Below are positions 1 through 64,000 of a stretch of DNA of 64,000 bases, in pieces. The translations under genes were made by a program, and so were the position numbers. Below the pieces are notes generated by a model. It saw nothing but the letters and a program-made list of their open reading frames with translations. It searched no databases and was not told the DNA's origin. Where the stretch lies: NCBI GenBank assembly GCA_947347075.1, contig CANADC010000019.1, positions 18,929 to 82,928 on the forward strand, in the 5' to 3' direction. Position 1 is the stretch's first letter, and every line of letters starts with the position of its first letter. The stretch is from an uncultured Clostridia bacterium. GTDB lineage: Bacteria > Bacillota > Clostridia > Lachnospirales > Lachnospiraceae.

Positions 1-7
1 CTATAGT

Positions 8-337
8 TTGGATACAGAAGAAAAAGAACAGTTGGAATATCGGATTGAAAAGATGGAGCATATCTATGAAGGAATCTATGGAAAACAGATGATTTTATTC
101 TATGGAGAGAAGCTGCAGTATTATATTTCAGAAGAAAATGAAAGCGGAACAGGGCTGACAGAAAGTGATGCAGTTTCGATTAGCCATTGGAACAGTATCG
201 GCAGAGACAGTCGTTATGATATGCTGAATGATATGTGTGTTTCGGTTGAGATGCAGGATGAGCAGACATTAGCGGAGCTGATGGAACAGTATCTAAAAAA
301 GCAGAAGTTGGTGGAGAAAAACAGTACACTAATGTGA
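8..337 (+). CDS. Hypothetical protein. The 5' end may lie upstream of the window.
   Basis: ORF runs from the window edge. Its stop TGA at 335-337 abuts the GTG start of the next ORF at 339, which suggests translational coupling. No recognisable motifs. Confidence 0.4.
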   Translation: MDTEEKEQLEYRIEKMEHIYEGIYGKQMILFYGEKLQYYISEENESGTGLTESDAVSISHWNSIGRDSRYDMLNDMCVSVEMQDEQTLAELMEQYLKKQKLVEKNSTLM

Positions 338-338
338 G

Positions 339-2489
339 GTGGAAAAATTGGAAAAGAAACTGGTAGCAGGTTATGATATCCAAAAAGATAAAATACAGCT
401 GAGTTTTTATATTGAGGATCGAGAGGATGCAGAGTCGGTGGGTCCGCTTTCAGATCGATCTGGCTATGAGATTCCCTGTCTGATTGCACAGACCGAAGAG
501 GGATGGGTAATTGGAAAAGAGGCATGGGAGGCACATCTTCAGCATAAGGGGATATTGGTAGACCAGCTAATTCTACGGGTACTCCATCAGGAAATGGAAG
601 TGTTAAACGGATATTCGGCAGAAGAACTTTTGGAAATTTTTCTAAGAGAGACGCTGCTTTTTATTCCAGGAGTAGAGATGATTGGAAGAGAAATCGATGC
701 AGTAGCGATTTCTCTTTGGGAACAGAGCGGATTTTTATTGGATGTGATCTTTCGCTGTCTGATGCGGTTAGGAATCAAGGAGAACAATCTTTTTGCGATG
801 AGTGAGCAGGAAAGTGCAGTATGCTATGCATTGAGCAGACCGAAAGAATTGTGGAAGCTAGATGTGCTGTTTTTTGATTTTACCGAAGAGCACTTTTTAT
901 GCAGAAGACTTCATCGGGATCAAAAGGCAGGAGAACTGCTGTTAGAATTGATAGAAACCGATTATTCGGATTATTTTAAAATTGCGTTGTTAGAGACAGA
1001 AGAAGGCAGGCAAAGGGCGGATCAAAATTTCTTGGAATTGCTGATGCAGCAAATTATAAGACCACCGGTTAGCTGTGTCTATCTAATAGGAGAGGGATTT
1101 TGTCAAAAAGAAAACTGGGCAGTTTCTGCATTAAAATATCTATGCAGCAGGAAACGGGTCTTTTTGGGAATGAATTTATATACAAAGGGAGCCAGTTTAA
1201 GTGCATATGATCATATCTCGAAAGGCTTGATGGATACGGTAACAATGCGGATGAAGGGCTGTATTCCTGTTAGTATAGGAGTTCGTGTCTATCGAAAGGG
1301 AGGAAGGCATCTGCTCAATCTGGTAAAGGAAGGGAAAAATTGGTATCATGCAAAAGCACAGATGGAAGGAATTTTAGACGGTGCGGCAGAACTTTTTTTT
1401 GTAATCACACGACAGGGAGTTTCAGGGAAACTAGAATATCGGCTGCCTCTTTCGGCATTTCCCTATCGGGAACCTAAGATGACACGAGTAGAAGTTTCTC
1501 TTTCTTTTTTATCAGAGGGAGAAGCAGTTCTCCATGTAGCCGATCTGGGATTTGGGCAGTATGCAGAGAGCAGCGGGACGGTAATACAAAAGAAATTAGA
1601 ACTTTTTGAACTATTTTCTGAGATTGGAGAAAAGAAAGAAGAGGCAGTACAAGAGGAGGGACAGTTTTTATTATGCGGCAGCAGAAGAAGCCGTTCCCCC
1701 TATGAAGCAGAAGAGAGCAGACAGGCACTGTATTCGATTGATGAGATTTGCTATTATCTTTATCATAATTGCTATCTTCTGGAGCCGGAATTCTTTGATA
1801 CAAAATTGATTGATTTTATTCGAGATAACCTGGATATGAAACGGCTGGCAGATCAATTGGAGTATGCAAAAAAGAAAGAAGCACCTCTGGGAGAATATAT
1901 TGCAGCAGTGATGGAGAGTACCGGATATTATAGGGAAGCGGAGTGGAAGAGGATTTTAGAAAAACTTGCCTATTTTGGAACACAGAGCCGGGAGGAGCGG
2001 CTGAAGCTGCTGGGAGATATGTATCTGACAGAGTGCAGATATATTCAGGCAAGAAACCAATATCAATTATTATTAAAAATGGAAGAAACTTCCGAAGAAC
2101 CCAAGGAATTCTTTGGCTTTGTTTATCACAATATCGGGGTACTCTATATGGAAATGTTTTATTTTGAAGAAGCCTCTGGTTTTTTTAAAAAGGCTTATGA
2201 GTATGTACCACAGGATGAAATTTTAAAAAAACTTTTGCTGACACTGCACTTGGCGGGAATGGAAGTCGATTATGCCGAGTGGAAAAAGCGGACAGATGCA
2301 GAACAGGTAATGGAGTGGGAGCGGGAGTGGAAAGTATTGGAAAGTGGAGCTATAGAGGATGACAGAAATTATTTGGCGGCGGAGGCATTTCACAGCAGAA
2401 AGCAGGGAAAGTTAGGACAGTTTGAGGAGTATGCCAAAAAGCAGCTTCAGGAGTGGATGGAAGCATATCGGTATGAGATGGAAGGTTGA
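339..2489 (+). CDS. Hypothetical 716-aa protein with TPR-like helical repeats near the C-terminus
   Basis: Long uninterrupted ORF with a GTG start directly after the upstream stop. C-terminal segment YHNIGVLYMEMFYFEEASGFFKKAYEY resembles a TPR repeat. No catalytic motif recognised. Confidence 0.5.
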   Translation: MEKLEKKLVAGYDIQKDKIQLSFYIEDREDAESVGPLSDRSGYEIPCLIAQTEEGWVIGKEAWEAHLQHKGILVDQLILRVLHQEMEVLNGYSAEELLEIFLRETLLFIPGVEMIGREIDAVAISLWEQSGFLLDVIFRCLMRLGIKENNLFAMSEQESAVCYALSRPKELWKLDVLFFDFTEEHFLCRRLHRDQKAGELLLELIETDYSDYFKIALLETEEGRQRADQNFLELLMQQIIRPPVSCVYLIGEGFCQKENWAVSALKYLCSRKRVFLGMNLYTKGASLSAYDHISKGLMDTVTMRMKGCIPVSIGVRVYRKGGRHLLNLVKEGKNWYHAKAQMEGILDGAAELFFVITRQGVSGKLEYRLPLSAFPYREPKMTRVEVSLSFLSEGEAVLHVADLGFGQYAESSGTVIQKKLELFELFSEIGEKKEEAVQEEGQFLLCGSRRSRSPYEAEESRQALYSIDEICYYLYHNCYLLEPEFFDTKLIDFIRDNLDMKRLADQLEYAKKKEAPLGEYIAAVMESTGYYREAEWKRILEKLAYFGTQSREERLKLLGDMYLTECRYIQARNQYQLLLKMEETSEEPKEFFGFVYHNIGVLYMEMFYFEEASGFFKKAYEYVPQDEILKKLLLTLHLAGMEVDYAEWKKRTDAEQVMEWEREWKVLESGAIEDDRNYLAAEAFHSRKQGKLGQFEEYAKKQLQEWMEAYRYEMEG

Positions 2490-2496
2490 TTAAAAT

Positions 2497-3687
2497 ATGG
2501 GATTTTGGAAAAAACTTTTTAAGAGAAAAGAAAAACATTCTTTAGAAGGCAAACAGACGATACAGGAATACCTAGGAGAAGACGGAGCAGGAAAAAACGG
2601 TTACGGCAAACTGGAGGTACAAAAGGCCTATCGAATGAACAGTGAGGAGGAGTGTTTTGAATATATCAAGCATTTAAATGAACAGAAGCAGGCAGCTAAG
2701 CGGCAGCTTTCCGAATTGAAAGAGGAGTATGGAAGAATCGGCAGTATATTAAATGATGTGCAGAAAATTGAAGGAATGGAACAAAAAGATAAGCAGGAAC
2801 TTTTTGATGCCGCTATGCGGATAGAAGAGATTAATAAAGAGCGAAAAAAATTTCAAAGTACAGAAAGCAAGATTAGTGAAAAGCAGTATCAGAAGATGGA
2901 GGAATATGGAGAAGGAATCCGTTCTATGATGGCACAGCTAGATGAAGATGAAAAATATGCACATACCTTGGAACAGGATATGCGGCATTTAGAGGCAGAG
3001 AAGACCTCTATCCGCTATGAAAAAGACGAATTATATTCCAAAAAAATCATTGCAAAAAAAGCAGTAGAATGGTCGGTTGTATTGTTGGGGATTAGTATTG
3101 TATTTTATCTGGTCTGTATGATACTGCTGAAAGAAGACTATGAAAATTTTCTTTATGTTATGCTGGGAGTAGTCGGGGTGCTTTTAACGATTACTTTTTT
3201 GATATTTCAAAAAGCTGCAAAAGAGCTGCGGCTGGCGGATCGGAAGCTAAAAAAAGCCATCTTGCTTTTAAACCGTGTAAAGGCACGATATGTTATGATC
3301 ATTAATAGTATTCAGTATCAGTATGCCAAATATGAAGTGAGCAGTGCGTATGAATTGAATTTTATCTGGGGTTTATATTTAGAGGAAAAGAAGAATCGGG
3401 AAAAATATCGGGCCAGCTCAGATCAGCTGCATAAAGCAGAGATGGAAGTGGTTGGAGTTCTTACTGAATATATGGTAGAACAGCCTAGATTTTGGGTGGG
3501 ATATGCTACGGCATTGTTAGATGCAAGAGAGATGGTAGAAGTCCGGCATGATCTAAATGGACGCCGGAAAATGCTTCGGAACAATATGGAAGGAAACCGT
3601 GCATTTTTAGAAATGGCGGAGATCGAGAAGAAAAAACTGGCGGAGATCAATCCAGAATATGCACGGGTGATTTTGACAGGAGCATAA
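2497..3687 (+). CDS. Hypothetical coiled-coil membrane protein with two predicted TM helices
   Basis: ATG 8 nt after the preceding stop. Charged coiled-coil-like N-terminal half. Two hydrophobic segments (WSVVLLGISIVFYLVCMILL and LYVMLGVVGVLLTITFLIF). Confidence 0.5.
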   Translation: MGFWKKLFKRKEKHSLEGKQTIQEYLGEDGAGKNGYGKLEVQKAYRMNSEEECFEYIKHLNEQKQAAKRQLSELKEEYGRIGSILNDVQKIEGMEQKDKQELFDAAMRIEEINKERKKFQSTESKISEKQYQKMEEYGEGIRSMMAQLDEDEKYAHTLEQDMRHLEAEKTSIRYEKDELYSKKIIAKKAVEWSVVLLGISIVFYLVCMILLKEDYENFLYVMLGVVGVLLTITFLIFQKAAKELRLADRKLKKAILLLNRVKARYVMIINSIQYQYAKYEVSSAYELNFIWGLYLEEKKNREKYRASSDQLHKAEMEVVGVLTEYMVEQPRFWVGYATALLDAREMVEVRHDLNGRRKMLRNNMEGNRAFLEMAEIEKKKLAEINPEYARVILTGA

Positions 3688-3729
3688 AAAAATTTTTAGA
3701 CTTAGGTTAGAAAAGAAAGGAAGAGAACT

Positions 3730-5649
3730 ATGATGTCAAACGGGTTTTTGCGTGTGTCGGCGGCAGCACCAAAGATAAAGGTTGCTGATTGTATTTACAA
3801 TAGAGAACAGACAGAAAAGATAATCGATCAGGCGGTAACGATGCAGGTAAAACTTTTGGTTTTGCCAGAATTAGGAATAACTGGTTATACCTGCGGGGAT
3901 TTATTTCTGCAGAACAGTTTATTGCGTCTAGCAAAAGAACAGGTGATTTTACTTCAGGATTATACAAAAGGAAAGAATATTGTGGTGGCAGTGGGATTTC
4001 CTATGGAATGGAAGGGAGGTCTTTATAATCTTGCTGCGATCTTATTTGACGGAAAAGTATTAGGGCTTGTGCCAAAGCGTGCTATCCCGAATTATTCTGA
4101 ATTTTATGAAGCAAGACATTTTAAAGAAGGAATGGAGGAACCGGTTGAGATTATATTTGGAGGAGAGCGGGTCTTTATGGGAACGAATCTCTTGTTTCAG
4201 TGTGAAACAATAGCAGGATTTACACTTGCTGCAGAGATTTGTGAGGATCTTTGGGTGCCTTGTCCTCCTAGTACTCGCCATGCCTTAGCGGGGGCTACGG
4301 TAATGATCAATCTTTCTGCAAGTGATGAGACAACGGGGAAAGATCGCTATCGCAGACAGTTGGTAGAAAGCCAGTCGGCACGGCTGGTTTGCGGCTATCT
4401 TTATGCAGATGCCGGAGAGGGAGAATCGAGTACCGATCTGGTTTTTGCGGCACATCATATTATAGCGGAGAATGGAACGCTGTTAGTGGAGGCAGTGCGG
4501 TTTCAAAATCAGATGATAACGGCAGATTTGGATCTGGAGCGGATACACAGTGAAAGACGAAGAATGAAGACATTTGGGGCAGCAGAAGGAGTTTATCAAA
4601 CCATATATTTTTCTATAAAGGAAGCAAGAGAAGCGGAAGGATTTTATCGGTATGTCGATCCAGCACCATTTGTTCCAAGTGAAAAGGCGGATCGGGATAA
4701 GCGATGCGAAGAGATTTTGTCAATTCAGGCAATGGGGTTAAAGAAGCGGTTAGAGCATACCGGTTGTAATTCGGCGGTTATCGGTATTTCCGGCGGGTTG
4801 GATTCGACATTGGCACTTTTGGTTACAGCACGGGCATTTGATTTGCTGGGGCTGGAGCGAAAGCAGATTATGGCTGTTACCATGCCTTGTTTTGGAACTA
4901 CGGATCGAACGTATCAAAATTCGATACGGCTGACAGAGCGGCTGGGAGCAAAATTAAAGGAAGTGGATATTCGGGAAGCAGTGCTGCGTCATTTTCAGGA
5001 TATTGGACAAGATTCCAATTTACAGGATGTCACTTATGAAAATGCACAGGCACGGGAGCGGACGCAGGTACTGATGGATTTTGCCAATCAGGGGAATTCT
5101 ATGGTGGTTGGGACCGGGGATATGTCAGAATTGGCACTTGGATGGGCGACCTATAATGGAGATCATATGTCAATGTATGGGGTAAATGCATCCGTGCCGA
5201 AAACGTTGGTAAGACATTTGGTGCGGTATTATGCGGATACCTGTCAGGATCAGGAACTGTCAAATGTACTGCTGGATGTACTGGATACTCCAGTGAGTCC
5301 AGAACTGCTGCCGCCTAAAGACGGAGAGATTGCTCAGAAGACGGAGGATATTGTCGGACCTTATGAGCTGCATGATTTTTATTTATATTATATGCTTCGG
5401 TTTGGGTATACACCGAAGAAAATATGCTTTTTGGCAGAAAAAGCATTTGAGGGGGTTTATCAGAGAGAAGAGATTGTAAAGTGGATGAAGACTTTTTATC
5501 GGAGGTTTTTTTCTCAGCAGTTTAAACGGTCTTGTCTGCCGGATGGACCGAAGGTGGGATCGGTGGCTGTGTCGCCTAGAGGGGATCTTCGGATGCCAAG
5601 TGATGCTTGTGTTCGGATTTGGATGGAGGAGCTGGAAAGGGTGGAATAG
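3730..5649 (+). CDS. nadE: Glutamine-dependent NAD(+) synthetase
   Basis: 639 aa. N-terminal carbon-nitrogen hydrolase-like domain plus C-terminal NAD synthetase domain carrying the GISGGLDSTLAL (SGGxDS) PP-loop motif. RBS AAAGGAAGAG upstream. Confidence 0.9.
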   Translation: MMSNGFLRVSAAAPKIKVADCIYNREQTEKIIDQAVTMQVKLLVLPELGITGYTCGDLFLQNSLLRLAKEQVILLQDYTKGKNIVVAVGFPMEWKGGLYNLAAILFDGKVLGLVPKRAIPNYSEFYEARHFKEGMEEPVEIIFGGERVFMGTNLLFQCETIAGFTLAAEICEDLWVPCPPSTRHALAGATVMINLSASDETTGKDRYRRQLVESQSARLVCGYLYADAGEGESSTDLVFAAHHIIAENGTLLVEAVRFQNQMITADLDLERIHSERRRMKTFGAAEGVYQTIYFSIKEAREAEGFYRYVDPAPFVPSEKADRDKRCEEILSIQAMGLKKRLEHTGCNSAVIGISGGLDSTLALLVTARAFDLLGLERKQIMAVTMPCFGTTDRTYQNSIRLTERLGAKLKEVDIREAVLRHFQDIGQDSNLQDVTYENAQARERTQVLMDFANQGNSMVVGTGDMSELALGWATYNGDHMSMYGVNASVPKTLVRHLVRYYADTCQDQELSNVLLDVLDTPVSPELLPPKDGEIAQKTEDIVGPYELHDFYLYYMLRFGYTPKKICFLAEKAFEGVYQREEIVKWMKTFYRRFFSQQFKRSCLPDGPKVGSVAVSPRGDLRMPSDACVRIWMEELERVE

Positions 5650-5683
5650 GGGAGATTTTATATAATTATAAAAGATTTGGGTT

Positions 5684-5720
5684 AGGGAGAGTGTTCGTTT
5701 GGGAAGGCTCTCCCTTTTTT
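5684..5720. terminator. Intrinsic terminator shared by convergent genes
   Basis: GGGAGAG-loop-CTCTCCC hairpin followed by TTTTTTG. It lies between convergent nadE and the minus-strand gene. Confidence 0.5.
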
Positions 5721-5724
5721 GCGG

Positions 5725-6192
5725 TTAGTTTGCGGTGACTCCATTGCCTGAGACAGTAGAGGCTTTTTTAACGGCACGCTTAATGGCGTCATAGAGTGTT
5801 TGAGCGGTATAGCGATTGACATCGGAGCAGGTGATGCCTTCTAATGACTGGTTGCTTAGTATCTGTGCAGACAGGTTGTTTAAGGTTGTTTCCATTAGAG
5901 GATTGCTGACATCTGCGGTTTGGTCTAAATTGACTAAACGAATGGAATTGATATGGTTTTTGTCAACAATGACCTCAATCTGCATGGCTTGATTTCCTGC
6001 ATCAACAGAAGAGGTATAGATACCTGCTAAAAAGGTAGGAGCTGTTTCTGGCAGGATTTGCTTATCGGAAGCATCATCAGGCAGAAACATATAGATAAAA
6101 AGCAGGACAAGGAAGATACCGAGGGCTACAAAAATAGCAGTATAAATGACTTCCCTCATATGTAATACAACAATTTTGGTCTTTGCACTCAT
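5725..6192 (-). CDS. FMN-binding-domain membrane protein
   Basis: N-terminal TM helix (VIYTAIFVALGIFLVLLFIYMF) followed by an FMN_bind-like extracytoplasmic domain. Start moved to the internal ATG at 6192, which has a GGGGA RBS 8 nt upstream. The ORF-track start at 6252 lacks an RBS. Confidence 0.55.
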   Translation of the reverse strand: MSAKTKIVVLHMREVIYTAIFVALGIFLVLLFIYMFLPDDASDKQILPETAPTFLAGIYTSSVDAGNQAMQIEVIVDKNHINSIRLVNLDQTADVSNPLMETTLNNLSAQILSNQSLEGITCSDVNRYTAQTLYDAIKRAVKKASTVSGNGVTAN

Positions 6193-6299
6193 ATTTGAGA
6201 TCCCCTTTGCAGATAAGTGTACTGCCTGATTTATGCGTCGGTCAGTACACAAAAATTTAAGTTTTGTTACAAGGTATGTAGGGGGAGGGGAAAATATGA

Positions 6300-6666
6300 C
6301 TGGTGAGGGAAAAGTTTGGGTGTGAGAGTGAGGGGATTGGGGGGAGGATGTTGGAGTGAGGAAGGGGAGGAGGCTAGAGTGGGGAAGGGGAGGACGCTAG
6401 AGCGGGGAAGGGGAGGACGCTAGAGTGGGAAGCCATTTCTTCCCGCTGTTCCGCTCTACGGAAAGTAAGAATGTCTAATGCTTCTGGGGATAGGTGCATC
6501 CAGCCGGACGGACCGGGGTGCAATTCGCCCGTGCTGCGGGCTAAACACACCCCTTTTTTTGCCATTCGAGAATGGCAAAAAATCCTAGTGGATCGACAGA
6601 AGCATAAGACATTCTAACTTTCCTCCGAAGTCACAGCGGGAAGAAATGGCTTTCCCACTCTGGCTG
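6300..6666 (+). repeat. Structured repeat family A, copy A1, with a tandemly triplicated G-rich leader
   Basis: Conserved core CCGGACGGACCGGGGTGCAATTCGCCCGTGCAGCGGGCTAAACACACCCC-T6-GCCATTCGAGAATGGC-A6-TCCTAGTGGATCGACAG. It is flanked by two nested complementary stems. It is preceded by three tandem copies of GGGGAAGGGGAGGACGCTAGAG at 6330-6420. The element proper is about 6411-6666. Confidence 0.8.
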
Positions 6667-6725
6667 TCTTTTCCTGCCTGTAAGGTTAGAGTTGATTCAT
6701 TCATCCGTAGAGTTTTTTGTTTTTA

Positions 6726-6810
6726 ATCTATTAAGGAAGTCCTATTTGACGCAGTATAGGATTATGAGGAGGCAGCGGAGCGGATTCCGAATTTCCTTTG
6801 ATATTTTAAA
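6726..6810 (+). repeat. Repeat family B, partial copy (B2-type end)
   Basis: TTAATCTATTAAGGAAGTCC ... GCGGATTCCGAATTTCCTTTGAT matches the ends of family B. Confidence 0.55.
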
Positions 6811-6954
6811 GGTAAGAAATGCAGAGGGGAAAGAGAATGTCTTCTTTGTTACTTTGCTTTTCTTTTTTCAAAGATAGTGTAAAAGTTTATTTGGTTTTTT
6901 GGAATAGGATTATTTTCTTTGAAGTTTGGTATTAGGCAGGTAAAGGGTTGTTTA

Positions 6955-7115
6955 ACCTCATCAAGGAAGTCCCCCGCTTCTAAGCCGCCAAGGCGAAAGC
7001 GGTGGGTTGGGACTTCTTTGTTTCAGTGGGAGTGCAGACTCCCACTGAAAAGCTGCGATAGAAGCTATGAGGTTATGAGCAAGTAGCAAAGCGGATTGCG
7101 AATATCCGATTTGAC
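6955..7115 (+). repeat. Repeat family B, full-length copy
   Basis: AACCTCATCAAGGAAGTCCC / GGGACTTCTTTG foldback. Internal hairpins TTTCAGTGGGAGTGCAGACTCCCACTGAAA and AGCTGCGATAGAAGCT. Conserved 3' end AAGCGGATTGCGAATATCCGATTTGACT. Confidence 0.8.
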
Positions 7116-7481
7116 TGTTGGTTTGGGGTGATATGGAATGAATGATATATATTTTAAAATCAAAAATAAAGCTACATGGTTCGTTTCAGAAATATTTCTT
7201 GACATATAAATAGAATTATGGTAAGTTATTAAAAAAGTTTAGGAGAACATGGAAATGCAGAACTTATATTTTACAATGAATGATATGTACATGTATGACA
7301 GACGTACTTAGAAGTAATTGTGTTTTTGATTGGATGCACAGTTACGCAGGTAGGTCTGATATGTCTGTGCATATAAATTAGTAGGTGTAAGTTGTAATTA
7401 TATTTGCAATAGCCGATGGTTTTAGAAGTGCACTGGACATATTGTATGTTTAGTGTTTTTTTGTTTGGAAAGGAGTTTTTT

Positions 7482-7982
7482 ATGAAATTATCAAATGGAA
7501 CAGAGGTTATTGCTAAGCCTTATCGTGAAGAAGATGCGGAAGAAATTGTCAGGCTGATTCATAGAAATTTCAAGGAAGTCAACGTGAAAGATTACGGGGA
7601 AAGAGCGGTGGATATACTCTCTGCTACGCATGATGTAAATTGGTTTAAAGGTGTGGCAGAACATGCACATGTGTATGTATTTTGGAATGAAAATAACATT
7701 GTGGGTGTTGGTTCTATATCAAGTTTTTGGGGAAGCCTTACAGAAAGTATTTTGCTTACTATTTTTGTGCTGCCGGAAATTCATAGGCAGGGGATCGGCA
7801 GTTATATTATTGATACTCTTGAATCCGATGAATTATTTTTAAGGGCAGAGAGAATAGAAATTCCCGCATCTATTACTGCAGTAGAATTTTATCGGAAAAA
7901 GGGGTATGAATATAAAAACGGAATAAAAGAATTGGATGATGAGCAGCATTATCGGCTGGAAAAATTTAGAATGAATAAATAG
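7482..7982 (+). CDS. GNAT family N-acetyltransferase
   Basis: Start moved to ATG 7482 (RBS AAAGGAG). GNAT acetyl-CoA-binding motif HRQGIGSYII. Confidence 0.7.
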   Translation: MKLSNGTEVIAKPYREEDAEEIVRLIHRNFKEVNVKDYGERAVDILSATHDVNWFKGVAEHAHVYVFWNENNIVGVGSISSFWGSLTESILLTIFVLPEIHRQGIGSYIIDTLESDELFLRAERIEIPASITAVEFYRKKGYEYKNGIKELDDEQHYRLEKFRMNK

Positions 7983-8059
7983 GGCATAAGAAGAACGGTA
8001 ATAATGACAATATGGATATGAAAGATTTTGAAAAAATGTAGGATTTATGGATACATAAT

Positions 8060-8160
8060 GGATAGACATGACAGGCACAAAGGTTTTATCTATCACGCAA
8101 CGGTTAAGAAAGAATACAGAAGACAGGGAATCGGAAAAAAGCTGGTTGATATAATCGGGT
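8060..8160 (+). pseudogene. GNAT acetyltransferase fragment
   Basis: Short unframed segment translating to DRHDRHKGFIYHATVKKEYRRQGIGKKLVDIIG (GNAT motif A) with no start or upstream part. Confidence 0.4.
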
Positions 8161-8345
8161 AGGAATGAAATACTGCTATTCCTATGAAGAACAATGGCAG
8201 CCAAAAGATTTCCCGGTTATCTTCAGAATGTATCAGCTTAACTTTGATGAAAATACGGATTTTATATATACTTTTGCTCGGCTTCGTAGTCTGCCGAAAG
8301 CTCTGTGAAACGCTCGTCCGGTATGTGCCCCGCCACGCTGTCCTC

Positions 8346-9014
8346 CTACAGCCGCTTGAAGATAGCGGAGAGTTCCGCAATCCGCTTTTCTGCCGCTTCC
8401 AGCTCTTTCTTCTTGGCGGCGTTCCGGCGTTTGCTCCCGTCCTCGGTCTGCTCGGTCAACAGCTTCATAAACCGGGCTTCGTGCTTGGCGGCGTAGCTGG
8501 TGACTTTCCGTAGGTTCTCGGTCACTCCCTCGGTCAAGAGGTCGGTGCGGATAAAGTGCGCCGTACAGTCTGCCGTGCGCTTCTTGTAGCTGCCGCAGAT
8601 GTAGCAGTCCTGCCGCCGTTTGTCCGTCTGATACCTCTGCTGGTACATGACGCTGCCGCAGTCGGCACAAAAGAGTATGCCGGAGAACAAGCCCACTTCA
8701 TCATAACGGTTGGGGCGTTTGTGCTGCTTGCACAGCTCCTGCACACGCTCCCATGTATCCTTGTCGATTATCTGCTTGTGGTGGTTCTCAAAGATTATCT
8801 GCTTTTCGGCGGGGTTCTCCTTGCTCTGCTTTACCTTGTAGGACACTTTCTCGGTCTTGAAGTTCACAAGGCAGCCCGTGTATTCCCGGTTTTCAAGGAT
8901 ATGCGCCACGGTGTTTGTCGCCCACTTGCACTCATAGCCGGGGTGGTAGCGGCGTGTGCTTCCCGTCCGGTGGTATTCTAGCGTCCCCGGTGTGGGGGTC
9001 TGCTGTTCCGTCAA
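8346..9014 (-). pseudogene. Large serine recombinase, C-terminal portion only
   Basis: Recombinase-domain, Cys-rich zinc-ribbon (CADCGSV...CYICGSYKKRTADC) and coiled-coil tail are present. There is no N-terminal resolvase catalytic domain and no room for one upstream. The DNA is markedly more GC-rich than its surroundings. Confidence 0.65.
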
Positions 9015-9103
9015 GACACGGGCTATCTAATGTGGAAAAATTTGCTTTTGTGTGATATACTGGTCTTGTAAAAAAACACTGTTCCCATGAGAAAGGAAAC
9101 ATA

Positions 9104-9676
9104 ATGAAAATTATAGGATTACTGATACTTGCCGTGTTTTATGCAGTCTACATCAGCAAGATGATATTGCAAAAAAGAAAAGGCATACAGACAGACCAGA
9201 TAGCAAAAGGCAAGCAGAAAACAAAGGTATTCTACATTGAGCTGGCTATGAAAATAGCCACTTATTCCGTGGTTGTGGCGGAAGTCCTCAGCCTGTTCTT
9301 TGCACCTCCATTTCTGCCGCAAACGCTTGTTGCTGTTGGTGTGGTTCTTGGCTTTATTGGAGATATTCTTTTTACTGTATCAGTTGTAACAATGAAAGAC
9401 AGTTGGCGGGCTGGCATAGCAGAAAACGATAAAACAGAAATCATTACCGGTGGGATTTACCGCATAAGCAGAAATCCCGCCTTTTTAGCCTTTGATTGTG
9501 TTTATATAGGTTTGCTGCTTATAGCCTTTAACTGGGTTTTGCTGGTGTTTTCTGTTTTTGCCATGACAATGCTTCATCTGCAAATACTACAAGAAGAAAA
9601 GTTCTTGTCAAAGGCATTTGGGGCAGAGTACAACGCCTACAAAAGCAAAGTCCGAAGGTATTTTGGACGAAAATAA
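9104..9676 (+). CDS. Isoprenylcysteine carboxyl methyltransferase (ICMT) family membrane methyltransferase
   Basis: 190 aa with four hydrophobic helices. C-terminal motif GGIYRISRNPAFLAFD...EEKFLSKAFGAEYNAYKSKVRRY is typical of the ICMT/PEMT family. Confidence 0.65.
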   Translation: MKIIGLLILAVFYAVYISKMILQKRKGIQTDQIAKGKQKTKVFYIELAMKIATYSVVVAEVLSLFFAPPFLPQTLVAVGVVLGFIGDILFTVSVVTMKDSWRAGIAENDKTEIITGGIYRISRNPAFLAFDCVYIGLLLIAFNWVLLVFSVFAMTMLHLQILQEEKFLSKAFGAEYNAYKSKVRRYFGRK

Positions 9677-9683
9677 TTTCAGC

Positions 9684-9878
9684 TCACGCCGAGTAATGTA
9701 TTTTTAGTCCGGCTGTGCTTTCCGCTTCCAGCACTTTCATCATTTTGTCGGTGGTGGCGGTGGTGTCCTGTTTGAAATAGCCCGAAACCACAAGGACGGT
9801 GTTCCCTCTGTGTACTTCTGTCACGCAATCCGGGCGGCGGGCGGTAGTGGCGGTGCTTCTGTTGGGGGTGTCGGTCAT
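9684..9878 (-). CDS. Hypothetical small protein
   Basis: Its start overlaps the stop of the upstream minus-strand ORF by 4 nt (ATGA). It lies in GC-rich foreign DNA and has no recognisable motif. Confidence 0.3.
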   Translation of the reverse strand: MTDTPNRSTATTARRPDCVTEVHRGNTVLVVSGYFKQDTTATTDKMMKVLEAESTAGLKIHYSA

Positions 9879-10465
9879 AGGCTCTCCTTTCTGTTCAGCA
9901 GCGTTTTAAGGCGTTCCATTTTCGCCTGTGCTTTGGCTTTTCTGAAATTCTCCCCGGTAATGCAGACGGGGCAGCACATTTCTGTAAGGCGGTCATAAAT
10001 GCGGGCGTGGGCGGTGTCCTCCGGGTTCTGCAATTCTTTCAGCGTGAGGTTCGTTGTCACGATTAACGGCTTGCCGCTGCGGTATCGGCTGTCAACCACG
10101 TTATAGATTTGCTCTAAGCCGTATTTCGTGCCACGCTCCATGCTGAAATCATCAAGGATAAGCAAGGGGAAGCTGCAAAGGCGGGAGATATATTCGCTGC
10201 GGTCTTTGAAGCTGGCGGCAGCTCCCGCAATACAAGTTTGACCGCATATCGTAATGGGGTATTCTTTATAGGGTGCTTCAAAATATTCGTCTGTTGTGCC
10301 TAAAGGGTAAAACTTTTCTTCTGTGAGGTATTCAAGGGATATTTCCTTTTGCCGCCGTCTGCTCCTGTCACGCCATGCGTTAATAGCCGCAAAGCGTATA
10401 ACGGTCTTGCAATAGCTATTGAACGTATACATGATGTGTTTTCTGTATGCTTCTGTGCAGGGCAT
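9875..10465 (-). pseudogene. DnaC/IstB-like ATPase, degenerate (C-terminal half only)
   Basis: C-terminal half matches the DnaC/IstB family (LLILDDFSMERGT...IVTTNLTLKEL...RIYDRLTEM...ITGENFR). The N-terminal half has no Walker A GxxGxGKT motif and is unrelated. Probably a fused or decayed gene in the GC-rich mobile-element remnant. Confidence 0.5.
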
Positions 10466-10533
10466 AAACGATTCCCTCTTTCTTCCACATAGGGCGTTGC
10501 ATGGTTTACGGTTGCATTTATATAATCTTCCGA

Positions 10534-10851
10534 TTATTCATTAACTCGCTCAACTTTGATAATTACAGGTCTTAATCCGTCATTGCATGAACAAATTGCC
10601 ACACCTTTATGCTTGGGGTCAATCCAATCATCAGAGTACCAACCTTCTGCACCATTTGCCAATGCAAATACATACTGATAGATAGCTTTCCATGCTTCAT
10701 CACAAAAGCCCTCCGGCTTCGCATAGTCGGTATAGAATACCTGTCCTTCTTTCATCAAAGGACATATGCTTAAATTGGGAACGCCATATTCCTTTGCTAA
10801 ATCTTCTTGAAGCGTTGTTTTCAAGATAGTTAATTTACATTTCTTCATCAT
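10534..10851 (-). CDS. Small Cys-containing protein, TIGR04076-like
   Basis: 105 aa, MMKKCKLTILK...CPLMKEG...FCDEAWKAIY...AICSCNDG. The family assignment is from memory. Compact ORF with RBS. Confidence 0.45.
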   Translation of the reverse strand: MMKKCKLTILKTTLQEDLAKEYGVPNLSICPLMKEGQVFYTDYAKPEGFCDEAWKAIYQYVFALANGAEGWYSDDWIDPKHKGVAICSCNDGLRPVIIKVERVNE

Positions 10852-10871
10852 TTTTCAAAGCCCCTTTTCAT

Positions 10872-11453
10872 TTATTCGTAAATTGCTTTTCCAAATTCAT
10901 ATGCTTCCCTTAAATGAGTGGTTTTTGAAATCTGAGGTTTCCCGTTCGTTTCACCACAACCACCAGCAAGCAACATACCTTTATCGTAAAAACCGATATA
11001 GTTTATCAATGTAAACTTATAGTAAGAAACAGCCTGCTCAAACGTCCAAAAAAAGTTATCAGCGGAAGTCATAAGCAAAGCACAATCATGTATGGGATAT
11101 TTCTCATATCGTCCCAAAGGTGGATTCTCGTCTTTTTCTGCTATACAGTAAAAACGTTCAATAAATGCTTTAATTTTTGATGATACAGTCCAGAAATATA
11201 AAGGTGACGCAAATACAATTAAATCCGCCGTTTTTATCTTTGGAACAAGTGAATTAAAATCATCTTTTTGTACACAAGATTTACCATAGCGACAGGCATT
11301 ACAGCCTATGCAGCCATTCACATTCAGTTTGTTCAATGATACCATCTCTACTTGGTGTCCGGCTTCTTTAGCTCCGTTCATAAATGCTTCTGCTAACTGT
11401 GACGTATTTCCATTGACACGCCCGCCGCCTAAAATAACTATTATTCTTTTCAT
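10872..11453 (-). CDS. Flavodoxin-like NAD(P)H-dependent FMN reductase / iron-sulfur flavoprotein
   Basis: MKRIIVILGGGRVNGNTSQLAE (flavodoxin-like nucleotide-binding start). CIGCNACRYGKSC cysteine cluster. ASPLYFW motif. Confidence 0.7.
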   Translation of the reverse strand: MKRIIVILGGGRVNGNTSQLAEAFMNGAKEAGHQVEMVSLNKLNVNGCIGCNACRYGKSCVQKDDFNSLVPKIKTADLIVFASPLYFWTVSSKIKAFIERFYCIAEKDENPPLGRYEKYPIHDCALLMTSADNFFWTFEQAVSYYKFTLINYIGFYDKGMLLAGGCGETNGKPQISKTTHLREAYEFGKAIYE

Positions 11454-11564
11454 GCTTTTTACTCCCTTGCTAAATATCGTTCTTTATGCTATTCTATATT
11501 CGCAATGTCAAAAAGACAAGTACGCACTTTTTTGACAAATACTATCTTTAAGGAAAGTACCTAT

Positions 11565-11912
11565 ATGAGCATGGAAAAATTTGAAAAGAGAATTACTTCT
11601 TTGACTGATACTCCTTTTGGCTATACATTGTCTATGATTGGTGGAAAATGGCGGCTGGTTATTCTCTATTGGCTCGTTGAATACGACACAATACGTTTTA
11701 ACGAACTACAACGAAAAATCGGAACAATCACCTACAAAACATTAAGTACAGAGTTAAAGGCATTGGAAGCAGACGGGCTTATTATCCGTAAAGAATATCC
11801 ACAGATACCGCCAAAAGTTGAGTATAGTCTTTCAAATAAAGGACGTTCCCTCCTCCCCATTATGGAAAGTATGTGTCAATGGGGAACGGAAAACAGCGGA
11901 AAATCTTTTTGA
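11565..11912 (+). CDS. HxlR-family winged-helix transcriptional regulator
   Basis: Start moved to ATG 11565 (RBS AAGGAAAG). GGKWRLVILYWL...RFNELQR...ITYKTLSTELKALEADGLI...PPKVEYSL is the HxlR signature. Divergent from the flavoprotein gene. Confidence 0.75.
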   Translation: MSMEKFEKRITSLTDTPFGYTLSMIGGKWRLVILYWLVEYDTIRFNELQRKIGTITYKTLSTELKALEADGLIIRKEYPQIPPKVEYSLSNKGRSLLPIMESMCQWGTENSGKSF

Positions 11913-12174
11913 CATAAAGGAATGAGAGAGGGATTCCATCATGCTTGTCTTTTGGTCTTTGGTTCGGAATAGTGTGGTGCTGGAGGTCTATCTCTTGTTT
12001 TCGGTTTCTTGTTTCTTTACCGTACATGAGCATTTAGTCGTGGGATGAATTGCTCACATATGTTAATTAAATTTCAAGTAATAATGCTAAAAATAATTGA
12101 TATAACAACATACATCTATTATCGTTTGTATAACGAGGTGATTCTATATGGAAGTGACTCATGGACGTGGATAG

Positions 12175-12270
12175 GTATATTCCATCCAATATCATATTGT
12201 TTGGTGTGTAAAATACAAGCATAAAATGATTACGGCTGATATAGAGAAATGTCTGATAGGGATAGTCAAA
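12175..12270 (+). pseudogene. tnpA: IS200/IS605-family transposase (TnpA) N-terminal fragment
   Basis: Open frame translates VYSIQYHIVWCVKYKHKMITADIEKCLIGIVKSDIRNPL*. The YHIVWC.KY(R/K).K stretch is the characteristic N-terminal strand of IS200 TnpA. Only about 35 codons remain. It is fused at its 3' end to a family-B terminus. Confidence 0.55.
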
Positions 12271-12295
12271 TCGGATATTCGCAATCCGCTTTGAC
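12266..12295 (-). repeat. Repeat family B, terminal 30-bp fragment (inverted), fused to the tnpA fragment
   Basis: AGTCAAATCGGATATTCGCAATCCGCTTTG is the reverse complement of the conserved family B 3' end. Confidence 0.5.
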
Positions 12296-12406
12296 CAATG
12301 CAAAAATTCTAAAATTATTTTTAATAAAAAAAGAAAGAAGGAAATTTAACAAAAAAAAATAAGAATATACTGGAGCAAAGAGAAAAAAGTAGATTGTGAG
12401 ACAATA

Positions 12407-12660
12407 CAGCCAGAGTACTTGAAAGGGAACTGTGACTTCGGAGGAAAGTTAGAAGCTCTTAGACTTCTGTCAATCCACTAGGATTTTTTGCCATTCTCGA
12501 ATGGCAAAAAAAGGGGTGTGTTTAGCCCGCTGTACGGGCGAATTGCACCCCGATCCGTCCGGTTGGATATGCCTAGATTCAGAAGTCTTAGAGCTTCTGC
12601 TTTTCGGAGAGCGGAACAGTTCCCTTTCAAGTACTCTGGCGTTATTTCCGGGGAATTTTT
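12407..12660 (-). repeat. Structured repeat family A, copy A2 (reverse orientation)
   Basis: Same conserved core as A1 in reverse complement. Its outer stem (CAGAGTACTTGAAAGGGAACTG / CAGTTCCCTTTCAAGTACTCTG) and inner stem (GAAGCTCTTAGACTTCTG / CAGAAGTCTTAGAGCTTC) differ from other copies but remain complementary. Confidence 0.8.
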
Positions 12661-12772
12661 TTGGATATGCGTTTCTTCTGCTGTCTGAAAAGGTGGTATC
12701 TTTTTAGATGGTATGTTATAATAGAAAATAAGAATTTTTATAGCTGACTGGAATAAACAAAGGAGGGATTTC

Positions 12773-15700
12773 ATGTCATTACAACTGATTTTAGGCGGTT
12801 CTGGTTCGGGAAAATCGAGATATTTATATCAGGAATTAATTCGGGAGTCTATGGAACATCCAGAGAAAAATTTTCTATTAATTGTACCAGAACAATTTTC
12901 TATGCAAACACAGAAGGATATTGTAGAACTTCATCCCAGACATGGTGTGATGAATATTGATATTTTAAGTTTTGGGCGGCTTTCCTATCGGGTTTTATCG
13001 GAAGTGGGGGCGGCACAGCTTCCCGTTTTGGATGATACCGGAAAAAATCTGCTGCTTCGGAAGGTGCTGGAGAATAAGAAGGAAGAGTTAAAACTTTATG
13101 GGCAGAAACGGCATACACCGGGGATGGTAAGTGAGATAAAATCGGTTGTATCGGAATTTTATCAGTATGGAATTCGGGAAGAAGAGCAGGAGAAAATGCT
13201 GGCATGTGCGAAAAAGAAACCGATGCTTTATGCGAAGTTAAGCGATATGCAGGTTATTATACAGGAATTTGAACGGTTTACAAAGGAGCATTATATTACA
13301 AAAGAGGAGCAGTTAGATGTGCTCTGCCGAATGATACCAGAGTCTAATATGGTAAAGAGAAGCAGTGTCTGGCTGGATGGTTTTACTGGTTTTACACCGA
13401 TTCAGTATCAGTTGATTGGATTGTTATTGATGCTTTCTCCTAAAGTAACTCTGACAGTTACAATAGATGCACGGGAAAATCCCTATCGGATTGGCGGGGA
13501 GCAGGAATTATTTCATATGAGTAAAGAGATGATCTCCCATCTGATCCGTTTGGCGGAGGAACGGCAGATTCCTAAAGAGAAGGATATTGTACTGACAGGG
13601 GAGGAACATCACCGATTCCGGCAGGCAGAGGCACTTTTTTGGCTGGAGAGGAATTTATTTCGTTATCCCTATCTGGCTTATAAGAAAAAGCAGGAGGCAG
13701 TATCGATTCATGTAGCGGGGAATCCGGCAAAAGAGGCGGCATATGTTGCCAGAGAGATTGTCAATTTAGTACGGGAACGGGGGTACCGCTATCGAGATAT
13801 TGCAATTATAGCAGGGGATTTGGAAGGATATCGGGATAGTTTAGAGGAAGTGTTAAATGAAAATCAGCTTCCTTATTTTGTCGATCAGAAAAAGGGAATG
13901 ATGGGAAATCCTTGTGTGGAGTTTATTCGCAGTACATTGGAGATGATAGCAGATAATTTTTCTTATGAGAGTGTTTTTCGTTATTTAAAAAGCAATATGA
14001 CTTCGATTGCACGGGAAGATGTAGATTTATTGGAAAATTATTGTCTGGCTATGGGGATTCGGGGACAGAGACAGTGGGAAAAACTTTGGGTACGCAGTAT
14101 GAAAAAGGACGAGCCGCTTGAGTTAGAGCGGATGAATCAGCTTCGGGAGGCAGTGCTGCTGCCGATTCAAACCCTTTCTTCTGTCTGGAAGCGGAAAAAA
14201 GGAACCGTAAAGGAAAAGATAGAAGCATTATATGGGTTTTTAAAGGAAATCGGTCTGCAGGAGAAAATGGAAGCATATGAGAGTACATTTCGGGAGCAGG
14301 GGCATTTGGCAAAGGAAAAAGAATATAAGCAGGTCTATCCGTTAGTAATGGAATTATTTGATAAAGTGGTGGGACTGCTGGGAGAGGAACAGATTTCGGC
14401 ACAGGAGTTAAACGGGATTTTGGATGCGGGATTTGAAGAATTAAAAGTGGGATTGATTCCTCCTTCGATCGATCAGATTTTAATTGGAGATATGGAGCGG
14501 ACTCGTCTGAATGAAATTCGGGTTTTGTTCTTTTTGGGATTAAATGACGGGATTATTCCTAAGAACAGTGGAAAAGGGGGGATGTTCTCACAGATGGAGC
14601 GGCAGTTTTTAAAAGAAGAGAAGATTACGCTTTCTCCTACGCAAAAAGAAAATGCCTATATTCAGAAGTTCTATCTGTATCTGAATCTGACCAAGCCTTC
14701 TGAACGACTGTATTTAAGTTACAGCAGAAATACGCAGGCGGGTGAAGCAATTCGTCCCTCTTATTTAGTCTATACGATTGAAAAATTATTTCCGGCACTG
14801 GAGCAGGAGGACGAGGAAAAGAGAGAGAAAGAGCTGCAGCAGATTACAACACCAGAGGGGACATTACACTATTGGATTTCGAAGCTGTTAGAATTTAGTC
14901 AAAATCCGATTCAGCAGAATGCCGATCCCATTTTTTTGGAACTGACTTCTTGGTATGCGGGACAAGAAAATTGGAAGGGGCGAATGGATCAACTATTTGA
15001 AGCGGTCTCCTATCACAATACCGAAAGCGGAATAGGAAAGCTGGCAGCGGCGGCACTGTATGGACCGCAGCCGATTAATAGTGTAACTCGGTTAGAACGT
15101 TATGCTGCCTGTGCATTTGCTCATTTTTTAACCTATGGGCTTCGGCTTGCAAAACGTCAGGAATTTGAAATGGCAGCGGTGGATATGGGAAATCTGTTTC
15201 ATAATTCGATTGAGCGTTATTCGAATAAGATAAAGGAAAACGGGATGAAATGGAGTATGGTGACCCCAGAAGATCAGCAGAAGATGGTAAAAGAATCTGT
15301 GGAGGAGGCGTCTGCTGACTATGGAAATCATGTGCTGCAGAGTACGGCAAGAAATGCTTATTTTATTGATCGATTAGAGAGGATTGTAAATCGGACAGTC
15401 TGGGCATTGAAGAAACAGCTGCAGAAAGGAAAGTTTGAGCCAGTTAATTATGAGGTCTTTTTTTCTCCTGCCGATCAGTTAGATGCCCTTACGATTCCGA
15501 TTTCGGATCAGGAAAATATGTACCTTGCCGGACGGTTGGATCGGATGGATCTCTATGAGGATGAAGAACATATCTATATTAAAGTAATTGATTATAAATC
15601 TGGGGTTGCTGAATTTAATCTGTCCTCGGTCTACTATGGTCTGCAGATTCAGCTAGTAGTTTATATGGAAGCGGCAATGGAGACAGAACAGCGGAAGCGG

Positions 15701-16243
15701 GTGGAGAAAACCGTGATTCCTGCAGGAATTTTTTATTATAATATTAAAGATCCGGTAATTGAAGAGACAGAAGAGATGGGAGAGGAACAGATTGAAAGGG
15801 AACTGCTTTCTAAGCTAAAGATGAACGGATTAGTCAACCGTGCATCGGAAGTAATTGCACTTTTAGATTCCTCTATGGATAAACATTCTGATGTCATTCC
15901 GATTAGTTATAATAAAGATGGGAGTTTAAGTAAAAATTCTTCTGCTGTCGATACCAGGCAGTTTGAAGCAGTATCCGCTTATGTACGAAATCGGATACGC
16001 CAAATGGGAGCAGAAATATTAGATGGAAATACACAGATTTCTCCTTATCGGAAGGGAACCGAAACCGGATGTGATTACTGTGAATTTCGGGAGGTCTGCG
16101 GATTTGACGAAAAGAGTACAGGATATGAATACCGAAGACTGCATGAGATGGACAATGAGGATATTTTACAAAAGATGCAGAAAGAAGTAGAGGAAGCAGC
16201 GGGACAAATGATTCGGATAGAGGAGGGAGAAGAGTGGCAGTAA
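12773..16243 (+). CDS. addB: ATP-dependent helicase/deoxyribonuclease subunit B
   Basis: 1156 aa. N-terminal GGSGSGKS Walker A. C-terminal nuclease with Fe-S cysteine cluster (CDYCEFREVCGFD). Followed by and overlapping addA. Confidence 0.9.
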   Translation: MSLQLILGGSGSGKSRYLYQELIRESMEHPEKNFLLIVPEQFSMQTQKDIVELHPRHGVMNIDILSFGRLSYRVLSEVGAAQLPVLDDTGKNLLLRKVLENKKEELKLYGQKRHTPGMVSEIKSVVSEFYQYGIREEEQEKMLACAKKKPMLYAKLSDMQVIIQEFERFTKEHYITKEEQLDVLCRMIPESNMVKRSSVWLDGFTGFTPIQYQLIGLLLMLSPKVTLTVTIDARENPYRIGGEQELFHMSKEMISHLIRLAEERQIPKEKDIVLTGEEHHRFRQAEALFWLERNLFRYPYLAYKKKQEAVSIHVAGNPAKEAAYVAREIVNLVRERGYRYRDIAIIAGDLEGYRDSLEEVLNENQLPYFVDQKKGMMGNPCVEFIRSTLEMIADNFSYESVFRYLKSNMTSIAREDVDLLENYCLAMGIRGQRQWEKLWVRSMKKDEPLELERMNQLREAVLLPIQTLSSVWKRKKGTVKEKIEALYGFLKEIGLQEKMEAYESTFREQGHLAKEKEYKQVYPLVMELFDKVVGLLGEEQISAQELNGILDAGFEELKVGLIPPSIDQILIGDMERTRLNEIRVLFFLGLNDGIIPKNSGKGGMFSQMERQFLKEEKITLSPTQKENAYIQKFYLYLNLTKPSERLYLSYSRNTQAGEAIRPSYLVYTIEKLFPALEQEDEEKREKELQQITTPEGTLHYWISKLLEFSQNPIQQNADPIFLELTSWYAGQENWKGRMDQLFEAVSYHNTESGIGKLAAAALYGPQPINSVTRLERYAACAFAHFLTYGLRLAKRQEFEMAAVDMGNLFHNSIERYSNKIKENGMKWSMVTPEDQQKMVKESVEEASADYGNHVLQSTARNAYFIDRLERIVNRTVWALKKQLQKGKFEPVNYEVFFSPADQLDALTIPISDQENMYLAGRLDRMDLYEDEEHIYIKVIDYKSGVAEFNLSSVYYGLQIQLVVYMEAAMETEQRKRVEKTVIPAGIFYYNIKDPVIEETEEMGEEQIERELLSKLKMNGLVNRASEVIALLDSSMDKHSDVIPISYNKDGSLSKNSSAVDTRQFEAVSAYVRNRIRQMGAEILDGNTQISPYRKGTETGCDYCEFREVCGFDEKSTGYEYRRLHEMDNEDILQKMQKEVEEAAGQMIRIEEGEEWQ

Positions 16244-19200
16244 ATTGGACAAAGGAACAGGAACAGGTTATCTATTTAAGGAATAGGGCAATTTTGGTTT
16301 CGGCAGCGGCAGGTTCAGGAAAAACAGCCGTTTTGGTAGAACGAATTATTCAGATGATTACAGATCGGGAGAATCCGGTGGATATTGACCGGCTTTTAAT
16401 TGTTACATTTACCAATGCTGCGGCTGCAGAGATGAGAGAACGAATTACTTCTGCTATTGAACGAGCGTTAGAAGATGCCCCAGAAGATGCCCATTTACAG
16501 AGACAGCAGACATTAGTTCATACGGCACAAATTATGACAATTGACAGTTTTTGTCTGAGTGTGATTCGAGATCACTTTGATCTGTTAGACTTTGATCCCT
16601 CTTTTCGAATCGGAGATGAGGGGGAGAGAAAACTGTTAAAATCAGATGTAGTAGCAGGACTGTTAGAGGATTACTACAGCGAGGCAGATCCGGAGTTTTT
16701 TCATTTTGTAGAGAGTTATTCAACCGGAAAAAATGACAGCGGATTAGAAGACTTGATTTTGCGGCTCTATGAATTTGCAATGAGTTATCCCGATCCGGAG
16801 GAATGGCTAAAAGGCTGTTTAAATGAATACCCTATGGAGGAACAAGCCAATGAAGAAGCTTTGGATCAGGAAACAATGGAACAGGCTTATAGAAAAGCAT
16901 TAGAGCAGACCAAATCCGTACAGTTTTTAATGGAATATCTAAAAAAACTCATCACGGACTGCTGCAGTCAGTTGGATCTGGCAAAACAGATCTGCAGCCA
17001 GGAGAGAGGTCCCTATCAGTATCTTCCAGCTATTGAGTCAGATTTCTATTATTTAGAAAAATTGGTGCAGTGTAAATCCTATCAAAGTTTTGGAAAGGCT
17101 TTAAAAGAAGTAAACTTTATCCGCTTATCCTCAAAAAAAGATTCCTCGATCGATGCTGAAAAAAAGGCAAGAGTCAAAGAGATTCGAGATCGAATCAAAG
17201 AGGAAATTCGGGGAATCGGAAAGCAGTTCTATTTTCAGCCAATCGATAAGATGCTGGAAAATATGGCAAATGTAAGCAAGACTATGGCGGTAATGGTAAG
17301 GCTGACATTAGACTTTCATACCAGATATCAGGCAAAAAAAAGGGAACGCAATTTAATGGATTTTTCGGATGTAGAACATTTGGCACTTAATATCCTGACC
17401 GAACAGACAAAAGAGGGAAGAGTGCCGTCACTGATTGCAAAAGAATATCGGGATCAGTTTACAGAGATTATGATCGATGAATATCAGGACAGCAATTTAG
17501 TACAGGAAGCAATTTTATTTAGCGTTTCCCGTTATCAGGAAGAAATTCCCAATGTCTTTATGGTAGGAGATGTAAAACAAAGCATCTATAAGTTTCGTTT
17601 AGCAAGACCCGAGCTTTTTGTGGAAAAATATCAGACATATACCACAGAAGAAAGCAATTATCAAAAAATTGATCTCCATAAAAACTTCCGCAGCCGTCCA
17701 GAGGTCTTACAGAGCGTAAATGATATCTTTTATCAGATTATGCGGAAAGAATTAGGAGGCGTAACCTATGACAATGCAGCAGCACTCTATCCGGGAGCAG
17801 CATTTCCAGAAGGCGGTTCAGAGGCACAGGAGCGAAAGACCGAGTTACTGTTGATCAATAAATCCCAAGAAGAGGATACCACCGATCTGGTAACGGCAGA
17901 AATGACAGCTCTGGTAATGGAAGCAAAGGTAATAGCCGGTCAGATTCGAAGACTGACCCATCCAGATACCGGTCTGAAAGTTCTAGACAAAAAGTCGGGT
18001 ACCTATCGGACTGCACAGTACAGGGATATTGTTGTCCTTTTGCGTACAGTAGCAGGATGGGGAGAGACGATTGTAACGATCTGCATGGAAGAAGGAATTC
18101 CTGCCCATACCCAGTCCCAGACCGGATATTTTACCGCCTTGGAAGTACAGACGGTATTAAACCTATTAAGAATTATTGACAATCCCAGACAGGACATTCC
18201 ATTAGCAGGGGTTCTGCACTCGCCGATTGGACATTTCAGCAGTTTAGAACTGGCAAAGATCCGCTCGGCTCATTTAGAAGGCGATCTCTATGAAGCACTG
18301 CTTTCTCCAGTTGGAGAAGAAGAACTAGATAAAAAAGTAAAAGCATTTTTAGAACAGTTAGAATATTTCCGGGATCAAGCAGCATGTACCCCTATTCATG
18401 AATTAATACGATTAGTCTTAAAAGTAACAGGTTATGGAGATTATGCCGCTTCCATGCCGGCAGGAACAAAACGAAGAATGAATTTAGATATGCTGTTAGA
18501 AAAAGCGATTGCCTTTGAAGCAACCAGTTATCGGGGTGTCTTTCACTTTATCCGCTATATTGAAAAACTCAACCAATATGAGGTGGACTTCGGAGAAGCA
18601 TCGATTGTAAATGAACAGGACAATACCGTTCGGATTATGAGTATCCATAAGAGCAAAGGACTGGAATTTCCGATTGTTATTGTAGCCGGAATGGGAAAAA
18701 AGATTAATCAAATGGATGCTATGCAGAAAGCAGTGATTCATCCCGACTTAGGAGTGGGATTAGATTTTGTAAATTATGAACGCAGAACGAAAGCTCCTGT
18801 TTTAATCAAGCGAATTATTCAAAAAAGTATTCGTTTAGAAAACCTTGGAGAAGAACTGCGGATTTTATATGTAGCACTGACAAGGGCAAAAGAAAAGCTG
18901 ATTTTAACCGGTGTAACAGATAAGATGACAGAACGATATGAAAAGTGGCGGAGAGAAACAAACGGAGGAGCGGCACTGTCCTATGCTTCCCTTGCAAAAG
19001 CAGAGTCCTATCTGGATTGGATTGTACCGGCGATCACAAAAGAAAGTTGTGAAGTTACATTTTATACACCAAAGGGAGTTGCGGAGGGAGAGATTCTGCG
19101 GCAGAAAGAAAATATGGATTTATCCGATTATCAGAAGAAACTGGATTTTTCGCAATGTTTTGATCCTCAGTTAAGAGAAGAGATAGAAAAGAGGTTTTCT

Positions 19201-19905
19201 TATCTGTATCCTTATCAGAAAGAAATGTCACTTTATGCAAAAACTTCCGTATCGGAGCAGAAACGTTTGAATCAAAGAGAAATGGAAGCAGAAGAAGATA
19301 CGGCATTATTAATCGAACAAAAAGAAGAGATTCTGCCGAAATTTATGCAGGGAAAATTAGAAGGTGTGGGAGGAGCAACACGAGGAACCGCCTATCATAT
19401 TTTTTTGGAAAATATGAATTTAGCAGAATTTGATGGAATGGAAGAGAACGAGATTTCAAAACGAATCGGGCAGTTAAAGCGGCAGTTAGTGGAGGAAAAG
19501 AAACTTTCAAAAGAAAATGCTAAGTTGATTTGGAATCAGAGAATTGTGGCGTTTTTAACTTCTCAGACGGCAAAGCGGATGCGGGAAGCGGAAAAGAGAG
19601 GGCAGATTTATCGGGAGACGCAGTTTGTAGTGGGGATTCCTGCTTGGAAGTTATATCGGGAGACAGAGAGTCAGGAGTTAATTTTACTGCAGGGGGTGAT
19701 TGATGTTTATTTTGAGGAGGAGGGGAAGTTGGTACTGTTGGATTATAAGACAGATGCAGTTTATGAAGGGCAGGAGGAAGTGCTGGTGATGCGGTATGAG
19801 AGGCAGTTTGAACTTTATAAAATGGCATTGGAGCAGATGACGGGGGAGGAAGTTGGGGAGATGATATTGTATTCTTTTGGATTGGGGAAAGAGATTCGAA
19901 TTTAA
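16234..19905 (+). CDS. addA: ATP-dependent helicase/nuclease subunit A
   Basis: 1223 aa. UvrD-like helicase (SAAAGSGKT Walker A, DEYQDSN) with C-terminal RecB-type nuclease. 10-nt overlap with addB. Confidence 0.9.
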   Translation: MAVNWTKEQEQVIYLRNRAILVSAAAGSGKTAVLVERIIQMITDRENPVDIDRLLIVTFTNAAAAEMRERITSAIERALEDAPEDAHLQRQQTLVHTAQIMTIDSFCLSVIRDHFDLLDFDPSFRIGDEGERKLLKSDVVAGLLEDYYSEADPEFFHFVESYSTGKNDSGLEDLILRLYEFAMSYPDPEEWLKGCLNEYPMEEQANEEALDQETMEQAYRKALEQTKSVQFLMEYLKKLITDCCSQLDLAKQICSQERGPYQYLPAIESDFYYLEKLVQCKSYQSFGKALKEVNFIRLSSKKDSSIDAEKKARVKEIRDRIKEEIRGIGKQFYFQPIDKMLENMANVSKTMAVMVRLTLDFHTRYQAKKRERNLMDFSDVEHLALNILTEQTKEGRVPSLIAKEYRDQFTEIMIDEYQDSNLVQEAILFSVSRYQEEIPNVFMVGDVKQSIYKFRLARPELFVEKYQTYTTEESNYQKIDLHKNFRSRPEVLQSVNDIFYQIMRKELGGVTYDNAAALYPGAAFPEGGSEAQERKTELLLINKSQEEDTTDLVTAEMTALVMEAKVIAGQIRRLTHPDTGLKVLDKKSGTYRTAQYRDIVVLLRTVAGWGETIVTICMEEGIPAHTQSQTGYFTALEVQTVLNLLRIIDNPRQDIPLAGVLHSPIGHFSSLELAKIRSAHLEGDLYEALLSPVGEEELDKKVKAFLEQLEYFRDQAACTPIHELIRLVLKVTGYGDYAASMPAGTKRRMNLDMLLEKAIAFEATSYRGVFHFIRYIEKLNQYEVDFGEASIVNEQDNTVRIMSIHKSKGLEFPIVIVAGMGKKINQMDAMQKAVIHPDLGVGLDFVNYERRTKAPVLIKRIIQKSIRLENLGEELRILYVALTRAKEKLILTGVTDKMTERYEKWRRETNGGAALSYASLAKAESYLDWIVPAITKESCEVTFYTPKGVAEGEILRQKENMDLSDYQKKLDFSQCFDPQLREEIEKRFSYLYPYQKEMSLYAKTSVSEQKRLNQREMEAEEDTALLIEQKEEILPKFMQGKLEGVGGATRGTAYHIFLENMNLAEFDGMEENEISKRIGQLKRQLVEEKKLSKENAKLIWNQRIVAFLTSQTAKRMREAEKRGQIYRETQFVVGIPAWKLYRETESQELILLQGVIDVYFEEEGKLVLLDYKTDAVYEGQEEVLVMRYERQFELYKMALEQMTGEEVGEMILYSFGLGKEIRI

Positions 19906-19935
19906 GCGAATGATTTGAATTTAAACGAATATATG

Positions 19936-20123
19936 TTGGGGGGGACGCTGACATCATTGGGTGATTTTCTGTTGGGGGGACGCTGACACCACTGGATGAT
20001 TCTCTGCTGGGGCCGTTTGCACTAAGGCTTCCTCGCAGCGGACACATAAGGCACGAAAAGACCGTGCCTAAGTGCCGGCGGGAAGCAATACCCCTGCAGA
20101 GATTCATCCAGCGGTGTCAGCTG
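19936..20123 (+). repeat. Structured repeat family C, copy C1, with duplicated G-rich leader
   Basis: Core GGGGCCGTTTGCACTAAGGCTTCCTCGCAGCGGACACATAAGGCACGAAAAGACCGTGCCTAAGTGCCGGCGGGAAGCAATACCCCTGCA. It is flanked by the complementary arms CTGACACCACTGGATGATTCTCTGC / GCAGAGATTCATCCAGCGGTGTCAG. The leader TTGGGGGGACGCTGACA occurs twice in tandem. Confidence 0.75.
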
Positions 20124-20190
20124 TGTATTCCAACCGGAACAGTCGCAGTATTTTGGTTGATTAAAACCGTTTTTGTGTGATTTTAGATAG

Positions 20191-20356
20191 TTTAACCTCA
20201 TCAAGGAAGTCCTCCGCTTTTAAGCCGTCAAGGCGAAAGCGGTGGGTGGGGATTTCCTTGTTTCAGTGAGAGTGCAGACTCCCACTGAAAAGCTGCGATA
20301 GCAGCTATGAGGTTAGGAGCAAGTAGCGAAGCGGATTGCGAATATCCAATTTGACT
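20191..20356 (+). repeat. Repeat family B, full-length copy
   Basis: Same architecture as 6955-7115. Confidence 0.8.
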
Positions 20357-20475
20357 CTATCAAGGAAGTCCCCCGCTTCTAAGCCGCCAAGGCGAAAGTG
20401 GTGAGTGGGGATTTCCTTGTTTCAGTGAGAGTGCAGACTCCCACTGAAAAACTGCGATAGCAGCATAGGATTACA
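20357..20475 (+). repeat. Repeat family B, tandem second copy (5' part)
   Basis: CTATCAAGGAAGTCCCCCGCTTCTAAGCCGCCAAGGCGAAAGTGG...CAGACTCCCACTGAAAAACTGCGATAGCAGCATAGG, directly abutting the previous copy. Confidence 0.7.
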
Positions 20476-20484
20476 AATTTCTTT

Positions 20485-20690
20485 TAACTCCAGAAGGAAT
20501 ATTCCAACAGTCGGAGTAGAGAATTTTTACGGGGCGTTGTTTTTAGAAGGAATGAACCAGCAGACCGAATAAAATATTTTTGTGAAGTATCATTTCCAGG
20601 GGGAATAAGCCAACAGGCGGAATAAAAACGTTTATGAGGTATTATTTTTAGGGGGAACGAAACAGCGGGTAGCATAGAGAGAATCTTTGC
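20485..20690. repeat. Degenerate tandem array of about 4 units of about 55 bp
   Basis: Units are AGAAGGAAT..CCAACAG.CGGA.TA.A...TTTT....G...T.ATTTTT. They are imperfect, of unequal length and have no spacers. Confidence 0.45.
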
Positions 20691-20797
20691 AGGGGTATTG
20701 CTTCCCGCCGGCACTTAGGCACGGTCTTTTCGTGCCTTATGTGTCCGCTGCGAGGAAGCCTTAGTGCAAACGGCCCCAGCAAAGATTCTCTCTATGC
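20674..20797 (-). repeat. Structured repeat family C, copy C2 (inverted relative to C1)
   Basis: Reverse complement of the family C core, flanked by the arms AGAGAGAATCTTTGC / GCAAAGATTCTCTCT. Confidence 0.75.
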
Positions 20798-20947
20798 TAC
20801 CTGCGTCCGGTTCTACAATACCAATATCTGGTTTATAATTGCTGAAGTGGTTTTCTTTTTTTCTGATAACTTTTCTTTAGAAATTGAATAAGCCTTGAAA
20901 ATTAGGGAAATACTCTTGGTAAAATTAGAGTATTGGAGGAGAGAGTA

Positions 20948-21169
20948 ATGCCGACTAAGAAAAAGAAAGAAATTGATTTGGAGAATTTAACACCAGAGGA
21001 TGAGATGAAATTAGAAATTGCAGAGGAAATTGGGGTGTTGGATAAAGTGCTGAAAGGGGGATGGGGAACGCTTTCTGCACGGGAAACCGGACGTATCGGC
21101 GGAATTCTTGGGACACGGAATCGAAAAAAGAAAGCACAAGAGGAAAAAGCATCTCAGGAGAATAGTTGA
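20948..21169 (+). CDS. Alpha/beta-type small acid-soluble spore protein
   Basis: 73 aa with start ATG 20948 (RBS GGAGGAG). KLEIAEEIGV...GGWGTLSARETGRIGGIL matches the alpha/beta SASP signature (EIA.E.GV...S..G..GG). Confidence 0.7.
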   Translation: MPTKKKKEIDLENLTPEDEMKLEIAEEIGVLDKVLKGGWGTLSARETGRIGGILGTRNRKKKAQEEKASQENS

Positions 21170-21293
21170 CTTTTTTGCTAGGAAAAACTATAATAAGTAT
21201 ATCATTTAGAAATGGAATAGAAAATTTTGGAAATGATAGGATTATTTACCGAGTGGAATGATCGGGAAGAAAGGCATAAAGGGATAAAGAAAA

Positions 21294-22028
21294 ATGCTGG
21301 AATTACAGAATGTTTCCTTTGAAGTGGAAGGAGAAAATCAGAAAAAAGAGATTTTACGGAATATTAGTTTAACTGTGGATAATACAAAGTTTATTGCTGT
21401 AACCGGACCGAATGGCGGAGGAAAATCAACGCTTGCTAAGTTAATTGTCGGAATTGAAAAGCCAACCATGGGAAGAATTTTATTTGATGGGGTGGATATT
21501 ACAGAGATGACCATTACAGAACGGGCAAAGGCAGGAATTAGTTTTGCTTTTCAGCAGCCGGTGCGGTTTAAGGGGGTTACAGTAAAGGATCTGATTATGC
21601 TGGCGGCGGGAAAAGAAAAGAAGCTGACGGTTGCCGGAGCTTGTAATTATTTGTCTGAGGTGGGGCTTTGTGCTAGGGATTATATTAATCGGGAAGTGGA
21701 CGGCAGTCTTTCCGGCGGGGAATTAAAGCGGATTGAGATAGCGACTGTGATGGCACGGGCATCGAAACTCTCTGTGTTTGATGAGCCGGAAGCGGGGATT
21801 GATTTATGGAGTTTTAGTAATTTGATCGATGTATTTGAAAGACTTTATCAGGAACAGAAACGTTCGATTATGATTATTTCTCATCAGGAGCGGATTTTGA
21901 ATATTGCGGATGAGATTGTGGTGATTGCAAATGGATCCATTCAGGCAATTGGAAAGAAGGATGAGATTTTGCCGGAATTGCTATCTGGTACAAGTTCCTG
22001 CAGGTATTATCAGAAAAGGGAGGTGTAG
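21294..22028 (+). CDS. SufC-like ABC ATPase
   Basis: Walker A GPNGGGKST. Signature LSGGELKRIEI and EPEAGIDL are typical of SufC. Followed 2 nt later by a SufB/D-like ORF. Confidence 0.75.
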   Translation: MLELQNVSFEVEGENQKKEILRNISLTVDNTKFIAVTGPNGGGKSTLAKLIVGIEKPTMGRILFDGVDITEMTITERAKAGISFAFQQPVRFKGVTVKDLIMLAAGKEKKLTVAGACNYLSEVGLCARDYINREVDGSLSGGELKRIEIATVMARASKLSVFDEPEAGIDLWSFSNLIDVFERLYQEQKRSIMIISHQERILNIADEIVVIANGSIQAIGKKDEILPELLSGTSSCRYYQKREV

Positions 22029-22030
22029 AG

Positions 22031-22948
22031 ATGGATGAGATTCAAAAGACCTTGCTTGAACAGGTAGCAGGACTTCATGAAGTGCCGCAGGGAGCATACA
22101 ATATTCGTGCAAATGGTGTCAGTGCGGAGAGGAATACGACCGCTAATATTGATATTGTAACAAAAGAGGATAAACAGGGGATTGATATTCGAATTAAGCC
22201 GGGAACAAAAAAGGAGAGTGTGCATATTCCGGTGCTGCTTAGTCAGAGCGGACTGACAGAGATGGTGTATAATGATTTTTACATAGGAGATGACTGCGAT
22301 ATTACAATTGTTGCAGGGTGCGGAATTCATAATGGTGGAGCAAAGGAAACTCGGCATGATGGAATTCATAGTTTTTTTGTTGGGAAAAATGCAAAAGTGC
22401 GATATGTGGAAAAGCATTATGGAAGCGGGGAAGGAACAGGAGAACGGATTATGAATCCGCAGACGGTTGTGGAATTAGGAGAAGGCAGTTATATGGAGAT
22501 GGAGACCGTTCAGATTCGGGGAGTGGATTCTACTAAGCGTTCTACTAAGGCAAAACTGGCTGACTATGCAACTTTGGTGATTAAAGAGAAGCTGATGACA
22601 CATGGAAAACAAGTGGCAGAGACTTCCTTTGAGGTGGATTTGGATGGGGAAGGTTCTGGAACGAATGTGATTTCTAGGGCAGTGGCAAAAGATGATTCTA
22701 GACAGATCTTTTTTTCAAAAATTAATGGGAATAATAAGTGTAACGGACATACGGAATGTGATGCTATTATTATGGATCGTGCCAATATTAGTGCAATTCC
22801 TGAAATTACGGCAAATCATCTGGAGGCAAGTCTGATTCATGAGGCGGCGATTGGAAAGATTGCTGGAGAACAGATCATTAAGTTAATGACGCTTGGACTA
22901 ACAGAGAGTGAGGCTGAGGCACAGATTGTAAATGGGTTTTTAAAATAA
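22031..22948 (+). CDS. SufB/SufD-family FeS-assembly protein (short form)
   Basis: 305 aa. Beta-helix-like repeat character with a C-terminal SufBD-like region. Operon partner of the SufC-like ATPase. Confidence 0.65.
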
Positions 22949-22989
22949 GGATAAAGAAAATAAGAGAAGAGAGGGCGAGGAATAATTCT

Positions 22990-23298
22990 ATGGAGACGAA
23001 AGAAACAGGAGTTCAATTTGAGGAGTTAAAGGCTTGTATTGATCGGGCAGACGATTGTATTAGGGAGATTTTAGATAAGACAAAAAATTTGGATAAAATT
23101 GAAAGTCAGCAAAAAATTTTAGCATTGAATGCTTCAATAGAAGCAGCACGAGCCGGAGATGCCGGAAAAGGATTTGCGATTGTTGCTACAAAAGTCGGGG
23201 AATTGGCAAGCAGTTCAGCAGCGGTAAATAGTTCTATTAAGCAGTCGTTAGAAGATTTGGATCGAATTATTTTAGAGATGAAAAAATTGGAAAAATAG
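22990..23298 (+). CDS. Small protein consisting only of a methyl-accepting chemotaxis protein signalling-tip motif
   Basis: 102 aa. [31 protein letters not shown] matches the highly conserved MCP hairpin-tip region (LALNAAIEAARAGE.GRGFAVVA.EVR.LA). No TM, HAMP or sensor domain. Confidence 0.5.
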
Positions 23299-23305
23299 AA
23301 AAAGG

Positions 23306-23385
23306 GACTGCTGCAAAATATAGTAATTTTACAGAATATAGGGACAATCATAATACTATTTATTGTTTTGCAGCAGTCTTTTTTT
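23306..23385 (+). terminator. Intrinsic terminator (long-loop hairpin plus U-run)
   Basis: GACTGCTGCAAAA ... TTTTGCAGCAGTC 13-bp stem followed by TTTTTTT. Confidence 0.5.
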
Positions 23386-23477
23386 GCGTACATAAGTGTT
23401 GGGAGGAAAAGGACAGTTAAAGCAGGAAAGAGGTTTTTTGTTTTATTGGACTTTTTTTAAAAAATAAAAAAAAATAC

Positions 23478-23506
23478 TTGACGAATGATTATTTTATCAG
23501 TATAAT
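23478..23506 (+). promoter_or_regulatory. Sigma-A-type promoter for ssrA
   Basis: TTGACG, 17 nt, TATAAT. tmRNA precursor 5' leader about 45 nt. Confidence 0.5.
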
Positions 23507-23553
23507 AACTATTGTTCTGTAAGAACCATTCAACTGAAAGAATTGAAAAATTC

Positions 23554-23916
23554 GGGGTTGTACTGGTTTCGACGGGGATTATGAAGTTGGAGAAGCCACC
23601 TGCGGGTCGGAACCGCATTAGTAAACCGAAAATTAAATATAAACGCAAACGAAGATTACGCGTTCGCTGCTTAATAGCAGCTGTCGCTCTTAGGTAGCTT
23701 ACTGCTTAAGAATCCGGCATCAAGGAGGTAAGGAACTTTGTATCCAAAGCTTTGAGGGTATAAAAGAAAAATGAAGCTACTAAAGCCGGAAACCTGTCCA
23801 TGGGTGTCCGATAGAGGGAACCGTATAGAAAAAGGCTATGCATAAAACAGGGACTGTGGTGGGAGATGCTTTGATGGAGGAGTCTTCGGACAGGGGTTCG
23901 ATTCCCCTCAGCTCCA
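23554..23916 (+). ncRNA. ssrA: tmRNA (SsrA)
   Basis: 5' GGGGTTGTACTGGTTTCGACGGGG matches the tmRNA consensus GGGG..G..CUGG.UUCGACGGG. Internal tag reading frame ends ...ANEDYAFAA followed by TAA. 3' end GGACAGGGGTTCGATTCCCCTCAGCTCCA forms a T-arm plus a 7-bp acceptor stem with the G3:U pair. CCA is not encoded. Confidence 0.85.
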
Positions 23917-23942
23917 TCGGTTAAACGTAACCGTGTTATGTT

Positions 23943-24016
23943 CGAGGTGTGGCTCAGTTTGGTAGAGCGCTACGTTCGGGACGTAGAAGTCGCGTGTTCG
24001 AATCACGTCACCTCGA
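23943..24016 (+). tRNA. tRNA-Pro (anticodon CGG)
   Basis: Cloverleaf folded by hand. Acceptor CGAGGTG/CACCTCG. D-arm GCTC-AGTTTGGTA-GAGC. Anticodon arm CTACG-TTCGGGA-CGTAG with G37. T-arm GCGTG-TTCGAAT-CACGT. 74 nt, no encoded CCA. Confidence 0.85.
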
Positions 24017-24180
24017 CTGAATTTAAGCAGATGCGGATCGCGTCTGCTAATTTTTTTTTTCGAAAGTGCTTGCCAAAATGGTTGTTTGTGTTATATAGTA
24101 TATTCGAAAAGCTATTTGTGCCGAAAGGAACGAAAAAGAGAAAAAAAGGAATTGGTATGCAATTAGAGGAGGAGTATAGA

Positions 24181-24432
24181 ATGGAAAGCAAGACAGTTTT
24201 GGTTGGTGCACCTGCGGAAGAAGAATTAAATCCGGTAGCAAAGCTAGTGCAGATTGCTTGTCAATATGAAAGCTCTATTTATTTGGAGAATGGAACACGT
24301 AAGGTAAATGCCAAGAGTATCATGGGTATGATGGCACTGACACTTCATAAAGGGATGAGTGTTACAATATATGCAGATGGTGCAGATGAAGATGCGGCAA
24401 TGGAGAGTATGGCAGCATATTTAGGTTGTTAA
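24181..24432 (+). CDS. HPr-fold phosphocarrier-like protein lacking the catalytic His15 (Crh-like)
   Basis: 83 aa from ATG 24181 (RBS GAGGAGG, 8-nt spacer). Aligns along its length with HPr (KVNAKSIMGMMALTLHKGMSVTIYADGADEDAA). The GIHARPA region reads EEELNPVA, so the active-site His is replaced by Glu. The Ser46 context KSIMG is retained. Confidence 0.7.
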   Translation: MESKTVLVGAPAEEELNPVAKLVQIACQYESSIYLENGTRKVNAKSIMGMMALTLHKGMSVTIYADGADEDAAMESMAAYLGC

Positions 24433-24451
24433 TTGTGAAGGAGGGATATAT

Positions 24452-24913
24452 ATGCCAAGAAGGAAAAAAGGAACAGAAAATGAAATCGCAGAAAAGACTC
24501 AATCAGCAGTGATGCCGGAAGCAGTGGAAAGTAAGCCGGCAGAAGCAAAATTGGAAGAGGCTTCTTTGGATGAGTTGTTTATGGAAAATGACGGAGAGAC
24601 ATCCGTTCTAAAGCAGAGAAAACCAAGGGCAAAGAGAGGAACAGCAAAGAAAGAAACAGAAGCAGCAGGGAAAAGAGGGGCTGCAAAGAAGGAAGCTGTT
24701 AAGAAAGAGAACGGTCAGGAAAAACAGATTTATATTCAATATGCAAATAAAGAAGTCAATATAGTAGATATTGAAGATAGAGTAAAGAAGGCTTGGGAAT
24801 CAGAAGGACATCGTGCCGGATCGATTAAAAAGTTAGATATTTATATTAAGCCAGAAGAAGCCGCTGTATATTATGTGATCAACGGCAAAAATGCAGGACG
24901 TGTTGATTTTTAA
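24452..24913 (+). CDS. Hypothetical protein with Lys-rich N-terminus
   Basis: 153 aa. Good RBS (GGAGGG). Basic low-complexity N-terminus and a compact C-terminal domain. No motif recognised. Confidence 0.5.
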   Translation: MPRRKKGTENEIAEKTQSAVMPEAVESKPAEAKLEEASLDELFMENDGETSVLKQRKPRAKRGTAKKETEAAGKRGAAKKEAVKKENGQEKQIYIQYANKEVNIVDIEDRVKKAWESEGHRAGSIKKLDIYIKPEEAAVYYVINGKNAGRVDF

Positions 24914-24960
24914 TGATTTTGCGGCAGAGTAAGTCCCGGAGAGATCCGGGGCTTTTGTGT

Positions 24961-25128
24961 TTTTTAACCTATTAAGGAAGTCCCCTGCTTCTAAGCCGTG
25001 AAGGCGAAAGCGGTGGGTTGGGAGACTTCCTTGTGTCAGCTGGGGGAAAGTCCCATCTGACAAGCAGCGATAGCAGCATAGGATTATGAGGAAGGAGCAG
25101 ATTCCGAATTTCCTTATTTCCTTTGACT
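24961..25128 (+). repeat. Repeat family B, variant B2
   Basis: TTTTAACCTATTAAGGAAGTCCCC...GGGAGACTTCCTTG foldback with inner hairpins. 3' end GGAGCAGATTCCGAATTTCCTTATTTCCTTTGACT. Confidence 0.7.
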
Positions 25129-25135
25129 AAAAGAA

Positions 25136-25750
25136 ATGGAGAAAAGCAGTATGGCTAAAGGAGAAACCATTTACGGGATTACTTACAGAGATCCGGTGGA
25201 AGCGAAAAAGGCAAAAAAAGAGTGGGAAGGGATACAGTATATTTTGTCGCAAAATGATATGGAAAATATGGAGGTTGCACTTGCTGTATATAATAAATTG
25301 GCAGAACGCAATGTATTGAAAACAGAAGTTGGGACAAAATTTTTAAGGGAATGGAAAGAGCGGTTGTTAGAGGCAAAAGAGATCGAGAATCAGAGAATAT
25401 ATGGATTTCAGTTAGAGGATGAACAGTGGCTGCGGGTAAGAGAGAGGGACAGAGCGGAAAAAGAAGAACGGATTGCTCAGAAAAATAAAAAAAATACAAG
25501 TCTTTATTATCGGCAGAAATATTATCATGCCCTTATTTTAAATATTTTGTTGATTGCTGCTATATTGATTATGGCTTATATTACACTAAATAGTAATCAT
25601 GTCAATATATTAAATTATGAGAATACACTGATTAATAAATATATATCATGGGAAAAAGATTTACAGCAGAAAGAGGAAGAATTAAAAGAAAGGGAAAAAG
25701 AATTAAAGGCAAAAGAAAAGGAACTTTTCGGGAAAGATTCACAAAATTAA
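25136..25750 (+). CDS. Hypothetical membrane protein with coiled-coil segments
   Basis: 204 aa. One TM helix (ALILNILLIAAILIMAYITL). Glu/Lys-rich C-terminal repeats KEEELKEREKELKAKEKEL. Confidence 0.5.
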   Translation: MEKSSMAKGETIYGITYRDPVEAKKAKKEWEGIQYILSQNDMENMEVALAVYNKLAERNVLKTEVGTKFLREWKERLLEAKEIENQRIYGFQLEDEQWLRVRERDRAEKEERIAQKNKKNTSLYYRQKYYHALILNILLIAAILIMAYITLNSNHVNILNYENTLINKYISWEKDLQQKEEELKEREKELKAKEKELFGKDSQN

Positions 25751-25819
25751 CATAACTTTATGATAATTTTTAAATAGAAAAAGATCCAGAGATTAGAACG
25801 AAAAGAAAGAAGGAATAAA

Positions 25820-26500
25820 ATGGAAAAGTTAAAAATTCTGGTGATTGACGATGAAAGCCGAATGAGAAAATTGGTACGGGATTTTTTGGTGAAAAAGAAT
25901 TTTGAGGTTTTAGAAGCAGAGAACGGAGAAGAAGCGATTGATATTTTTTTTCAGGAAAAAGAGATTGCACTTTTAATATTGGATATTATGATGCCGAAGA
26001 TGGACGGATGGCAAGTCTGCAGAGAGATTAGACAACATTCAAAGGTACCGATTATTATGCTGACAGCAAAGGGGGATGAGCGGGACGAACTGCTGGGATT
26101 TGAATTGGGCGTGGATGAATATATCTCAAAACCGTTTAGCCCTAAAATTTTAGTGGCAAGAGTAGAAGCTATTTTACGCCGTACCAATGTGCTTGGTATG
26201 GATGAAGCGATTGAGATAGGAGGAATTCGTCTGGATAAGGCTGCACATAAAGTTACAATTGATGGAGAGGATGTAGAACTTAGTTTTAAAGAGTTTGAGT
26301 TATTGACGTATTTTATTGAGAATCAGGGGCTGGCGTTGTCTCGGGAAAAGATTTTAAATCATGTTTGGAATTATGATTATTTTGGGGATGCTAGAACCAT
26401 TGATACACATGTAAAAAAATTAAGGAGTAAAATGGGGGAAAAAGGGGAATATATTAAAACCATATGGGGAATGGGATATAAATTTGAACCGGGAAAATAA
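25820..26500 (+). CDS. OmpR-family response regulator
   Basis: Receiver domain (phospho-acceptor LILDIMMPKMDG, KVPIIMLTAKG) plus winged-helix output (DTHVKKLRSKM...TIWGMGYKF). Confidence 0.85.
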   Translation: MEKLKILVIDDESRMRKLVRDFLVKKNFEVLEAENGEEAIDIFFQEKEIALLILDIMMPKMDGWQVCREIRQHSKVPIIMLTAKGDERDELLGFELGVDEYISKPFSPKILVARVEAILRRTNVLGMDEAIEIGGIRLDKAAHKVTIDGEDVELSFKEFELLTYFIENQGLALSREKILNHVWNYDYFGDARTIDTHVKKLRSKMGEKGEYIKTIWGMGYKFEPGK

Positions 26501-26541
26501 GGAATCAGAGGGATAAAAGCAGAAAGGTATTAGAGAAAGAG

Positions 26542-28056
26542 ATGAGTAAAATAGCAGGTTTAGTAGGGAAAATACAATATTCTATTCGAACCAAAATAAT
26601 AGCATTAATGTTATTTGCGACTTTTGGTACAGTTTTTTTGCTTTTATTGATTAATAATCGATTTTTAGAAGATTATTATTTAATTAGTAAACAGACAAAA
26701 TTGGAAAATGCTTATGTGAGTATGTGTGAATTGGTACAGAGTAATAAAAAGGTGGATGAGGTAGCATTGGAGTTAGAGGGGTTGTGCCAAAAATCCAATA
26801 TTACATTTATTATTTTGGATGCCAATACAGGAATGTTAAAACCAGTCTATTATAATGTGCACAATGTACAGACCCTGCAGGATTTGGTAATGCCTTATTT
26901 ATTTGGAATTGAGAATAGTGCGGTGACTTTAAAAAGGGAAGAGGATTATAGTATTTTTCGAAATAAAGATAGTCGCTATTCGACTAATTTTTTGGAATTA
27001 TTCGGGGTGGAGCCTAATACCAGAGAATATATGCTGCTTCGTATTCCGGTGGAAAGTATAAAAGAAAGCGTAGAGATTTCTAATCGTTTTGTTGCCTATG
27101 TGGGAGGAATTGTCAGTATTTTAGCTATTATGATTTCGATTACGATTACTAGGCGTTTGACCAGACCTTTGTTGGAATTGGCAGAATTATCGGGGAAAAT
27201 GTCTAATTTAGATTTTGAGGCAAAGTATGAGCGGCACGATAAAGATGAAATCGGTGTGTTAGGGCAGAGTATGAATGAACTTTCCAAAAAGTTAGAGCAT
27301 ACGATTTCTGAATTAAAGTCGGCGAATAATGAACTGCAAAAGGATATTGAGCAGAAGATTCAGATGGAGGAGATAAGGAAGGAATTTTTATCGAATGTAT
27401 CTCATGAATTAAAAACGCCGATTGCATTGATTCAGGGATATGCGGAGGGGCTTGCAGAAGGGATTAATGAGGATGCAGAAAGCAGGGAGTTTTACTGTGA
27501 AGTAATTATAGATGAAGCAGATAAAATGAATAAAATGGTAAAGAAACTGCTGACTTTAAATCAATTAGAATTTGGACAGGAACAGATTACGATGGAGCGG
27601 TTTGATTTGACGGCATTGATTTTGGGTGTGATTCAGTCGGTTGAAATTTTATGCAGGCAGGACAAGATTACGGTTTTATTCGAGCAGCGGGAGCCGGTTT
27701 TTGTATGGGGGGATGAGTATCAGTTAGAGGAAGTGGTTACGAATTATATTAGTAATGCGATTCACTATGCAGGCGGAGAGAAGCAGATCGTTGTTTCTTT
27801 GACAAAAAATGAGCATACGGTAAGGGTGTCTGTTTTTAATACAGGGAATCCGATTCCAGAGGAGGAGTTGGGGAAGGTTTGGATTAAGTTTTATAAGGTG
27901 GATAAGGCACGGACAAGAGAGTATGGAGGGAGCGGGATTGGGCTGTCGATTGTAAAGGCAATTATGGAAGCTCATCATAAAGAATATGGGGTTCGAAATT
28001 TGGAAAATGGGGTGGAATTTTGGTTTGAGGTGGATAGTGATACGGGGGTTTTGTAG
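26542..28056 (+). CDS. Sensor histidine kinase (TM-HAMP-HisKA-HATPase)
   Basis: Two TM segments. H-box SHELKTP. N/G boxes (NAIHYAGG, GGSGIGLSIVK). It lies immediately downstream of the response regulator. Confidence 0.85.
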   Translation: MSKIAGLVGKIQYSIRTKIIALMLFATFGTVFLLLLINNRFLEDYYLISKQTKLENAYVSMCELVQSNKKVDEVALELEGLCQKSNITFIILDANTGMLKPVYYNVHNVQTLQDLVMPYLFGIENSAVTLKREEDYSIFRNKDSRYSTNFLELFGVEPNTREYMLLRIPVESIKESVEISNRFVAYVGGIVSILAIMISITITRRLTRPLLELAELSGKMSNLDFEAKYERHDKDEIGVLGQSMNELSKKLEHTISELKSANNELQKDIEQKIQMEEIRKEFLSNVSHELKTPIALIQGYAEGLAEGINEDAESREFYCEVIIDEADKMNKMVKKLLTLNQLEFGQEQITMERFDLTALILGVIQSVEILCRQDKITVLFEQREPVFVWGDEYQLEEVVTNYISNAIHYAGGEKQIVVSLTKNEHTVRVSVFNTGNPIPEEELGKVWIKFYKVDKARTREYGGSGIGLSIVKAIMEAHHKEYGVRNLENGVEFWFEVDSDTGVL

Positions 28057-28063
28057 GGAAATG

Positions 28064-28324
28064 GGGGGAGGGGACGCTAGAGTTTGGAAGCAATTCTTTT
28101 TTGCTGTTCCGCTCTCCGAAAAGTAAGAACGGCTAATGCCTCTGAGTTTAGGTGCATCTGACCGGACGGATCGGCACGCAATTCGCCTCTGCAGGAGGCT
28201 AAACACGTGCCTTTTTTTGCCATTTGGAAATGGCAAAAAATCCTAGTGGATCGACAGAGGCATAAGACGTTCTAACTTTTCTCCGAAGTCACAGCAAAAA
28301 AGAATCGCTTCCCAACTCTGGCTG
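28064..28324 (+). repeat. Structured repeat family A, copy A3
   Basis: Begins 8 nt after the histidine-kinase stop codon. Outer stem AGAGTTTGGAAGCAATTCTTTTTTGCTG / CAGCAAAAAAGAATCGCTTCCCAACTCT and inner stem AGAACGGCTAATGCCTCTG / CAGAGGCATAAGACGTTCT. Confidence 0.8.
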
Positions 28325-28534
28325 TTTTTTCCTGTATTTTTATTGATAAAAAGAATAAAAGGCGAGATGGAGCTGCTTGGGAATGGGTATTGTTAGGTTG
28401 AAAAAGGAAATTTGCATTGTGAAAATGTAAAATCAGGTTGTGAAAATGCAGATTTCGTGATATATTAGGAGAAGAGAGGAAAGCAGGACGGGAATTTTTT
28501 GTAAATTTTATGAATAGAGTGAGAGGTAAGAAGG

Positions 28535-29257
28535 ATGAAAAAGAGACTATGTACTGTGTTATGTGCAGCAACGATACTTTTAACAGGCTGCGGAGCAGTG
28601 GAATTGACAGATAGTGAAAGTGATCTAATAGCAGAGTATGCAGCAACTGTATTATTAAAATATTCAAATACCTATCAGCCTAAATTGCAGGACGAAGTAA
28701 TAGAGACTATTCCGAATATTTATATTACACCAACTGCTCCGGCAGATATATCACAAAACGGACAGGGCGGGCAGATATCGCCGAATCTTCCTGTTTCTAC
28801 GGAGGCACCGGCAAAGAATCTTTCGGAAGCGGTAGGGATTGCAGCGGAAGGATTTGAGGTAGAATATGCCGGGTATGAAGTGACGAATACATATCCGAAT
28901 ACAGGAGATGCTTATTTTGCAATGAGGGCAACGCAGAATAAACGGCTGCTGGTTATGAAGTTTGATATTACCAATCGGACGGGAGAGGAAAAAGAGTGCG
29001 ATATTTTATCCAAAGAGAGAACTTACCGGTGTCGGGTAAATGATACGGAACGATTTGGGGCACAGCTTACTATGTTACTGGATGATTTGGCTTCTTTTAA
29101 GGAAGTATTTGCAGCAAATGAAACGAAACAGGCAGTTTTAATTTTCCAAATACCGGCAGAATATGAAGGCACGATTACTACTTTAGATTTAACCGTGCGT
29201 GGAGAAGGCGAGAGTAATAGTTATAGTTATCATTCGGATTCCGCTGCCTCAGAATAA
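28535..29257 (+). CDS. Putative lipoprotein
   Basis: Signal peptide with lipobox LLTGC (MKKRLCTVLCAATILLTGCG). 240 aa. Confidence 0.6.
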   Translation: MKKRLCTVLCAATILLTGCGAVELTDSESDLIAEYAATVLLKYSNTYQPKLQDEVIETIPNIYITPTAPADISQNGQGGQISPNLPVSTEAPAKNLSEAVGIAAEGFEVEYAGYEVTNTYPNTGDAYFAMRATQNKRLLVMKFDITNRTGEEKECDILSKERTYRCRVNDTERFGAQLTMLLDDLASFKEVFAANETKQAVLIFQIPAEYEGTITTLDLTVRGEGESNSYSYHSDSAASE

Positions 29258-29711
29258 AGAAATAAAAATAAAGATAAGTAGATTTGTTTGGGGTCTGGTA
29301 ACGGTTTAACAACATTTATAATATTATGTACGAAATAATTACATCTAAAGGTATGTGAAAAACCTTGTTGATTTTCAGATATAGAGACTGAATATCAGCA
29401 AGGTTTTCTTTTTTCTCCATTTTATGAAATTCTTCTGTAAGTATATTACTGACTGCCTGTGAAGGGATTTTCGCCCAATGCCTTTTGCAAGGTTGTGTTT
29501 TGGTGCTTTCGTTTTGGTTTTATACTGTGCCATACGAATATTAAAGGTTTTTCCTATAGTCTAAGCTGAAATAATGCAACTTAATGGAAAAAGTATTGTA
29601 ACTTCAATATATATTTGTTATGATAAAAATAAAAAGGTGGTATTAGATTATGTCCTTCTCATATAAACCGCTATGGAAATTACTAATTGATTATGATATG
29701 TCGAAAAAGGA

Positions 29712-29831
29712 TTTAACCTCATTAAGGGAGTCCCCCGCTTCTAAGCCGTCAAGGCGAAAGCGGTGGGTTGGGACTTCCTTGATGAGGTTATGAGCAAGTA
29801 GCGAAGCGGATTGCGAATATCCGATTTGACT
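29712..29831 (+). repeat. Repeat family B, short form (no inner hairpins)
   Basis: TTTAACCTCATTAAGGGAGTCCCCCGCTTCTAAGCCGTCAAGGCGAAAGCGGTGGGTTGGGACTTCCTTGATGAGGTTATGAGCAAGTAGCGAAGCGGATTGCGAATATCCGATTTGACT. Confidence 0.8.
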
Positions 29832-29882
29832 TGTAAAGTTGACGATGTTATCCAACATTGCCAAGATAGGAGGAATATTTGA

Positions 29883-30881
29883 GTGGATAAAATAGATTTT
29901 GAAAATATTCATTTATATTGTGGGGATGCGATTAGATTATATAGTAAATGGAAAACTCCAGTTGTTATAATCTGTGATGGACCATATGGCGTAAATGGAT
30001 TTCCAGGAGATTTAGTTTCATATAAAGGACTTGCAGAGTGGTATGAGCCACATATAAAAAAATGGAGTTCTTTTGCTACACCGCTTACAACGTTATGGTT
30101 TTGGTGTACTGAGGTTGGTTGGGCAACGGTTCACCCTATGTTAGAAAAATATGGCTGGGATTATGTTTCTTGCTGCGTATGGGATAAAGGAATGGGACAT
30201 GCAGCGGGAAATACAAATACTAAAACGATTAGACATTTGCCTGTAGTTACAGAAGTGTGTGTTCAATATGTAAAAAAGCCTATCTTTATGGTAGGAGAGG
30301 TTCAAATGACAATGAAAGAATGGCTGCGCTATGAATGGGAACGTACAGGGCTTCCATTTTCAAAAACAAATGAAGCTTGTGGAGTGAAAGATGCCGCAAC
30401 AAGAAAATATTTTACAAAATGTCATTTATGGTATATGCCGCCTGCAGAAGCTTTTGAAAAGATTGCAGTATATGCAAATACATTTGGAGCAGATAATGGA
30501 AAACCATACTTTTCTTTAAATGGTAAAACCGTTATAACAAAAAAAGAGTGGGCACAGATGCGTTCAAAATTTTATTGTCCTATTGGTGTAACAAATGTAT
30601 GGCAGGTTCCACAGTTGAGAGGGCACGAACGCTTGAAAATTAACCAAAAGGCAATACATCTAAATCAGAAACCATTGGAATTGATTAAACGTACCATAGA
30701 AATGGTTTCTGATGTTGGTGATGTGGTTTGGGATCCATTTGCTGGATTATGTACAACAGCGGTTGCTTCAACTGAGTTGGAACGAATTTGTTTTTGTGCA
30801 GAAATCAATCATGATGTATATAATATAGCAGTAGAACGAGTAAAAAACAGTTTACAGGATGGTTTTCAATGCGTTCTCTAA
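29883..30881 (+). CDS. DNA methyltransferase, N4/N6-MTase family, beta class
   Basis: GTG start with RBS AGGAGG. Motif IV-like ICDGPYGV (a DPPY variant) lies near the N-terminus and motif I VWDPFAGLCTTAVAS (DPFxGSGTT) near the C-terminus. That order is typical of beta-class amino-MTases. AT-rich relative to flanking genes. Confidence 0.7.
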   Translation: MDKIDFENIHLYCGDAIRLYSKWKTPVVIICDGPYGVNGFPGDLVSYKGLAEWYEPHIKKWSSFATPLTTLWFWCTEVGWATVHPMLEKYGWDYVSCCVWDKGMGHAAGNTNTKTIRHLPVVTEVCVQYVKKPIFMVGEVQMTMKEWLRYEWERTGLPFSKTNEACGVKDAATRKYFTKCHLWYMPPAEAFEKIAVYANTFGADNGKPYFSLNGKTVITKKEWAQMRSKFYCPIGVTNVWQVPQLRGHERLKINQKAIHLNQKPLELIKRTIEMVSDVGDVVWDPFAGLCTTAVASTELERICFCAEINHDVYNIAVERVKNSLQDGFQCVL

Positions 30882-31733
30882 CTTTTTTTCATCTTTTGAG
30901 GATAAAATTTCACTCCATTGTTTGATTGTCATACTATGAAAAACAGTATTTAAAACATGGGTTTTAAATTGTTCAATTTCCTCATGTTCTATACGGTCGA
31001 TTTTGGCATAATTAGTATCAAGTCTATAAATAAATTGTCCGTATAGAGTTCTTAGAAGTCGTTGATATTCTGGGGCAGGGCTGTATCTTTGGGCATCTTT
31101 TCCCCATGTTTCAACAATGGAAAATGCAGCTTTAGCATCGCATTTATCTGATTGTAATTTATAACCATTCGTGTTGGTTTGCTGCAAATTAGTGGTACGT
31201 TCAGAGGTGTCTTCTGGTTCAAAAACAAGATAGTCAGGTGGTTTATGGTAGTGGGAATCTCTTGCTTCTGCAACACTCTTACCGCTAACTATAAGGACAT
31301 CAATAATTTGAGGCTTTCCCCAAATAACATTCTCTGGTAGCCATGCAATTAGTGCCATATCTATATTATCTTGTGCAAAAATCGTTACACTGTCCTTGAA
31401 GCGTGCTGTAATTTCTGTTGCAAAAGGAAACCATGCTTTAATTTCGATACCAGGGTTAGGTTGGATTATGCTACTCTTGAAAAGTGCATCAGGGAAACCA
31501 GGATCTTGCCTTATCCATTCACCTACGCCATTCCAGTCGTGTTTATTTAATAAGTCAATTGTAGAAAATTCAATCATATTTCCCAACAATGGAGAAAGTT
31601 TTGAGATAACTTTTGCGAGTTGTTTTGCGTATGCTAATGTTGCTGGACGTTTGATATCTAGTACATCAATCAAATGACTGTCTAAAGAAGATAATTCTTT
31701 TTTGGCGGCATCTAGAATATCTCTACTATTCAT
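30852..31733 (-). CDS. Hypothetical protein; candidate type II restriction endonuclease partner of the MTase
   Basis: 293 aa with RBS AAGGAG 8 nt before ATG. Convergent with the MTase and overlapping it by 30 nt at the 3' end. No motif confidently recognised (possible D...E.K near IDMALIAWLPENVIWGK). Confidence 0.4.
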   Translation of the reverse strand: MNSRDILDAAKKELSSLDSHLIDVLDIKRPATLAYAKQLAKVISKLSPLLGNMIEFSTIDLLNKHDWNGVGEWIRQDPGFPDALFKSSIIQPNPGIEIKAWFPFATEITARFKDSVTIFAQDNIDMALIAWLPENVIWGKPQIIDVLIVSGKSVAEARDSHYHKPPDYLVFEPEDTSERTTNLQQTNTNGYKLQSDKCDAKAAFSIVETWGKDAQRYSPAPEYQRLLRTLYGQFIYRLDTNYAKIDRIEHEEIEQFKTHVLNTVFHSMTIKQWSEILSSKDEKKLENALKTIL

Positions 31734-31962
31734 TAAGGTTACTCCTTTTTACAATTAATTCATTTTAGTATATCATGAAAACAGAGTTGAGAAAAGTAGT
31801 GACTTTTGAAAATATTGTAATATAAAATAATAATATATATTTAATCGTAAGAATGGATTGATAAATAGAAAATAATATGTTGCAAAGAACTTTTATTTTT
31901 TTAAAAATAGGAAATGGGAAATGACAAATGATATATTAGTAATTTTCAATATTTTAACCTCA

Positions 31963-32066
31963 TCAAGGAAGTCCCCCGCTTCTAAGCCGCCAAGGCGAAA
32001 GCGGTGGACTTCCTTGATGAGGTTATGAGCAAGTAGCAAAGCGGATTGCGAATATCCGATTTGACT
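31963..32066 (+). repeat. Repeat family B, short form
   Basis: TTTAACCTCATCAAGGAAGTCCCCCGCTTCTAAGCCGCCAAGGCGAAAGCGGTGGACTTCCTTGATGAGGTT...GCGGATTGCGAATATCCGATTTGACT. Direct orientation with the copy at 29712. Confidence 0.8.
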
Positions 32067-32224
32067 TGTTCTATATTTTGAGAAGACAAAATACAAATCT
32101 CTTGTTTTTTCTTAATGAAGTATTTAGAGTGGAAAAAATCTCCTTATTAAATTTTGTATATTTCGGATAGATTAAGAAGATACTATCTTGAAGAAAAATA
32201 AAAAATAAGGAGAAGGTGGGAGGA

Positions 32225-33643
32225 ATGGATAAGACAGATCAACTGAATTTTCAAAATACCTTAAAACGGTTCCAGCAGCTTTTGCGGACAGAGGATAGTT
32301 TTGATATTTTATATAAAGAACTTTTGATTGGTGAGCGAAATGCAGTTTATTTTTTTGTAAATGGTTTTGTAAAAGATGACGATATGCAGAAGTTAATGGC
32401 ATCTTTTGTTAGTATTAAAAAAGAGGATATGCCGTCCGATGCAGCAGGATTTTCTAAAAAATATTTGTCTTATTTAGAAGTGGAGTTAGAGACAAAAGAG
32501 GATACGATTATAAAAAATGTACTTTCTGGTGTGGTTGCAATGTTTGTAGAGGGGTATCAGGAAGCTTATCTGATTGACTGCAGAAGTTATCCATCAAGGG
32601 GAGTAGAGGAACCGGAAAAAGACAGGGTAATGCGTGGTTCTAGGGATGGATTTGTAGAAACGATGGTATCCAATACGGCATTAATTCGCCGCCGAATTCG
32701 AAGTACGGAATTGACAAATGAGATCTATACAGTGGGGCGTTCTTCTAAGACGGATATAGCTGTTTGCTATATGAGAGATCGTGTCGATCCCGAATTTTTA
32801 AAGGAGTTGATTCAGAGGATTAAAAAAATTGATATTGATGCATTGACTATGAATCAGGAGAGTTTGGCGGAATGTCTCTATAGAAGGGGATGGTGGAATC
32901 CGTTTCCGAAGTATAAATATACCGAGCGTCCAGATACGGCAGCGGCATCGATATTGGAAGGAGGGATTGCGGTTTTAGTAGATAATTCTCCTTCTGCTAT
33001 GATTCTGCCTTGTTCGGTATTTGATATTTTAGAGGAAGCAGATGATTATTATTTTCCTCCTGTTACAGGGACTTATCTTAGAGTGTCACGATTTATTATT
33101 ACGATCTTGACAATGATTTTGACACCTACTTGGCTGTTGCTTATGAAAAATCCAGAGTGGGTTCCAGAATGGCTTGCGTTTATCTTTCCGGCTGAAGAGA
33201 TACAGGTTCCTTTGATTTGGCAGTTGATTATTTTGGAATTTGCGATTGATGGGTTGCGGCTTGCGGCTGTGAATACACCTAATATGCTTAGTACGCCTTT
33301 AAGTGTAATTGCGGGTTTAGTATTAGGGGATTATGCGGTACAGTCGGGGTGGTTTAATTCGGAGTCTATGCTTTATATGGCTTTTGTGGTGTTGGCAAAT
33401 TATTCGCAGCCTAGTTTTGAACTGGGGTTTGCACTTAAGTTTATGCGGTTGATTACCTTGCTGCTTACACAAATATTGGATGTTTGGGGATATGGATTTG
33501 GAATTTTGTTTGCGGTATTTTGTATTTGTCAGAATCGCACGCTTTCGGGAAAGAGTTATTTGTATCCGTTGTTTCCTTTTAATGGACGGGAGTTTTTAAG
33601 GCGGTTTGTGCGGATTAGTCTGCCTCAGACGGAGAATAAATAG
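32225..33643 (+). CDS. GerA-family spore germination protein (GerAA/SpoVAF-like)
   Basis: 472 aa. N-terminal soluble domain typical of the GerA family (DILYKELLIGERNAVYFFVNGFVKDDDMQKLM) followed by several TM helices. Confidence 0.7.
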   Translation: MDKTDQLNFQNTLKRFQQLLRTEDSFDILYKELLIGERNAVYFFVNGFVKDDDMQKLMASFVSIKKEDMPSDAAGFSKKYLSYLEVELETKEDTIIKNVLSGVVAMFVEGYQEAYLIDCRSYPSRGVEEPEKDRVMRGSRDGFVETMVSNTALIRRRIRSTELTNEIYTVGRSSKTDIAVCYMRDRVDPEFLKELIQRIKKIDIDALTMNQESLAECLYRRGWWNPFPKYKYTERPDTAAASILEGGIAVLVDNSPSAMILPCSVFDILEEADDYYFPPVTGTYLRVSRFIITILTMILTPTWLLLMKNPEWVPEWLAFIFPAEEIQVPLIWQLIILEFAIDGLRLAAVNTPNMLSTPLSVIAGLVLGDYAVQSGWFNSESMLYMAFVVLANYSQPSFELGFALKFMRLITLLLTQILDVWGYGFGILFAVFCICQNRTLSGKSYLYPLFPFNGREFLRRFVRISLPQTENK

Positions 33644-33747
33644 AATAGGTATAATATATTTTATACTAAGTTTTTCATTTATTGTAGAGTTTCGATTGTT
33701 TGGAGTGGTTTGGGATTGTTTGATTTAGAATTGTTTTGGGTAGTCCT

Positions 33748-33892
33748 GACGCTCGCCCTAAGGGATCTTTCTTTGCTGGGGCCGTTTGCACTAAGGCTTC
33801 CTCGCAGCGGACACATAAGGCACGAAAAGACCGTGCCTAAGTGCCGGCGGGAAGCAATACCCCTGCAAAGAAAGATCCCTTAGGGCGAGCTG
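33748..33892 (+). repeat. Structured repeat family C, copy C3
   Basis: Family C core flanked by perfectly complementary 26-bp arms GCTCGCCCTAAGGGATCTTTCTTTGC / GCAAAGAAAGATCCCTTAGGGCGAGC. Confidence 0.8.
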
Positions 33893-33905
33893 TTTTGTAT
33901 CTTAT

Positions 33906-34013
33906 TTTAACCTCATCAAGGAAGTGCAGACTTTAGACTTTCATTGAAAAGTTGCGATAGTGGCTATGAGGTTATGAGCGAGTAGTGAAGCGGATTGCGA
34001 ATTTCCTTTGATT
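33906..34013 (+). repeat. Repeat family B, divergent short variant
   Basis: TTTTAACCTCATCAAGGAAGTGCAGACTTTAGACTTTCATTGAAAAGTTGCGATAGTGGCTATGAGGTTATGAGCGAGTAGTGAAGCGGATTGCGAATTTCCTTTGATT. Confidence 0.65.
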
Positions 34014-34215
34014 TTTATGCTTTAGTGAAAAATTTCCTATGTTTTACATGGAATATTATATTTATAATAAAATATAGTTGAAAAATTTTAAGGCTGCTTT
34101 TATAATAGAGATGGTAAATAGATCGGAGAGGAAAAATATGGATTTCTCTCCGCATTTTTATATAAAATAGGCGATATATTTTTAATTTAAAGATTTAGGA
34201 GGTTAAATTAAATCC

Positions 34216-34482
34216 GTGTTTTTATTTTTTAAAGATCTGAAAAATAAAGCAAAGAAAAATGCTCAGTTAGAGACAATTTTACAAAAGATACAAATGAATA
34301 TGTCTAATAATTATAAAGACGCAGCACAAGAAAATTTAAAGGAATTTCAAAAGGTTTTTCAGGAATATCTTGATGCAAATAAACTGGATGAAAAACAGAA
34401 AGAATATTATCAAGAAAAATTGTCCAATTTATTAGTACAGATGAAACATTATACACATAAAGATCAGAAAACAACTTGGTAA
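34216..34482 (+). CDS. Hypothetical small helical protein inside a repeat-bounded unit
   Basis: 88 aa with GTG start. AGGAGG lies 13 nt upstream. Lys/Gln-rich and predicted helical. Possibly non-coding. Confidence 0.3.
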   Translation: MFLFFKDLKNKAKKNAQLETILQKIQMNMSNNYKDAAQENLKEFQKVFQEYLDANKLDEKQKEYYQEKLSNLLVQMKHYTHKDQKTTW

Positions 34483-34524
34483 AGCGATTCTATCAAACAT
34501 TCCGTTGAGATAGACAGATTGTAG

Positions 34525-34648
34525 CTGCTGGTGAATCCCTGCAGGGGTATTGCTTCCCGCCGGCACTTAGGCACGGTACTTTCGTGCCTTATGTGTCCGC
34601 TGCGAGGAAGCCTTAGTGCAAACGGCCCCAGCAGGGATTCACCAGCAG
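34525..34648 (-). repeat. Structured repeat family C, copy C4 (inverted relative to C3)
   Basis: Reverse-complement family C core flanked by the arms CTGCTGGTGAATCCCTGC / GCAGGGATTCACCAGCAG. Confidence 0.8.
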
Positions 34649-34842
34649 ATGCAATCGTCCAGATCGCCATAAACAATCATTCGGCTCACTATAAATAACT
34701 TTCTGGCTCACTATAAACAATCAGATTACTATTCGATCGATTCGAATTAAGGTCTTGTCAGATAATAGAAAATCTGCTACAATCGTATATATGTTCGATT
34801 AATCGAAGCAGGTTTGTAATACTATGGGTAAGGAGAACCACA

Positions 34843-35451
34843 ATGATTTATTATATTAAAGGGGAATTAAAAGAAGCTGGTACCGATTTTGCAGTTGTAG
34901 AGAATCATGGAATCGGGTATTTGATACGGGTTCCTGCTGCTGTTATTACTAAGCTTCCGGCAGTGGGCAGCGAAATTCAGATTTTTACATATCTCTATGT
35001 AAGGGAAGATATTTTGGATTTATATGGATTTTTAAATAGAGATGACATGAATATTTTTCGGCTTCTTTTAGGGGTAAGCGGGATAGGTCCAAAGGGAGCT
35101 TTAGCCATTCTTTCTACCATTTCTGCAGATGAACTGCGGTTTGCCGTATTGGCGGGAGATGCGAAAACGATTGCAAAAGCACCTGGAATCGGAAACAAGA
35201 CAGCACAGAAGATGGTAATTGAATTAAAGGATAAATTAAAGTTAGAAGAAGCATTTGAGCAGAAGATAGCAAATGAGGAGAAGTCGTCCTTGGGACAGAC
35301 TGCAGAGATTCAGAATGAGGCGGTGCAGGCATTGACGGCTTTAGGATATAGTCCGACAGATGCTCTTCGTGCGGTTCGTGCGGTAACAGTGACAGAAGAA
35401 ATGACAGTAGAAGCGTTGCTAAAGGCTTCTTTAAAAACGATCAGTCGGTAG
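34843..35451 (+). CDS. ruvA: Holliday junction branch-migration complex subunit RuvA
   Basis: 202 aa. Helix-hairpin-helix motif region [14 protein letters not shown]...[14 protein letters not shown]. Immediately upstream of ruvB. Confidence 0.9.
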
Positions 35452-35467
35452 GACGGAAGGGTTATAT

Positions 35468-36457
35468 ATGGCAAAGAGAATTATAACAACAGAGCTGACA
35501 GAAGAAGACAGCAGTGTGGAAAATCATCTTAGACCACAGCTTTTAAAGGACTATATTGGACAGGCAAAGGCAAAGGAAAATCTTAAAATATATATTGAGG
35601 CTGCAAAGAGCCGGAAGGAGCCATTAGATCATGTATTGTTTTATGGCCCTCCCGGACTGGGGAAGACGACACTTGCAGGAATTATTGCCAATGAGATGGG
35701 AACAAATATGAAGATTACTTCTGGCCCTGCGATTGAAAAACCGGGGGAAATAGCGGCTATTTTAAATAATCTGCAGGAGGGAGATGTGCTGTTTATTGAT
35801 GAAATTCATCGGTTAAACCGGCAGGTGGAAGAGGTACTCTATCCGGCAATGGAAGATTTTGCAATTGATATTGTGATTGGAAAGGGGGCTACGGCACGAT
35901 CGATTCGGCTGGATTTGCCAAAGTTTACTCTGGTGGGGGCTACGACTAGGGCAGGACTTTTAACGGCACCTCTTCGGGATCGGTTTGGGGTGATTCATCG
36001 ATTGGAATTTTATACGCCGGAAGAACTGCAGACAATTTTACTTCGCTCAGCTAAGGTATTGAAAGTGGAGATAGAGCCGGCAGGGGCAATGGAGATGGCT
36101 AGAAGGAGCCGGGGGACTCCTCGGCTTGCCAATCGGCTGTTGAGAAGAGTGCGGGATTTTGCACAGGTGAAGTATAATGGGGTGATTACGGAGAGCGTGG
36201 CAAATTTTGCTTTGGATTTGCTGGAAGTGGATAAGTATGGACTAGATAATAGTGATCGGATGTTTTTGCTTACTTTGATACAAAAGTTTGCAGGAGGTCC
36301 CTGTGGATTGGATACGTTGGCAGCGGCATTGGGAGAAGATGCGGGGACCTTAGAGGAAGTGATTGAGCCTTATCTGATTCAGAATGGATTTTTGCAGCGG
36401 ACACCTCGCGGAAGAATTGTAACAGATCTGGCTTATCAGCATTTGGGATTAAAATAA
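35468..36457 (+). CDS. ruvB: Holliday junction branch-migration ATPase RuvB
   Basis: Walker [12 protein letters not shown]. Walker B/sensor LFIDEIHRL. Typical RuvB length of 329 aa. Confidence 0.9.
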
Positions 36458-36577
36458 TAAGGAGAAGGAAAATTTTGGAAAAGAAAATCCTCTTATAAAG
36501 TGCTTGTGCTTTTTTCTGAAATTGATTATAATAAGGTTTAATAACAGAGGAAGAATGATACAGGGAGAGGATACTGG

Positions 36578-37042
36578 ATGGCACTAAAGAACAATGTACA
36601 GGTGGTTATTGACGGAAAAGTATATACATTAAGCGGATATGAAGACCCGGAATATCTAAATAAAGTGGCTGCATATATTAATGCGAAACTTTCTGAGGTA
36701 CGTATGGCAGAGGGATATAAACGTCAGAACCGAGAGGTACAAAATATCCTAATGTATCTAAATGTGGCAGATGATTATTATAAAGCAAAGAAAAGTGCAG
36801 ATACAGCAAGTTTGGAATTGGAGGATCGCAATAAGGAGATTTCGAATTTAAAACATGAGTTAGTAGGATTAAAGATTCGTATGGAGGAGGAAGAACTGGA
36901 ATTGGAAGCTCTTCGAAGGACAGTGAGTGAACAGGAGAAGACGATTATTCGTTTAGAGGCAGAAGCAACACATACGAAAACGGTACAAAAGGAAGAGAAA
37001 AGTAAAGATGGGCAGCATAAGAATGAAAAACAGGATAAATAA
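36578..37042 (+). CDS. zapA: Cell division protein ZapA-like
   Basis: N-terminal VVIDGKVYTLSGYEDPEYLNKVAAYINAKL matches the ZapA fold signature. Coiled-coil C-terminus. Confidence 0.6.
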   Translation: MALKNNVQVVIDGKVYTLSGYEDPEYLNKVAAYINAKLSEVRMAEGYKRQNREVQNILMYLNVADDYYKAKKSADTASLELEDRNKEISNLKHELVGLKIRMEEEELELEALRRTVSEQEKTIIRLEAEATHTKTVQKEEKSKDGQHKNEKQDK

Positions 37043-37078
37043 GAATAGAACATGTCATGTCATTCTCAGGAGAAAGAC

Positions 37079-39373
37079 ATGACATTCTTTTTAGAAAGGA
37101 AGTATGTTAGAAGAGGTATGGATTTAGAGAAAAGACAGGAATATAACGTGCATCATGCAAAAAGGGCAGAACTGCTGGCACCTGCTGGTTCTTATGAGAC
37201 GATGGAAGCGGCTGTTTTGGCAGGAGCAGATGCCGTTTATTTGGGGGGAAATTTATTTGGTGCAAGGGCTTATGCCAACAATTTAGATACCGAAGCTTTA
37301 TTATCAGCAATTGATTTTGTGCATCTTCATAAGAGAAAGTTGTATTTGACAGTGAATACTTTATTGAAGGAAGAGGAGATGGAAGAAAAGCTGTACTCTT
37401 ATCTGCTGCCTTTTTATCGGCAGGGGTTAGATGCCGTTATTGTGCAGGATATCGGGGTATTTTCTTTTATTCAAAGGAATTTTCCAAAGCTTCCAATTCA
37501 CGCCAGTACACAGATGACATTAACGGGAGTCTATGGGGCAAAACTTTTAAAAGAAATGGGGGCTGCCCGGGTGGTAATGGCACGGGAACTTTCATTGGAA
37601 GAGATTCGAAAGATTCATAGAACAAAGGGGCTAGAGACTTTAGAGATAGAGGGCTTTGTACATGGGGCACTTTGCTACTGTTATTCCGGGCAGTGCTTAT
37701 TTAGCAGTTTGGCAGGAGGAAGAAGCGGAAATAGGGGACGTTGTGCACAGCCCTGCCGTCTGCCTTATCAGGTTGGTGAACCGGGAGGACAGAAAGGTCA
37801 GAAGGAAGAACGGTATTTTTTAAGTCCAAAGGATTTGTGCAGTATTGAACTGCTGCCGGATATTTTAGAGGCGGGAGTGTATTCTCTTAAAATTGAAGGC
37901 AGAATGAAAAAATTAGAGTATACAGCAGGAGTAGTTAGTATCTATCGAAAATATTTAGATTGGTATTTGGAGTATGGAAGAGAGCATTTTTTGGTGTCGG
38001 ATAAGGATAAAAAGATTCTATATGATCTCTATAATCGGGGTGGATTTACAAAGGGATATTATGTGGAAAGAAACGGAAAAGATATGATATTTTTTCAGGG
38101 GAAAGAGGGAGAGAATGAAAGCAGAAATCAGGAGTTAATAAAAAATATTCGAAAAAAATTTCTTGCTGAAGAGCTTCAGGAGGCTGTCTGCGGAAAGGTT
38201 GTGGTGCAGTGCGGAGAGAGAGCAGAACTTACGGTAGAGGAAGAAGGAAATAGGGTAACGGTATGGGGAGAAGAAGTGGCTTTGGCACAGAAACAGCCGA
38301 TTACACAGGAAAATATTCGCAGACAGATAGAGAAAACTGGCGGTACGCCTTTTTATTTTTCGGAGCTTTCTGTTCAGACAGACGGGAAAAGTTTTATTCG
38401 TGTAACGGAATTAAATGAACTGCGAAGAAGGGTATTAGAGCAGCTGCAGAAATTTTTGCTGCAGCCTTATTGCCGCAGTGAGGAAGAGGAACTCTGCAGA
38501 GAAAATCGTAGGAAAAAGACCGAAAAACAGGTGGATTTTACAGATCAGCCGTTTTATCCGATTCATGTATATCTGGAAAAAAAGGAGTATGTAGCAGCGG
38601 CAGCGGCGTTTTCGGAAGTTTCTGCCATTTATTTGGACGCCGGTGAGTTTTCGGCAGCGGAGATAAAACGTTATCGGGAACAGTTTCCTAAAAAGCAGTT
38701 TTACTGTATGCTGCCTCCTGTCTTTCGGGATCTGGAGCAGGCGTGGTTAGAGCAGGAGTATGAGCTGTTATTGCAGGCAGGGATAGACGGATTTGTTGTA
38801 AGAAATTTAGATGAGCTTTCTTTTGTTAGGGAGAAGAATAGGGAGAGAAAAGAATCTGTTTCGATTCGGTTTGATTCTACGCTTTATGGATTTAATTCTG
38901 AGAGTATGCGGGTATTTGAAGAACAGTGGAAAGCAGAGTGGATTACGCTTCCTTTGGAGTTAAACGGAAAGGAATTGGCACAGATAGCCGATCAAAAGAG
39001 TGAATTGATTGTCTATGGCTATCTTCCTATGATGGTATCGGCACAGTGTATGATGAAAAATAAGAAGGGGTGTAAGAAGCAGGCGGGCATTTTAACGCTG
39101 ACGGATCGTTATCACAATGAATTTATCGTAAAAAACAGATGTAAGTTTTGTTATAATAAAATTTATAACTGTAAGCCGCTTTCTCTTTTAAGTGCAAAAA
39201 AAGAAGTGGATCGGATTGCACCTGCTGCGGTACGATTGGATTTTACTTTGGAGTCAGTAGCGGAGATGACGGAAATTCTTTCGAAATTTATTCAGGCATA
39301 TCGGAAGAATAGGATATTTTTAGAAGAACCTTTTGCATTTACCAGAGGGCATTTAAAACGGGGGGTTGAGTAA
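37079..39373 (+). CDS. Peptidase U32 family protein (collagenase-like)
   Basis: Start set to ATG 37079 (RBS AGGAGA). KRAELLAPAGS...LGG and the CYCYSGQC / EGRMK segments are typical of U32. Long C-terminal extension. Confidence 0.8.
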   Translation: MTFFLERKYVRRGMDLEKRQEYNVHHAKRAELLAPAGSYETMEAAVLAGADAVYLGGNLFGARAYANNLDTEALLSAIDFVHLHKRKLYLTVNTLLKEEEMEEKLYSYLLPFYRQGLDAVIVQDIGVFSFIQRNFPKLPIHASTQMTLTGVYGAKLLKEMGAARVVMARELSLEEIRKIHRTKGLETLEIEGFVHGALCYCYSGQCLFSSLAGGRSGNRGRCAQPCRLPYQVGEPGGQKGQKEERYFLSPKDLCSIELLPDILEAGVYSLKIEGRMKKLEYTAGVVSIYRKYLDWYLEYGREHFLVSDKDKKILYDLYNRGGFTKGYYVERNGKDMIFFQGKEGENESRNQELIKNIRKKFLAEELQEAVCGKVVVQCGERAELTVEEEGNRVTVWGEEVALAQKQPITQENIRRQIEKTGGTPFYFSELSVQTDGKSFIRVTELNELRRRVLEQLQKFLLQPYCRSEEEELCRENRRKKTEKQVDFTDQPFYPIHVYLEKKEYVAAAAAFSEVSAIYLDAGEFSAAEIKRYREQFPKKQFYCMLPPVFRDLEQAWLEQEYELLLQAGIDGFVVRNLDELSFVREKNRERKESVSIRFDSTLYGFNSESMRVFEEQWKAEWITLPLELNGKELAQIADQKSELIVYGYLPMMVSAQCMMKNKKGCKKQAGILTLTDRYHNEFIVKNRCKFCYNKIYNCKPLSLLSAKKEVDRIAPAAVRLDFTLESVAEMTEILSKFIQAYRKNRIFLEEPFAFTRGHLKRGVE

Positions 39374-39394
39374 GTACAAGGGAGGTAGTAGAGT

Positions 39395-42163
39395 ATGATT
39401 CATCTGATAGAGGAATTTTCAAAATATCTGATTATTCTGCTGATTATGGTATATACGTATTATTCTTTTGCCTATTATAGAAAAAGAAAGCTGGCGGTGT
39501 TAAATATTTGTCTGTTTTCTGTTCATTTTTTAGGTTTTTTATCCTTGTTTCTTTCTACAGGCAATGAAAATTTAATTCTTTTATATGGGGCAGAGTTAGT
39601 TTATCTGATTTTAATGGAGACGTTATTCCATACAGCTTATCCAGAGGGATCGCAGATTTTAACCAGTTTGGTTTGCATGTTAATGGTGATAGGGTTTATT
39701 ATGCTGGCAAGACTTTCGATAGGGAAGGCCAATCGGCAGTTTTTAATCTTGGCATTGGGTACGGTCTTTATGGCAGTAATTCCCTATATTATGAAAAAGT
39801 GGAAGGCATTGAGAAAATTTGCATGGCTCTATGGAATTGCCGGGGCACTGCTGCTTTTGGTTGTTTTAATTTTGGCAGAGACCAGTTATGGTGCAAAGTT
39901 ATCGATTGCACTGCTGGGTGTTTCTTTTCAGCCGTCCGAATTTGTAAAAATCAGCTATGTATTTTTTATTGCTGCTATGTTTGAGGTAAGAAATGACTGG
40001 AAGCAGGTAGTAAAAACAGGAATTTTAGCAGCAATACATATCTTGATTTTGGTTGCTTCAACTGATTTAGGGAGTGCATTGATCTTTTCATTGGTCTTTG
40101 TATTTATGGTCTATGTCGCTACAAAAAAGCCGATTTATCTGTTTGGCGGACTGGCGGCGGGGGCAGCGGCTTCCTATACAGCATATCAGCTATTTTCTCA
40201 TATTCAGACCAGAGTAACTGCATGGTTAGATCCATGGTCTGTAATTGAAAGCAAAGGGTATCAGATAGCACAATCTCTTTTTGCAATCGGAACGGGAGGA
40301 TGGTTAGGAGTCGGACTCAATAAGGGCTCTCCTTCACAGATTCCGGTTGTAGAGGAAGATTTTTTCTTTTCGGCGATTGCAGAAGAAATGGGAGGATTAG
40401 TAGCGATCTGTGTTATTTTTATCTGCTTGGGCTGTCTTTTGCTAATTTTAAATGCAGCAATTCAGATGCATCACCGTTTTTATCGATATATGGCATTAGG
40501 GCTTGCCTGTGAATATGGGATCCAAGTATTTTTAACGATTGGCGGGGCGATGAAGTTAATTCCTTCTACTGGAGTAACGATTCCGTTTGTCAGTTATGGG
40601 GGAAGTTCGATGCTGAGTTCCCTGATTATGTATGGGATTATACAGGGACTGTATATTTCTGATGCAAATGCAAATGTAAATTCCGATGTAAGGGCAGATT
40701 GTGGGCAGAGTATAGAGTTAGAAATACAAATAAAAAAAAGAAACAGCAATCGGGAATTCTATCTGGTTATGTATCTTTTTACCGGATTGTTTATTTTGAT
40801 GCCGTGCTATCTGGGATATTTTCTTTTAGCCGAGAGTAAGGAAGTCGTAAATAATCCCTATAATCTGCGGCAGGAAGAGTTTGCTAAAAAAGTTGTGCGG
40901 GGATCGATTCTGTCAGCGGACGGAGAGATTCTGGCAGAGACAAAGGTAGAAGCAGATGGGACAGAGGTAAGAGAGTATCCGTTTGACAATCTGTTTTCTC
41001 ATGTGGTTGGATATTCACAGAGTGGAAAGGACGGACTGGAAAAGATTTATAATTTTCAGCTTTTAACTTCCGATGCTCCGATTTATGAAAAGATAGCGGC
41101 TGAAGTAAAGGGAGAGAAAGAAAAAGGAAATCAAGTTGTAACCACGTTAAATTATCCGCTTCAGAAAGCGGCTTGGGAAGCATTGGGAGAGGAAAAGGGG
41201 GCTGTAGTAGTGATGGAGCCTTCTACTGGAAAGGTGCTTGCAATGGTTTCAAAACCGGATTATAATCCCAATCAAATAGAAGAGATCTGGGAATCGCTTT
41301 CGGAGAATCCTGATACCGAGCAGAGTTATCTGTTAAATCGTGCTACGCAGGGGCGTTATCCGCCTGGTTCTACATTTAAGATTTTAACGGCATTGGAGTA
41401 TGCCAGAGAATTTCCAGAAGAAATTTCTGATTTTTCCTATACTTGTGAGGGTTCCTATGAGTATCAGGGGGCTGTTATTCAGTGTTATCATAAAAAAGCA
41501 CATGGAACAATTTCCTTTGAAACGGCTTTTGCCAAATCCTGCAATGGGGCTTTTGCCAGTATTGCATCAAAGCTTTCAGCAGAGCGGTTTACGGATCTTT
41601 GTGAGAGTTTTTTACTAAATCAGGATTTACCGATTGCCCTATCTTATGTATCGAGTCAATTTGAATGGAAGCAGGATTCACCTGACTGGGAGAAGATGCA
41701 GACGGCAATCGGACAGGGAACGGCAGAGATGACGCCGCTTCATCAGGCGATGATAGCAGCAGCGATTGCCAATGACGGAGTAATGATGAAGCCTTATTTT
41801 GTAGATCGGATAACAGATGCACATGGATTTACTGTAAAGAAATATAGACCAAAAAAGTACAGAGAACCAATTAGCCAGGAAGAAGCAGAGAGATTGACAA
41901 AATGGATGATGCTGTGTGTTGAAGAAGGAACCGGAAGCCGTGCTGCATCGGAGGATTATACCGTGGCAGGAAAGACCGGAACGGCAGAGTGGGATGTAAA
42001 GAAAGAGGCACATTCTTGGTTTGTAGGGTTTGCTCCTGCAGAGGAACCAGAGATTGCAGTGAGTGTGATTGTAGAAGAGGGAGGAGCAGGAAGTACAAAA
42101 GCGGCGGCGATAGCAGATAAGCTGTTTCGGACATGGTATTCTCTCGATCAGGAAGAATCCTAA
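39395..42163 (+). CDS. SEDS glycosyltransferase (FtsW/RodA/SpoVE family) fused to a class B penicillin-binding transpeptidase
   Basis: The N-terminal part of about 420 aa has multi-pass SEDS signatures (SFQPSEFVKISYVFFIAA, GTGGWLGVGL, PFVSYGGSSM). The C-terminal part carries transpeptidase motifs SXXK (PPGSTFKIL), SXN (KSCNGAF) and KTGT (AGKTGTAEW). Confidence 0.8.
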   Translation: MIHLIEEFSKYLIILLIMVYTYYSFAYYRKRKLAVLNICLFSVHFLGFLSLFLSTGNENLILLYGAELVYLILMETLFHTAYPEGSQILTSLVCMLMVIGFIMLARLSIGKANRQFLILALGTVFMAVIPYIMKKWKALRKFAWLYGIAGALLLLVVLILAETSYGAKLSIALLGVSFQPSEFVKISYVFFIAAMFEVRNDWKQVVKTGILAAIHILILVASTDLGSALIFSLVFVFMVYVATKKPIYLFGGLAAGAAASYTAYQLFSHIQTRVTAWLDPWSVIESKGYQIAQSLFAIGTGGWLGVGLNKGSPSQIPVVEEDFFFSAIAEEMGGLVAICVIFICLGCLLLILNAAIQMHHRFYRYMALGLACEYGIQVFLTIGGAMKLIPSTGVTIPFVSYGGSSMLSSLIMYGIIQGLYISDANANVNSDVRADCGQSIELEIQIKKRNSNREFYLVMYLFTGLFILMPCYLGYFLLAESKEVVNNPYNLRQEEFAKKVVRGSILSADGEILAETKVEADGTEVREYPFDNLFSHVVGYSQSGKDGLEKIYNFQLLTSDAPIYEKIAAEVKGEKEKGNQVVTTLNYPLQKAAWEALGEEKGAVVVMEPSTGKVLAMVSKPDYNPNQIEEIWESLSENPDTEQSYLLNRATQGRYPPGSTFKILTALEYAREFPEEISDFSYTCEGSYEYQGAVIQCYHKKAHGTISFETAFAKSCNGAFASIASKLSAERFTDLCESFLLNQDLPIALSYVSSQFEWKQDSPDWEKMQTAIGQGTAEMTPLHQAMIAAAIANDGVMMKPYFVDRITDAHGFTVKKYRPKKYREPISQEEAERLTKWMMLCVEEGTGSRAASEDYTVAGKTGTAEWDVKKEAHSWFVGFAPAEEPEIAVSVIVEEGGAGSTKAAAIADKLFRTWYSLDQEES

Positions 42164-42273
42164 AATAGTAACAGAAAATTTCTATATATTTTTGGATTTA
42201 CTTGCATAATTCTGTCAATTGAGGTATACTTATCCTAGTTTTGGTTTCACACCAAAGGACAGGAGGAATTGCA

Positions 42274-42726
42274 ATGATTGAAGCAACGAGCTGTGGCGGT
42301 GTGGTTATTTTTCGAGGTAAGATTTTACTCTTATATAAAAATTATAAGAATAAATATGAGGGATGGGTATTACCAAAAGGGACTGTAGAGGCTGGAGAAG
42401 AGTATAAGGAGACTGCGTTACGTGAAGTATTGGAGGAATCAGGAGTAAAGGGAAATATAATTAAATATGTAGGAAAAAGCCAATATACGTTTGCAACTCC
42501 TGCTGATATGGTAGAGAAAGATGTACACTGGTATCTGATGATGTCGGACAGCTATTACAGCAAACCACAGCGGGAAGAGTTTTTCATGGATTCAGGTTAT
42601 TATAAATTTCATGAGGCTTACCACTTATTAAAATTTTCAAATGAAAAGCAGATTTTAGAAAAAGCTTATAACGAATATTTGGATTTAAAAAGGAATAATC
42701 TTTGGGGAAGTAAGAAATACTTTTAA
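42274..42726 (+). CDS. NUDIX hydrolase
   Basis: Nudix box GWVLPKGTVEAGEEYKETALREVLEESGV. Start moved to ATG 42274 (RBS AGGAGG). Confidence 0.7.
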   Translation: MIEATSCGGVVIFRGKILLLYKNYKNKYEGWVLPKGTVEAGEEYKETALREVLEESGVKGNIIKYVGKSQYTFATPADMVEKDVHWYLMMSDSYYSKPQREEFFMDSGYYKFHEAYHLLKFSNEKQILEKAYNEYLDLKRNNLWGSKKYF

Positions 42727-42793
42727 AATAACCGGAAAGCAGAGAGAAGAAAAGGCTGCTTTCCGGTTTTGCTAAAAAAGAAAGGAGTTTATT

Positions 42794-44302
42794 ATGAGTC
42801 AGCTTTTTGAACAGTTAGTGCCTTATTTGGAAAAACATATGGCTTTACAGACAGCACTTGCCCTATTAGATTGGGACGATGCAACTCTTGCACCAAAGGA
42901 AGCAGGAGAGTATACGGCAAAGGTAATCGGGATTTTATCGGAAGAGGATTTTCTGTGTCTGACTAATCCGCAGGTAAAGAAGATTTTAGAGGACTATGAG
43001 TCTAAAACAGAAGAGACAAAGGAGCAGGAAGAGACGGAGCAGGCGATTATTCGAAAGATAAAGAAAAATTTGAGAAAAACAGAAGCAATTCCTAAGGAGG
43101 AGAAGCGGGCTTATGCGGAACTGAAGTCAAAGTCGCAGAAGGCATGGCAGAGGGCAAAAAAAGAAAATGATTTTTCAATCTTTGCTCCTTATTTAAAGGA
43201 AGTGATCGCATACTGCAAAAAGTTTGCTTCTTATGGTGCGACAGAGAAATTAAACGGGTATGATGTGCTTTTAGATGATTATGAAGAGGATTTTTCCGTG
43301 GAAGTGTTAGACGTATTTTTTGAAAAGCTAAAGGCGGGGATTCTTCCGCTGCTTCGAAAGATTCAAAAGAAACCGCAGATTGAGGATTCTTTTTTGTATC
43401 AGAAGTATGATATTGAGAAGCAGAAGGAGTTTAATCGGTTTTTGGCGGAGTATATTGGATTTGATTTGAATCGTGGAGTGATTGCGGAAAGTGAACATCC
43501 TTTTACAACGGCTTGGCATAATCATGATGTGCGGATTACGACTCATTATTATGAGGATAATTTGGCAGGGGCAATTTTTTCTACAATTCATGAGAGCGGA
43601 CATGCGATTTATGAACAGGGGATTGCGGATCGGTATACGCAGACTGTGTTGGGAGAAGGGGCTTCCTGTGGGATTCATGAGTCACAGTCTCGGCTGATGG
43701 AAAATATGATTGGGAGGAGCCGGGCTTTTTGGGTGCCTATTTATGGAAAGTTAGTAGAAACGTTTCCAGAACAGTTGGGGGAGGTTTCTTTGGATCAGTT
43801 TGTAGCAGCAATTAATCGGGTTCGGGCAGATGAGATTCGAACAGAGGCAGATGAGCTGACGTATTGTCTGCATATTATGGTTCGGTATGAGTTGGAAAAG
43901 CTGATGATAAATGGGGAAGTGGAGGTGGAGGAACTGCCTCGGCTTTGGAAGGAGAAGTATCAGGAGTATTTGGGAGTGGTACCAGAGAATGATACGGTGG
44001 GGATTTTGCAGGATGTACATTGGTCTATGGGGGATATTGGGTATTTTCCTTCTTATGCACTTGGAAATGCTTTTGCGGCTCAGATTTATGCTAAGATGAA
44101 GAGTGAGATGGATGTGGAGTCGGAGCTTTCTAAGGGAAATATTGGGGCTGTACGGGAGTTTTTGCATCGGTATGTGCATCAGTATGGTGCTTTTAAGGAG
44201 GCACGGGAGATTTTAAAGGAAGCTACTGGGGAGGAATTTAATCCTGATTATTTTGTGGGGTATCTTACGGAAAAGTATGAGAAGTTGTATGGGATTTCTT
44301 GA
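42794..44302 (+). CDS. Carboxypeptidase Taq-like metallopeptidase (M32 family)
   Basis: HEXXH motif (IHESGHAIYE). Family-typical HPF/TTRY and GIHESQS segments. 502 aa. Confidence 0.8.
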   Translation: MSQLFEQLVPYLEKHMALQTALALLDWDDATLAPKEAGEYTAKVIGILSEEDFLCLTNPQVKKILEDYESKTEETKEQEETEQAIIRKIKKNLRKTEAIPKEEKRAYAELKSKSQKAWQRAKKENDFSIFAPYLKEVIAYCKKFASYGATEKLNGYDVLLDDYEEDFSVEVLDVFFEKLKAGILPLLRKIQKKPQIEDSFLYQKYDIEKQKEFNRFLAEYIGFDLNRGVIAESEHPFTTAWHNHDVRITTHYYEDNLAGAIFSTIHESGHAIYEQGIADRYTQTVLGEGASCGIHESQSRLMENMIGRSRAFWVPIYGKLVETFPEQLGEVSLDQFVAAINRVRADEIRTEADELTYCLHIMVRYELEKLMINGEVEVEELPRLWKEKYQEYLGVVPENDTVGILQDVHWSMGDIGYFPSYALGNAFAAQIYAKMKSEMDVESELSKGNIGAVREFLHRYVHQYGAFKEAREILKEATGEEFNPDYFVGYLTEKYEKLYGIS

Positions 44303-44329
44303 TAGAAAAAAGTGAAGGTTGAGGGGAAT

Positions 44330-44480
44330 GGGAATGGTGTGGATACTGAGATGGGAAAGTTGGGGGGATGGTGTGTGGATATTGAGATGGGAAAGTTGGG
44401 GGATGGTGTGTGGATATTGAGATGGGAAAGCTGGGGGATGGTGTGTGGATATTAGGATAGAAAAGCTGGGGGGATGGTGT
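44330..44480 (+). repeat. Tandem direct repeats (about 4 units of about 37 bp) forming a G-rich leader of family A copy A4
   Basis: GGTGTGTGGATATTGAGATGGGAAAGTTGGGGGAT repeated with minor variants and ending in AGGGGACGCTGGAG. Confidence 0.7.
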
Positions 44481-44735
44481 AGGGGACGCTGGAGTTTGGA
44501 AGCCCTTTCTCTATGCTGTTCCGCTCTCCGAAAAGTAAGAAAGTCTAATGCCTCTGAATGAAAATATATCCAACCGGACGGACCGGGGTGCAATTCGCCC
44601 GTGCAGCGGGCTAAACACACCCCTTTTTTGCCATCAGAAGATGGCAAAAATCCTAGGAGATCGACAGAGGCATAAGACTTTCTAACTTTTCTCCGAAGTC
44701 ACTGCATAGAGAAAGGGCTTCCAAACTCCAGCTGG
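44481..44735 (+). repeat. Structured repeat family A, copy A4
   Basis: Conserved core. Inner stem AGAAAGTCTAATGCCTCTG / CAGAGGCATAAGACTTTCT. Outer stem GGAGTTTGGAAGCCCTTTCTCTATGC / GCATAGAGAAAGGGCTTCCAAACTCC. It follows the carboxypeptidase gene in the same orientation. Confidence 0.8.
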
Positions 44736-44888
44736 TTCTTTCTGGCGATAGATTTGATTTTTATTTTTTATTCAGGTGGGAATGGGAGGGAATTTTGGGG
44801 TGGTTTGGTGGAATGAGGAGTGGTATGATATTTTTTGGTGTGTGGATAGAGATGGGATTTTGAATTAGGAAGGATGTAGTTTAGGAGT

Positions 44889-45557
44889 ATGGCTGAGAAT
44901 TATCAGAAGATATTGGAACGGATATTGGAAAAAATGCAGGAACAGGAGGGGATAGGAAAGAGACTTCTTTTACATAGTTGTTGTGCCCCTTGTTCTAGTT
45001 ATGTAATGGAGTATTTATCGAATTATTTTGAAATTACGGTGTTTTATTTTAATCCGAATATTTCTCCTGAGAAGGAATATCGGTATCGGGTAGAGGAGGA
45101 GAAGCGGTTGATTGCTGCTATGCCGTTTCGGTATCCGGTGCATTTTTTGGAGGGAGAGTATAGACAGGAGCGATTTTTTGATGCGGTGAAGGGATTGGAA
45201 GGGGAAAGGGAAGGCGGAGAGAGGTGTTTTCGCTGTTATAGGTTAAGATTAGAGGAGACAGCTCGGATGGCACAACAGGGGGGATTTGATTATTTTACAA
45301 CTACTTTGAGTATTAGTCCTTTGAAAAATGCAGAGAAGTTAAATGAAATTGGTGCGGTTCTTTCAGAAGAGTATGGTGTACCTTATCTTTTTTCTGATTT
45401 TAAGAAGAAGAATGGATACCAGCGTTCTATTGAACTTTCAAGGGAGTATGGACTTTATCGGCAGAATTACTGCGGTTGTATTTTTTCGAAACAGTCCTGT
45501 GAGAAACGAAACGAGAAACCGTTTTGTGAAAAGGGGAAGATAGAGGATAGAAGATAG
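44889..45557 (+). CDS. queH: Epoxyqueuosine reductase QueH
   Basis: LLLHSCCAPCSSYV and the C-terminal NYCGCIFS cysteine motifs are typical of QueH (DUF208). Confidence 0.8.
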   Translation: MAENYQKILERILEKMQEQEGIGKRLLLHSCCAPCSSYVMEYLSNYFEITVFYFNPNISPEKEYRYRVEEEKRLIAAMPFRYPVHFLEGEYRQERFFDAVKGLEGEREGGERCFRCYRLRLEETARMAQQGGFDYFTTTLSISPLKNAEKLNEIGAVLSEEYGVPYLFSDFKKKNGYQRSIELSREYGLYRQNYCGCIFSKQSCEKRNEKPFCEKGKIEDRR

Positions 45558-45807
45558 AAAGAATGGGGTCATAAAAAATGAAACGAGAATGGTTTCATTC
45601 GGACATTTCTGTGATATTTGGATTTTATAATAGGCTCTATAAGGGAAATTGTTTAGAAAGGAGTGTCTTAGGTTAAGATGAAAGTATTGCAGAGGATTGT
45701 TTGGAATGTTTTCAGGAGATGGCGGGATGGTGCTGTTCAGTGGAGTAAATTGTGGGGGTTGTGGGGATTGAGAGGGATAGGAGTTTGGGTTGAGGAGGCG
45801 GTGGATT

Positions 45808-48180
45808 ATGACTTGGCCTTTTGAAAATGATACCCGTGCTGTTGTAAAGAAGTTAGCAAAAAGGAGTCTGAAAAGTGAGAGACGCAGGAATCTGATGGTA
45901 GTGGTTGCGGTTGGATTGGCGGCATTTTTGATTTGTTTTGCAGGAATTACATCTGTTTCAATTACACAGATGCAACGCCGTCAGGTGGCTGATACTTATG
46001 AGGCGGTTTTTACTGGTGTTGATGAATCGGATGTGGCAGTTTTAAAAGGTTTGCCAGAGTTTGTCTGCGTGGGTGAATATTATCTGTTGGGGCAGGAGCA
46101 CTCGGAACGAGGATATCATGCATCGTATGTGTACTGTGACAGTGAGATGATGTATATTGCCCGCAGTCAGATGGAATTGGTAAAAGGACGGCTTCCGAAA
46201 CAGGCAAATGAAGTTGTTGTCAGCGAATATTTTCTTTCTGCTTATGGCTCTAATGCTGGAATTGGTGAAACGGTTCTGTTGGATACGGAAAGTTTTCAAG
46301 GGGAATATATGGTGACTGGTATTATGAGGGATATGAGTGAGAAAGAGGAAAATATCTGTGTCTTTGTTGTTTCAAAGGAGACATTGACAGAATGGGCAGG
46401 CTTTAATCCGGTTGGATATCGTGCTTATGTACATTTTCAGAATGATCGGCAGCTTGGTCAGGAGATTATAACTGCCCGCTGCAAAGAGATTGCCGCTCAA
46501 TATGATCTGCCTCCTGCGGGAATAAACAGTAATTATTTCACTTATTATTCAAGGTCGATTGATTTTGTTACAGTTGGTGGTGCTGCAATTCTTGTACTGA
46601 TTGGCGGCTATGTTGTTATTCAGAGTATTTTTCGTATCTCTGTCAATAATAAGATTCGAAGTTATGGACAGCTTCGTACAATTGGCACAACGCCAAAACA
46701 GCTTCGGGGCATAGTAAAGAGAGAGAGCCGACAGCTTGGCAGTATGGGAATTTTGTTTGGAGTTTTTTTGGGAGTCTGTGCAGGATTGGTTTTATTCCCA
46801 AAGGGTGTTCATATTGTTTCTTATGGGATGGTTGTTTTTCTGACAGTATGGATCTGCTGGTTTATGGTGGCTGTTTCTGTTCGCAGACCAGTTAAAATAG
46901 CTGCCGGAATTTCACCGCTGGAAGCAATGCGTTTTTCTATGGGACAGGAAAAAATATACAATCGGAAGAAACATATAAAATTAAATCCTGTATCTATGGG
47001 GATAGCGAATTTTCTGCGTGATCGCAGAAAGGCGGTTAGTATTGTAGCATCTTTAAGTTTGGGTGGAATGATTCTTTTAATTGTATCTTCTATGCTGCTG
47101 ACTCGATCGCCGGAGCAGGCGGCAAGGCTGTTTTTTTCGGACGGAGATTATAAAATCTATTTGGCTTCGGAGCAGTCAGAAACGGAAATTATGAGTATCG
47201 ATAATCCGCTGAATGAAAAGCTGCGGCAGGAAATTTTATCTGTGGATGGGGTAGCAGAGGTGCTGGTTACACGCAGATCCGTACATGCAGCATTTCGGAC
47301 TTCTAAAAATGCTTCCGTAGGTATGTGTGATATGCTGACTCACGAAAATGTTTTGTCAGTAGAAGCTGCACTGGTATCTGGTACGATGCCGAAGGATTCA
47401 CACAGCGTTATTTTGGGTACAAATTATCATAAACATTATGATGATATGATGGTAGGGGCGGTTATGGAACTGTCTTTGGGTCAAAAAACCACTACTGTTA
47501 CGATATGCGGTTTATTTGATGTAACTAAGATTGGAAATGGGCATGGTGCACTTTTTCTTGACAGTGTTTCTATGTTTGCACCAGAAGCACTATTTCAAGA
47601 GATTCTGCCTGAAATTAAAAATTTTGACTATTCTTGGAGTATTGTCAGTGATTCAGAAAAATCAGAGAGCGTGGAAAACGGACTGCAAAAAATCCTGTCT
47701 AACCACAGCAATATTGGATTGGATACTATTGAGGCACATATTGAATATGAGAAATGGCAAAATTCTTTTATTTTCGGGAGTATGCAGGCATTTTCTTGGT
47801 TGATTTTCCTGTTTGGAGTTATTAATTTAATCAATACGACACTTTCCAATCAGATGTTTCGAAAACGGGAAAACAGCATCTTGTGCTCGATTGGTCTGAC
47901 AAAGAAACAACTATATCAGATGAATATTTGTGAGGGGCTTTGTTATACCTGTTTTGTTATTTTGACAGTCTTATTTATGGGGCTTCCAATTGCAGTTATG
48001 GTATGCAGGGAACTGAGCAAGCGATCTTTTAGCGGCAAAATTGTTCCATATCAATTTCCTACCCTTGAAATGGGACTGTTTATCTTGGGACTGTTTAGTA
48101 TAGAATTTATCCTGACCGCTTGGGTGATTCGTAGGCAGAAAAAACAATCCCTAATAGAGCAGATGCGGGCAGCAGAGTAG
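45808..48180 (+). CDS. ABC transporter permease, FtsX-like family (MacB-type, two permease modules)
   Basis: Start ATG 45808 (RBS GGAGGCGG). N-terminal TM, large extracytoplasmic domain, and two blocks of four TM helices. Confidence 0.75.
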   Translation: MTWPFENDTRAVVKKLAKRSLKSERRRNLMVVVAVGLAAFLICFAGITSVSITQMQRRQVADTYEAVFTGVDESDVAVLKGLPEFVCVGEYYLLGQEHSERGYHASYVYCDSEMMYIARSQMELVKGRLPKQANEVVVSEYFLSAYGSNAGIGETVLLDTESFQGEYMVTGIMRDMSEKEENICVFVVSKETLTEWAGFNPVGYRAYVHFQNDRQLGQEIITARCKEIAAQYDLPPAGINSNYFTYYSRSIDFVTVGGAAILVLIGGYVVIQSIFRISVNNKIRSYGQLRTIGTTPKQLRGIVKRESRQLGSMGILFGVFLGVCAGLVLFPKGVHIVSYGMVVFLTVWICWFMVAVSVRRPVKIAAGISPLEAMRFSMGQEKIYNRKKHIKLNPVSMGIANFLRDRRKAVSIVASLSLGGMILLIVSSMLLTRSPEQAARLFFSDGDYKIYLASEQSETEIMSIDNPLNEKLRQEILSVDGVAEVLVTRRSVHAAFRTSKNASVGMCDMLTHENVLSVEAALVSGTMPKDSHSVILGTNYHKHYDDMMVGAVMELSLGQKTTTVTICGLFDVTKIGNGHGALFLDSVSMFAPEALFQEILPEIKNFDYSWSIVSDSEKSESVENGLQKILSNHSNIGLDTIEAHIEYEKWQNSFIFGSMQAFSWLIFLFGVINLINTTLSNQMFRKRENSILCSIGLTKKQLYQMNICEGLCYTCFVILTVLFMGLPIAVMVCRELSKRSFSGKIVPYQFPTLEMGLFILGLFSIEFILTAWVIRRQKKQSLIEQMRAAE

Positions 48181-48330
48181 TTTATAACTGTAAAAAAAGT
48201 TACAGAAAAATTCTAAAAAAAACGATACAATAAATTTGTAAAAAACCATATCAAGCAAATTTCGAAATTTGTAAAAAAAGAGTTGACAAGGATTTATTTC
48301 TATGATAGACTTATCAAGTGTTAAGGAATT

Positions 48331-48413
48331 GCCGCAGTGGCGGAATGGCAGACGCACTAGACTCAAAATCTAGCGGGGGCGACCTCGTGCCGGTTCAAGT
48401 CCGGCCTGCGGCA
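48331..48413 (+). tRNA. tRNA-Leu (anticodon CAA)
   Basis: Type II cloverleaf folded by hand. Acceptor GCCGCAG/CTGCGGC. Anticodon arm CTAGA-CTCAAAA-TCTAG. Long variable arm CGGGGGCGACCTCGTG. T-arm GCCGG-TTCAAGT-CCGGC. 83 nt, no encoded CCA. Confidence 0.85.
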
Positions 48414-48469
48414 CTCTTGGCAGGGGCGTTCTCTGTAGACGAAATGTTTACAGGGAATTTTTTTATGTA

Positions 48470-48553
48470 CACAGATGTCTCAAGGAACGATGTCAGCAGA
48501 ACTGACAGACATTTAGCACGGCGAGTAGAGGAGGCAGCCTTCCCTACTCGATT
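48470..48553 (+). repeat. Small repeat family D (hairpin-rich, ends in CCTACTCGAT)
   Basis: TGTCTCAAGGAACGATGTCAGCAGAACTGACAGACATTTAGCACGGCGAGTAGAGGAGGCAGCCTTCCCTACTCGATT. Related copies at 59862-59936 and a partial copy at 57425-57465. Confidence 0.6.
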
Positions 48554-48734
48554 ATAAAAATAGAAAGAACATAACAAATTTTATTCACCATTAGTTTGGG
48601 TAGTTATCAAAAGATAAGATAACTGCCTTTTATTTTATTAAGTCAAAGGAAATTCAGAATCCGCTCCACTACTTCCTTGATAGGTTAAAAAAACAAAAAA
48701 AGAGAAAAAAGAATACCTATATTGTGGAAAAAGA

Positions 48735-48982
48735 CAGCCAGAGTATGGCATTGCAGTACTGTGACTTCGGAGGAAAGTTAGAAGCTTTTAGACTTCTGTC
48801 GATTCATTAGGATTTTTTGCCATTCTTGAATGGCAAAAAAAGGGGTGTGTTTAGCCCGCAGCACGGGCGAATTGCACCCCGGTCCGTCCGGTTGGATGCA
48901 TCTAAATTCAGAAGTCTTAGAGCTTCTTACTTTCTGTAGAGCGAAACAGTACTGCAATGCCATACTCTGGCGTCCTCCCCCC
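48735..48982 (-). repeat. Structured repeat family A, copy A5 (reverse orientation)
   Basis: Reverse complement of the conserved core. The G-rich leader is visible as CGTCCTCCCCCC at the right end. Confidence 0.8.
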
Positions 48983-49091
48983 ACTTTTCGACTAGGATTC
49001 CTATATCTTTTCTTTGCAATCTTAGGATTCTTGTGCTAGAATAAAAGCAATAACCTGTTAAACTGGAAAATGCCAGAAAGGACGAAAAAAG

Positions 49092-49427
49092 ATGATATGT
49101 AAAGAATGGCAGAGAATGATTCCCGGGTTTTTAGATGATACGTTAGAAAACCAAGAAATGGAAGGCTTTATTCAACATGTACAAACCTGTGAGGACTGTT
49201 ATGAAGAGCTAGAAATTATGTTTATGCTTTCTATTGGTTTACAGGAATTAAAAGAAGAAAGAAATATTTCGTATAATTTTAGCCAGTTGTTGGAGAATAA
49301 AATACTAGAAGAAGAAATTCGTTTTGAACGGATTCGGCAGATTCGTTCTTTTAACCGGCTGGTCATTATTATTTTGCATATTCTTGTAGGATTGGGAATT
49401 GCATTTCAGATAATAAAATGGATATAA
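49092..49427 (+). CDS. zf-HC2-type anti-sigma factor-like membrane protein
   Basis: N-terminal putative zinc finger H-x3-C-x2-C (FIQHVQTCEDCYEELE). C-terminal TM helix (LVIIILHILVGLGIAF). No cognate ECF sigma gene is adjacent. Confidence 0.55.
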   Translation: MICKEWQRMIPGFLDDTLENQEMEGFIQHVQTCEDCYEELEIMFMLSIGLQELKEERNISYNFSQLLENKILEEEIRFERIRQIRSFNRLVIIILHILVGLGIAFQIIKWI

Positions 49428-49469
49428 AATAAAGAAAAGGAAAGAATAGGAATAAAAGCGGGAGAAAAA

Positions 49470-52157
49470 ATGGAAAAAATATTACTGATTGACGGAAACA
49501 GTATTTTAAATCGTGCTTTTTACGGATTACCGGATATGACAAATTCCAATGGACAGCATACAAATGCAGTGTTGGGATTTATTCATATTCTTATGAAAGT
49601 AGTGGAAGAGGAAACCCCGGATTATATTACAGTAGCGTTTGATCGAAAAGAACCTACGTTTCGGCATGAGATGTATGAAGAGTATAAAGGAAATCGAAAA
49701 CCTATGCCGGAAGAATTAGCAGAACAGCTTCCTAGGATTAAGGAAGTACTTGCTGCGATGAAAATTCTTTATTTAGAACATGCCGGATGGGAAGCAGACG
49801 ATATTCTTGGAAGTCTGGCAAAAAAGGCAGAGACAGAGGGAATGAAAGTAGTAATACTGTCTGGAGATCGAGACCTTTTGCAGATGGCATCTAGTCAGAT
49901 TCAGATTCGGATCCCAAAGACGAAAAAGGGTGTAACAGAAGTAGAGGATTATTATGAAGAGGATGTAAAAACAAAATATGGTGTAACTCCCATACAATTT
50001 ATTGATATGAAGGCATTAATGGGAGATTCTTCTGATAATATTCCGGGAGTGCCAAGCATTGGAGAAAAGACAGCCGCCAAGATTATTCAAAGTTTTGGTT
50101 CAATAGAAAATGCCTATGCACATATTGAAGAAATTAAACCGCCTAAAGCACAGAAAATGTTAAAAGAGCATTATCATTTGGCACAGCTTTCCAAAGTACT
50201 GGCAACAATTAAAACAGACTGTGAATTGGAATATAAAAAAGAGGACGCCAAAAAAGAAAATTTTTTTACCAAAGAAACGTATCAAGTATTTCAGCAGTTA
50301 GAATTTAAAAGTCTGATTTACCGATATTTTAACAAAATGGATTTTTCTGCAGAACAGGCTGAACTGACAAAAGAGGGAACGGAACAGTTTATTCTTTTAG
50401 AGGATTTTAGTGAGGCAGGGGAAATTTTTCGAAAGGCGGAAAAGAAAAAAAGGGTAGCGGTATCTGGAATTGCAGAGGATGGAATGTTATTAGGATTGTC
50501 GCTTGCTTTTTCGGAAGGACAGGCTTATTTTATACCGATTCAGTTTTTTATGACAGAAGAATATCTGCTGCAGTGCTGGCATCGGCTGGTTCAAGTTTCT
50601 CCAAACAGTATTTTTCTGAATATAAAAGAAAATCTGCCCTATTTAGAAAGAGCAGATACCTGGAAAGGAACAGAAACTGCAGTAACAGAAGAGCGAAAGT
50701 TTGATGTAGGAATTGCAGCGTATCTGCTGAATCCATTAAAAGATGCCTATGGGTATGAGGAAGTGGCAAGGGATTATCTGCATCGGATTGTGCCGGGAAG
50801 AAGTGAACTTTTGGGAAAGATGTCACTTAAACAGGCACAGGAAGAAAAGCCGGAAGAATTCTTAAAGTACTGCTGTTTTAACAGTTTAATTCCGTTTTTA
50901 GCCCAGCCGGTTTTAAAAGAACGGTTAGAAAAACAGGGGATGCAGAAACTTTTTGAAACGGTGGAAATGCCTTTGATTTTTACTCTATATCGTATGGAGC
51001 AGTGGGGGATTCGGGCGAATAAGGAGGAACTTCAAGAATATGGAAAGCGGCTTGCCATAAAGATTAAAGAGGTAGAAGAATCTATTTACCGACAGGTAGG
51101 AGAGCGGTTTAATATTAATTCACCGAAGCAGTTAGGAGAGATTTTATTTGAGAAAATGGGACTTTCCGGCGGGAAAAAGACAAAGACCGGGTACTCTACA
51201 GCGGCAGAAGTCTTAGAAAAATTAGCACCGGAATATCCGGTAGTGCGGGAGATTTTAGAGTATCGGCAGTATACAAAATTAAAGTCAACCTATGCGGACG
51301 GGCTGGCAGCTTATATTGGAGCGGACGGACGAATTCATGGAAAATTTAATCAGACCATTACTGCTACGGGAAGAATCAGCAGTACCGAACCGAACTTGCA
51401 GAATATTCCGGTACGGATGGAGCTAGGAAGAGAGATTCGAAAAGTTTTTGTACCAGAGCCGGGTTATGTTTTTTTAGATGCTGATTATTCACAGATTGAA
51501 CTTCGGGTGCTTGCCCATATGTCAGGGGATCAGCATCTGATTGAAGCATATCGGGATGCGGAAGATATTCATAGTACAACTGCTTCCAAAGTATTTCATG
51601 TTCCTTTGGAAGAGGTGACACCGCTGCAGCGAAGAAATGCAAAAGCGGTCAATTTTGGAATTGTCTATGGCATTAGCTCATTTGGATTGAGTCAGGATTT
51701 AAGCGTGTCCAAGACAGAGGCACAGGAGTATATTGAACAATATTTTCAGGCTTATCCTGGAATCAAACGTTTTTTGGATCAGTTGGTGACAGAGGCAAGA
51801 GAGAAAGGATATTCGGTTACGATGTTTGGAAGACGGCGGCCGCTGCCGGAGATTACTTCTTCTAATTATACGCAGCGGTCATTTGGAGAAAGAATTGCTA
51901 TGAATTCTCCTATTCAGGGTACGGCAGCGGATATTATTAAAATTGCTATGATTCGGGTGGAGCGGCGGTTAAGAGAACAGAAGCTGAAATCCAGATTGAT
52001 TTTACAAGTACATGATGAACTGCTGATTGAGACACATCAGGAAGAAGTCGATATCGTCAGTCAAATTTTAGAGGAAGAGATGATGCATGCGGCTGATTTA
52101 CAGGTAAAGTTAGAAGTAGATATGCATACCGGAACTAGCTGGTTTGATGCAAAGTAG
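49470..52157 (+). CDS. polA: DNA polymerase I
   Basis: 895 aa. N-terminal 5'-3' exonuclease, a central 3'-5'-exo-like domain and a C-terminal polymerase with motif A DYSQIELR, motif B RRNAKAVNFGIVYG and motif C QVHDEL. Confidence 0.9.
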   Translation: MEKILLIDGNSILNRAFYGLPDMTNSNGQHTNAVLGFIHILMKVVEEETPDYITVAFDRKEPTFRHEMYEEYKGNRKPMPEELAEQLPRIKEVLAAMKILYLEHAGWEADDILGSLAKKAETEGMKVVILSGDRDLLQMASSQIQIRIPKTKKGVTEVEDYYEEDVKTKYGVTPIQFIDMKALMGDSSDNIPGVPSIGEKTAAKIIQSFGSIENAYAHIEEIKPPKAQKMLKEHYHLAQLSKVLATIKTDCELEYKKEDAKKENFFTKETYQVFQQLEFKSLIYRYFNKMDFSAEQAELTKEGTEQFILLEDFSEAGEIFRKAEKKKRVAVSGIAEDGMLLGLSLAFSEGQAYFIPIQFFMTEEYLLQCWHRLVQVSPNSIFLNIKENLPYLERADTWKGTETAVTEERKFDVGIAAYLLNPLKDAYGYEEVARDYLHRIVPGRSELLGKMSLKQAQEEKPEEFLKYCCFNSLIPFLAQPVLKERLEKQGMQKLFETVEMPLIFTLYRMEQWGIRANKEELQEYGKRLAIKIKEVEESIYRQVGERFNINSPKQLGEILFEKMGLSGGKKTKTGYSTAAEVLEKLAPEYPVVREILEYRQYTKLKSTYADGLAAYIGADGRIHGKFNQTITATGRISSTEPNLQNIPVRMELGREIRKVFVPEPGYVFLDADYSQIELRVLAHMSGDQHLIEAYRDAEDIHSTTASKVFHVPLEEVTPLQRRNAKAVNFGIVYGISSFGLSQDLSVSKTEAQEYIEQYFQAYPGIKRFLDQLVTEAREKGYSVTMFGRRRPLPEITSSNYTQRSFGERIAMNSPIQGTAADIIKIAMIRVERRLREQKLKSRLILQVHDELLIETHQEEVDIVSQILEEEMMHAADLQVKLEVDMHTGTSWFDAK

Positions 52158-52166
52158 GTAGAAGAG

Positions 52167-52763
52167 ATGGTAATAGGAATTACTGGAGGAATCGGAAGCG
52201 GAAAGTCCTATATTCTTTCGATTATGGAACAGAGATATCACTGTTTGGTTTTAGAGGCAGATCGGATTGCCTGGGAGTTAGAGCAGCCCTCGGGTCTGTG
52301 TTATCCGGCAATTCTTCAGCTTTTTGGAAGAGAGATTTTAGAAGCGGACGGAACGATTCACAGACAGAAATTGGGACAGATTGTATTTTCGGATCGGAAA
52401 AAGTTAGAACAGCTCAATCGAATTGTACATCCTGCTGTAAAGGAACGGATTCAGCAAACAATCCGCCAGTCACAGGCAGAATTTCCAAATAGAAAGATTG
52501 TAATTGAAGCGGCACTTTTACTGGAAGAACGCTATGATAAAATTTGCGATACGATTTGGTATATTTATGCAAGTGCAGAAGTCCGCAGAAAGCGGTTAAA
52601 AGAACAGCGTGGATATTCAGAAGAAAAGATTGCAGCAATTATGGGAAATCAGCTTTCGGATACAATATTTCGAGAAAAATGTAATTGTATAATTGAGAAT
52701 GATACGACAGAAGAAAAATTGATAGAGCAGATAGAAAACTGTCTGAAAAACAGCGGACAGTGA
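52167..52763 (+). CDS. coaE: Dephospho-CoA kinase
   Basis: P-loop GITGGIGSGKS at the N-terminus. 198 aa. Conserved position downstream of polA. Confidence 0.85.
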   Translation: MVIGITGGIGSGKSYILSIMEQRYHCLVLEADRIAWELEQPSGLCYPAILQLFGREILEADGTIHRQKLGQIVFSDRKKLEQLNRIVHPAVKERIQQTIRQSQAEFPNRKIVIEAALLLEERYDKICDTIWYIYASAEVRRKRLKEQRGYSEEKIAAIMGNQLSDTIFREKCNCIIENDTTEEKLIEQIENCLKNSGQ

Positions 52764-52784
52764 TACAAAGGGGATAAGAAATTT

Positions 52785-54572
52785 ATGGATGAGGCAATCA
52801 AATATCCAGAACATATGGTATTTGGACTGGATATAGGGACAAGAAGTGTTGTAGGGACAGTTGGATATTTAGAGCGGAAGACCTTTAAGGTAGCGGCTCA
52901 GTGTGTCCGGTATCATGATACCCGTGCGATGATTGACGGACAGATTCATGATATTACAAAGGTAGGACAGGTAATCTATCAGGTAAAGTCTGAATTAGAA
53001 CGAAGTTTGGGACGAACTCTAAATGAAGTATGTATTGCGGCGGCAGGACGTGTCTTAAAGACCGTGACCATTAAGGCAGAGCAGGTATTAGAGGAAGAGC
53101 GGGTGGTTGGTCAGGAGGATATCTATTCGCTGGATATGCTTGGAGTGGAGCAGGCACATGCACAGCTTGCCGAGGAAGAGACAGAAAATATTCGCTTTTA
53201 TTGTGTGGGTTATACCGTAATTCAGTATTATATGAATGACTATGTAATGAATAATTTAGAGGGACATAAGGCTAGAAAGATTGGGGCAAATGTGCTGGCT
53301 ACTTTTTTGCCGGAGGATGTAGTAGACAGTCTGTATGCAGCGGTAAGAGAGGCGGAACTTCAGGTTGCCAGTTTAACATTGGAGCCGATTGCTGCAATTC
53401 AGCTTGCGATTCCTGAGCAGTTTCGGCTGTTAAATATTGCTTTGGTGGATATTGGAGCAGGGACTTCGGATATCTGTATTACAAAAGATGGAAGTATTGT
53501 TGCTTATGGAATGATTTCTTTGGCTGGAGATGAATTAACCGAGTGTTTGGCAAAACAGTATTTGACAGACTTTGATACTGCGGAGAAGATTAAAATTGCA
53601 ACCGGGAAAAATAAGCCTATCTTTTATAAGGATATTATGGGACTGATTCATAAGCTGACTTCAGAAGAGGTGCTGGGAGTGTTAAAGCCGGTTTTGGATC
53701 ATATGGCAGAAAGTATCTCGGATAAGATTAAGGAGTTAAATGGCGGGAAACCGGTCAGTGCGATCTTTGTAATAGGAGGAGGAGGGAAGATCAATGGATT
53801 TACAGCACTGCTTGCTGATAAGGTTATGATTCCTAGGGAGCGGGTGGCACTGCGTGGAGAAGAGGTAATGGGAAATGTGGAATTTTTAATTCAGGATGTA
53901 AAAAAGGACTCGCTGCTGGTTACTCCGATTGGGATCTGTTTGAATTTTTATAATGAGCGGAATAGTTTTATCTTTGTCTATGTGAATAATGAGCGGATTA
54001 AATTATATGATAATGATAAATTGACGGTGATGGATGCGGCTTTGCAGGCGGATATTTCGAATAGTTCCTTGTTTCCTCAGAGAGGGAAGGACTTGAACTT
54101 TAAGGTAAATGGTCGTCCTCGTGTGGTAAGAGGGAAGGCTGGCGAGGGAGCGGTGATTTTATTGGAAAAGAATGAGGCAAGCCTTCAGACGCCGATTCAT
54201 CAGAATGATCGGATATTTATTAAGGAGTCTACGGTTGGACCGGATGCGGTTTATTCGGTTGGAAAACTGCCGGAGTATGAGGGGAGCATTTCTTTTGTGG
54301 TAAATGAGAAGAAGGTGACTTGTCCGAAGTTTGCTCAAGTGAATGGGAAGCTGGAATCGGGGTATTATGAGATTCAGGAGAATGATGATATTCAGTTTTT
54401 GAATTATTATACAGTGGAGCAGGTGATGCAGTTTTTGGATATTGAGACGGAGATGCTTAAGATTTATGTGAATAATCGGCTGGCGGAGCTTACGGATCGG
54501 GTTTATGAGAATTTTTCTCTGCGGTTTGAAAAGCTGACGGGGACTTATGCGGATTTGATTGAGGAGGAGTAG
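52785..54572 (+). CDS. Actin-like ATPase superfamily protein (FtsA/PilM/EutJ-like) with long C-terminal extension
   Basis: Phosphate-1 motif VFGLDIGTRSVVGTV. Adenosine and phosphate-2 motifs (LVDIGAGTSDICI, IFVIGGGGKINGF). About 250 extra C-terminal residues. Confidence 0.55.
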   Translation: MDEAIKYPEHMVFGLDIGTRSVVGTVGYLERKTFKVAAQCVRYHDTRAMIDGQIHDITKVGQVIYQVKSELERSLGRTLNEVCIAAAGRVLKTVTIKAEQVLEEERVVGQEDIYSLDMLGVEQAHAQLAEEETENIRFYCVGYTVIQYYMNDYVMNNLEGHKARKIGANVLATFLPEDVVDSLYAAVREAELQVASLTLEPIAAIQLAIPEQFRLLNIALVDIGAGTSDICITKDGSIVAYGMISLAGDELTECLAKQYLTDFDTAEKIKIATGKNKPIFYKDIMGLIHKLTSEEVLGVLKPVLDHMAESISDKIKELNGGKPVSAIFVIGGGGKINGFTALLADKVMIPRERVALRGEEVMGNVEFLIQDVKKDSLLVTPIGICLNFYNERNSFIFVYVNNERIKLYDNDKLTVMDAALQADISNSSLFPQRGKDLNFKVNGRPRVVRGKAGEGAVILLEKNEASLQTPIHQNDRIFIKESTVGPDAVYSVGKLPEYEGSISFVVNEKKVTCPKFAQVNGKLESGYYEIQENDDIQFLNYYTVEQVMQFLDIETEMLKIYVNNRLAELTDRVYENFSLRFEKLTGTYADLIEEE

Positions 54573-54624
54573 AAGGGGGAGGAGAATCAGATTATGGAGT
54601 GGGGGATGGGGGAAAGACTTTAGA

Positions 54625-54878
54625 GGGAGGACGCTAGAGTTTGGAACCTATTTCTTGCAGCTGTTCCGCTCTTCGGAAAGAAGAAGCTCTAAGACTTCTG
54701 AGTCTGGGTGTATCCAACCGGACGGAACGGGGTGCAATTCGCCCGTGCAGCGGGCTAAACACACCCCTTTTTTGCCATTCGAGAATGGCAAAAATCCTAG
54801 TGGATCGACAGAAGTCTAAGAGCTTCTAACTTTCCTCCGAAGTCACAGCTGCAAGAAATAGGTTCCAAACTCTGGCTG
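54625..54878 (+). repeat. Structured repeat family A, copy A6
   Basis: Conserved core. Inner stem AGAAGCTCTAAGACTTCTG / CAGAAGTCTAAGAGCTTCT. It sits between the FtsA-like gene and the MVP-like gene. Confidence 0.8.
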
Positions 54879-54967
54879 TTTTTTCCGGCTGGTAGAGGAA
54901 TGTAGATGGCGGTGGTTTGGTTGCCGTAATTTTTTAGGTAAATTGATGAAGTTAGGAGGAAACTGAT

Positions 54968-64000: not shown

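Follow-up and report, generated by a model that had tools for sequence, protein, structure and literature searches.

The tnpA remnant that adjoins a family B terminus in this DNA is a dead fragment of an IS605-type (tnpA plus tnpB) insertion sequence, and the remnant and family B are, as judged from sequence comparison, unrelated to each other. The fragment was probably formed when a family B copy inserted into tnpA, after which sequence was lost from both elements. Because the junction is explained by insertion of family B at its usual target, it says nothing about the origin of that family. The locus itself is an ordinary one, a decayed IS in which a second mobile element has probably landed. 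Family B, in contrast, is a recently active, mobile, non-coding and hairpin-rich element with a clean target, TTTAA^T, and no identifiable transposase. The window referred to throughout is the whole stretch of 64,000 nucleotides from an uncultured Clostridia bacterium, and positions are counted from its first letter.

A truncated IS605-type element and its junction with family B

The features of the locus are as follows.

12033-12147, + strand: left-end (LE) remnant of the IS605-type element, running from the loop of the LE hairpin to the RBS
12148-12264, + strand: tnpA pseudogene fragment, codons 1-39 (MEVTHGRG*VYSIQYHIVWCVKYKHKMITADIEKCLIGI)
12265-12293, - strand: 5'-truncated family B copy that retains only the 3'-terminal 29 nt (minus-strand sequence CAAAGCGGATTGCGAATATCCGATTTGAC; profile positions 132-160)

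The tnpA remnant starts at ATG 12148 (ATG GAA GTG ACT CAT GGA CGT GGA TAG, then VYSIQYHIVWCVKYKHKMITADIEKCLIGI), is preceded by a native RBS (GAGGTGA, 12135-12141), and is interrupted by a TAG at codon 9 (12172-12174). In frame 1 from 12100, the translation reads ...MEVTHGRG*VYSIQYHIVWCVKYKHKMITADIEKCLIGIVKSDIRNPL*, and past the tnpA part the frame continues as KSDIRNPL up to a stop. The initial annotation described this translation as the N-terminal remnant of an IS200/IS605 tnpA, and the description persists under proper homology search. The peptide matches the Pfam family Y1_Tnp (PF01797) above cutoff (E=3.2e-6; 27.7 bits, cutoff 23), with residues 10-41 aligned to profile positions 2-33 of 121, and contains the N-terminal Y1_Tnp motif YHIVWCVKY.HK. 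The RBS, the ATG, the TAG at codon 9, and the ~115 nt of IS left end that precede the ATG were overlooked in that annotation.

A near-intact IS605-type element was found on contigs encoding P0002 (locus L001). It contains a tnpA with one stop, a tnpB of 367 aa (OrfB_IS605 / Cas12f1-like_TNB), and LE and right-end (RE) hairpins of its own. The LE hairpin reads ..GCGAC-TTTA-GTCGTGGG.. (also given as ..CCTGCGAC-TTTA-GTCGTGGG..) and the RE hairpin ..CTCACGAC-TTTA-GTCGTGAG-AGGTTCAA. Window positions 12033-12264 (232 nt) are 91.8% identical to L001 5886-6117, and the remnant peptide is 83% identical to residues 1-41 of the L001 TnpA (tblastn). The remnant shares with IS200/IS605 elements the Y1_Tnp motif and a hairpin-bearing LE upstream of tnpA, but differs in having only 232 nt left, a nonsense codon 9, and a halved LE hairpin. 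The right half of this hairpin is kept (TTTAGTCGTGGG, homologous to L001); its left arm is gone, given that the match starts within the hairpin loop. A search of the rest of the window recovered neither the left arm nor the RE of this IS. The remnant has no HUH motif, catalytic Tyr, tnpB, or RE, and the deletion of the HUH and Tyr motifs defines it as a pseudogene fragment.

This IS family decays readily, as all database relatives of the N-terminal peptide are truncated or internally deleted TnpA sequences. Among 5.8 billion proteins searched, the only relatives of the peptide are short (27-82 aa), and they include truncations at many different points. For example, the N-terminus is fused to the zinc-ribbon C-terminus of TnpB in P0009 and to the C-terminus of TnpA in P0018. 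In P0001, from a Lachnospiraceae MAG, the junction is identical to that of the window.

The tnpA part was also said to run straight into a family B terminus, and this is accurate to the base. At up to three mismatches, the window contains six occurrences of the 30-mer AGTCAAATCGGATATTCGCAATCCGCTTTG (0 expected): five lie at family B ends on the other strand, and the sixth, at 12264-12293, adjoins tnpA. The piece at 12265-12293 is the sole family B copy of the window on the minus strand. Homology to L001 stops after GGGATA (12259-12264), at codon 39, where L001 goes on with TTAAAT (GGGATATTAAAT) and the window reads GGGATA+GTCAAAT.. (GGGATA GTCAAATCGG...). Read on the minus strand, GGGATA|TTAAAT of the L001 tnpA becomes ATTTAA^TATCCC, which is the family B target; the corresponding strand of the window reads ...CCGATTTGAC|TATCCC, that is, the 3' end of family B followed by the expected downstream flank. 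The pre-insertion tnpA sequence used in this comparison is that of the 92%-identical relative L001, which comes from another organism than the window. The junction is shared by strains L009 and L265, so the event is old compared with the divergence of the strains. Other alleles of the tnpA locus were sought in strains, where the contigs are all identical or broken in the repeat.

On the probable reading, a family B copy would have transposed into tnpA, antisense, at TTTAA^T. This copy would later have lost its first ~130 nt, and the IS the remainder of tnpA, its tnpB, and its right end, either by deletion or through an abortive insertion that was 5'-truncated from the outset. The left arm of the LE hairpin would have been lost in a separate event. 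The insertion is deduced from one junction, since the TTTAA side of the family B copy is deleted and only the 3' (RE-side) junction is left.

Two other explanations of the junction were weighed. It is improbable that random deletion or illegitimate recombination accidentally joined a nearby family B copy to the IS with no insertion of family B. Such an accident would suit the truncation of both elements and the patchwork of repeats in this region, and a chimera at L103 places a truncated B-type palindrome beside a ~60-nt IS200 tnpA fragment, at a junction that is not a family B terminus. However, the breakpoint in the window falls exactly at the last nucleotide of family B and exactly at the TTTAA^T site of tnpA, a coincidence to which we assign a joint chance of ~1/160 x 1/500, or ~1 in 80,000. 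Far less credible still is the initial reading of family B as a PATE/MITE-like derivative of this IS, with the fusion as a relic of the autonomous parent and hence a clue to the origin of the family. A tnpA and a family B terminus are physically joined, family B behaves in an IS200/IS605-like manner (5' target, no duplication), and the IS family does produce internal-deletion derivatives. These derivatives (L007 and L008), however, retain LE and RE of the L001 type and not family B ends. The family B piece is opposite to tnpA and joined inside the ORF at TTTAA^T, and relatives of family B occur in many genomes that lack this IS. Moreover, the ends of the near-intact relative are unlike those of family B: no family B-like sequence was found in the LE, RE, tnpB 3' end, or putative omega-RNA region of the L001 IS, and the longest words that this IS has in common with long and short family B are 8-10 nt. 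The search for an intact IS whose ends match family B thus led to a tnpA+tnpB element (92% identity to the remnant) with unrelated ends, which leaves derivation from this IS unsupported. What stands of the PATE/MITE-like description is the non-autonomous-like, target-specific, hairpin-rich character of family B and its conserved 5' flank; descent from this IS does not.

Structure, target site and recent activity of family B

A profile built from 51 long copies of family B was run on the window and recovered 11 copies or fragments, matching the approximate number given initially. All 11 are intergenic, also as annotated, and 10 are co-oriented on the + strand. In addition to the piece at 12265-12293, they are:

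6755-6796, + strand: weak tail-like fragment (E=2.5e-4)
6956-7115, + strand: long form (H palindrome, M hairpins, and T tail) with TTTAA and T flanks
20196-20355, + strand: long form, the newest insertion at a locus with three alleles
20357-20465, + strand: older partial B-type copy directly after the 20196-20355 copy, junction GAC-T-CTATCAAGG
24970-25114, + strand: diverged copy, profile positions 4-153 (E=6e-27)
29717-29830, + strand: short form (H and T), close to the left boundary of an R-M island that varies among strains
31958-32065, + strand: short form (H and T), close to the right boundary of this island
33906-34011, + strand: variant with an internal deletion
57527-57686, + strand: long form
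60116-60145, + strand: weak tail-like fragment (E=6.9e-4)

The long and short modular forms recognized earlier measure 159-160 nt and 113-114 nt, respectively, or 166 nt and 120 nt with the TTTAAC...T flanks. The polymorphism of the R-M island was considered as a possible family B empty site and rejected, as it represents segment replacement instead.

The element reads TTTAA|CCTCATCAAGG...CCGATTTGAC|T and is composed of three modules. Module H is palindromic, with a 19-bp stem that encloses inner hairpins, the optional module M is a pair of hairpins of 46 nt, and module T is a 48-nt tail (GAGGTTATGAGCAAGTAGCRAAGCGGATTGCGAATATCCGATTTGAC). The nested hairpins noted at the outset are reflected in DNA-fold z-scores of -8.9 (long form at 6956) and -10.3 (short form at 31958) relative to shuffles. 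Among diverged relatives, compensatory double changes are found in 12 of 54 consensus pairs. The outer stem covaries, reading CCGAAT..ATTCGG in diverged copies from phage-like contigs compared with CCTCAT..ATGAGG, and the tail is almost unchanged. The right end can form a 5-bp hairpin (CGGAT..ATCCG) or an alternative GGTTA/TATCC fold, and it has no sequence in common with the left-end palindrome. In the consensus fold, the flanking TAA and the first CC of the element pair with a GGTTA just before the tail. On one strand of the stems, G.T mismatches outnumber A.C mismatches by 56 to 23.

Several reduced or compound forms exist alongside the complete ones. These include palindrome-only copies flanked TTTAA...TTAAA (L034 at 293, L023 at 1408), solo tails with arbitrary 5' flanks, internal-deletion forms, and head-to-tail tandems with junctions GAC|CCTATCAAGG or GAC-T-CTATCAAGG. 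Forms truncated at the 5' end are common, many of them solo tails. The terminal TTGACT was tested as an outward -35 box: there is one good case of a hybrid promoter-like site (57682-57711), and -10-like hexamers are not enriched behind 136 copies.

Family B enters its target with a fixed orientation, between TTTAA and T, and duplicates no target bases. TTTAAC precedes CTCATC in 83 of 84 complete copies from five genomes, and the sequence is random farther out. The T beyond the 3' end is a target base: among non-tandem copies that the search pattern had not selected, all 12 have it next to the terminal GAC, and C takes its place only where the next copy follows directly. To find empty sites, the flanks of each copy were joined and uninterrupted versions were searched for. 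This gave three paralogous sites, and an orthologous strain allele came to light besides, making four in all. The paralogous sites lie within another repeat family and read (C/T)TTAAT compared with TTTAA[B]T when filled. Two of them show ..ggcaCTTAAT|gagcag.. against the filled ..ggcaTTTAA[CCTC...TTTGAC]Tgagcag.., and the third reads ..gaaTTTAAT|gagc... The orthologous allele corresponds to window positions 20191-20465, where strain L263 reads gatagTTTAATccagg (element-free locus sequence, gattttagatagTTTAATccaggag). This locus, at 20.2 kb in the window, has three allelic states among strains of ~99% identity: no copy in L263, one partial copy after TTTAA in four other strains, and a full plus a partial copy in the window. 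Insertion between TTTAA and T, with no duplication or loss, is the sole placement that fits all three paralogous empty sites. The TTAAC or TTTAACC motif initially proposed as the target is correct as a constant flank, but the target is better written TTTAA^T, the C being part of the element.

When one genome per species was scanned with an exact pattern, at least 120 family B loci were located. Almost all of the loci listed come from MGBC128194, which is the species of the window (99% identity), from MGBC136627, and from a bin labelled Eubacteriaceae; single loci are found in three other Clostridia among the matches listed. At least 60 loci are present in one MAG, and the window contains ~1 copy per 6 kb. 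The element is abundant in Lachnospiraceae of the mouse and human gut and, as many matches lie at contig ends, it breaks assemblies. Its recent activity is evident from the three allelic states at 20191-20465 and from the similarity of its copies. Long copies have a mean pairwise identity of 96.7% across species, compared with only 70-76% for orthologous genes of two species that bear the element. Likewise, the two copies within the repeat family that holds the paralogous empty sites are identical to each other in flanks that are only ~82% alike, which indicates independent, recent insertions.

Beyond cellular genomes, exact B1 ends gave 0 matches in viral contigs. A shorter core retrieved diverged relatives in phage-like contigs, with no transposases nearby. 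There was no family B match in a plasmid collection, and matches in a phage collection were confined to unannotated faecal phage records. In other genomes, 107 copies lie on the strand of positive GC skew and 37 on the opposite strand (~74%); within the window, the leading + strand (GC skew +0.29) holds all but one of the 11 copies. The direction of this strand bias is that expected for IS200/IS605 top strands, and is inseparable from co-orientation with genes (99:43).

Candidate routes of mobilization

Our best guess, held tentatively, is that family B is mobilized as a single strand in the manner of IS200/IS605. On this proposal, an HUH/Y1 transposase of the IS200/IS605 type, supplied in trans, may move the element in single-stranded form, with cuts expected after the flanking TTTAA and after the terminal TTGAC. 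The enzyme would recognize the large palindrome and the conserved hairpin of the tail. The pairing of TAA with GGTTA resembles the 'guide' principle of IS200/IS605. Such peel-and-paste transposition would generate a circle junction, ...GATTTGAC|CCTCATCAAGG..., and restored TTTAAT donor sites. The proposal is kept tentative due to the dissimilar end hairpins, the extra T requirement, and the fact that no cognate Y1 gene was found. Family B ends lack the similar subterminal hairpins expected under an IS200/IS605 mechanism, and a T required 3' of the element is, to our knowledge, not a feature of IS200/IS605. In addition, the orientation bias is modest for such a mechanism, at only ~74%, and solo tails with arbitrary 5' flanks and palindrome-only TTTAA...TTAAA copies are not simply explained by peel-and-paste.

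Searches for a partner covered several arrangements. No Y1 transposase with family B-like ends was found in ~860 kb of DNA bearing the element. Three Y1/TnpB homologues occur in 120 family B-bearing loci, all of them standard IS200/IS605 elements that carry hairpins of their own; family B ends show no similarity to the IS200/IS605 copies in L085, L037, and L049. Genes flanked by inverted family B tails (REPtron/RAYT-like) were not seen, the only candidate being a charged, non-transposase ORF in L034. LE copies without a nearby RE proved to be only palindrome arms and truncated forms, and no multi-copy ORF emerged as a candidate autonomous partner.

It is less probable, though far from negligible, that family B is moved without an HUH/Y1 enzyme, either as an RNA gene spread by reverse transcription that starts from a fixed 3' end, or by a site-specific recombinase acting on the folded palindrome. 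The dissimilar hairpins at its two ends would fit both of these routes. An RNA route would account for the many 5'-truncated copies with an intact 3' end (solo tails, the 29-nt piece), for the covarying stems with their one-strand excess of G.T over A.C mismatches, and for a tail that has the conserved core of the Clostridiales-1 RNA motif, with an intermediate form in existence. For a recombinase, the complement of the target, A^TTAAA(T), resembles in our own reading the integron core G^TTRRRY, with the terminal G of the element completing it; yet integrons are, as far as we know, essentially unknown in Firmicutes. Neither family B nor Clostridiales-1 loci have a reverse transcriptase, recombinase, or other conserved gene beside them, and the poly-A or target duplication expected of target-primed reverse transcription is missing. 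Precise insertion in one orientation 3' of a pentanucleotide is, moreover, the textbook signature of IS200/IS605. That a DDE transposase moves family B as it would any TIR-MITE, with the palindrome as the inverted repeats and TTAA or TA duplicated, seems to us very unlikely. The palindrome-only form TTTAA[CCTCATC...GATGAGG]TTAAA does look like 17-19-bp TIRs with a TTAA duplication, but the composite that inserts ends in CCTCATC... and ...TTTGAC, which are not inverted repeats. The empty sites pass from TTTAAT to TTTAA[B]T without duplication, and no IS with such TIRs was seen.

Relationship to known elements and to the Clostridiales-1 motif

Among hairpin elements that insert at a specific target without duplicating it, family B represents an undescribed variant. 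Its closest parallel lies in the palindrome-associated transposable elements (PATEs), which are non-autonomous derivatives of peel-and-paste IS200/IS605 elements (PMC10055086, PMC3119063). Like PATEs, it is short, non-coding, and hairpin-rich, has no TIRs at its functional ends, inserts without target duplication in one orientation 3' of a pentanucleotide (TTTAA), is strand-biased, and is presumably mobilized in trans. The ends of PATEs correspond to those (LE and RE) of an autonomous IS in the same genome, whereas no such IS was found for family B. Further differences are the lack of a common end hairpin, the required T, the modularity, and the solo-tail and palindrome-only forms.

Other repeats offer partial likenesses. 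REP/BIME and pneumococcal BOX elements are abundant, intergenic, modular mosaics of short hairpins, and the RAYTs are Y1 relatives of the IS200 TnpA. REPs start with GTAG beside a hairpin, as does the family B tail (..AAGTAGCGAAGCGGAT..), but no RAYT-like gene flanked by inverted family B tails was seen, and we know of no defined pentanucleotide target with clean empty sites for either REPs or BOX. Rolling-circle elements (IS91/ISCR, Helitrons) likewise insert without duplication at specific bases (Helitrons between A and T), and have a subterminal 3' hairpin and no TIRs. Family B differs from these in having no Rep/Y2 gene and in its termini, which are not 5'-TC...CTRR-3'. It also varies at its 5' end, whereas rolling-circle read-through varies the termination end.

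The residual interest of family B lies in a sub-threshold tie to an orphan Rfam motif. Clostridiales-1 (RF01699) was catalogued, from Clostridiales and the human gut, as a probable RNA without a cis-regulatory role, and no function was assigned to it (Weinberg et al. 2010, PMC2864571). The M hairpin and tail of family B align to this model with 16.7-17.6 bits (E ~0.13), well below the gathering threshold of 48; at that threshold, Rfam returned nothing on family B, and no copy in 18 loci reaches 48 bits. The alignment nonetheless covers all of the highly conserved internal-loop positions (UGAGCAaGuAGC...GCGGAuUGCGAAU), and the conserved core UGAGcAuGaAGc ... CGGAaUgCGAA, flanked by a stem, is present in the tail. 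On the basis of this alignment, the family B tail appears homologous to the Clostridiales-1 core, although family B is not a member by the Rfam criterion. The tail reproduces the conserved internal loop (UGAGCAAGUAGC ... GCGGAUUGCGAA) with its flanking stem, and the M hairpin aligns to the first hairpin of the motif. Family B has neither the closing P1 stem of the motif nor its inner and third hairpins. Clostridiales-1 loci, in turn, have no TTTAA flank, and the evidence of mobility comes from family B. Both occur in Clostridia of gut communities, and both may be tandem.

We regard it as an unlikely, speculative extension that family B and Clostridiales-1 form one superfamily of structured, self-spreading non-coding elements. 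The core loop (UGAGCAAGUAGC/GCGGAUUGCGAA) would then be the handle of a mobility or processing machinery, which might be an HUH enzyme that acts in trans and differs from known TnpA partners, or an activity at the RNA level. If this is true, family B would be the first member observed to transpose, with insertion at TTTAA^T and no duplication, polymorphism among strains, and occurrence in phage-like contigs. The tie makes the nature of the motif testable as mobile DNA or RNA, and the target rule helps to find the enzyme.

A search with the core pattern, which required a 10-30-nt insert that B1 lacks, located at least 120 metagenome loci. Those sampled are bona fide Clostridiales-1 members (62-135 bits), and the only protein neighbours conserved at Clostridiales-1 loci are syntenic housekeeping genes. 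At one locus, L154, a B-type element (TTTAA|CCTCATCAAGTAAG...) combines the H and M modules with a tail that keeps the inner hairpin; it scores 28.9 bits.

TnpA relatives and surroundings of the IS remnant

In the protein database, the TnpA family of the IS605-type remnant is represented by truncated or internally deleted forms only (related proteins P0003-P0023; loci L007 and L008). One of the deletion forms, a compact derivative of about 400 nt arranged LE-tnpA(1-54)-tnpB C-terminus-RE, has the look of a true PATE-like element descended from the remnant's IS. A second chimera between a B-type sequence and tnpA, of the same kind as in the window, occurs on the minus strand of another contig (L103, 6770-6870). 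It consists of a truncated B-type palindrome, starting after TTTAA, joined to an antisense IS200 tnpA fragment of about 60 nt. This fragment belongs to the same IS200 that is found as an ordinary copy at a locus bearing family B (L085), and the junction does not fall at a B terminus.

A second contig from this species opens (L088 1-77) with a 95%-identical copy of the 77 nt that adjoin the remnant on its left (window 11957-12033), and the two sequences part exactly where the remnant begins. Among metagenome contigs that include the HxlR gene upstream, the majority likewise end at about 11964-11970. Taken together, the recurrence, the divergence, and the contig breaks indicate that the remnant's left junction, too, coincides with the border of a repeated segment. 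The region of the following ORF, which lies about 2 kb from the remnant, may be another mobile-element remnant.

Window 9875-10465, minus strand: 196-aa ORF

Its counterpart in L009, a strain of the same species that shares the tnpA/B junction, has a Pfam match to IstB_IS21 (DnaC-like ATPase). An indel at 9721-9923 distinguishes the two strains.

Clostridiales-1 cores and a promoter-like site

The core shared by the orphan RNA motif Clostridiales-1 and the family B tail was found with a short inner hairpin (TGAGCAAGTAGCTGACTATTGTCAGCGGATTGCGAA) at L136, L138, L139, L141, and about 30 further human-gut metagenome loci. At these loci, it runs antisense within an apparent 5' coding region encoding MNAEKGHSQSADNSQLLAHKSSPQGGHAFKLKAPYKPTGDQP..; judged from the translation alone, the host gene reads as uvrB-like. 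In several metagenome contigs from rumen and gut, bona fide Clostridiales-1 RNAs are arranged in tandem, two copies head to tail.

Clostridiales-1 tandem pairs
L185, 646-1009
L207, 1362-1714
L150

The terminal TTGAC of family B forms TTGACT with the target T. At window 57682-57711, upstream of the next gene, this hexamer stands 18 nt ahead of TG-n-TATACT (10/12 matches). Across 136 copies, -10 boxes are not enriched after family B ends.

Strain-variable island and other repeats

A 2.85-kb island has one short family B copy near each end. Strains L256 and L260 lack it entirely and have 150 nt of unrelated sequence in its place. Its methyltransferase and the convergent 293-aa ORF are probably a restriction-modification pair.

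Features of the island
Window 29277-32130: strain-variable island
Window 29883-30881: N6_N4 DNA methyltransferase gene
Window 30852-31733, minus strand: 293-aa ORF, convergent with the methyltransferase gene

Family A, a second and highly abundant repeat family of about 190-245 nt, has a GC-rich core inside a long inverted repeat. There are at least eight copies in the window and dozens across the MAG loci; the tnpA/B junction has one of them 110 nt to its right. Another hairpin-rich repeat, the third family, is about 105-120 nt long and forms two inverted pairs in the window, with members about 570-660 nt apart and a family B copy enclosed by each pair. About 13 copies are present among the loci analysed.

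Repeat copies in the window
Family A: 12403-12646, 6446-6636, 28104-28294, 44516-44702, 48718-48973, 54661-54848, 59303-59489, 63894-64000
Third hairpin-rich repeat: 19992-20112, 20681-20788, 33763-33871, 34527-34645

Strand asymmetry and RNAs of the window

Strand asymmetry is very strong, with a GC skew of +0.29 across the 64 kb and long ORFs that add up to about 15,000 aa for the + strand but 1,400 aa for the minus strand. In addition to two tRNAs, the window contains the following RNAs.

Window 23554-23919: tmRNA
Window 59702-59812: TPP riboswitch

Follow-up and report, generated by a model that had tools for sequence, protein, structure and literature searches.

The gap between addA and a SASP gene in an uncultured Lachnospiraceae bacterium is crowded with inverted and tandem repeats, which raises the question of whether these moved as one composite unit or arrived separately, and of how the complementary arms of the inverted elements came about. 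We addressed this in a 64,000-nt stretch of DNA (the window), in which the gap runs from the addA stop at 19905 to the SASP gene start at 20948 and measures 1042 nt. The first-pass annotation had described, in order, a family C element in + orientation with a duplicated leader, two tandem family B copies, a tandem array and a family C element in − orientation. We found all of these in that order, with the limits of the block at 19934-20811 instead of 19936-20797. The array, which had been read as four units of about 55 bp, is present but consists of three decayed units of 52-55 nt.

The first C element, C1 (19978-20142, +), comprises a foot, ACG, at 19980-19982, a left arm at 19982-20007, a core at 20008-20095, a right arm at 20096-20121, CTGT at 20121-20124 and a tail that ends at 20142. 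It is preceded on the same strand by a decayed tandem copy of its outer flank (GGGGGGACGC) and left arm (19934-19973; 35-nt unit, 86% matches). TRF reported this duplicated leader as 19934-20012, with a period of 35, 2.2 copies and 86% matches, and the decayed 35-nt copy before C1 was seen in all five strains. Next comes a full-length family B copy (20189-20359, +) with two internal hairpin modules, a 3′ module and a closing stem of AACCTCAT/ATGAGGTT, followed by a second copy that lacks the 3′ module (20359-20487, +); TTTAA borders this B block on either side. The array occupies 20483-20644 (+; TRF period 52, 77% matches). Each of its units aligns to the tail and adjoining arm of C2, and both the sequence and the number of the units differ between strains. 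C2 itself lies at 20644-20811 on the − strand and, in its own orientation, has its left arm at 20779-20804, core at 20691-20778, right arm at 20665-20690 and tail at 20644-20661. C1 and C2 form an inverted repeat of 128 nt that is 91% complementary, and each has its own 31-nt inverted arms, 90-94% complementary. The arm sequences quoted in the earlier description were correct. The quoted part of C2 pairs perfectly, and a single A:C mismatch (column 12) is found in its full 26-bp stem; the arms of C1 contain two mismatches, A:C and T:T.

Family C was then characterized across its copies. A 45-nt string from the core was found at four window positions (20011, 20731, 33780 and 34583) and not once in 100 shuffles. 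A core scan of one genome per species led to MGBC128194, a mouse-gut Lachnospiraceae MAG that is conspecific or nearly so, with 18 loci, and nhmmer added slightly diverged copies. The MAG loci together contain at least 27 copies, to which the window adds four, and all are intergenic. We found that the alignment of 21 complete copies, 170 columns long, is free of gaps. In this alignment A8-C9-G10 is invariant, column i pairs with column 159-i, and columns 10-35 pair with 124-149 to give a 26-bp stem. The stem is topped by an invariant T:T opposition at columns 36/123 and then GGGG/CCCC, and the core, 88 nt long, is 98.4% identical among copies. At the 3′ foot C149-T150-G151-T152 is invariant, with T150 bulged and C9:G151 and A8:T152 extending the helix, and a tail of about 20 nt (nTATTCCAACCAGAAC) follows. 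The hairpin spans 145 nt and the whole element about 165 nt. A C copy is therefore a single long hairpin, made of an invariant foot, a variable stem of fixed 26-bp length, a near-invariant structured core and a tail.

The hairpin is strongly supported by folding and covariation. Its folding energy was −86.8 kcal/mol (z = −8.9) for one strand and −92.8 kcal/mol (z = −11.2) for the other, relative to shuffled sequences. Over the 21 copies 97.8% of the cells are paired on this structure, compared with 38-46% in slid controls. Double-sided changes occur in 22 of the 30 outer-helix pairs (159 cells), with no one-sided (G:U-type) change, and none of 500 shuffles reached these covariation values. Diverged copies also showed covariation in the core stems, where GGCACG/CGTGCC is replaced by GATGCT/AGCATC and GCTTCC/GGAAGC by GCTTTC/GAAAGC. 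Searching all of the window with the Rfam covariance models at gathering score gave no match, and a relaxed search of 19850-20950 (E up to 10) gave only chance-level matches (E of at least 0.36). A known RNA family was thus rejected as the identity of C.

It had been proposed that the copy-specific arms were created or captured at each insertion, either through template-switch or hairpin-primed synthesis or because the element entered the centre of a palindrome that was already present, for example a terminator. Our comparison speaks against both versions. The arm stem is 26 bp and gap-free in all 21 complete copies, and arm identity among copies is 49%, compared with 27% for composition-matched random sequence. 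Conservation is position-specific, with G14 in 95% of copies and a core-proximal GA(A/T)TCT(C/T)TGC. Furthermore, copies at unrelated loci (L017p/L009p, L018p/L014p and L007p/L006m) have arms that are 84-89% identical, and the homology between these related copies begins at (C)GGACG and stops at ...CCAACCAGAAC. The fixed length, the positional conservation, the 49% identity and the closely similar arms at different loci together indicate that the arms are inherited with the element and are not made at insertion. We conclude that the spreading unit is a single element including its arms, which then diverge by paired substitutions. The stems stay complementary nearly without wobble intermediates; a degree of templated correction from one arm to the other would fit this.

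The palindrome version was examined in relatives of the host. The addA-SASP spacers of three relatives contain neither the repeat nor an arm-like palindrome, and in the ancestral addA-SASP, gerA-ORF and ORF-ruvA spacers the best score with a position weight matrix of the arms was 4.6-6.4 bits, compared with 15.7-31 bits for true arms. A candidate solo arm in the spacer of the closest relative (L056) was rejected, its score of 4.6 bits not being significant. One terminator stem of a sister species (L049 19932-19975) resembles the core-proximal arm, and about 0.1 such resemblances are expected by chance. We also considered the arms as guides or spacers; this was rejected on finding no arm match elsewhere in about 0.5 Mb of loci or in 50,697 phage records.

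A second pair of C elements lies between gerA and ruvA. C3 occupies 33744-33911 on the + strand (arm 33751-33776, core 33777-33864, arm 33865-33890) and C4 occupies 34496-34663 on the − strand (arm 34631-34656, core 34543-34630, arm 34517-34542). The interior holds a partial family B copy without module 1 (33910-34009, +) and, in place of an array, a gene for 88 amino acids (34216-34482, +), which is an ancestral resident of the gerA-ruvA interval and not cargo. The first-pass annotation had seen the architecture of the addA-SASP gap recur at 33748-34648 and had taken it to suggest a higher-order composite unit. The pair is indeed there, at 33744-34663, but the composite unit did not survive the comparison of pairs.

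Pairing itself is not random. We searched for further C pairs and found that all 12 in the window and the conspecific MAG (L001, L003, L007, L008, L011, L012, L013, L016, L017 and L018, and the two in the window) are arranged + then −, with the tails inward and the ACG ends outward, and with spacers of 84-624 nt; the genes around them may be tandem, divergent or convergent. The chance of this outcome is (1/4)^12 if all orientations are equally likely, and (1/2)^12 if inverted arrangements alone are considered. Just two loci, L010 and L014, hold a definite singleton, in both cases in a narrow convergent gap. Arm identity was 0.48 within pairs and 0.50 between pairs; our results show that the members of a pair arrived independently and that inverted pairing is an outcome. 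A local inverted duplication as the source of the pairs was rejected on the same arm relationships. The pair interiors contain nothing, tail arrays (nine 43-nt units at L007), B elements or whole genes. Small genes are enclosed in three pairs, namely the 88-aa ORF, a GNAT-like 150-aa ORF (L018) and a Cys/Gly-rich peptide (L008), and B occurs in few C pairs only. The DNA between pair members, be it B, tail arrays or ancestral genes, is thus not part of a mobile unit. With B optional and variable between strains, the second pair set around an ancestral gene and the pair members unrelated, the notion of a C...B...C composite fails.

Orthologous spacers in relatives revealed the state before the repeats. 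A search with AddA was unhelpful for reaching sister species (best other matches 46% identical), and the 88-aa ORF and SufC were used instead. The order gerA-ORF-ruvA is kept in two sister species without C, in which the 88-aa ORF has 78% and 69% amino-acid identity. The presence of this gene between gerA and ruvA in relatives that lack C indicates that it predates the second pair. In the 78% sister the two spacers are 283 and 161 nt, compared with 572 and 360 nt here; in the 69% sister the spacer ahead of ruvA measures 178 nt, and the gerA-ORF gap is longer and contains an Nramp gene fragment. Similarly, addA-SASP-sufC is kept in three relatives (SufC 95%, 88% and 86% identical in amino acids), with addA-SASP spacers of 80, 60 and 166 nt compared with 1042 nt here. 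No A, B or C element was detected in about 65 kb of syntenic DNA of the relatives (nhmmer, E up to 1-10), and no arm-like palindrome was found in their ancestral spacers. Since the ancestral spacers lack A, B and C, the whole addA-SASP block was gained in this species. The comparison that the first-pass annotation had suggested therefore turned out against its own account, the ancestral sites being short and free of the repeat and of any arm palindrome. We found no common direct repeat that would mark a target-site duplication at the C borders, and the empty sites of the relatives are not alignable to the base. Together, these comparisons show that C entered spacers that had been short in the ancestor, once the species had diverged from its nearest relatives, and that the copies are now fixed in the species. 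Counted together, A, B and C amount to about one element per 3 kb, and none lies in the syntenic DNA of the nearest relatives (SufC up to 95%), a contrast that shows a recent, massive colonization of intergenic space.

The distribution of C is correspondingly narrow. The exact core was present in one of 185,579 species representatives and in one metagenome contig, and in none of the viral contigs. Neither C nor A matched any entry of the plasmid and phage collections, and a phage or plasmid origin of the two was rejected. As a non-coding interspersed repeat about 165 nt long, C is specific to one mouse-gut Lachnospiraceae species. Across about 45 kb of the window, conspecific strains share 98.5-99.9% identity, and all carry C1-C4 and the A copies; among these strains (at least 98.5% identical over that 45 kb) no presence/absence polymorphism of C or A was seen. 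Strain variation was limited to B copy number, tandem-array units and a 2.85-kb restriction-modification cassette.

Two further families accompany C. Family A has + copies at 6417-6667, 28074-28325, 44486-44735, 54631-54879, 59271-59522 and 63880-64000 (cut by the window end), and − copies at 12406-12642 and 48734-48973. Each of the six + copies lies 25-100 nt past the stop of a + gene. A and C have foot and tail in common, in the form GGGGGGACGC-stem...stem-GGCTGTTTTTTCC, with a foot of ACGC...GCTGT and a T-rich/TTCC tail in A. The A arms are compensated, and the A interior of about 180 nt is unlike that of C. A window scan for long hairpins closed by ACG...CTGT recovered A and C only. A and C are therefore one superfamily with a common foot and tail and differing interiors. 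The duplicated outer flank and arm, seen before C1 as the mirror image of the tail-and-arm array at C2, is also present at L005, L006 and L010 and before A elements. In addition, a canonical terminator (GGGGTG...CACCCC, then T7) was found inside every A(+) copy. Since this terminator sits in mid-element, most sense transcripts would end before the 3′ arm, which makes a role of arm complementarity in sense RNA unlikely. Family B behaves differently from A and C. Its number in the addA-SASP gap is 2, 1 or 0 among strains, with none in L021 and one variant copy replacing the pair in L019, L020 and L022. The TTTAA on both sides and the variation between 0, 1 and 2 copies make B MITE-like. B also matches human-gut "Bacteriophage sp." contigs, whereas C and A have no phage match.

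We next compared polymorphism among strains. Segregating sites numbered 1 of 352 examined in C cores, 6 of 208 in C arms, 5 of 120 in C leaders and tails, 3 of 744 in A interiors and 5 of 272 in A arms, compared with 18 of 977 in ordinary intergenic DNA. The C cores and A interiors were thus 5-6 times less polymorphic than ordinary intergenic DNA; a Poisson calculation from these counts gave P of about 0.01 (C core) and 6e-4 (A interior). The low polymorphism indicates that the cores are under purifying selection at each locus or are homogenized by gene conversion. It is unexpected for selfish relics unless gene conversion operates, and so points to a host-level role. Column 28/131 is polymorphic (A:T, T:A, T:T) in three of the four window C copies in near-identical strains, a pattern that conversion tracts leaving identical cores would fit.

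The mismatches of the stems are also informative. On the + strand of 32 distinct stems we counted no G:T, at least 18 A:C or C:A, 11 T:T and at most 2 A:A, and this spectrum holds for copies of both chromosomal orientations. So lopsided a spectrum suggests that one particular single strand of the hairpin, and not duplex DNA, is the form that matters or that undergoes mutation or repair. As to which strand folds, the A:C excess favours the complement of the + strand, the preponderance of T:T over A:A favours the + strand, and A provides no common rule. For A, an RNAalifold count is biased to G:U and an unbiased self-alignment left too few informative mismatches. Selection on a sense transcript, which would flip with orientation, was rejected; A:C occurs in gene-co-oriented and anti-oriented copies alike.

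How does C relate to known repeats? In the REP literature only one strand, as ssDNA, is recognised, a foot tetranucleotide is conserved and cleavage occurs at C|T beside the hairpin; stem irregularities are required, and compensatory changes and inverted doublets are described (PMC8266576, PMC3116915). C resembles REP/BIME/REPIN elements as an extragenic, high-copy, non-coding palindromic repeat with a single folded strand, a foot motif with adjoining C|T, stem irregularities, compensatory changes, inverted doublets, long vertical persistence and tandem arrays. However, a REP unit is 20-40 nt and C is 145-165 nt, and the REP GTAG is absent in C, whose invariant foot reads (G)GACG or, on the opposite strand, ACAG, with C|T at the 3′ foot CTGT. 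In C the foot and the apical core are conserved and enclose the variable part, whereas REPINs have conserved ends and a variable spacer. Unlike the REPIN doublet, the C doublet is not a replicative unit, its unrelated members lying 84-624 nt apart, even across a gene. Also unlike RAYT-associated REPs, C belongs to a Firmicute host, and no RAYT was found in the window.

C is like MITEs in being small, non-coding, dispersed in intergenic DNA, hairpin-forming and prone to lineage-specific bursts, and the common ends and differing interiors of A and C recall MITE families that share a transposase. It is unlike them in that only a foot of 3-4 nt (ACG/CGT-like) is common, with no family-wide terminal inverted repeat, and in that it has no related autonomous IS. 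No target-site duplication was seen at the element borders, and no insertion polymorphism among strains at least 98.5% identical. With integron attC sites C shares a long imperfect one-strand hairpin, a conserved structure with variable stem sequence and extrahelical bases. In contrast to attC, C lacks R″/L″-L′/R′ boxes and a same-orientation cassette array; its copies are dispersed and inverted, and its core is invariant. No integron integrase was found among the window ORFs scanned. The bcr repeats of the Bacillus cereus group, described by Okstad, Kristoffersen and colleagues, are reportedly Firmicute interspersed repeats of 100-400 nt, and some of these families are said to have predicted conserved structures with compensatory changes downstream of genes, as C does. 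To our knowledge obligate inverted pairing has not been reported for bcr, and we would not expect a sequence relation to C. In Neisseria, dispersed hairpin repeats behind genes, namely Correia elements and paired uptake sequences, also serve as intrinsic terminators. A resembles them in its canonical terminator, whereas C has no convincing U-tract and its mismatches disfavour sense-RNA selection. We place C, as a new family, among the bacterial interspersed palindromic repeats, where its strict inverted pairing is unusual.

On balance we favour, as a somewhat probable reading, that A and C are lineage-specific, REP/BIME-like, non-autonomous hairpin repeats read by a putative trans-acting protein. 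The C hairpin would act as a single strand, most likely ssDNA, and the protein would read the foot and core by a logic analogous to that of REP/BIME elements and HUH transposases, the stem needing only to pair while its sequence is free. The tandem duplications of outer flank and arm may be slippage products at the stable hairpin. In favour of this reading are the covarying hairpin, the inherited arms, the lineage-specific gain, the inverted pairing, the single-strand mismatch signature, the foot common to A and C and the REP parallels. It counts against this reading that a Pfam search of the unassigned window ORFs showed no transposase or RAYT-like gene. The ORFs beside C in the 18 MAG loci appear from their end sequences to be ordinary genes. 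Also against it are the uniform presence of C and A among strains, the lack of any observed target-site duplication, the low polymorphism of C cores and A interiors and the conflicting signs of which strand folds. A truncated serine recombinase (8346-9014) and an IstB-like fragment were considered as transposase candidates in the window and rejected, their positions being unrelated to A and C.

A possible but doubtful alternative is that C and A are host cis-acting RNA elements, serving as terminators, 3′-end stabilisers or insulators, with mobility only the route of arrival; a + then − pair would consist of inward-facing terminators that shield a spacer or small gene from flanking transcription. 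This is suggested by the A(+) copies with their interior hairpin and T7 terminator, 25-100 nt past + genes without another terminator, by C1 directly after addA and C3 after gerA, where the gerA terminator of sister L046 is missing, and by the constraint on cores in situ. One arm subfamily reads A-tract/stem/T-tract, and a U-rich tail (UGUnUAUU) lies behind the stem. The stem mismatches on the sense strand are nevertheless A:C and never G:U, even in gene-co-oriented copies. The C U-tract is poor (5/8 U), and a terminator scan found none at the foot of any C hairpin, flagging just one weak hairpin, at 20151 in the tail of C1. The A terminator would halt RNA ahead of A's 3′ arm. C(−) in tandem-gene contexts has no known transcript to stop, and the sister-terminator stem that resembles the arm, which could be cited for this alternative as for arm synthesis at insertion, is expected about 0.1 times by chance. 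It is rather unlikely that C (with A) forms a new class of bacterial boundary element, in which structured hairpins bound by a dedicated protein would be put in place or retained solely as inverted pairs around a spacer or an entire gene, with cores under host-level selection, or that C is a new kind of ssDNA transposon targeted beside a resident copy in opposite orientation.

The idea that every insertion makes its own arms, whether through template-switch or hairpin-primed synthesis or because the element lands in a palindromic loop, for example that of a terminator, is largely refuted as a per-insertion mechanism and strikes us as improbable. Near-perfect complementarity, the lack of G:T intermediates among 159 double changes and the flips of column 28/131 at three of four loci hint at fast templated or conversion events in the stem, and the weak likeness to a sister-species terminator also fits, but the constant 26 bp, the positional conservation, the 49% identity, the 84-89% identical arms at unrelated loci and the spacers without an arm-like palindrome (4.6-6.4 versus 15.7-31 bits) do not. 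We give very little credence to a composite transposon or cassette in which C(+), cargo and C(−) are one unit and C forms long terminal inverted repeats. All 12 pairs are inverted and three enclose small genes, as such a unit would predict; however, the 88-aa gene lies between gerA and ruvA in two sister species lacking C, pair members' arms are unrelated, recently related copies have a single element in common and not the spacer or partner, and the interior is polymorphic while both C copies are fixed. It is just as improbable that the pairs are attC- or dif-like folded recombination sites that flip the enclosed segment. The strand-specific hairpin with conserved mismatches, the inverted arrangement and the truncated serine recombinase gene at 8346-9014 are in line with such sites, yet the interior orientation is constant at both loci in all 5-9 assemblies, no intact recombinase is nearby, attC R/L boxes are absent and the copies are dispersed, not arranged in cassette arrays.

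Three features of C are unlike the standard view of REPs and MITEs, namely an invariant structured core joined to a stem of fixed length that varies freely, the constraint on the core in place, and the strict inverted pairing of copies unrelated to each other, which extends even across an older gene. They could point the way to a new mobilising enzyme or, alternatively, to a role of long hairpins in the host, for which termination, insulation and protein binding are candidates. The elements also have a practical consequence, in that A, B and C disrupt short-read assembly of this species. The interior of C4 is where most contigs of the public assemblies of the species stop.

Family A, a second hairpin repeat in the window, has its hairpin foot and tail in common with C, the ~165-nt hairpin repeat, and differs from it in the interior (~180 nt). 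Copies of A lie on the + strand at 6417-6667, 28074-28325, 44486-44735, 54631-54879, 59271-59522 and 63880-64000, the last running off the window end, and on the - strand at 12406-12642 and 48734-48973. We found that the A interior contains a canonical intrinsic terminator, and that the + copies follow the stop codon of a + strand gene at a distance of 25-100 nt. For four of these + copies, a terminator scan detected no further terminator in the gap between gene and repeat; the gene ahead of the copy at 6417-6667 (A_6400) has its own terminator, at 5714. Furthermore, the level of polymorphism between strains was ~5-fold lower in the A interior than in ordinary intergenic DNA. G-rich tandem arrays adjoin A at 6341-6429 and 44327-44472, and another lies at 59539-59641, just 3' of the copy at 59271-59522 (A_59258). 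Their units measure 23 and 35 nt, the 23-nt unit being a repetition of the A leader and the beginning of the A left arm, and the arrays at 44330-44480 and 59539-59641 vary in length from strain to strain.

In a sister species (locus L049, 19932-19985), the M32 peptidase gene ends in a terminator whose stem, GGAATCTTTGT/ACAAAGATTCC, is followed by T6. This stem resembles the core-proximal portion of the C arms with a score of 20.3 bits, where ~0.1 such matches are expected by chance. One subfamily of C arms, represented in the conspecific MAG by copies L007m, L008p, L009p, L014p and L017p, has an A-tract/stem/T-tract layout. The paired alignment columns 28 and 131 of the C stem, found in the window at 20000/20103, 20786/20683 and 34638/34535, fall within a GA(A/T)TC motif. 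At three of the four loci, near-identical strains alternate here between A:T, T:A and T:T; of the 32 distinct C stems, 11 have T:T at this position and none has A:A there.

Comparison with sister species showed that a canonical terminator stands immediately 3' of gerA there (L046 7427-7466, compared with window 33644-33700). This terminator is gone in the window species, where the C copy at 33744-33911 lies ~100 nt downstream of gerA. The 88-aa ORF is preceded by a hairpin with a T-run (34128-34160), placed between its start codon and the predicted promoter. This hairpin is kept in a sister species (L049, about 9940-9975), and this conserved element 5' of the ORF may be a leader attenuator.

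In the MAG, C pairs enclose small genes at two loci. The pair at L008 2029-2652 encloses a gene whose Cys/Gly-rich product would measure at most 102 aa, or ~86 aa when read from the ATG behind the ribosome-binding site; the gene has an apparent promoter and terminator of its own. The pair at L018 2168-2756 encloses a 150-aa ORF on the opposite strand, which by eye is GNAT acetyltransferase-like.

Hairpin repeat family B is modular, and its main copies in the window all lie on the + strand (6948-7118, 20189-20487, 24961-25116, 29712-29831, 31951-32067, 33910-34009, 57520-57689 and 60104-60155). Its copy number among strains is 0, 1 or 2, and comparison with an empty site in strain L021 showed that TTTAA borders B at the filled site. 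No B was found in the sister-species loci. Human-gut 'Bacteriophage sp.' contigs match the 3' module of B at 78-91% identity. Two short B copies lie within a 2.85-kb cassette (29274-32128) that carries an N6/N4 DNA methyltransferase (29883-30881) and a 293-aa ORF on the - strand; strains L041 and L045 lack the cassette and have 156 nt with a terminator in its place. One cassette B copy appears to split a small ORF that is helix-turn-helix-like by eye only.

Among the few - strand ORFs of the window are a serine recombinase (8346-9014), truncated to its Recombinase and Zn-ribbon domains, and an IstB-like fragment (9875-10465); both are mobile-element remnants. Across the addA stop codon, a 19-nt tandem duplication, GATTCGAATTTAAACGAAT, is present in two copies with 89% matches (19893-19930), and its counterpart is absent from the closest relative (L056). 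Ordinary features include a tmRNA (23554-23919; tag ANEDYAFAA), tRNA-Pro(CGG) (23943-24017), tRNA-Leu(CAA) (48331-48414) and a TPP riboswitch (59702-59812) 5' of thiamine genes.

Follow-up and report, generated by a model that had tools for sequence, protein, structure and literature searches.

In the 64,000-nt stretch of DNA analysed here (the window), a histidine kinase gene is followed by a long non-coding hairpin sequence, termed family A, which recurs at other intergenic sites. The question raised by this locus is whether such an element is an RNA acting on the gene in front of it or a piece of DNA that has spread by moving. Family A does not resemble any known RNA gene; it looks like a non-autonomous mobile element that is as yet undescribed.

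Copies and anatomy of family A

We have confirmed that family A is present in the window as described earlier. A search of the window with a profile HMM (nhmmer) built from the 71-copy alignment A2 returned exactly eight copies of this 250–270 nt element, seven full and one cut, at coordinates within a few bases of those in the first-pass annotation, which had also counted eight (Table 1). BLASTN of the whole window with the copies as queries generated no further family A copy, only self-antisense matches. The core motifs occur 7–10 times in the window, compared with 0.02–0.07 expected by chance. None of the window copies overlaps a confirmed gene, and in the context analysis nearly all typed copies are flanked by long ORFs whose ends or starts lie beyond the copy. 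Spurious ORFs overlapping the copies were also noted, e.g. 27724–28236(−), 44213–44647(−) and 58981–59433(−). The window together with 120 loci from the genome collection contained at least 192 non-overlapping family A matches and at least 113 full copies; nearly all the matches lie in a MAG of the same species, which carries more than 100 full copies. Contigs of several assemblies terminate inside family A copies.

Table 1 Features of families A and B in the window
Feature	Position	Strand	Basis and context
Family A copy, L subtype, reference copy	28063–28334	+	Profile HMM, sequence, fold; 7 nt after histidine kinase stop codon (28056)
G-rich leader (GGGGGGAGGGG)	28063–28073	+	Sequence, fold
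5′ foot GGACGC, motif common to family B	28072–28077	+	Sequence
Outer stem, 5′ arm, pairs with 28291–28322	28076–28107	+	Inverted-repeat search, helices 1–2, arm-swap test
Junction region, 5′ side (TCCGCTCTCCGAAAAGT), conserved	28108–28124	+	Invariant or near-invariant alignment columns
Inner stem, 5′ arm (AAGAACGGCTAATGCCTCTG), pairs with 28255–28273	28125–28144	+	Helices 3–4
Variable unpaired loop	28145–28161	+	62% identity between copies
Asymmetric conserved core	28162–28254	+	Sequence, alignment, helices 6–8
Two-step hairpin with conserved 6×6 internal loop (CAATTC/TAAACA)	28173–28211	+	Core alignment
T7-hairpin-A6 in core	28212–28240	+	Core alignment
Inner stem, 3′ arm, and conserved junction 3′ side (AACTTTTCTCCGAAGTCA)	28255–28290	+	Sequence, alignment, helices
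Outer stem, 3′ arm	28291–28322	+	Inverted-repeat search, arms 91% complementary
3′ foot GCTGT and T-rich tail (TTTTTCCTGT)	28321–28335	+	Sequence
Upstream part of tandem array (called 6341–6429; 23-nt unit × 3.9, GGGGAGGACGCTAGAGTGGGGAA)	6341–6406	+	Repeat search
Family A copy, L subtype	6407–6676	+	Profile HMM
Family A copy, S subtype	12400–12643	−	Profile HMM; upstream of addB-like promoter
Upstream part of tandem array (called 44337–44480; 35-nt unit × 4.1)	44337–44474	+	Repeat search
Family A copy, L subtype	44475–44743	+	Profile HMM; 173 nt after M32 carboxypeptidase stop codon
Family A copy, S subtype by stem length (short outer stem)	48727–48984	−	Profile HMM
Family A copy, L subtype	54623–54887	+	Profile HMM; 51 nt after FtsA-like stop codon
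Family A copy, L subtype	59260–59531	+	Profile HMM; 23 nt after pncB stop codon
Family A copy, L subtype, cut by window end	63856–64000	+	Profile HMM; 40 nt after thiC stop codon
Family B copy, 78-nt core, arms ~20 nt hypervariable	19975–20130	+	Foot GGACG...CTGT, inverted repeats
Family B copy, convergent partner of 19975	20665–20804	−	Foot, inverted repeats
Family B copy	33751–33890	+	Foot, inverted repeats
Family B copy, convergent partner of 33751	34517–34656	−	Foot, inverted repeats

Every family A copy folds as one long hairpin. The folding energy of the reference copy is −130 kcal/mol as RNA (z = −9.9) and −70 kcal/mol as DNA (z = −9.3). The foot GGACG...CTGT forms three base pairs with a bulged T and closes about 60 bp of stem with a conserved internal loop and an A.A mismatch, and the top of the hairpin is formed by the asymmetric conserved core of about 110 nt. 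The A.A mismatch is carried by the 5′ arm of the inner stem, and the inner-stem examples quoted previously, with this mismatch (TCTAATGC/GCATAAGA), are present. Each outer-stem arm has conserved ends and a hypervariable middle of about 22 nt. The 5′ side of the junction is partly unpaired and its last part is the AAAGT strand of helix 3, while the 3′ side contains CTCCG, which is CCTCC-like. The parts of the core are, in order, CCGGACGGA, the two-step hairpin, T7-hairpin-A6 and TCCTAGTGGATCGA; the apex of the first core hairpin is about 60 nt longer in another species. The core had been described as near-identical in all copies, which needs correction: in the reference copy, both core helices have a different sequence that is compensated throughout (GGCACG/CGTGCC and GCCTCT/GGAGGC).

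The leader of the reference copy can pair with the T-rich tail through G.U/G.T wobbles only, and this helix is possible on the + strand only. Over 56 L copies, G accounts on average for a fraction of 0.61 of the 14-nt leader. A G-rich leader had been assigned to every copy in the window; it was found in seven of the eight, and the S copy at 12400(−), which has a short outer stem and the tail TATTGTCTCACAATCTAC, carries CCCCGGAAATAACGCC instead. The tail consensus of the L copies is GCTGT(C/T)TTTTCCTGCCGRTAGA, i.e. a GC-closed foot followed by T5–7, whereas the S and family B copies do not have a contiguous T-run.

Several additional features were sought and ruled out. An encoded peptide was rejected because ATG-started reading frames in the family A consensus do not exceed 11 codons and because the frame is interrupted by A-run indels. 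The best candidate for an extra pseudoknot or three-way-junction helix reached only 75% pairing. Local hairpins within each arm reached at most 82–87% pairing with many wobbles, far below the long-range pairing.

Pairing of the arms and divergence between copies

The first-pass annotation stated that the stems differ between copies yet remain complementary, and both the covariation in the 71 copies and the exchange of arms bear this out far beyond what the shared ancestry of alignment columns provides. In the 71 copies, 97.9% of cells pair, compared with 83.9% after shuffling and 44–51% with slid partners, and two-sided compensatory change was found in 51 of 76 pairs. The arms of one copy are 95.9% Watson-Crick paired with each other but only 53.7% when swapped between copies. 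The outer-stem sequence is unique to each copy.

The variable unpaired loop, with 62% identity between copies, was used as a proxy for neutral divergence. The identity of the outer stem (61.5%) does not differ from that of this loop (61.8%), whereas the core and the junction reach 84 and 87%, respectively. Orthologues left out, the identity of a copy to its nearest neighbour is typically 88% (median) and never above 95% under incomplete sampling. No near-identical copies, orthologues aside, were thus present among those sampled, and this incomplete sample gives no sign of recent bursts. That the core and junction of such old copies exceed the neutral proxy suggests selection at each locus or concerted evolution.

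The kind of base pairs present is informative about the molecule that is folded. The long stems contain 3593 Watson-Crick, 51 G.U and 71 A.C cells. Since selection on RNA should tolerate wobbles and G.U is no commoner than A.C, DNA fits the long stems better. G.U in the core hairpins is confined to the + strand (80 G.U versus 2 A.C). The earlier conclusion that compensatory change argues for a folded structure is supported by the pairing and covariation, but the covariation does not point to RNA in particular. One possible in situ compensation, C.A in the MAG versus C-G in the window copy at 59260, is an anecdote only.

Placement, relatives and the search for a mobilising gene

The copies fall into long (L) and short (S) subtypes which differ in their placement. 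L copies tend to follow a gene in the same orientation (36 versus 16), with a median distance of 57 nt to the stop codon. S copies make up about 40% of the family; they face gene starts (27:9) and are mostly antisense, upstream of promoters. The window copy 48727–48984(−), for example, has a tRNA gene on one side and a zf-HC2 gene promoter on the other. The orientation with respect to neighbouring genes is non-random (Fisher p = 7e-5). The rule that copies stand just 3′ of stop codons consequently holds for the L subtype, as a 36:16 bias only, and not for the S subtype. In the window, four of the six + copies, not five, are near + strand stop codons (7–51 nt), namely those behind the histidine kinase, FtsA-like, pncB and thiC genes; the M32 carboxypeptidase copy, previously counted among them, is more distant and lies behind a tandem array. 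All six L copies in the window are on the + strand and both S copies on the − strand, the GC skew of the strand being +0.13 to +0.35.

Neighbouring copies are arranged tail to tail in about 45 pairs among those listed, fragments included, and no head-to-head or tandem family A neighbours were seen among the listed pairs. All 20 near pairs of typed copies have opposite orientations, and a convergent partner was found for 53 of 98 typed copies. The spacers of these doublets measure 60–1100 nt and each is unique. Partners are slightly more alike than random pairs in the core (0.874 versus 0.843, p = 0.013) and no more alike in other regions. Such marginal likeness indicates that doublets are not maintained as units, and a reading of the doublets as single units or as local inverted duplications was rejected on the basis of the unique spacers and the same comparison.

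Tandem arrays precede two of the L copies. The units of the array at 6341 are partial duplications of the leader and 5′ end of the element, the last one overlapping the 5′ end of the copy, and those of the array at 44337 are degenerate copies of the leader and 5′ end. The number of units in the latter is strain-dependent, with intergenic lengths of 548, 586 and 620 nt in three strains. This variability beside the copies suggests replication slippage at a structure formed in DNA.

The family B copies have the same foot GGACG...CTGT with a bulged T. Like family A, they have arms unique to each copy, 5′-end tandem duplicates (an extra one is at 19941, beside copy 19975–20130) and tail-to-tail doublets. 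The same foot and layout with a different core amount to a shared "chassis" with exchangeable cores. The Rfam search of the family B region gave no match. Chassis lengths fall only into classes of 140, 230–260 and 320–330 nt, and insertion of cores into a simpler existing hairpin was ruled out, as no "empty chassis" shorter than 130 nt was found.

Comparison with relatives showed that sites can be filled or empty. The site 3′ of pncB is filled in the window and in the same-species MAG but empty in four relatives with PncB 96, 95, 93 and 91% identical; about 425 nt here take the place of 35 nt in an empty relative. In this filled-versus-empty comparison, neither a clean insertion junction nor a target-site duplication was readable, and the copy flanks share composition only (G-rich 5′, T-rich 3′), without direct repeats. 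In its ancestral state, the site behind pncB offered no terminator ahead of the thi promoter. In the relative with 96% identical PncB, the site of copy 54623–54887, upstream of an MVP-like gene, holds a family B end, and in a relative with 91% identical PncB the thiC site is occupied by a copy with a different stem. No insertion polymorphism within the species was detected at two other sites in six or seven strains, where each copy had 0–2 substitutions. The region is also covered by the 97-kb ENA contig ERZ12802909 NODE_209, and the GenBank proteins MCX4268579.1 and MCX4268582.1 belong to one MAG.

The distribution of the family is narrow. All 80 genome-collection loci among the matches listed fall in two Lachnospiraceae MAGs, and real copies in metagenome contigs were found in one ENA assembly set only (ERZ7796xx). 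Among these matches, family A was seen only in a few related gut Lachnospiraceae. Exact matches at five other metagenome loci were rejected as chance matches inside GC-rich genes. The viral contigs, plasmids and phages searched gave no family A match. At gathering thresholds, Rfam cmscan of the whole window detected only tmRNA, a TPP riboswitch and two tRNAs, with nothing at family A, and the reference copy at E ≤ 10 gave only chance matches of 10–14 bits, in agreement with the earlier failure to match the element to known RNA motifs by eye. Hammerhead, twister, HEARO, IS605-orfB omega-RNA motifs, 6S and tmRNA are among the structured RNAs that family A does not match. No description of such an element was found in the literature on Lachnospiraceae and Clostridia.

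A mobilising gene was not found in about 0.9 Mb of sampled sequence, which contained no Y1 transposase longer than a 48-aa stub, no multi-copy transposase ORF and no IS with family A ends. Neither TnpA nor TnpB is adjacent to any sampled copy. The only trace of a Y1 transposase in the window is a stub at 12148–12290, 110 nt from the S copy at 12400; the end of the stub is formed by another short hairpin repeat, family C. The lineage clearly hosts IS200/IS605-type hairpin repeats. A link of this transposase to family A was rejected: relatives of the stub are only 27–77 aa long and their HMM finds nothing else in the 0.9 Mb. The suggested origin from an IS200/IS605 end or omega-RNA therefore gained no link, and the search for a linked autonomous element yielded only one "long" version. 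This candidate, locus L133 with halves 1.6 kb apart, proved to be an S copy split by an IS with a 411-aa putative ORF; a second, IS5-like insertion is also present. The variable arms were rejected as guides or target copies because, in about 0.8 Mb, the partner arm is the sole match of each. The occurrence of GGGGACGCTAGAAT at 8988(−) is a coincidence inside a probable serine-recombinase gene fragment, as judged by eye from the translation. The leader resembles the 38-bp inverted repeats of the Tn3 family (GGGG...GACGCT), but a relationship was rejected since the copies do not share the remainder of such a repeat.

Interpretation and significance

Family A resembles foldback MITEs such as Correia/NEMIS of Neisseria, RUP and BOX of Streptococcus pneumoniae, bcr1 of the Bacillus cereus group and ERIC, which are often co-transcribed with their neighbours, affecting termination or stability, and whose presence varies between relatives. 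Like them, it consists of 100–300 bp non-coding intergenic repeats which fold end to end and vary in presence. It is short, non-coding, multi-copy and intergenic, and it shows presence or absence at an orthologous site (pncB, four relatives). Conserved terminal inverted repeats matching a parental IS, in contrast, are missing: the ends are inverted repeats, but conserved only in GGACG/CTGT and about 8 nt, and no parental IS was found in about 0.9 Mb. No target-site duplication was readable at the pncB site. Classical MITEs have conserved terminal inverted repeats and a drifting interior, whereas family A keeps only its 5-nt foot and its core constant and varies most in the subterminal stem.

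Family A also resembles the REP/REPIN/BIME elements of Proteobacteria, mobilised by RAYT (TnpA-REP, Y1): these are high-copy, strictly extragenic hairpin repeats with a short conserved foot motif, stem mispairs or bulges and complementary arms, they form inverted doublets of two subtypes (here L/S instead of Y/Z), and they reside for long without a multi-copy mobilising gene. However, REPs are hairpins of 21–65 nt with a GTAG/GTGG guide tetranucleotide 0–2 nt 5′ of the foot, and BIMEs are inverted doublets of the REP subtypes Y and Z (PMC6006769). Family A units measure 250–270 nt, with the foot GGACG, an asymmetric conserved core of about 110 nt and doublet-specific spacers of 60–1100 nt; no RAYT, which in those systems is a single-copy gene flanked by the repeats, was found in the approximately 0.9 Mb sampled, the host is a Firmicute, and no "master sequence" exists in many identical copies, unlike in REPINs.

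IS200/IS605 ends, PATEs and integron attC sites share with family A a recognition of structure over sequence (putative here), conserved extrahelical bases or mismatches and variable paired stems, and attC sites also lie just 3′ of ORFs, as many L copies do. Unlike IS200/IS605, with two separate subterminal hairpins on one strand, the family A ends pair into one hairpin. The attC sites (57–141 nt), found in cassette arrays beside intI, have RYYYAAC/GTTRRRY boxes, which were not seen in family A with its ends GGACGC...GCTGT; the neighbours of family A are housekeeping genes in conserved order and not cassettes, and no integrase is present in the window. Intrinsic terminators consist of a GC-rich stem with a short loop and an immediately adjoining U-tract, on the sense strand of the gene in front. 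As in these, the L copies end in a GC-closed stem and a T-run behind genes, but the family A arms are about 250 nt apart and the U-run of the central hairpin precedes it. The earlier view that the central U-run, hairpin and A-run are not a classical terminator was correct. A terminator scan of 19000–36000 listed nothing at the 3′ end of the reference copy; the scan accepts loops of 3–8 nt only, which puts a stem closed over about 250 nt beyond its reach.

We favour, with moderate confidence, the view that family A is mobile DNA restricted to one lineage. It would be non-autonomous, based on a hairpin and moved in trans, much as MITEs, REPINs and BIMEs are comparable repeats. Three origins had been left open by the first-pass annotation: a 3′-UTR RNA, a MITE and an IS200/IS605 derivative. 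The MITE-like one fits best because the orthologous site is empty in close relatives and the family is restricted to one lineage; the RNA option is weakened and the IS200/IS605 option unsupported. The working form would be the long imperfect DNA hairpin, whose foot, bulge, mismatch, loop and core may be what is recognised by an enzyme with its gene at another place in the genome. Such a putative enzyme would bind folded single-stranded or cruciform DNA, like HUH/Y1 transposases, RAYTs and integron integrases, and insertion would take place in AT-rich intergenic DNA, L copies landing mostly behind a gene and S copies mostly before the next promoter, tail to tail. Complementarity of the arms may be kept at the DNA level, either by template switching between them (quasi-palindrome correction) or by selection for transposability, which would explain both the stems changing like unconstrained sequence and the lack of wobble tolerance. 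Read-through from the upstream gene into an L copy would add a very stable 3′ hairpin and then a T-run; termination or insulation, if it occurs, would be a by-product and not the reason for the existence of family A. Signs of dispensability are the copy split by two IS insertions and the antisense S copies upstream of promoters. The conservation of the core and junction, the non-random orientation, the sense-only leader–tail helix, the missing near-identical copies in the incomplete sample, and the lack of a mobiliser in the sampled sequence and of a readable clean junction speak against this view.

Several of these observations are what a host-selected cis-acting RNA would display, i.e. a giant terminator, insulator, 3′-end stabiliser or platform for an RNA-binding protein in the 3′ UTR, in which the SD-like GGAGG leader and the CCUCC-like junction loop would modulate access of ribosomes or RNases and mobility would account for spread only. 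The co-orientation of L copies behind genes close to stop codons, the leader–tail pairing on the sense strand only, the T-run after the stem, the strand-limited G.U of the core hairpins and the ancestral pncB site without a terminator before the thi promoter agree with it, and a conserved core with internal loops and an apex tolerating a 60-nt extension is a pattern typical of structured RNA. We nevertheless regard it as rather unlikely: the long stems do not tolerate wobbles, most S copies are antisense to the gene whose promoter they precede, relatives with 91–96% PncB identity do not share the pncB copy, no Rfam family matches, the taxonomic range is narrow, and a 130-bp long-range stem would probably be a poor co-transcriptional terminator. 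A domesticated BIME-like DNA site, with the hairpin presenting the core as a putative binding site for a host protein (gyrase, an IHF-like nucleoid protein or a recombination factor) or marking boundaries of replication and transcription, is unlikely as well. It accords with the core and junction conserved in copies otherwise near-saturated in divergence, the fixed tail-to-tail arrangement of L and S, their strand bias with the GC skew in the window and the DNA-type compensation; on the other hand, no core-binding protein is known, close relatives do not have the same sites occupied, IS elements have disrupted one copy and the doublets are not kept as units.

A guide-RNA-bearing or IS200/IS605-derived element, the core being an omega-RNA- or bridge-RNA-like scaffold or a PATE and the variable parts programmable guides, is very improbable. 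The Y1 stub close to an S copy, the IS200/IS605-type hairpin repeats in the lineage and the structured, conserved core would fit such an origin, but the stub ends in a family C hairpin and has only stubs as relatives, the arms are base-paired instead of exposed and match only their partners, the element ends form one common hairpin, no TnpA/TnpB accompanies any sampled copy, the "long" version is only an IS insertion and no omega-RNA family of Rfam matches. It is improbable, though conceivable, that families A and B represent a new class of structure-guided mobile or domesticated elements, built on a hairpin chassis (GGACG/CTGT with bulged T) with free stems and fixed mismatches, with exchangeable cores (A, B and possibly more), a putative hairpin-specific enzyme and arm-to-arm copying. 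In such a class, arms would be regenerated by templated copying and not by selection, and the cores might be used by the host, e.g. as polar boundary elements of transcription or replication in L/S doublets.

Recognition of family A is of use for annotation, where it prevents false ORF calls. Its copies break short-read assemblies. The host is a common uncultured Lachnospiraceae bacterium of the mouse gut, and if the density in the window is extrapolated, the family may account for a few percent of its genome. It provides a natural experiment on long DNA hairpins which keep their arms complementary while drifting at a neutral rate, and a pointer to a putative enzyme of Firmicutes recognising folded DNA, which would be of interest for mobile DNA and for genome-engineering tools. 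If the L copies terminate or insulate transcription, the expression of hundreds of genes would be shaped by them.

Copy number, fold and covariation of family A

The sequence at 28064-28324 is as the first-pass annotation had described it, and a profile built from many copies of this intergenic hairpin repeat (family A) found exactly the eight copies that had been counted by eye in the window. The core motifs occur 7-10 times each, against 0.02-0.07 in shuffled sequence. The core had been called near-identical throughout, which does not hold for copy 28064, whose two core helices both have an alternative, fully compensated version; likewise, the G-rich leader attributed to every copy is missing from copy 12400(-). 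Four plus-strand copies, instead of the five proposed, lie just past stop codons (at 7-51 nt), the copy behind the M32 gene being 173 nt from the stop codon with a tandem array in between.

The range of family A is restricted. When one genome per species was scanned for exact pattern matches, at least 120 loci were matched, and two uncultured Lachnospiraceae MAGs were the source of all 80 loci among the matches listed. The mouse-gut MAG MGBC128194 shares 99% identity with the window in their overlap and is therefore assigned to the same species. The window and the loci listed by the scan contain at least 192 non-overlapping copies or fragments, at least 113 of them full, and many MAG contigs break off inside a copy. 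In metagenome contigs, genuine copies were confined to one set of ENA assemblies, the other exact matches being rejected as chance matches within GC-rich genes; viral contigs, plasmids and phages gave no match. Family A has no Rfam match, in agreement with the failure to recognize a known motif by eye, and a literature search found no description of such an element.

The reference copy folds into one long hairpin (−130 kcal/mol as RNA, z = −9.9; −126 kcal/mol for its reverse complement as RNA; −70 kcal/mol as DNA, z = −9.3). The conserved foot GGACG...CTGT forms three pairs and a bulged T when folded, the outer stem has ~20 variable pairs, and the conserved internal loop is TTCCGCTCTCCG / CCTCCGAAGTCAC. 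An A.A mismatch is conserved within the inner stem. In the asymmetric core of ~110 nt, T7-hairpin-A6 comes after a hairpin whose 6x6 internal loop is conserved; in a second species this first core hairpin has an apex ~60 nt longer and retains the internal loop.

For 71 distinct aligned copies, RNAalifold predicted 8 helices with 76 pairs. Standard pairs filled 97.9% of the cells in this structure vs 83.9% with shuffled partners (0 of 500 shuffles attained 97.9%) and 44-51% when the partners were slid by 1-3 columns. Cells changed on both sides numbered 720, against 161 after shuffling and 44-105 after sliding. Two-sided change was found in 51 of the 76 pairs, which bears out the claim that the stems vary between copies yet remain complementary. 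The outer arm sequence is distinct in 69 of the 71 copies; own arms are 95.9% Watson-Crick paired and arms swapped between copies 53.7%. Searched against ~0.8 Mb, the arms matched nothing besides their own partner arm.

Coordinates of repeats and RNA features (window positions unless a sampled locus is named)
Feature	Position	Strand	Source
Family A copy	6407-6676	+	profile search
Family A copy	12400-12643	-	profile search
Family A copy, reference	28063-28334	+	profile search
Family A copy	44475-44743	+	profile search
Family A copy	48727-48984	-	profile search
Family A copy	54623-54887	+	profile search
Family A copy	59260-59531	+	profile search
Family A copy, cut by window end	63856-64000	+	profile search
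Family B copy	19975-20130	+	
Family B copy	20665-20804	-	
Family B copy	33751-33890	+	
Family B copy	34517-34656	-	
Family B copies outside window	L063:7313-7484, L023:1413-1582		
Family C	6960/7092, 20200-20369/20332, 29773/29807, 31955-32025/32042		
Family C	33915/33991, 57531-57583/57663, 60112		
Family C	48671	-	
Tandem arrays directly adjoining family A copies	44337-44480, 59539-59641, 6341-6429; also loci L143, L144, L049		
tmRNA	23554-23919		
tRNAs	23943-24016, 48331-48413		
TPP riboswitch (before thi operon)	59702-59812		

Subtypes, doublets and family B

Classed by outer-stem length, family A falls into a long (L, n = 56) and a short (S, n = 42) subtype. The L leader has a G fraction of 0.61, and the S leader, with the consensus TYCCNAARGRGG, a mean of 0.39; the tails are GCTGT(C/T)TTTTCCTGCCGRTAGA and GCTGTATTGTCYCACAATYTACG, respectively. 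On the 5' side of L copies, a co-oriented gene ends in 36 cases (median distance 57 nt) and a gene starts in 16 (p = 0.008); S copies show the reverse, with 27 gene starts and 9 gene ends (p = 0.004; L vs S, Fisher's test, p = 7e-5). The six L copies of the window are all on the plus strand and the two S copies both on the minus strand, each S copy upstream of a good promoter of the next plus-strand gene. Window genes lie on the plus strand almost throughout, and this strand has a very strong GC skew, ranging from +0.13 to +0.35 between 8-kb bins (G+C 37-44%).

A partner was found within 1.5 kb for 53 of the 98 typed copies, invariably tail to tail; no head-to-head or tandem neighbours were seen, and all 20 typed near pairs had opposite orientation. 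The doublet spacers (60-1100 nt) have a sequence of their own in each doublet and are for the most part ORF-free, and the partners are barely more similar than random pairs.

Family B, a repeat of ~140 nt with a conserved core of 78 nt, shares this chassis. The GGACG...CTGT foot is common to both families, the family B arms (~20 nt) differ in every copy, 5'-end tandem duplicates occur as in family A (e.g. at 19941 and L023:1351), and tail-to-tail doublets are formed too. Twelve more copies were present in the fetched loci, nearly all supplied by the two MAGs. Short 'empty' hairpins built on this foot were absent from the sample, and insertion of the cores into a simpler repeat was therefore rejected. 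Inside one family B doublet spacer lies an 88-aa ORF rich in lysine and glutamate (34216-34482(+)) with a near-consensus promoter, TTGAAA-17-TATAAT, at 34078-34106.

Orthologous filled and empty sites

Downstream of pncB, an L copy is present in the window and in the same-species MAG, but in none of four relatives (PncB 96, 95, 93 and 91% identical). In three of these, the thi operon promoter region begins 20-70 nt past the pncB stop codon, immediately before the TPP riboswitch; the fourth (95%) has a different gene after pncB. At the pncB site, about 425 nt in the window replace 35 nt of an empty relative, and since the junction is not clean, neither a target motif nor a target-site duplication could be read from it. 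Behind the FtsA-like gene, where the window has another family A copy, the relative with 96% PncB identity has a family B end. At the thiC 3' site, the window and the 91% relative each have a copy, the two differing in their stems. Two sites are filled in every one of six or seven strains of the window species, with 0-2 substitutions between strains. Nearest-neighbour identity of copies within the genome has a median of 88% and a maximum of 95%. Taken with the filled and empty sites, this indicates gain and loss on the species time scale without a recent burst.

Near these sites, an 812-aa protein with major-vault-protein shoulder, Vault_3 and SPFH/Band 7 domains is encoded at 54968-57406(+). 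In the relative with 91% PncB identity (locus L129), pncB follows the FtsA-like gene after 27 nt, so the vault-like gene and the family A copy preceding it are absent there. The riboswitch-thiM interval of the window species includes ~370 nt of extra sequence with a family C hairpin (~60100-60160); in two relatives (L126, L142) the riboswitch is much nearer the gene.

Nature and possible origin of the element

No transposase linked to family A was found, nor any multi-copy ORF in the sampled loci. An IS200-type Y1 transposase stub of 48 aa (MEVTHGRG*VYSIQYHIVWCVKYKHKMITADIEKCL...; 12148-12290(+); Pfam Y1_Tnp, E = 2e-6) runs into a 30-nt hairpin repeat different from family A. Its database relatives are likewise stubs (21 of 21, 27-77 aa), suggesting a conserved truncated module, not random decay; an HMM built from them matched nothing further in 0.9 Mb. 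Family C, in which a hairpin with AACCTCATCAAGGAAGT (16 matches vs 2 expected) is paired with the 30-nt hairpin GTCAAAGCGGATTGCGAATATCCGATTTGAC (7 vs 0.01), often starts less than 100 nt from the 3' end of a family A or family B copy and looks like an IS200/IS605-derived PATE. That family A itself is a guide-RNA or IS200/IS605 derivative is very unlikely. At L133:391-2217, an S-type copy is split by an IS with a 411-aa ORF, with GGCTAAACAC on either side, and a further, IS5-like insertion comes after it; this wide-spaced copy was rejected as anything beyond an interruption, the halves, 1.6 kb apart, being simply parted by IS elements. A G+C-richer segment (by eye) at 8184-9014(-), without a proper start, resembles part of a large serine recombinase in a translation also read by eye and, together with an IstB-like ATPase ORF nearby (9875-10465(-)), is likely a remnant of other mobile elements.

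The covariation had been taken as selection on a folded RNA or ssDNA; that pairing matters stands, but RNA as the paired molecule is not demonstrated. The long stems lack wobble tolerance: their cells comprise 3593 Watson-Crick, 51 G.U and 71 A.C combinations. Because a selected RNA tolerates G.U and not A.C, their equal rarity is what would be expected of a constraint acting on both DNA strands or on a DNA hairpin. Between copies, the outer stem (61.5% identity) is as diverged as the unpaired variable loop (61.8%), whereas core (84%) and junction (87%) are far more alike; stem sequence thus evolves at a roughly neutral pace without loss of pairing. Arm-to-arm templated correction, known as quasi-palindrome template switching, would account for this more readily than two-step compensatory selection. 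Tandem arrays abutting the copies differ in length between strains of the same species (a 35-nt unit 3-5 times, with intergenic lengths of 548, 586 and 620 nt; a 66-nt unit 2-3 times), which fits replication slippage at a structure formed in DNA. The G-rich leader, which can pair with the T-rich tail only through wobble pairs of the sense strand, and the fixed sense-strand G.U pairs of the core hairpins point the opposite way. A host-selected RNA acting as 3' UTR, terminator or insulator seems unlikely, and so does a domesticated DNA site comparable to BIMEs, which would be compatible with a mobile origin.

REPINs/BIMEs and foldback MITEs are closest in working, but family A does not qualify as either, given its size, its foot motif, the want of conserved terminal repeats and the failure to find a parent gene in the sampled sequence. 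We lean towards regarding family A as a new family of non-autonomous, hairpin-based mobile DNA, part of a superfamily in which the foot is shared and the core exchangeable. A putative structure-specific enzyme would move it in trans, with single-strand or cruciform DNA as its probable substrate, and arm correction would keep the stems paired at the DNA level; the element may also exert some terminator effect.

Follow-up and report, generated by a model that had tools for sequence, protein, structure and literature searches.

Probable REPIN/TwoAYGGAY-like hairpin elements inserted beside a resident small gene between gerA and ruvA in a Lachnospiraceae bacterium

Between the germination gene gerA and ruvA of an uncultured Lachnospiraceae bacterium, two inverted copies of an interspersed repeat (family C) enclose one copy of a second repeat (family B) and a small open reading frame (ORF) for 88 amino acids. 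The initial annotation of this DNA proposed that the arrangement is a mobile or recombinogenic cassette able to carry a small passenger gene, and the question raised by the locus is whether repeats and gene arrived together or whether the repeats are elements in their own right that were inserted beside a gene already in place. The window analyzed here is the whole stretch of 64,000 nucleotides in which the locus lies, and all positions refer to it. Sequence reading together with a repeat scan confirmed the annotated positions of the C pair, the B copy, and the 88-aa ORF.

The repeat scan, folding, alignment, and covariation placed C copy 1 at positions 33747 to 33905, with its sense strand (the strand that forms wobble pairs, as described below) on the minus strand, opposite to the plus orientation originally assigned. 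Its hairpin (33747 to 33893) comprises the base motif TGACGC (33747 to 33752), perfect arms of 26 to 27 bp (33751 to 33776 and 33865 to 33890), an invariant core (33777 to 33864), and the sequence GCTGT (33889 to 33893), after which the tail persists as a U-rich remnant shortened by the B copy. This B copy, which is divergent and internally shortened, lies on the plus strand at approximately 33906 to 34016 and was found in the repeat scan; family B starts with TTTAACCTCATCAAGGAAG. Also on the plus strand, the small gene is preceded by a promoter-like site in an AT-rich stretch (TTGAAA-17-TATAAT, 11 of 12 matches; 34078 to 34106) and by a leader hairpin with a T-run (CGGAGAG...CTCTCCG; 34124 to 34159) situated between the promoter and the ribosome-binding site; the gene itself (34216 to 34482) begins with a GTG codon, and AGGAGG is found 13 nt upstream (34197 to 34202). 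The leader hairpin looks in sequence like a terminator or attenuator, and its sole Rfam match was weak and at chance level (Termite-leu; E = 1.5). C copy 2 (34494 to 34660) is inverted, its sense strand being the plus strand (originally annotated as minus) and thus co-directional with the small gene and ruvA. It consists of a leader or tail (34494 to 34516), a full 26-bp stem (34517 to 34542 paired with 34631 to 34656) in which a perfect inner part of 19 bp is followed by two mismatches and five further pairs, a core (34543 to 34630), and the base motif TCGTCC (34655 to 34660); in the repeat scan, the cores of the two copies were 98% complementary over 94 nt. About three degenerate tandem units of approximately 22 nt (GGCTCACTATAAAYAA...; plus strand, 34661 to 34725) adjoin the outer end of copy 2, and similar units adjoin other copies of C and of a further repeat, family A. 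The promoter-like site of ruvA (TTGTCA-17-TACAAT with a TG; plus strand, 34755 to 34783) lies outside C and is kept in relatives. The same arrangement is found at 19979 to 20808, bearing out the recurrence that had been noted at about 19.9 to 20.8 kb; in this sister unit (19973 to 20813), C copies at 19979 to 20124 (sense strand minus) and 20662 to 20808 (sense strand plus) enclose two B copies and a tandem array of approximately 52-nt units.

A protein search, which the initial annotation had put forward as a check, showed that the 88-aa product belongs to a conserved family with 314 homologs of about 85 aa, whose identity, apart from a near-identical same-species cluster, ranged from 44 to 78%. 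The few named homologs belong to Lachnospiraceae or Clostridiales MAGs, and the family shares an MF.F start and the invariant motifs SNNYKDAAQ and (Y/F)THKDQKxxW. Several metagenome assemblies of the same species have a gene call for the identical protein in this position, between gerA and ruvA. The order gerA-small gene-ruvA-ruvB-zapA-U32 peptidase is kept in the two closest relatives, represented by the homologs P0002 (78% identity; locus L039) and P0004 (69% identity; loci L033/L034), and BLAST found no C or B sequence at either locus. The intergenic regions in these relatives are compact (283 and 161 nt in L039 compared to 572 and 360 nt in the window), and L033 retains recognizable counterparts of the TTGAAA...TATAAT promoter, of the arms and T-run of the leader hairpin, and of the ruvA promoter. 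More distant homologs of the small gene occur in other gene contexts, likewise without C, and an alignment of the sequences upstream of these distant orthologs yielded no consensus leader structure. Since gene order is maintained without C or B in the sister species, C(+), B, and C(-) were added in this lineage around a transcription unit that already existed, the two C copies presumably as separate insertions, and insertion of a single unit at the gerA-ruvA locus is excluded by the synteny. On these comparative grounds, the 88-aa ORF is a resident conserved gene of a Lachnospiraceae protein family and not a passenger. A gene-carrying cassette at this locus, as originally envisaged, was thus a false lead: the gene, its promoter, and the gerA-ORF-ruvAB-zapA order all exist in L039 and L033/L034 without the repeats.

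Family C itself is an interspersed, noncoding hairpin element of approximately 170 nt. A gap-free alignment of the four window copies shows an 88- to 93-nt core that is identical save for two loop bases, and the 26 nt on either side of it are wholly different from copy to copy and complementary within each copy. Each copy folds as a hairpin of approximately 147 nt at -83 to -96 kcal/mol (z-scores of -8 to -11), a stability equaled by none of 200 shuffled sequences. A gapless alignment of 21 complete copies was used to define the anatomy. In the orientation of the initial annotation, the 5' side consists of about 10 loosely conserved nucleotides, GGAC-GC, a variable segment of approximately 17 nt, and ATTCTYTGC, followed by the core; the 3' side consists of GCARAGAAT, the complementary variable segment, GC-TGT, and a tail of approximately 20 nt (nTATTCCAACCAGAAC) that is conserved on this one side only. 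Read on the sense strand, the element is 5'-(GTTCnGGTTGGAATAnACA)GC-(24-nt arm)-core-(complementary arm)-GC-GTCC-3', and the core has one apical loop, GAAAAGAC or its complement.

Covariation in the 21-copy alignment was pervasive along the stem: changes on both sides were seen in 22 of the 26 pairs, with 159 doubly changed cells, a score that none of 500 shuffles reached and from which slid controls were also far off. In the outer helix, made up of the stem and four core pairs, 96% of the cells are paired, and no variation occurs at any of the 22 pairs in the two inner core helices; between copies, the arms are 49% identical and the core is 98% identical. Diverged copies carry compensatory changes in the apical stem as well (GGCACG/CGTGCC, GATGCT/AGCATC, and GGTGCT/AGCACC), and at stem column 28, the N of GANTC, strains and copies alternate among A-T, T.T, and T-A. 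The invariance of the core could alternatively stem from gene conversion rather than selection. Several explanations of the arms were considered and set aside. A role as guides to other genomic targets was rejected after all arms were compared by BLAST with approximately 400 kb, where they matched their own partners, orthologs, further C copies, and short partial stretches of 15 to 17 nt that we took as chance. The arms are homologous between copies, with shared inner and outer segments, which is not consistent with pre-existing terminator stems having been invaded by the core, and few arm positions differ between strains, which speaks against hypermutability. As for an insertion of the C hairpin into a tandem unit of approximately 50 nt, the similarity at the junctions was too weak for such a claim.

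The two strands of the stem are not equivalent. On the strand originally labeled plus, there is not a single G.U pair among 546 stem cells, and the 25 cells that are unpaired comprise 17 A.C or C.A combinations, 6 T.T combinations (all at one position), and 2 others. On the complementary strand, the 17 A.C or C.A cells become G.U wobbles, and this reverse, or sense, strand folded better in each of the 21 C copies, by a mean of 5.6 kcal/mol. The same strand was favored in 14 of 15 copies of the related metagenomic hairpin repeats that carry the apical module, and two arm polymorphisms within the species (W 3' arm; L002/L003) are again A.C on the plus strand and G.U on the sense strand. The restriction of wobble to one strand indicates that the selected object is a single-stranded hairpin of the strand 5'-...GGAATAnACAGC-stem/core-GCGTCC-3'. 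Moreover, since the asymmetry holds for copies located just downstream of a gene of opposite sense, selection does not act via the transcript of the upstream gene. From these patterns, we infer that selection acts on C as a single-stranded hairpin formed by one particular strand, either as RNA or as single-stranded DNA (ssDNA).

Among 185,579 species representatives, an exact 28-mer of the core was found in one genome, the mouse gut MAG MGBC128194 ("uncultured Lachnospiraceae bacterium MGBC128194"), where 21 matches were spread over 18 stretches. A BLAST search with the core added five diverged copies from this MAG, and further copies were found at two contig ends (L016 and L019) and as a truncated partner in L030 that was recognized by its arm, bringing the total to at least 27 copies on the stretches examined; the 64-kb window holds four. 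C was not matched in Rfam 15, either at gathering thresholds (window and metagenome loci) or at permissive E values (region and whole window), and was not detected by BLAST in plasmid and phage collections or by a 20-mer scan in viral contigs. In the literature, a search with the core string gave chance matches only, and searches on Lachnospiraceae repeats gave nothing specific. Related hairpin repeats in metagenomes of other organisms have only the 45-nt apical module in common with C. Judged by these searches, C is best described as a previously uncatalogued family of interspersed bacterial hairpin repeats or putative orphan structured motifs.

The C(+)...C(-) arrangement does recur, as the initial annotation had supposed. 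Ten C pairs were found, two in the window and eight in the MAG (the 20-kb window pair has an ortholog in L030), and all ten are tail to tail, i.e., plus and then minus in the annotated orientation, with the GGACGC ends outward and 112 to 650 nt enclosed. The chance of such uniformity is approximately 1e-6 if four arrangements are allowed and approximately 1e-3 if only the two inverted ones are, and independent insertion does not predict it. Five of the pairs enclose only an AT-rich spacer, the pair in L021 encloses a 42-nt tandem array, B copies and the approximately 52-nt array lie inside the 20-kb pair, and a resident small gene is enclosed by three pairs, namely, those at this locus, in L022 (a Cys/Gly-rich ORF), and in L032 (a minus-strand ORF that, judged by eye, appears acetyltransferase-like). 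Comparison of the C-bounded units, a check suggested in the initial annotation, revealed no conserved passenger content; the enclosed DNA, B copies aside, has no homology from pair to pair. In addition, the two C copies of one pair have unrelated arms, and solitary copies occur between convergent genes (L024 and L028).

Comparison of strains separated the behavior of C from that of B. Copy 1 of strain L001 (ERZ12802909) carries its core as the exact reverse complement, with both 27-bp arms unchanged, and a de Bruijn assembly artifact is judged unlikely because the flanks differ right outside the arms. The canonical core orientation was found everywhere else, at 28 distinct loci and in other strains at two window loci, and copy 2 was canonical in all six strains examined. 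The flip looks like occasional recombination between perfect arms rather than a regulated switch. The window C copies are present in every strain examined (four or five other strains per locus), and C is missing only at orthologous sites of other species. In four further strains, the 20-kb locus retains both C copies and carries zero, one, or two B copies, the B-empty site being bounded by a TTTAA direct repeat, and in L002 the B interior at the gerA-ruvA locus is replaced by another variant. B is thus a currently mobile, classical MITE-like element in this species, and C is fixed at its four window sites in the strains examined. With regard to the proposed "mobile or recombinogenic" nature of the cassette, lineage-specific insertion and the core flip in one strain support these words for the elements individually, and the synteny speaks against a cassette that moves as one unit.

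A link between C and a known motif came from family A, whose outer stems in the window lie at 6427, 12403, 28076, 44488, 48737, 54633, and 59273, with a truncated copy at 63852. Copy-specific arms of 23 to 32 bp surround a conserved core of approximately 180 nt, and this core is Rfam RF01731, TwoAYGGAY (68 bits versus a gathering score of 43), which to our knowledge is an orphan motif with no known function. Written in the Rfam sense, family A is 5'-ACAGCCAGAG-arm-CTGT...ACAG-arm'-CTCTAGCGTCC-3', and the Rfam-sense strand was the more stable one in all seven A copies. Both families, A and C, have the termini ACAGC...GCGTCC, located on the same, wobble-rich strand. The discoverers of TwoAYGGAY already remarked that its P1 is often very long (Weinberg et al. 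2010; PMC2864571 supplement). C resembles TwoAYGGAY in having a long, copy-specific, near-perfect closing stem (approximately 24 to 32 bp in family A); like that P1, which is very long and has few mismatches, the C stem extends over 26 bp with nearly all cells paired. Like family A, moreover, C is multicopy and intergenic, with tandem duplications at the outer end. In contrast, the TwoAYGGAY covariance model had no match on either C copy (E values up to 10), the two AYGGAY terminal loops are absent from C, and the 88-nt C core has no sequence similarity to the motif; the ACAGC/GCGTCC termini, for their part, are not obviously present in the Psychromonas seed sequences of TwoAYGGAY. C is best described as a new head on a TwoAYGGAY-type scaffold.

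Taken together with the strand asymmetry, we consider it probable, at roughly 60%, that C is a REPIN/TwoAYGGAY-like interspersed hairpin element that was separately inserted beside the resident gene. Most likely, C would be REPIN-like, that is, a nonautonomous element propagated or maintained via a single-stranded hairpin intermediate with a 5' tail. The stem would need only to pair, and the core, the base motif, and the tail would be read sequence specifically by shared machinery; family A, having the same termini in the same genome, would probably be handled by the same machinery. We weigh the ssDNA and RNA forms about equally. An RNA that is processed and stable, with an RNase III-type stalk, would fit the structure equally well; evidence against an RNA role comes from the lack of a conserved promoter upstream of the C sense strand. 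In about half of the copies, this strand is antisense to the neighboring gene. Inner promoters that would drive both sense strands outward were also considered and rejected, as the short enclosed regions of two pairs (L017 and L026) contain no sigma-70-like site. Several findings weigh against the REPIN/TwoAYGGAY-like reading as a whole: no link emerged between C and any transposase, RAYT, or reverse transcriptase, there was no presence/absence polymorphism of C at two window loci in four or five other strains each, and no target-site duplication was detected, the flanks showing only a loosely similar unit of approximately 20 nt on both sides. The sequence covered was the 64-kb window and about 120 kb of the MAG, and the proteins scanned include no Y1 transposase.

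For REPINs, a long hairpin that bears compensatory changes has been described, together with a 5' tail that makes the presumed ssDNA transposition intermediate asymmetric (Bertels and Rainey 2011; PMC3116915). C shares with REPINs both the compensatory changes in the hairpin and the asymmetric, one-sided tail, and, like REPIN/REP-RAYT systems, it consists of noncoding, intergenic, multicopy long hairpins that persist vertically within a lineage. The two differ in layout, since REPINs have conserved REP 25-mers at the stem base and a variable tip, whereas C has an invariant tip and a variable mid-stem. Furthermore, the base motif of C is RAC-A-GC...GC-GTC, the GTAG/CTAC of REPs is absent, and C, unlike REPINs, forms tail-to-tail pairs hundreds of bases apart. 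MITEs and other palindromic repeats (Correia/NEMIS, ERIC, RUP, and BOX) are intergenic hairpin repeats of 100 to 200 bp that are co-transcribed with neighboring genes and may serve as terminators or processing sites. In these families, the terminal inverted repeats are conserved throughout the family and target sites are duplicated, whereas the arms of C are copy specific and no duplication was found; the insertion polymorphism of MITEs is likewise not seen for C, whose window copies occur in every strain examined. Nor does C resemble integron attC sites (RYYYAAC...GTTRRRY, arrayed in the same orientation by intI), as it ends in GGACGC...GCTGT and forms inverted pairs.

Other readings of the C pairs were weighed on the same evidence. 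If C(+)...C(-) were the terminal inverted repeats of a composite mobile cassette that moves small passenger genes, the single relative orientation of all ten pairs with GGACGC ends outward would be explained, as would the three pairs that enclose a small gene and a related pair in another organism that brackets a tRNA (L054). This reading is very improbable and is largely refuted by the synteny, in that L039 and L033 have the ORF, its promoter, and the gerA-ORF-ruvA order at this very position but neither C nor B, which distinguishes C from a composite transposon; the unrelated enclosed sequences (save for B copies), the unrelated arms within a pair, the solitary copies in L024 and L028, and the ORF homologs located elsewhere without C also count against it. 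The exact inversion of the L001 core between identical 27-bp arms, given that an assembly artifact is unlikely, invites comparison with invertons such as the C. difficile RecV switches and the Bacteroides Mpi sites, in which inverted repeats likewise flank a segment that occurs in both orientations, and a site-specific recombinase might flip the C core and so switch a promoter or an RNA. Yet only 1 flip was seen in approximately 40 observations, with 28 distinct loci and 5 other strains at this locus being canonical. The core is GC rich, a scan of positions 33500 to 34900 found no promoter-like site inside either C copy, and the single terminator-like match in the C copies (34575 to 34588) is the apical stem-loop of copy 2. 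In addition, strand-specific structural selection, as seen in the wobble asymmetry, and the conserved orientation of the core relative to the termini favor one functional orientation, and the window proteins scanned include no intact recombinase, with a truncated serine recombinase fragment lying 25 kb away. An inverton is thus highly unlikely.

A function in host transcription punctuation, with the hairpin and a U-rich GCUGUnUAUU tail, read in the originally annotated plus orientation, terminating incoming transcription and the tail-to-tail pairs insulating the interior, is possible but doubtful. Ten C copies lie 0 to 108 nt after the stop codon of a co-directional gene, the scan revealed no other terminator between gerA and copy 1, the relative L033 has, by eye, small terminator-like hairpins after gerA, and the pair geometry places the U-rich tails inside. 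However, the strand so read has A.C mismatches, frequently at pair 3 counted from the stem base, that are wobbles on the opposite strand; the wobble strand remains the same even for copies at the 3' ends of genes; an invariant 88-nt core would be needless for termination; and about half of the C copies face the start of a gene. 

Under the REPIN/TwoAYGGAY-like reading, the two copies at the gerA-ruvA locus probably have local effects. Copy 1 would form a large hairpin, with its U-rich tract, 105 nt downstream of the gerA stop codon and probably acts as the gerA 3' end. Copy 2 puts its 147-nt sense-strand hairpin between the small gene and ruvA and, as no terminator hairpin was seen by eye between the stop codon of the small gene and copy 2, is probably co-transcribed.

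C adds a well-defined hairpin family with clean signatures, namely, stem covariation, strand-specific wobble, an invariant core, and tail-to-tail pairing. Its common termini with TwoAYGGAY provide a concrete handle on TwoAYGGAY-type elements, in that one genome of a cultivable lineage offers two families, strand predictions, and natural variants. It is conceivable, though we advance this only tentatively, that A, C, and the families with the apical module form one class of elements in which long stems, free in sequence but alike in their base motifs, carry varied structured heads, and which are propagated or processed by machinery acting on a single-stranded hairpin. If so, the orphan "RNA motif" TwoAYGGAY would itself be a hairpin element that is mobile or processed, and the strict tail-to-tail pairing and the core flips would have been left behind by the mechanism.

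The small gene is of interest in its own right as a member of a conserved, uncharacterized small protein family near ruvAB that is possibly bS20-like. The 88-aa product matched no Pfam or NCBIfam family, the S20 models included, thus differing from bS20, which it resembles in its length of about 85 aa, its Lys richness, and its three (predicted) helices. An AlphaFold model built with 38 homologs comprised three helices (pLDDT = 74.5), and its best fold matches in the PDB were to bS20 in all of the top 12 cases (TM of approximately 0.7; Foldseek E of approximately 0.1). Three-helix bundles are common, and SNNYKDAAQ and THKDQKxxW are motifs that we take not to be those of bS20. In a profile search, bS20 of B. 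subtilis was matched with an E value of 0.0013. We treat the similarity to bS20 as a lead and not a classification.

The 88-aa product of the small gene between gerA and ruvA (window 34216-34482) was found to belong to an uncharacterised family whose members are about 85 aa long. The product's predicted three-helix structure gave ribosomal protein bS20 as the best fold match, with a TM of about 0.7, and its profile weakly matched B. subtilis bS20 (E 0.0013). Between the promoter and the ribosome-binding site of this gene there is a hairpin (34124-34159), CGGAGAG...CTCTCCG followed by a T-run, which looks like a terminator or attenuator. The hairpin is retained in one sister species (L033, about 3425-3465), and no alignment of it was possible in more distant species.

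The stem of the C element carries a recurrent T.T mismatch that falls on the N of a GANTC site, both arms reading GATTC. This base occupies column 28/131 in the gapless alignment of 21 complete C copies (A3), as for example at window positions 20003, 20103, 20688, 20783 and 34638. The central pair varies by strain and copy among A-T, T.T and T-A; in the strains and copies compared, A.A was never found on the T.T-bearing strand. Distinct families of long-hairpin repeats were also present in other organisms (L042-L055, contigs from the ERZ777011, ERZ808028 and WFLX01 metagenomes), and these have in common with C only an apical module of about 45 nt, CGC-AG-CGG-A-CAC-ATAA-GGCACN...NGTGCC-TAA-GTG-CCG-GCG. 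One of these families (L053) additionally possesses the GGACGC...GCTGT ends, and in L054 a tail-to-tail hairpin pair encloses a tRNA gene.

Many A and C copies are adjoined, at their outer or tail ends, by short tandem arrays with units of 22-52 nt (window 6341-6429, 44327-44472, 19940-19975, 20480-20660 and 34661-34725; L020:1-200; and L021:5338-5700, at a C pair of MGBC128194). The units resemble the terminal segment or tail of the adjoining element, and several are partial duplications of GGACGC plus the 5' arm. Family A was identified in Rfam as the orphan motif TwoAYGGAY (68 bits), with eight copies in the window (6418-6664, 12403-12646, 28076-28322, 44488-44732, 48731-48977, 54633-54876, 59273-59519 and 63852-64000). 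A copy-specific stem of 23-32 bp underlies every copy, with the bases ACAGCCAGAG / CTCTAGCGTCC conserved. Six of the eight lie antisense to the surrounding plus-strand genes, and for five of the six the stop codon of a gene is no more than about 200 nt away.

Family B shows the behaviour of an active MITE. Depending on the strain, the addA-SASP intergenic region contains two, one or no B copies (window 20186-20480); the empty site reads ...GTTTAA|TCCAGG... (L058:2850-3665), and a TTTAA direct repeat marks the insertion boundaries. Two further B copies (29712-29832 and 31953-32067) bound a region (29712-32067) that likely encodes a type II restriction-modification pair, consisting of an N6_N4 methyltransferase (29883-30881) and a minus-strand 293-aa ORF with no family assigned (30852-31733). 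This candidate pair is absent from strain L001, in which the 240-aa gene is followed directly by gerA.

A large serine recombinase, truncated so that only its Recombinase and Zn-ribbon domains are present (8346-9014, minus strand), and a fragment of an IstB-like protein (9875-10465, minus strand) lie inside an accessory region of mixed gene orientation, with one divergent A copy on either side (6418 and 12403). Ordinary features of the window are an alpha/beta-type SASP gene (20933-21169) lying immediately downstream of the C pair at 20 kb, tmRNA (23554-23919), tRNA-Pro (23943-24017), tRNA-Leu (48331-48414) and a TPP riboswitch (59702-59812).

Follow-up and report, generated by a model that had tools for sequence, protein, structure and literature searches.

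At position 44337 of the 64-kb window (the whole stretch of DNA that was analysed) a G-rich sequence is repeated head to tail directly in front of a long intergenic palindrome, and the locus raises the question whether such an array records the way in which the palindrome was inserted or arose at a palindrome already in place. The preliminary description of this DNA had noticed similar amplification at other palindromes and listed replication slippage, G-quadruplex formation and target-site-primed copying as possible mechanisms, among which slippage gives the best fit. Most probably the arrays go back to errors of copying at points where replication stalls at a hairpin and are not a trace of insertion, and for the reading in which they are minisatellites formed after insertion by replication slippage, assisted by both the hairpin and the G-runs, we estimate a probability of about 0.6. 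The features of the window are collected in Table 1.

Table 1. Palindromic elements, their parts and the adjoining tandem arrays in the window
Feature	Position	Strand	Details
Tandem array at copy A3	44337..44480	+	35-bp unit x4.1, unit GTGTGGATATTGAGATGGGAAAGTTGGGGGATGGT (Tandem Repeats Finder)
Conserved 5' terminus of family A copy A3	44482..44494	+	GGGGACGCTGGAG; GGACGC at 44484-44489
Family A copy A3	44484..44734	+	long palindrome, roughly 80-nt interrupted arms, conserved asymmetric core, ends in CTCCAGCTG
Internal hairpin GGGGUG...CACCCC, then U6	44585..44629	+	within A3; terminator-like
Pyrimidine-rich 3' trailer	44735..44753	+	GTTCTTTCTGGCGATAGAT; first 9 nt pair with the G-rich leader, mostly G.U
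Isolated unit-like relic	44836..44857	+	TGGTGTGTGGATAGAGATGGGA; ~100 nt downstream of A3
Family A copy A1 with trailer	6415..6685	+	
Family A copy A2	28072..28345	+	G-rich leader, no array
Family A copy A4	54629..54898	+	at a gene junction 18 bp long in the related species
Family A copy A5	59269..59540	+	orthologous region is L049
Family A copy A6	63863..64000	+	clipped by window end
Reversed family A copy, short-arm subfamily	12404..12645	-	GTAGATTGTGAGACAAT precedes on plus strand
Reversed family A copy, short-arm subfamily	48733..48976	-	G-run leader is a C-run on the sense strand
Family C copy C1	19978..20123	+	142-nt palindrome, ends GGACGC...GCTGT
Family C copy C2	33747..33892	+	terminus not duplicated
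Reversed family C copy Cr1	20664..20809	-	
Reversed family C copy Cr2	34520..34662	-	
Tandem array at copy A1	6341..6429	+	23-bp unit x3.9, unit GGGGAGGACGCTAGAGTGGGGAA; score 136 (Tandem Repeats Finder)
Tandem array at copy C1	19934..20012	+	35-bp unit x2.2; score 114 (Tandem Repeats Finder)
Tandem array at reversed Cr1	20549..20657	+	52-bp unit x2.1; just gene-upstream of Cr1 3' end
Tandem array at reversed Cr2	34669..34723	+	22-bp unit x2.5; adjoins GGACG end of Cr2; gene-downstream side

The array at 44337 had been described as about four units of a 37-bp repeat at 44330–44480; the array and its copy number stand, but Tandem Repeats Finder gives a period of 35 bp (90% matches, score 221), only the first unit spacing being 36 bp. 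The array is nearly cytosine-free, with 5 C in 144 nt, and the GGACGC terminus of the adjoining copy A3 starts 3 nt past its end. The units themselves hold only a decayed look-alike of this motif, GGATACTGAG in the first unit and GGATATTGAG or GGATATTAGG in the others, to be compared with GGACGCTGGAG. A resemblance seen by eye between the 35-bp unit and the end of A3 was rejected as insufficient by itself, the alignment at this locus alone being not significant in a shuffle test (score 14 versus 12.6 ± 2.5). The look-alikes nevertheless fit the end of a decay series, and derivation from the terminus is made plausible by the intermediate forms present in other arrays of the family (loci L046, L005 and L041). 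To judge from their letters the units are thus probably decayed copies of flank plus element terminus, a derivation that is not statistically demonstrable at the locus. Folded by itself, the array is unremarkable (z = -1.2). The isolated relic downstream of A3 is identical to the array unit at 22/24 positions. When the two flanks of each of 96 copies were compared with each other, it was the sole match to exceed the 99th percentile of the controls; it is not accounted for by the slippage reading.

A3 belongs to family A, a group of intergenic, hairpin-forming palindromes of ~255–275 bp which consist of ~5 G-biased nucleotides, GGACGCYRGAG, a long interrupted arm, a conserved asymmetric core, the complementary arm, CTCYRGC-T-GT and a pyrimidine-rich trailer of ~20 nt. 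The terminal inverted repeats, GGAC-GCYRGAG ... CTCYRGC-T-GTC, run on into roughly 80-nt arms interrupted by conserved internal loops, and the core is made up of CCGGACGGAxCGG-hairpin-GCAATTCGCC... and then a second hairpin between a T-run and an A-run. A logo of 99 copies shows GGACGC conserved to 97–99% and a G bias in the 5 nt preceding it, and the conserved stretch before GGACGC is only about this long. With at most one mismatch, GGGGACGCTRGAR occurs 9 times in the window against 0.22 expected and opens all six plus-strand family A copies; that the leader precedes the copies, as had been proposed, also applies to essentially all copies family-wide, and the window holds two reversed copies in addition. 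A match to GGGGACGCTAGAA at 8976–8988 (minus strand) was discarded; the DNA there is a GC-rich fragment of a recombinase gene, and no palindrome adjoins the match. In the final 60 nt leading up to the element the G content rises from 0.30 to 0.52 in sense copies and from 0.12 to 0.22 in antisense copies, which fits a short element-borne G-run, perhaps together with decayed duplicate units stacked upstream. The longer G-rich stretch upstream is in part the G-rich sense strand of this genome and probably in part decayed duplicate units.

When folded, copy A3 reaches -143.6 kcal/mol with z = -11 on the plus strand, the minus strand being about equal. In an alignment of 65 copies compensatory double changes were found at 43/62 consensus pairs and 93% of the paired cells are Watson-Crick. 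The helix between leader and trailer, mostly of G.U pairs, is paired in register in 85% of cells versus 46–60% when slid. G.T and A.C mismatches stand at 74:43 in sense copies and 47:36 in antisense copies, a mild excess of G.T on the sense strand that is compatible both with selection at the RNA level and with mutation bias. The internal hairpin of A3, with a predicted energy of -21.9 kcal/mol and followed by UUUUUU on the sense strand, has the appearance of an intrinsic terminator serving the M32 peptidase gene upstream, although it is not flagged by a simple terminator scan on account of its internal loops.

A second family, C, consists of a 142-nt palindrome (~145 bp) with a core unrelated to that of family A, and the window holds four copies, two per strand. 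Both families end in GGACGC...GCTGT, and the shared boundary that had been pointed out, GGACGC followed by the arm and the complementary arm followed by GCTGT, could thereby be confirmed. The suggestion that GGGGGACG is a common insertion target did not hold; the motif is part of the element, pairs with the trailer and is missing where a related species has empty sites (see below). In 812 kb of sequence the GACG-tagged palindromes fall into three size classes of 142, 230–250 and about 326 nt. A scan of a genome collection identified at least 120 loci, of which nearly all those listed are in one uncultured mouse-gut Lachnospiraceae MAG, MGBC128194, which is 98–99.7% identical to the window where the two overlap, and a few in a second MAG. 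Neither family matches Rfam 15 at the gathering score, the sensitive mode giving only chance-like matches far below it, and neither core was found in the viral contigs scanned. The element family is apparently undescribed. Its neighbours are ordinary housekeeping genes.

Amplification at other element ends had been reported as a leader in tandem at 6330–6420 and a family C leader present twice at 19936–19990, and both were recovered as arrays (Table 1). The last unit of the array at 6341 is the true terminus of copy A1, and the identity of the other units to this terminus falls from 0.96 to 0.91 and 0.83 with growing distance from the element. The unit at 19934 consists of the leader TGTTGGGGGG followed by GACGCTGACA and the first 18 nt of the C1 arm, and a junction microhomology, TG(T/C)TGGGG, can be seen. 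GGACGC is plainly visible inside the units of these two arrays, at 44337 only in the form of the decayed look-alike. At the 3' end of the reversed copy Cr1 the units of the adjoining array carry a decayed Cr1 3' terminus, ACAGGCGGAATA versus ACAGCGGGTAGC. In all, the window contains seven intergenic arrays, and five of them are in contact with the end of a family A or C element, against 1.28 expected by random placement within its 11.7 kb of intergenic DNA (P = 0.003). The arrays recur in independent assemblies from several samples and are therefore not assembly artefacts.

To see how general this is, all 99 copies with enough flank were run through Tandem Repeats Finder, and an array spanning or abutting the 5' boundary was found in 14 and the 3' boundary in 5, while about 85% of the copies have none. 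Written out in register, as in the examples L028, L041, L057, L079, L108 and L111, the units are made up of upstream flank, GGACGC and the first 8–30 nt of the copy's own arm. In a stricter test each flank was searched for the copy's own 18-nt terminus, transitions being counted as half matches; the 5' terminus was found duplicated upstream in 11/96 copies (10/57 sense and 1/39 antisense) and in none of the controls, and the 3' terminus in 0 of 96. Recurrence at the same element boundary, which had been inferred from a few copies, is thus a property of the family. Since the units carry the terminus of the neighbouring copy together with copy-specific arm sequence, they are local duplicates and not independent insertions. 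Between loci the units show no sequence relationship. Their periods vary between 13 and 71 bp, and the end of an array may fall as early as 6 nt before or as late as 31 nt after the first G of GGACGC, so that there is no fixed cut point. At young junctions, where microhomology was scored, older arrays being too decayed, imperfect homologies of 6–8 nt such as GGGAAG (A1) and AAAG(T/C)GG (L111) were identified, and in L057 TGTGxxGTT(T/C)C, with about 12/17 positions matching.

In most arrays (L005, L028, L041, L108, L111 and A1) the identity to the element-proximal unit drops with distance, the values being 0.82, 0.76 and 0.59 in L005, 0.86 and 0.56 in L041 and 0.97, 0.97 and 0.77 in L111. Losses at the conserved motif are mainly C to T, distal units reading GGACGTT, GGATGCT or GGATGTT, and the units of L046 show GGATGCC, GGATACT and GGATATT. 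Some of these mutations are common to neighbouring units, GGATGTT twice in L005 and GTT in L041, which shows that units have been duplicated from units. Copy number also differs between samples, a comparison that the preliminary description had proposed: at 44337 there are three units in L122 and L123 and four in the window and L127, the difference being an interior unit, in counts where short-read assembly could collapse units. The array at C1 is fixed at two units in four other samples, with a G-run of G6 or G7.

The side on which the arrays lie was analysed by sorting copies into sense and antisense by local GC skew, the sense strand having a skew of +0.2 to +0.5 in this genome. Of the 5'-boundary arrays 13/14 belong to sense copies, and 4/5 3'-boundary arrays to antisense copies, so that 17/19 boundary arrays are on the gene-upstream side, that is 5' on the G-rich strand, whichever element end this happens to be (binomial p about 0.0007), and only 2/19 on the gene-downstream side; the direction of the fork is here read from GC skew and gene orientation only. 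Where a reversed family A copy has an array (L003, L071, L089 and L118), the repeated sequence is the trailer motif, in some cases together with the edge of the arm, and the array of Cr1 in the window is likewise at the 3' end and upstream. Arrays on the downstream side are those at Cr2, L057 and L064.

An empty-site comparison was possible with a related species in which the M32 peptidase is 85% identical to that of the window (P0011) and the genes from RuvA to the NAPRTase gene, a stretch of 21.5 kb, keep their order. This species has no element, no array and no G-rich leader at four intergenic sites orthologous to those of the window. The spacer between the M32 and QueH genes is 131 bp, versus 586 bp in the window, and carries an ordinary terminator (-16.4 kcal/mol followed by U6), and the junction between the PilM-like and vault-like genes is 18 bp versus 395 bp. 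The spacer between a tRNA gene and the zinc-finger (zf-HC2) gene lacks a ~375-nt block, with flanks that align on both sides, and in the window this block contains the reversed copy at 48733..48976 together with its G-run leader; the region upstream of RuvA lacks both Cr2 and its array. Throughout the 21.5 kb no element was found and only three weak tandem repeats, all inside genes. Leader and arrays are consequently novelties associated with the element and not older host sequence, which answers the question whether the G-rich leader was there beforehand. The comparison also makes it very hard to maintain that the elements inserted preferentially into pre-existing G-rich minisatellites, a reading discussed last below. 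A metagenome scan with the M32 peptidase gave distant relatives only, mostly 34–51% identical over the full protein with fragments up to 56%, too distant to be of use for empty-site analysis, and exact-protein look-ups within the species gave no record for two proteins and otherwise contigs that all break at an array or an element.

Signatures of insertion were sought in the flanks of the copies. No target-site duplication was found at any offset pair, flank identity being at most 38% versus 34% in a permuted control, and longer direct repeats in the two flanks are not enriched over mismatched controls (p = 0.64) and absent in 95/96 copies, the exception being A3. The idea that the gene downstream of A4 has its ribosome-binding and start region duplicated in the G-rich A4 flank was rejected (score 11 versus 14.5 ± 2.5).

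Taken together, the copy-specific units, their variable length and junctions, the microhomology, the occurrence at either element end but mostly upstream, the polymorphism and the one-sided decay fit backward slippage at a hairpin or cruciform barrier. A fork moving in gene direction would meet the extruded hairpin or cruciform and stall, either at the near base or after entering the first arm by a few to ~30 nt. The nascent 3' end would then unpair and re-anneal to a short similar sequence upstream, usually a G-run, such runs being plentiful in the leader and 12–18 nt into the arm, and resumed synthesis would re-copy the flank and the terminal arm segment into a direct repeat. Once two units are present, ordinary unit-level slippage could alter the copy number. 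The extra units, being unconstrained and under strong C-to-T pressure on the sense strand, would lose their cytosines, GGACGC turning into GGATGTT or GGATATT, while the terminus attached to the element would stay intact. G-runs as the source of microhomology would also explain why G-rich sense copies are the most affected. According to the summary given in PMC4134008 it is established that slippage can occur when a polymerase pauses at or inside a template hairpin and the nascent end then pairs with a direct repeat, and the hairpin assays presented there show deletions, that is forward slippage, so duplication by backward slippage would be an extrapolation from those assays. The terminal 18 nt are duplicated for the GGACGC end only (11 versus 0), so that the identity of this end or its G-richness matters as well. 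A transcription-linked variant, in which R-loops form on the G-rich non-template strand just before the terminator, would give the same side bias and cannot here be separated from slippage of the replication fork.

A different origin would be mobilisation, in which an enzyme of the HUH/Y1 type or another kind nicks the GGACGC end and repeated or abortive re-initiation, by a rolling hairpin or by target priming, re-copies the terminus. Such a footprint would agree with a motif that is 97–99% conserved and common to families with unrelated cores (142, 230–250 and about 326 nt), as expected of a recognition or cleavage site, with the lack of target-site duplications, as in single-strand hairpin transposition, with the confinement of true terminus duplication to the GGACGC end and with the youngest-looking units being nearest to the element. 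It is weakened by the wide variation of unit length and in-arm junction position, by boundary arrays at the 3' end of reversed copies, which follow the strand of the genome (17 versus 2), by mutations common to neighbouring units and by interior units that differ in number between strains. No pair of GGACGC...GCTGT enclosing an ORF was found in the 812 kb scanned, a part of the genome, and a tblastn search with an IS200 TnpA (an approximate query, to which RAYTs are more distant) gave nothing below E = 0.7 in about 0.88 Mb of partial genome. An end-specific process linked to insertion seems unlikely, and target-site-primed copying, one of the mechanisms originally listed, is hard to reconcile with units of 13–71 bp that end at variable points. 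A bolder version, in which the GGACGC-tagged palindromes (A, A-long and C) form a new class of single-strand hairpin mobile elements of Firmicutes with a putative end-specific nuclease or primase, and the 5' stubs are footprints of re-initiation comparable to terminal resolution errors of rolling hairpins, is in our view decidedly unlikely.

It has also been considered that a G-quadruplex in the leader causes the instability or is selected for a function, the criterion being at least four tracts of G3+ with loops of at most 7 nt, or an array-wide G4Hunter score of at least 1.5. Among the top seven G4Hunter peaks in the window six are indeed the leaders of the six family A copies, and the A1 array has a mean of 1.56, borderline to the threshold, but the means are 1.18 at 44337 and 0.73 at 19934, and the arrays at L041, L057 and the reversed copies are without G-tracts. 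Canonical G3+N1-7 motifs occur only at 44778–44800 and at 28044–28073, the latter, the only one adjoining an element, being in the leader of the array-less copy A2. As a common cause of the arrays a G-quadruplex, put forward in the preliminary description, is therefore improbable.

The extra units could alternatively be kept for a function, such as a longer RNA hairpin base, protein binding or the tuning of termination or of mRNA 3'-end stability, for which the in-register pairing of leader and trailer, mostly by G.U pairs that work on this strand only, and the fact that arrays belong to the 3' untranslated region of the genes upstream and directly precede a terminator-like hairpin could be quoted. 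The extra units decay at exactly the conserved positions, however, differ wholly in sequence between loci, show no significant structure as arrays (z = -1.2 and -1.8) and are missing from about 85% of the copies, and retention for function is accordingly regarded as very doubtful. That the arrays are older than the elements, as the unit-like sequence on both sides of A3 and the G-rich sense strand everywhere in the genome might suggest, is hardly credible and already largely refuted, since the units contain the element's own terminus with copy-specific arm, the orthologous sites are empty of arrays and G-rich sequence and flank-to-flank repeats are missing in 95/96 copies.

In comparison with known systems the arrays resemble minisatellites or VNTRs, with head-to-tail units of more than 10 bp, unit numbers that vary between strains, short junction homology and degenerate edge units, but differ in being anchored to one boundary of a palindrome, seeded by its terminus and decaying to one side only. 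We treat them as slippage minisatellites that are ordinary in kind but placed in an unusual and systematic way, with the apparently undescribed palindromic family as their seed. Bacterial MITEs such as Correia, RUP, ERIC and Nezha are non-coding, high-copy, intergenic elements with long terminal inverted repeats that can supply terminators or promoters. The elements described here share the non-coding, high-copy and intergenic nature and the long terminal inverted repeats, but lack a target-site duplication at any offset, no related insertion sequence was seen in 812 kb, and their arms covary between copies whereas a MITE keeps a fixed transposase-binding sequence.

REPs and REPINs are likewise abundant intergenic palindromes with a short conserved tag at one end, covariation in the hairpin and no target-site duplication (Bertels & Rainey 2011, PMC3116915; PMC3733652). 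Their tandem clusters include flanking sequence and have been attributed to a second mechanism that is not transposition (PMC3116915), but there whole REPINs with flanks are repeated, in contrast to the terminal 8–30 nt plus flank seen here. REP stems are about 8–9 bp and REPINs about 70–110 bp, in a proteobacterial host, while the elements here are 142–330 bp with a structured core and a terminator-like hairpin, in a Firmicute. In the partial genome of about 0.88 Mb searched with the IS200 TnpA, neither a RAYT nor an IS200-like gene was seen. A REP is a palindrome of 20–40 nt with the tag GTAG or CGTC and the elements here, of 142–330 nt with the tag GGACGC, are therefore not counted as such. 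GGACGC does contain GACG, the complement of CGTC; identity with CGTC-tagged REPs was rejected, as stems and architecture differ from the families described in PMC3733652.

A close mechanistic parallel is hairpin-stimulated slippage, in which the template forms a hairpin and copying switches from one short direct repeat to another (copy-choice; Canceill & Ehrlich; Viguera et al.; in the summary of PMC4134008). Here too a strong hairpin would act as a barrier to the polymerase, with misalignment at short repeats by its base, the rearrangement points being at or just inside the stem, but the classical outcome is deletion of the hairpin, whereas here the flank and the edge of the stem are duplicated and the palindrome is kept.

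Slippage at the hairpin would make these loci a natural, many times replicated case of a palindrome giving rise, at its own edge, to loci of short tandem repeats, with a side bias that points to the direction of the fork or of transcription, and would link interspersed palindromes and VNTRs through one mechanism. For the organism, the elements make up a very abundant and apparently undescribed family, of which at least one copy occupies a site that carries an ordinary terminator in the related species. The ends of many contigs fall within an element, and the arrays and elements explain why contigs of this species break at these sites. The practical use is modest: the arrays may serve as strain markers, and the elements are a hazard in assembly and annotation.

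At copy A3, a plus-strand copy of the long-palindrome family A element, a 22-nt near-copy (44836-44857) of the 35-bp unit that is tandemly repeated at the 5' end of the copy is located about 100 nt on its 3' side, and it is the sole significant flank-to-flank match in 96 copies. On the 3' side of copy A5, also on the plus strand, a unit of ~66 bp (AGTAAAAGATAGAGGCTCAAATGAGGTA...) is repeated (59540-59700 in the window; 4796-5282 in L049, the orthologous region of a mouse-gut MAG), and the window and the MAG seem to have different numbers of this unit. The motif GTTGATTCAT..TCCGTAGAG is frequently found after the family A trailer, and a further interspersed hairpin family, TTTAACCTCATCAAGGAAGTCC...GGACTTCCTTGATGAGGTTA together with a GCGGATTGCGAATATCC module, is present in the window in 7-8 copies.

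Analysis of the whole window revealed a very strong sense-strand GC skew, 0.2-0.4 per 4 kb, and a C content of just 4-12% in intergenic sense DNA. Over the same genes the skew is higher in the window (0.32) than in the related species (0.25, comparison region L211), and the region spans 26.3 kb compared to 21.5 kb; the elements, together with an additional FtsX-like gene at 45790-48180, account for the greater length. The stretch 8270-9000 on the minus strand (within 8001-12000) is GC-rich with zero GC skew and codes for a large serine recombinase fragment (zinc-ribbon region); it is probably a remnant of an integrated element. A match to GGGGACGCTAGAA inside this stretch (8976-8988) was dismissed as a chance occurrence.

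An ORF of 812 aa (54968-57406) matches the shoulder and repeat domains of the major vault protein and is preceded by a PilM/FtsA-like gene, a pair that is kept in the related species. The TPP riboswitch of the window is located upstream of the thiamine biosynthesis genes.

Features located in the window and at other loci
Feature	Position	Remark
Motif ahead of reversed short-arm family A copies	12378-12404, 48706-48733	plus strand
Same motif, other contigs	L003 7120-7150	many further loci
tmRNA, two tRNAs, TPP riboswitch	23554-23919, 23943-24016, 48331-48413, 59702-59812	standard RNA genes/elements
TTTAACCTCATCAAGGAAGTCC...GGACTTCCTTGATGAGGTTA hairpin family	6948-7116, 20188-20515, 24962-25031, 29712-29822, 31953-32067, 33928-34016, 57519-57687, 60104-60155	

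Sense and reversed family A copies are frequently paired convergently within the same intergenic region, at a spacing of 130-500 bp. Ahead of reversed copies of the short-arm type, the sense strand carries a conserved motif, AAACGTAGATTGTGGnAyAAT, immediately 5' of ACAGCCAGAG, and this motif looks like an extended -10 promoter directed into the palindrome and then the next gene.
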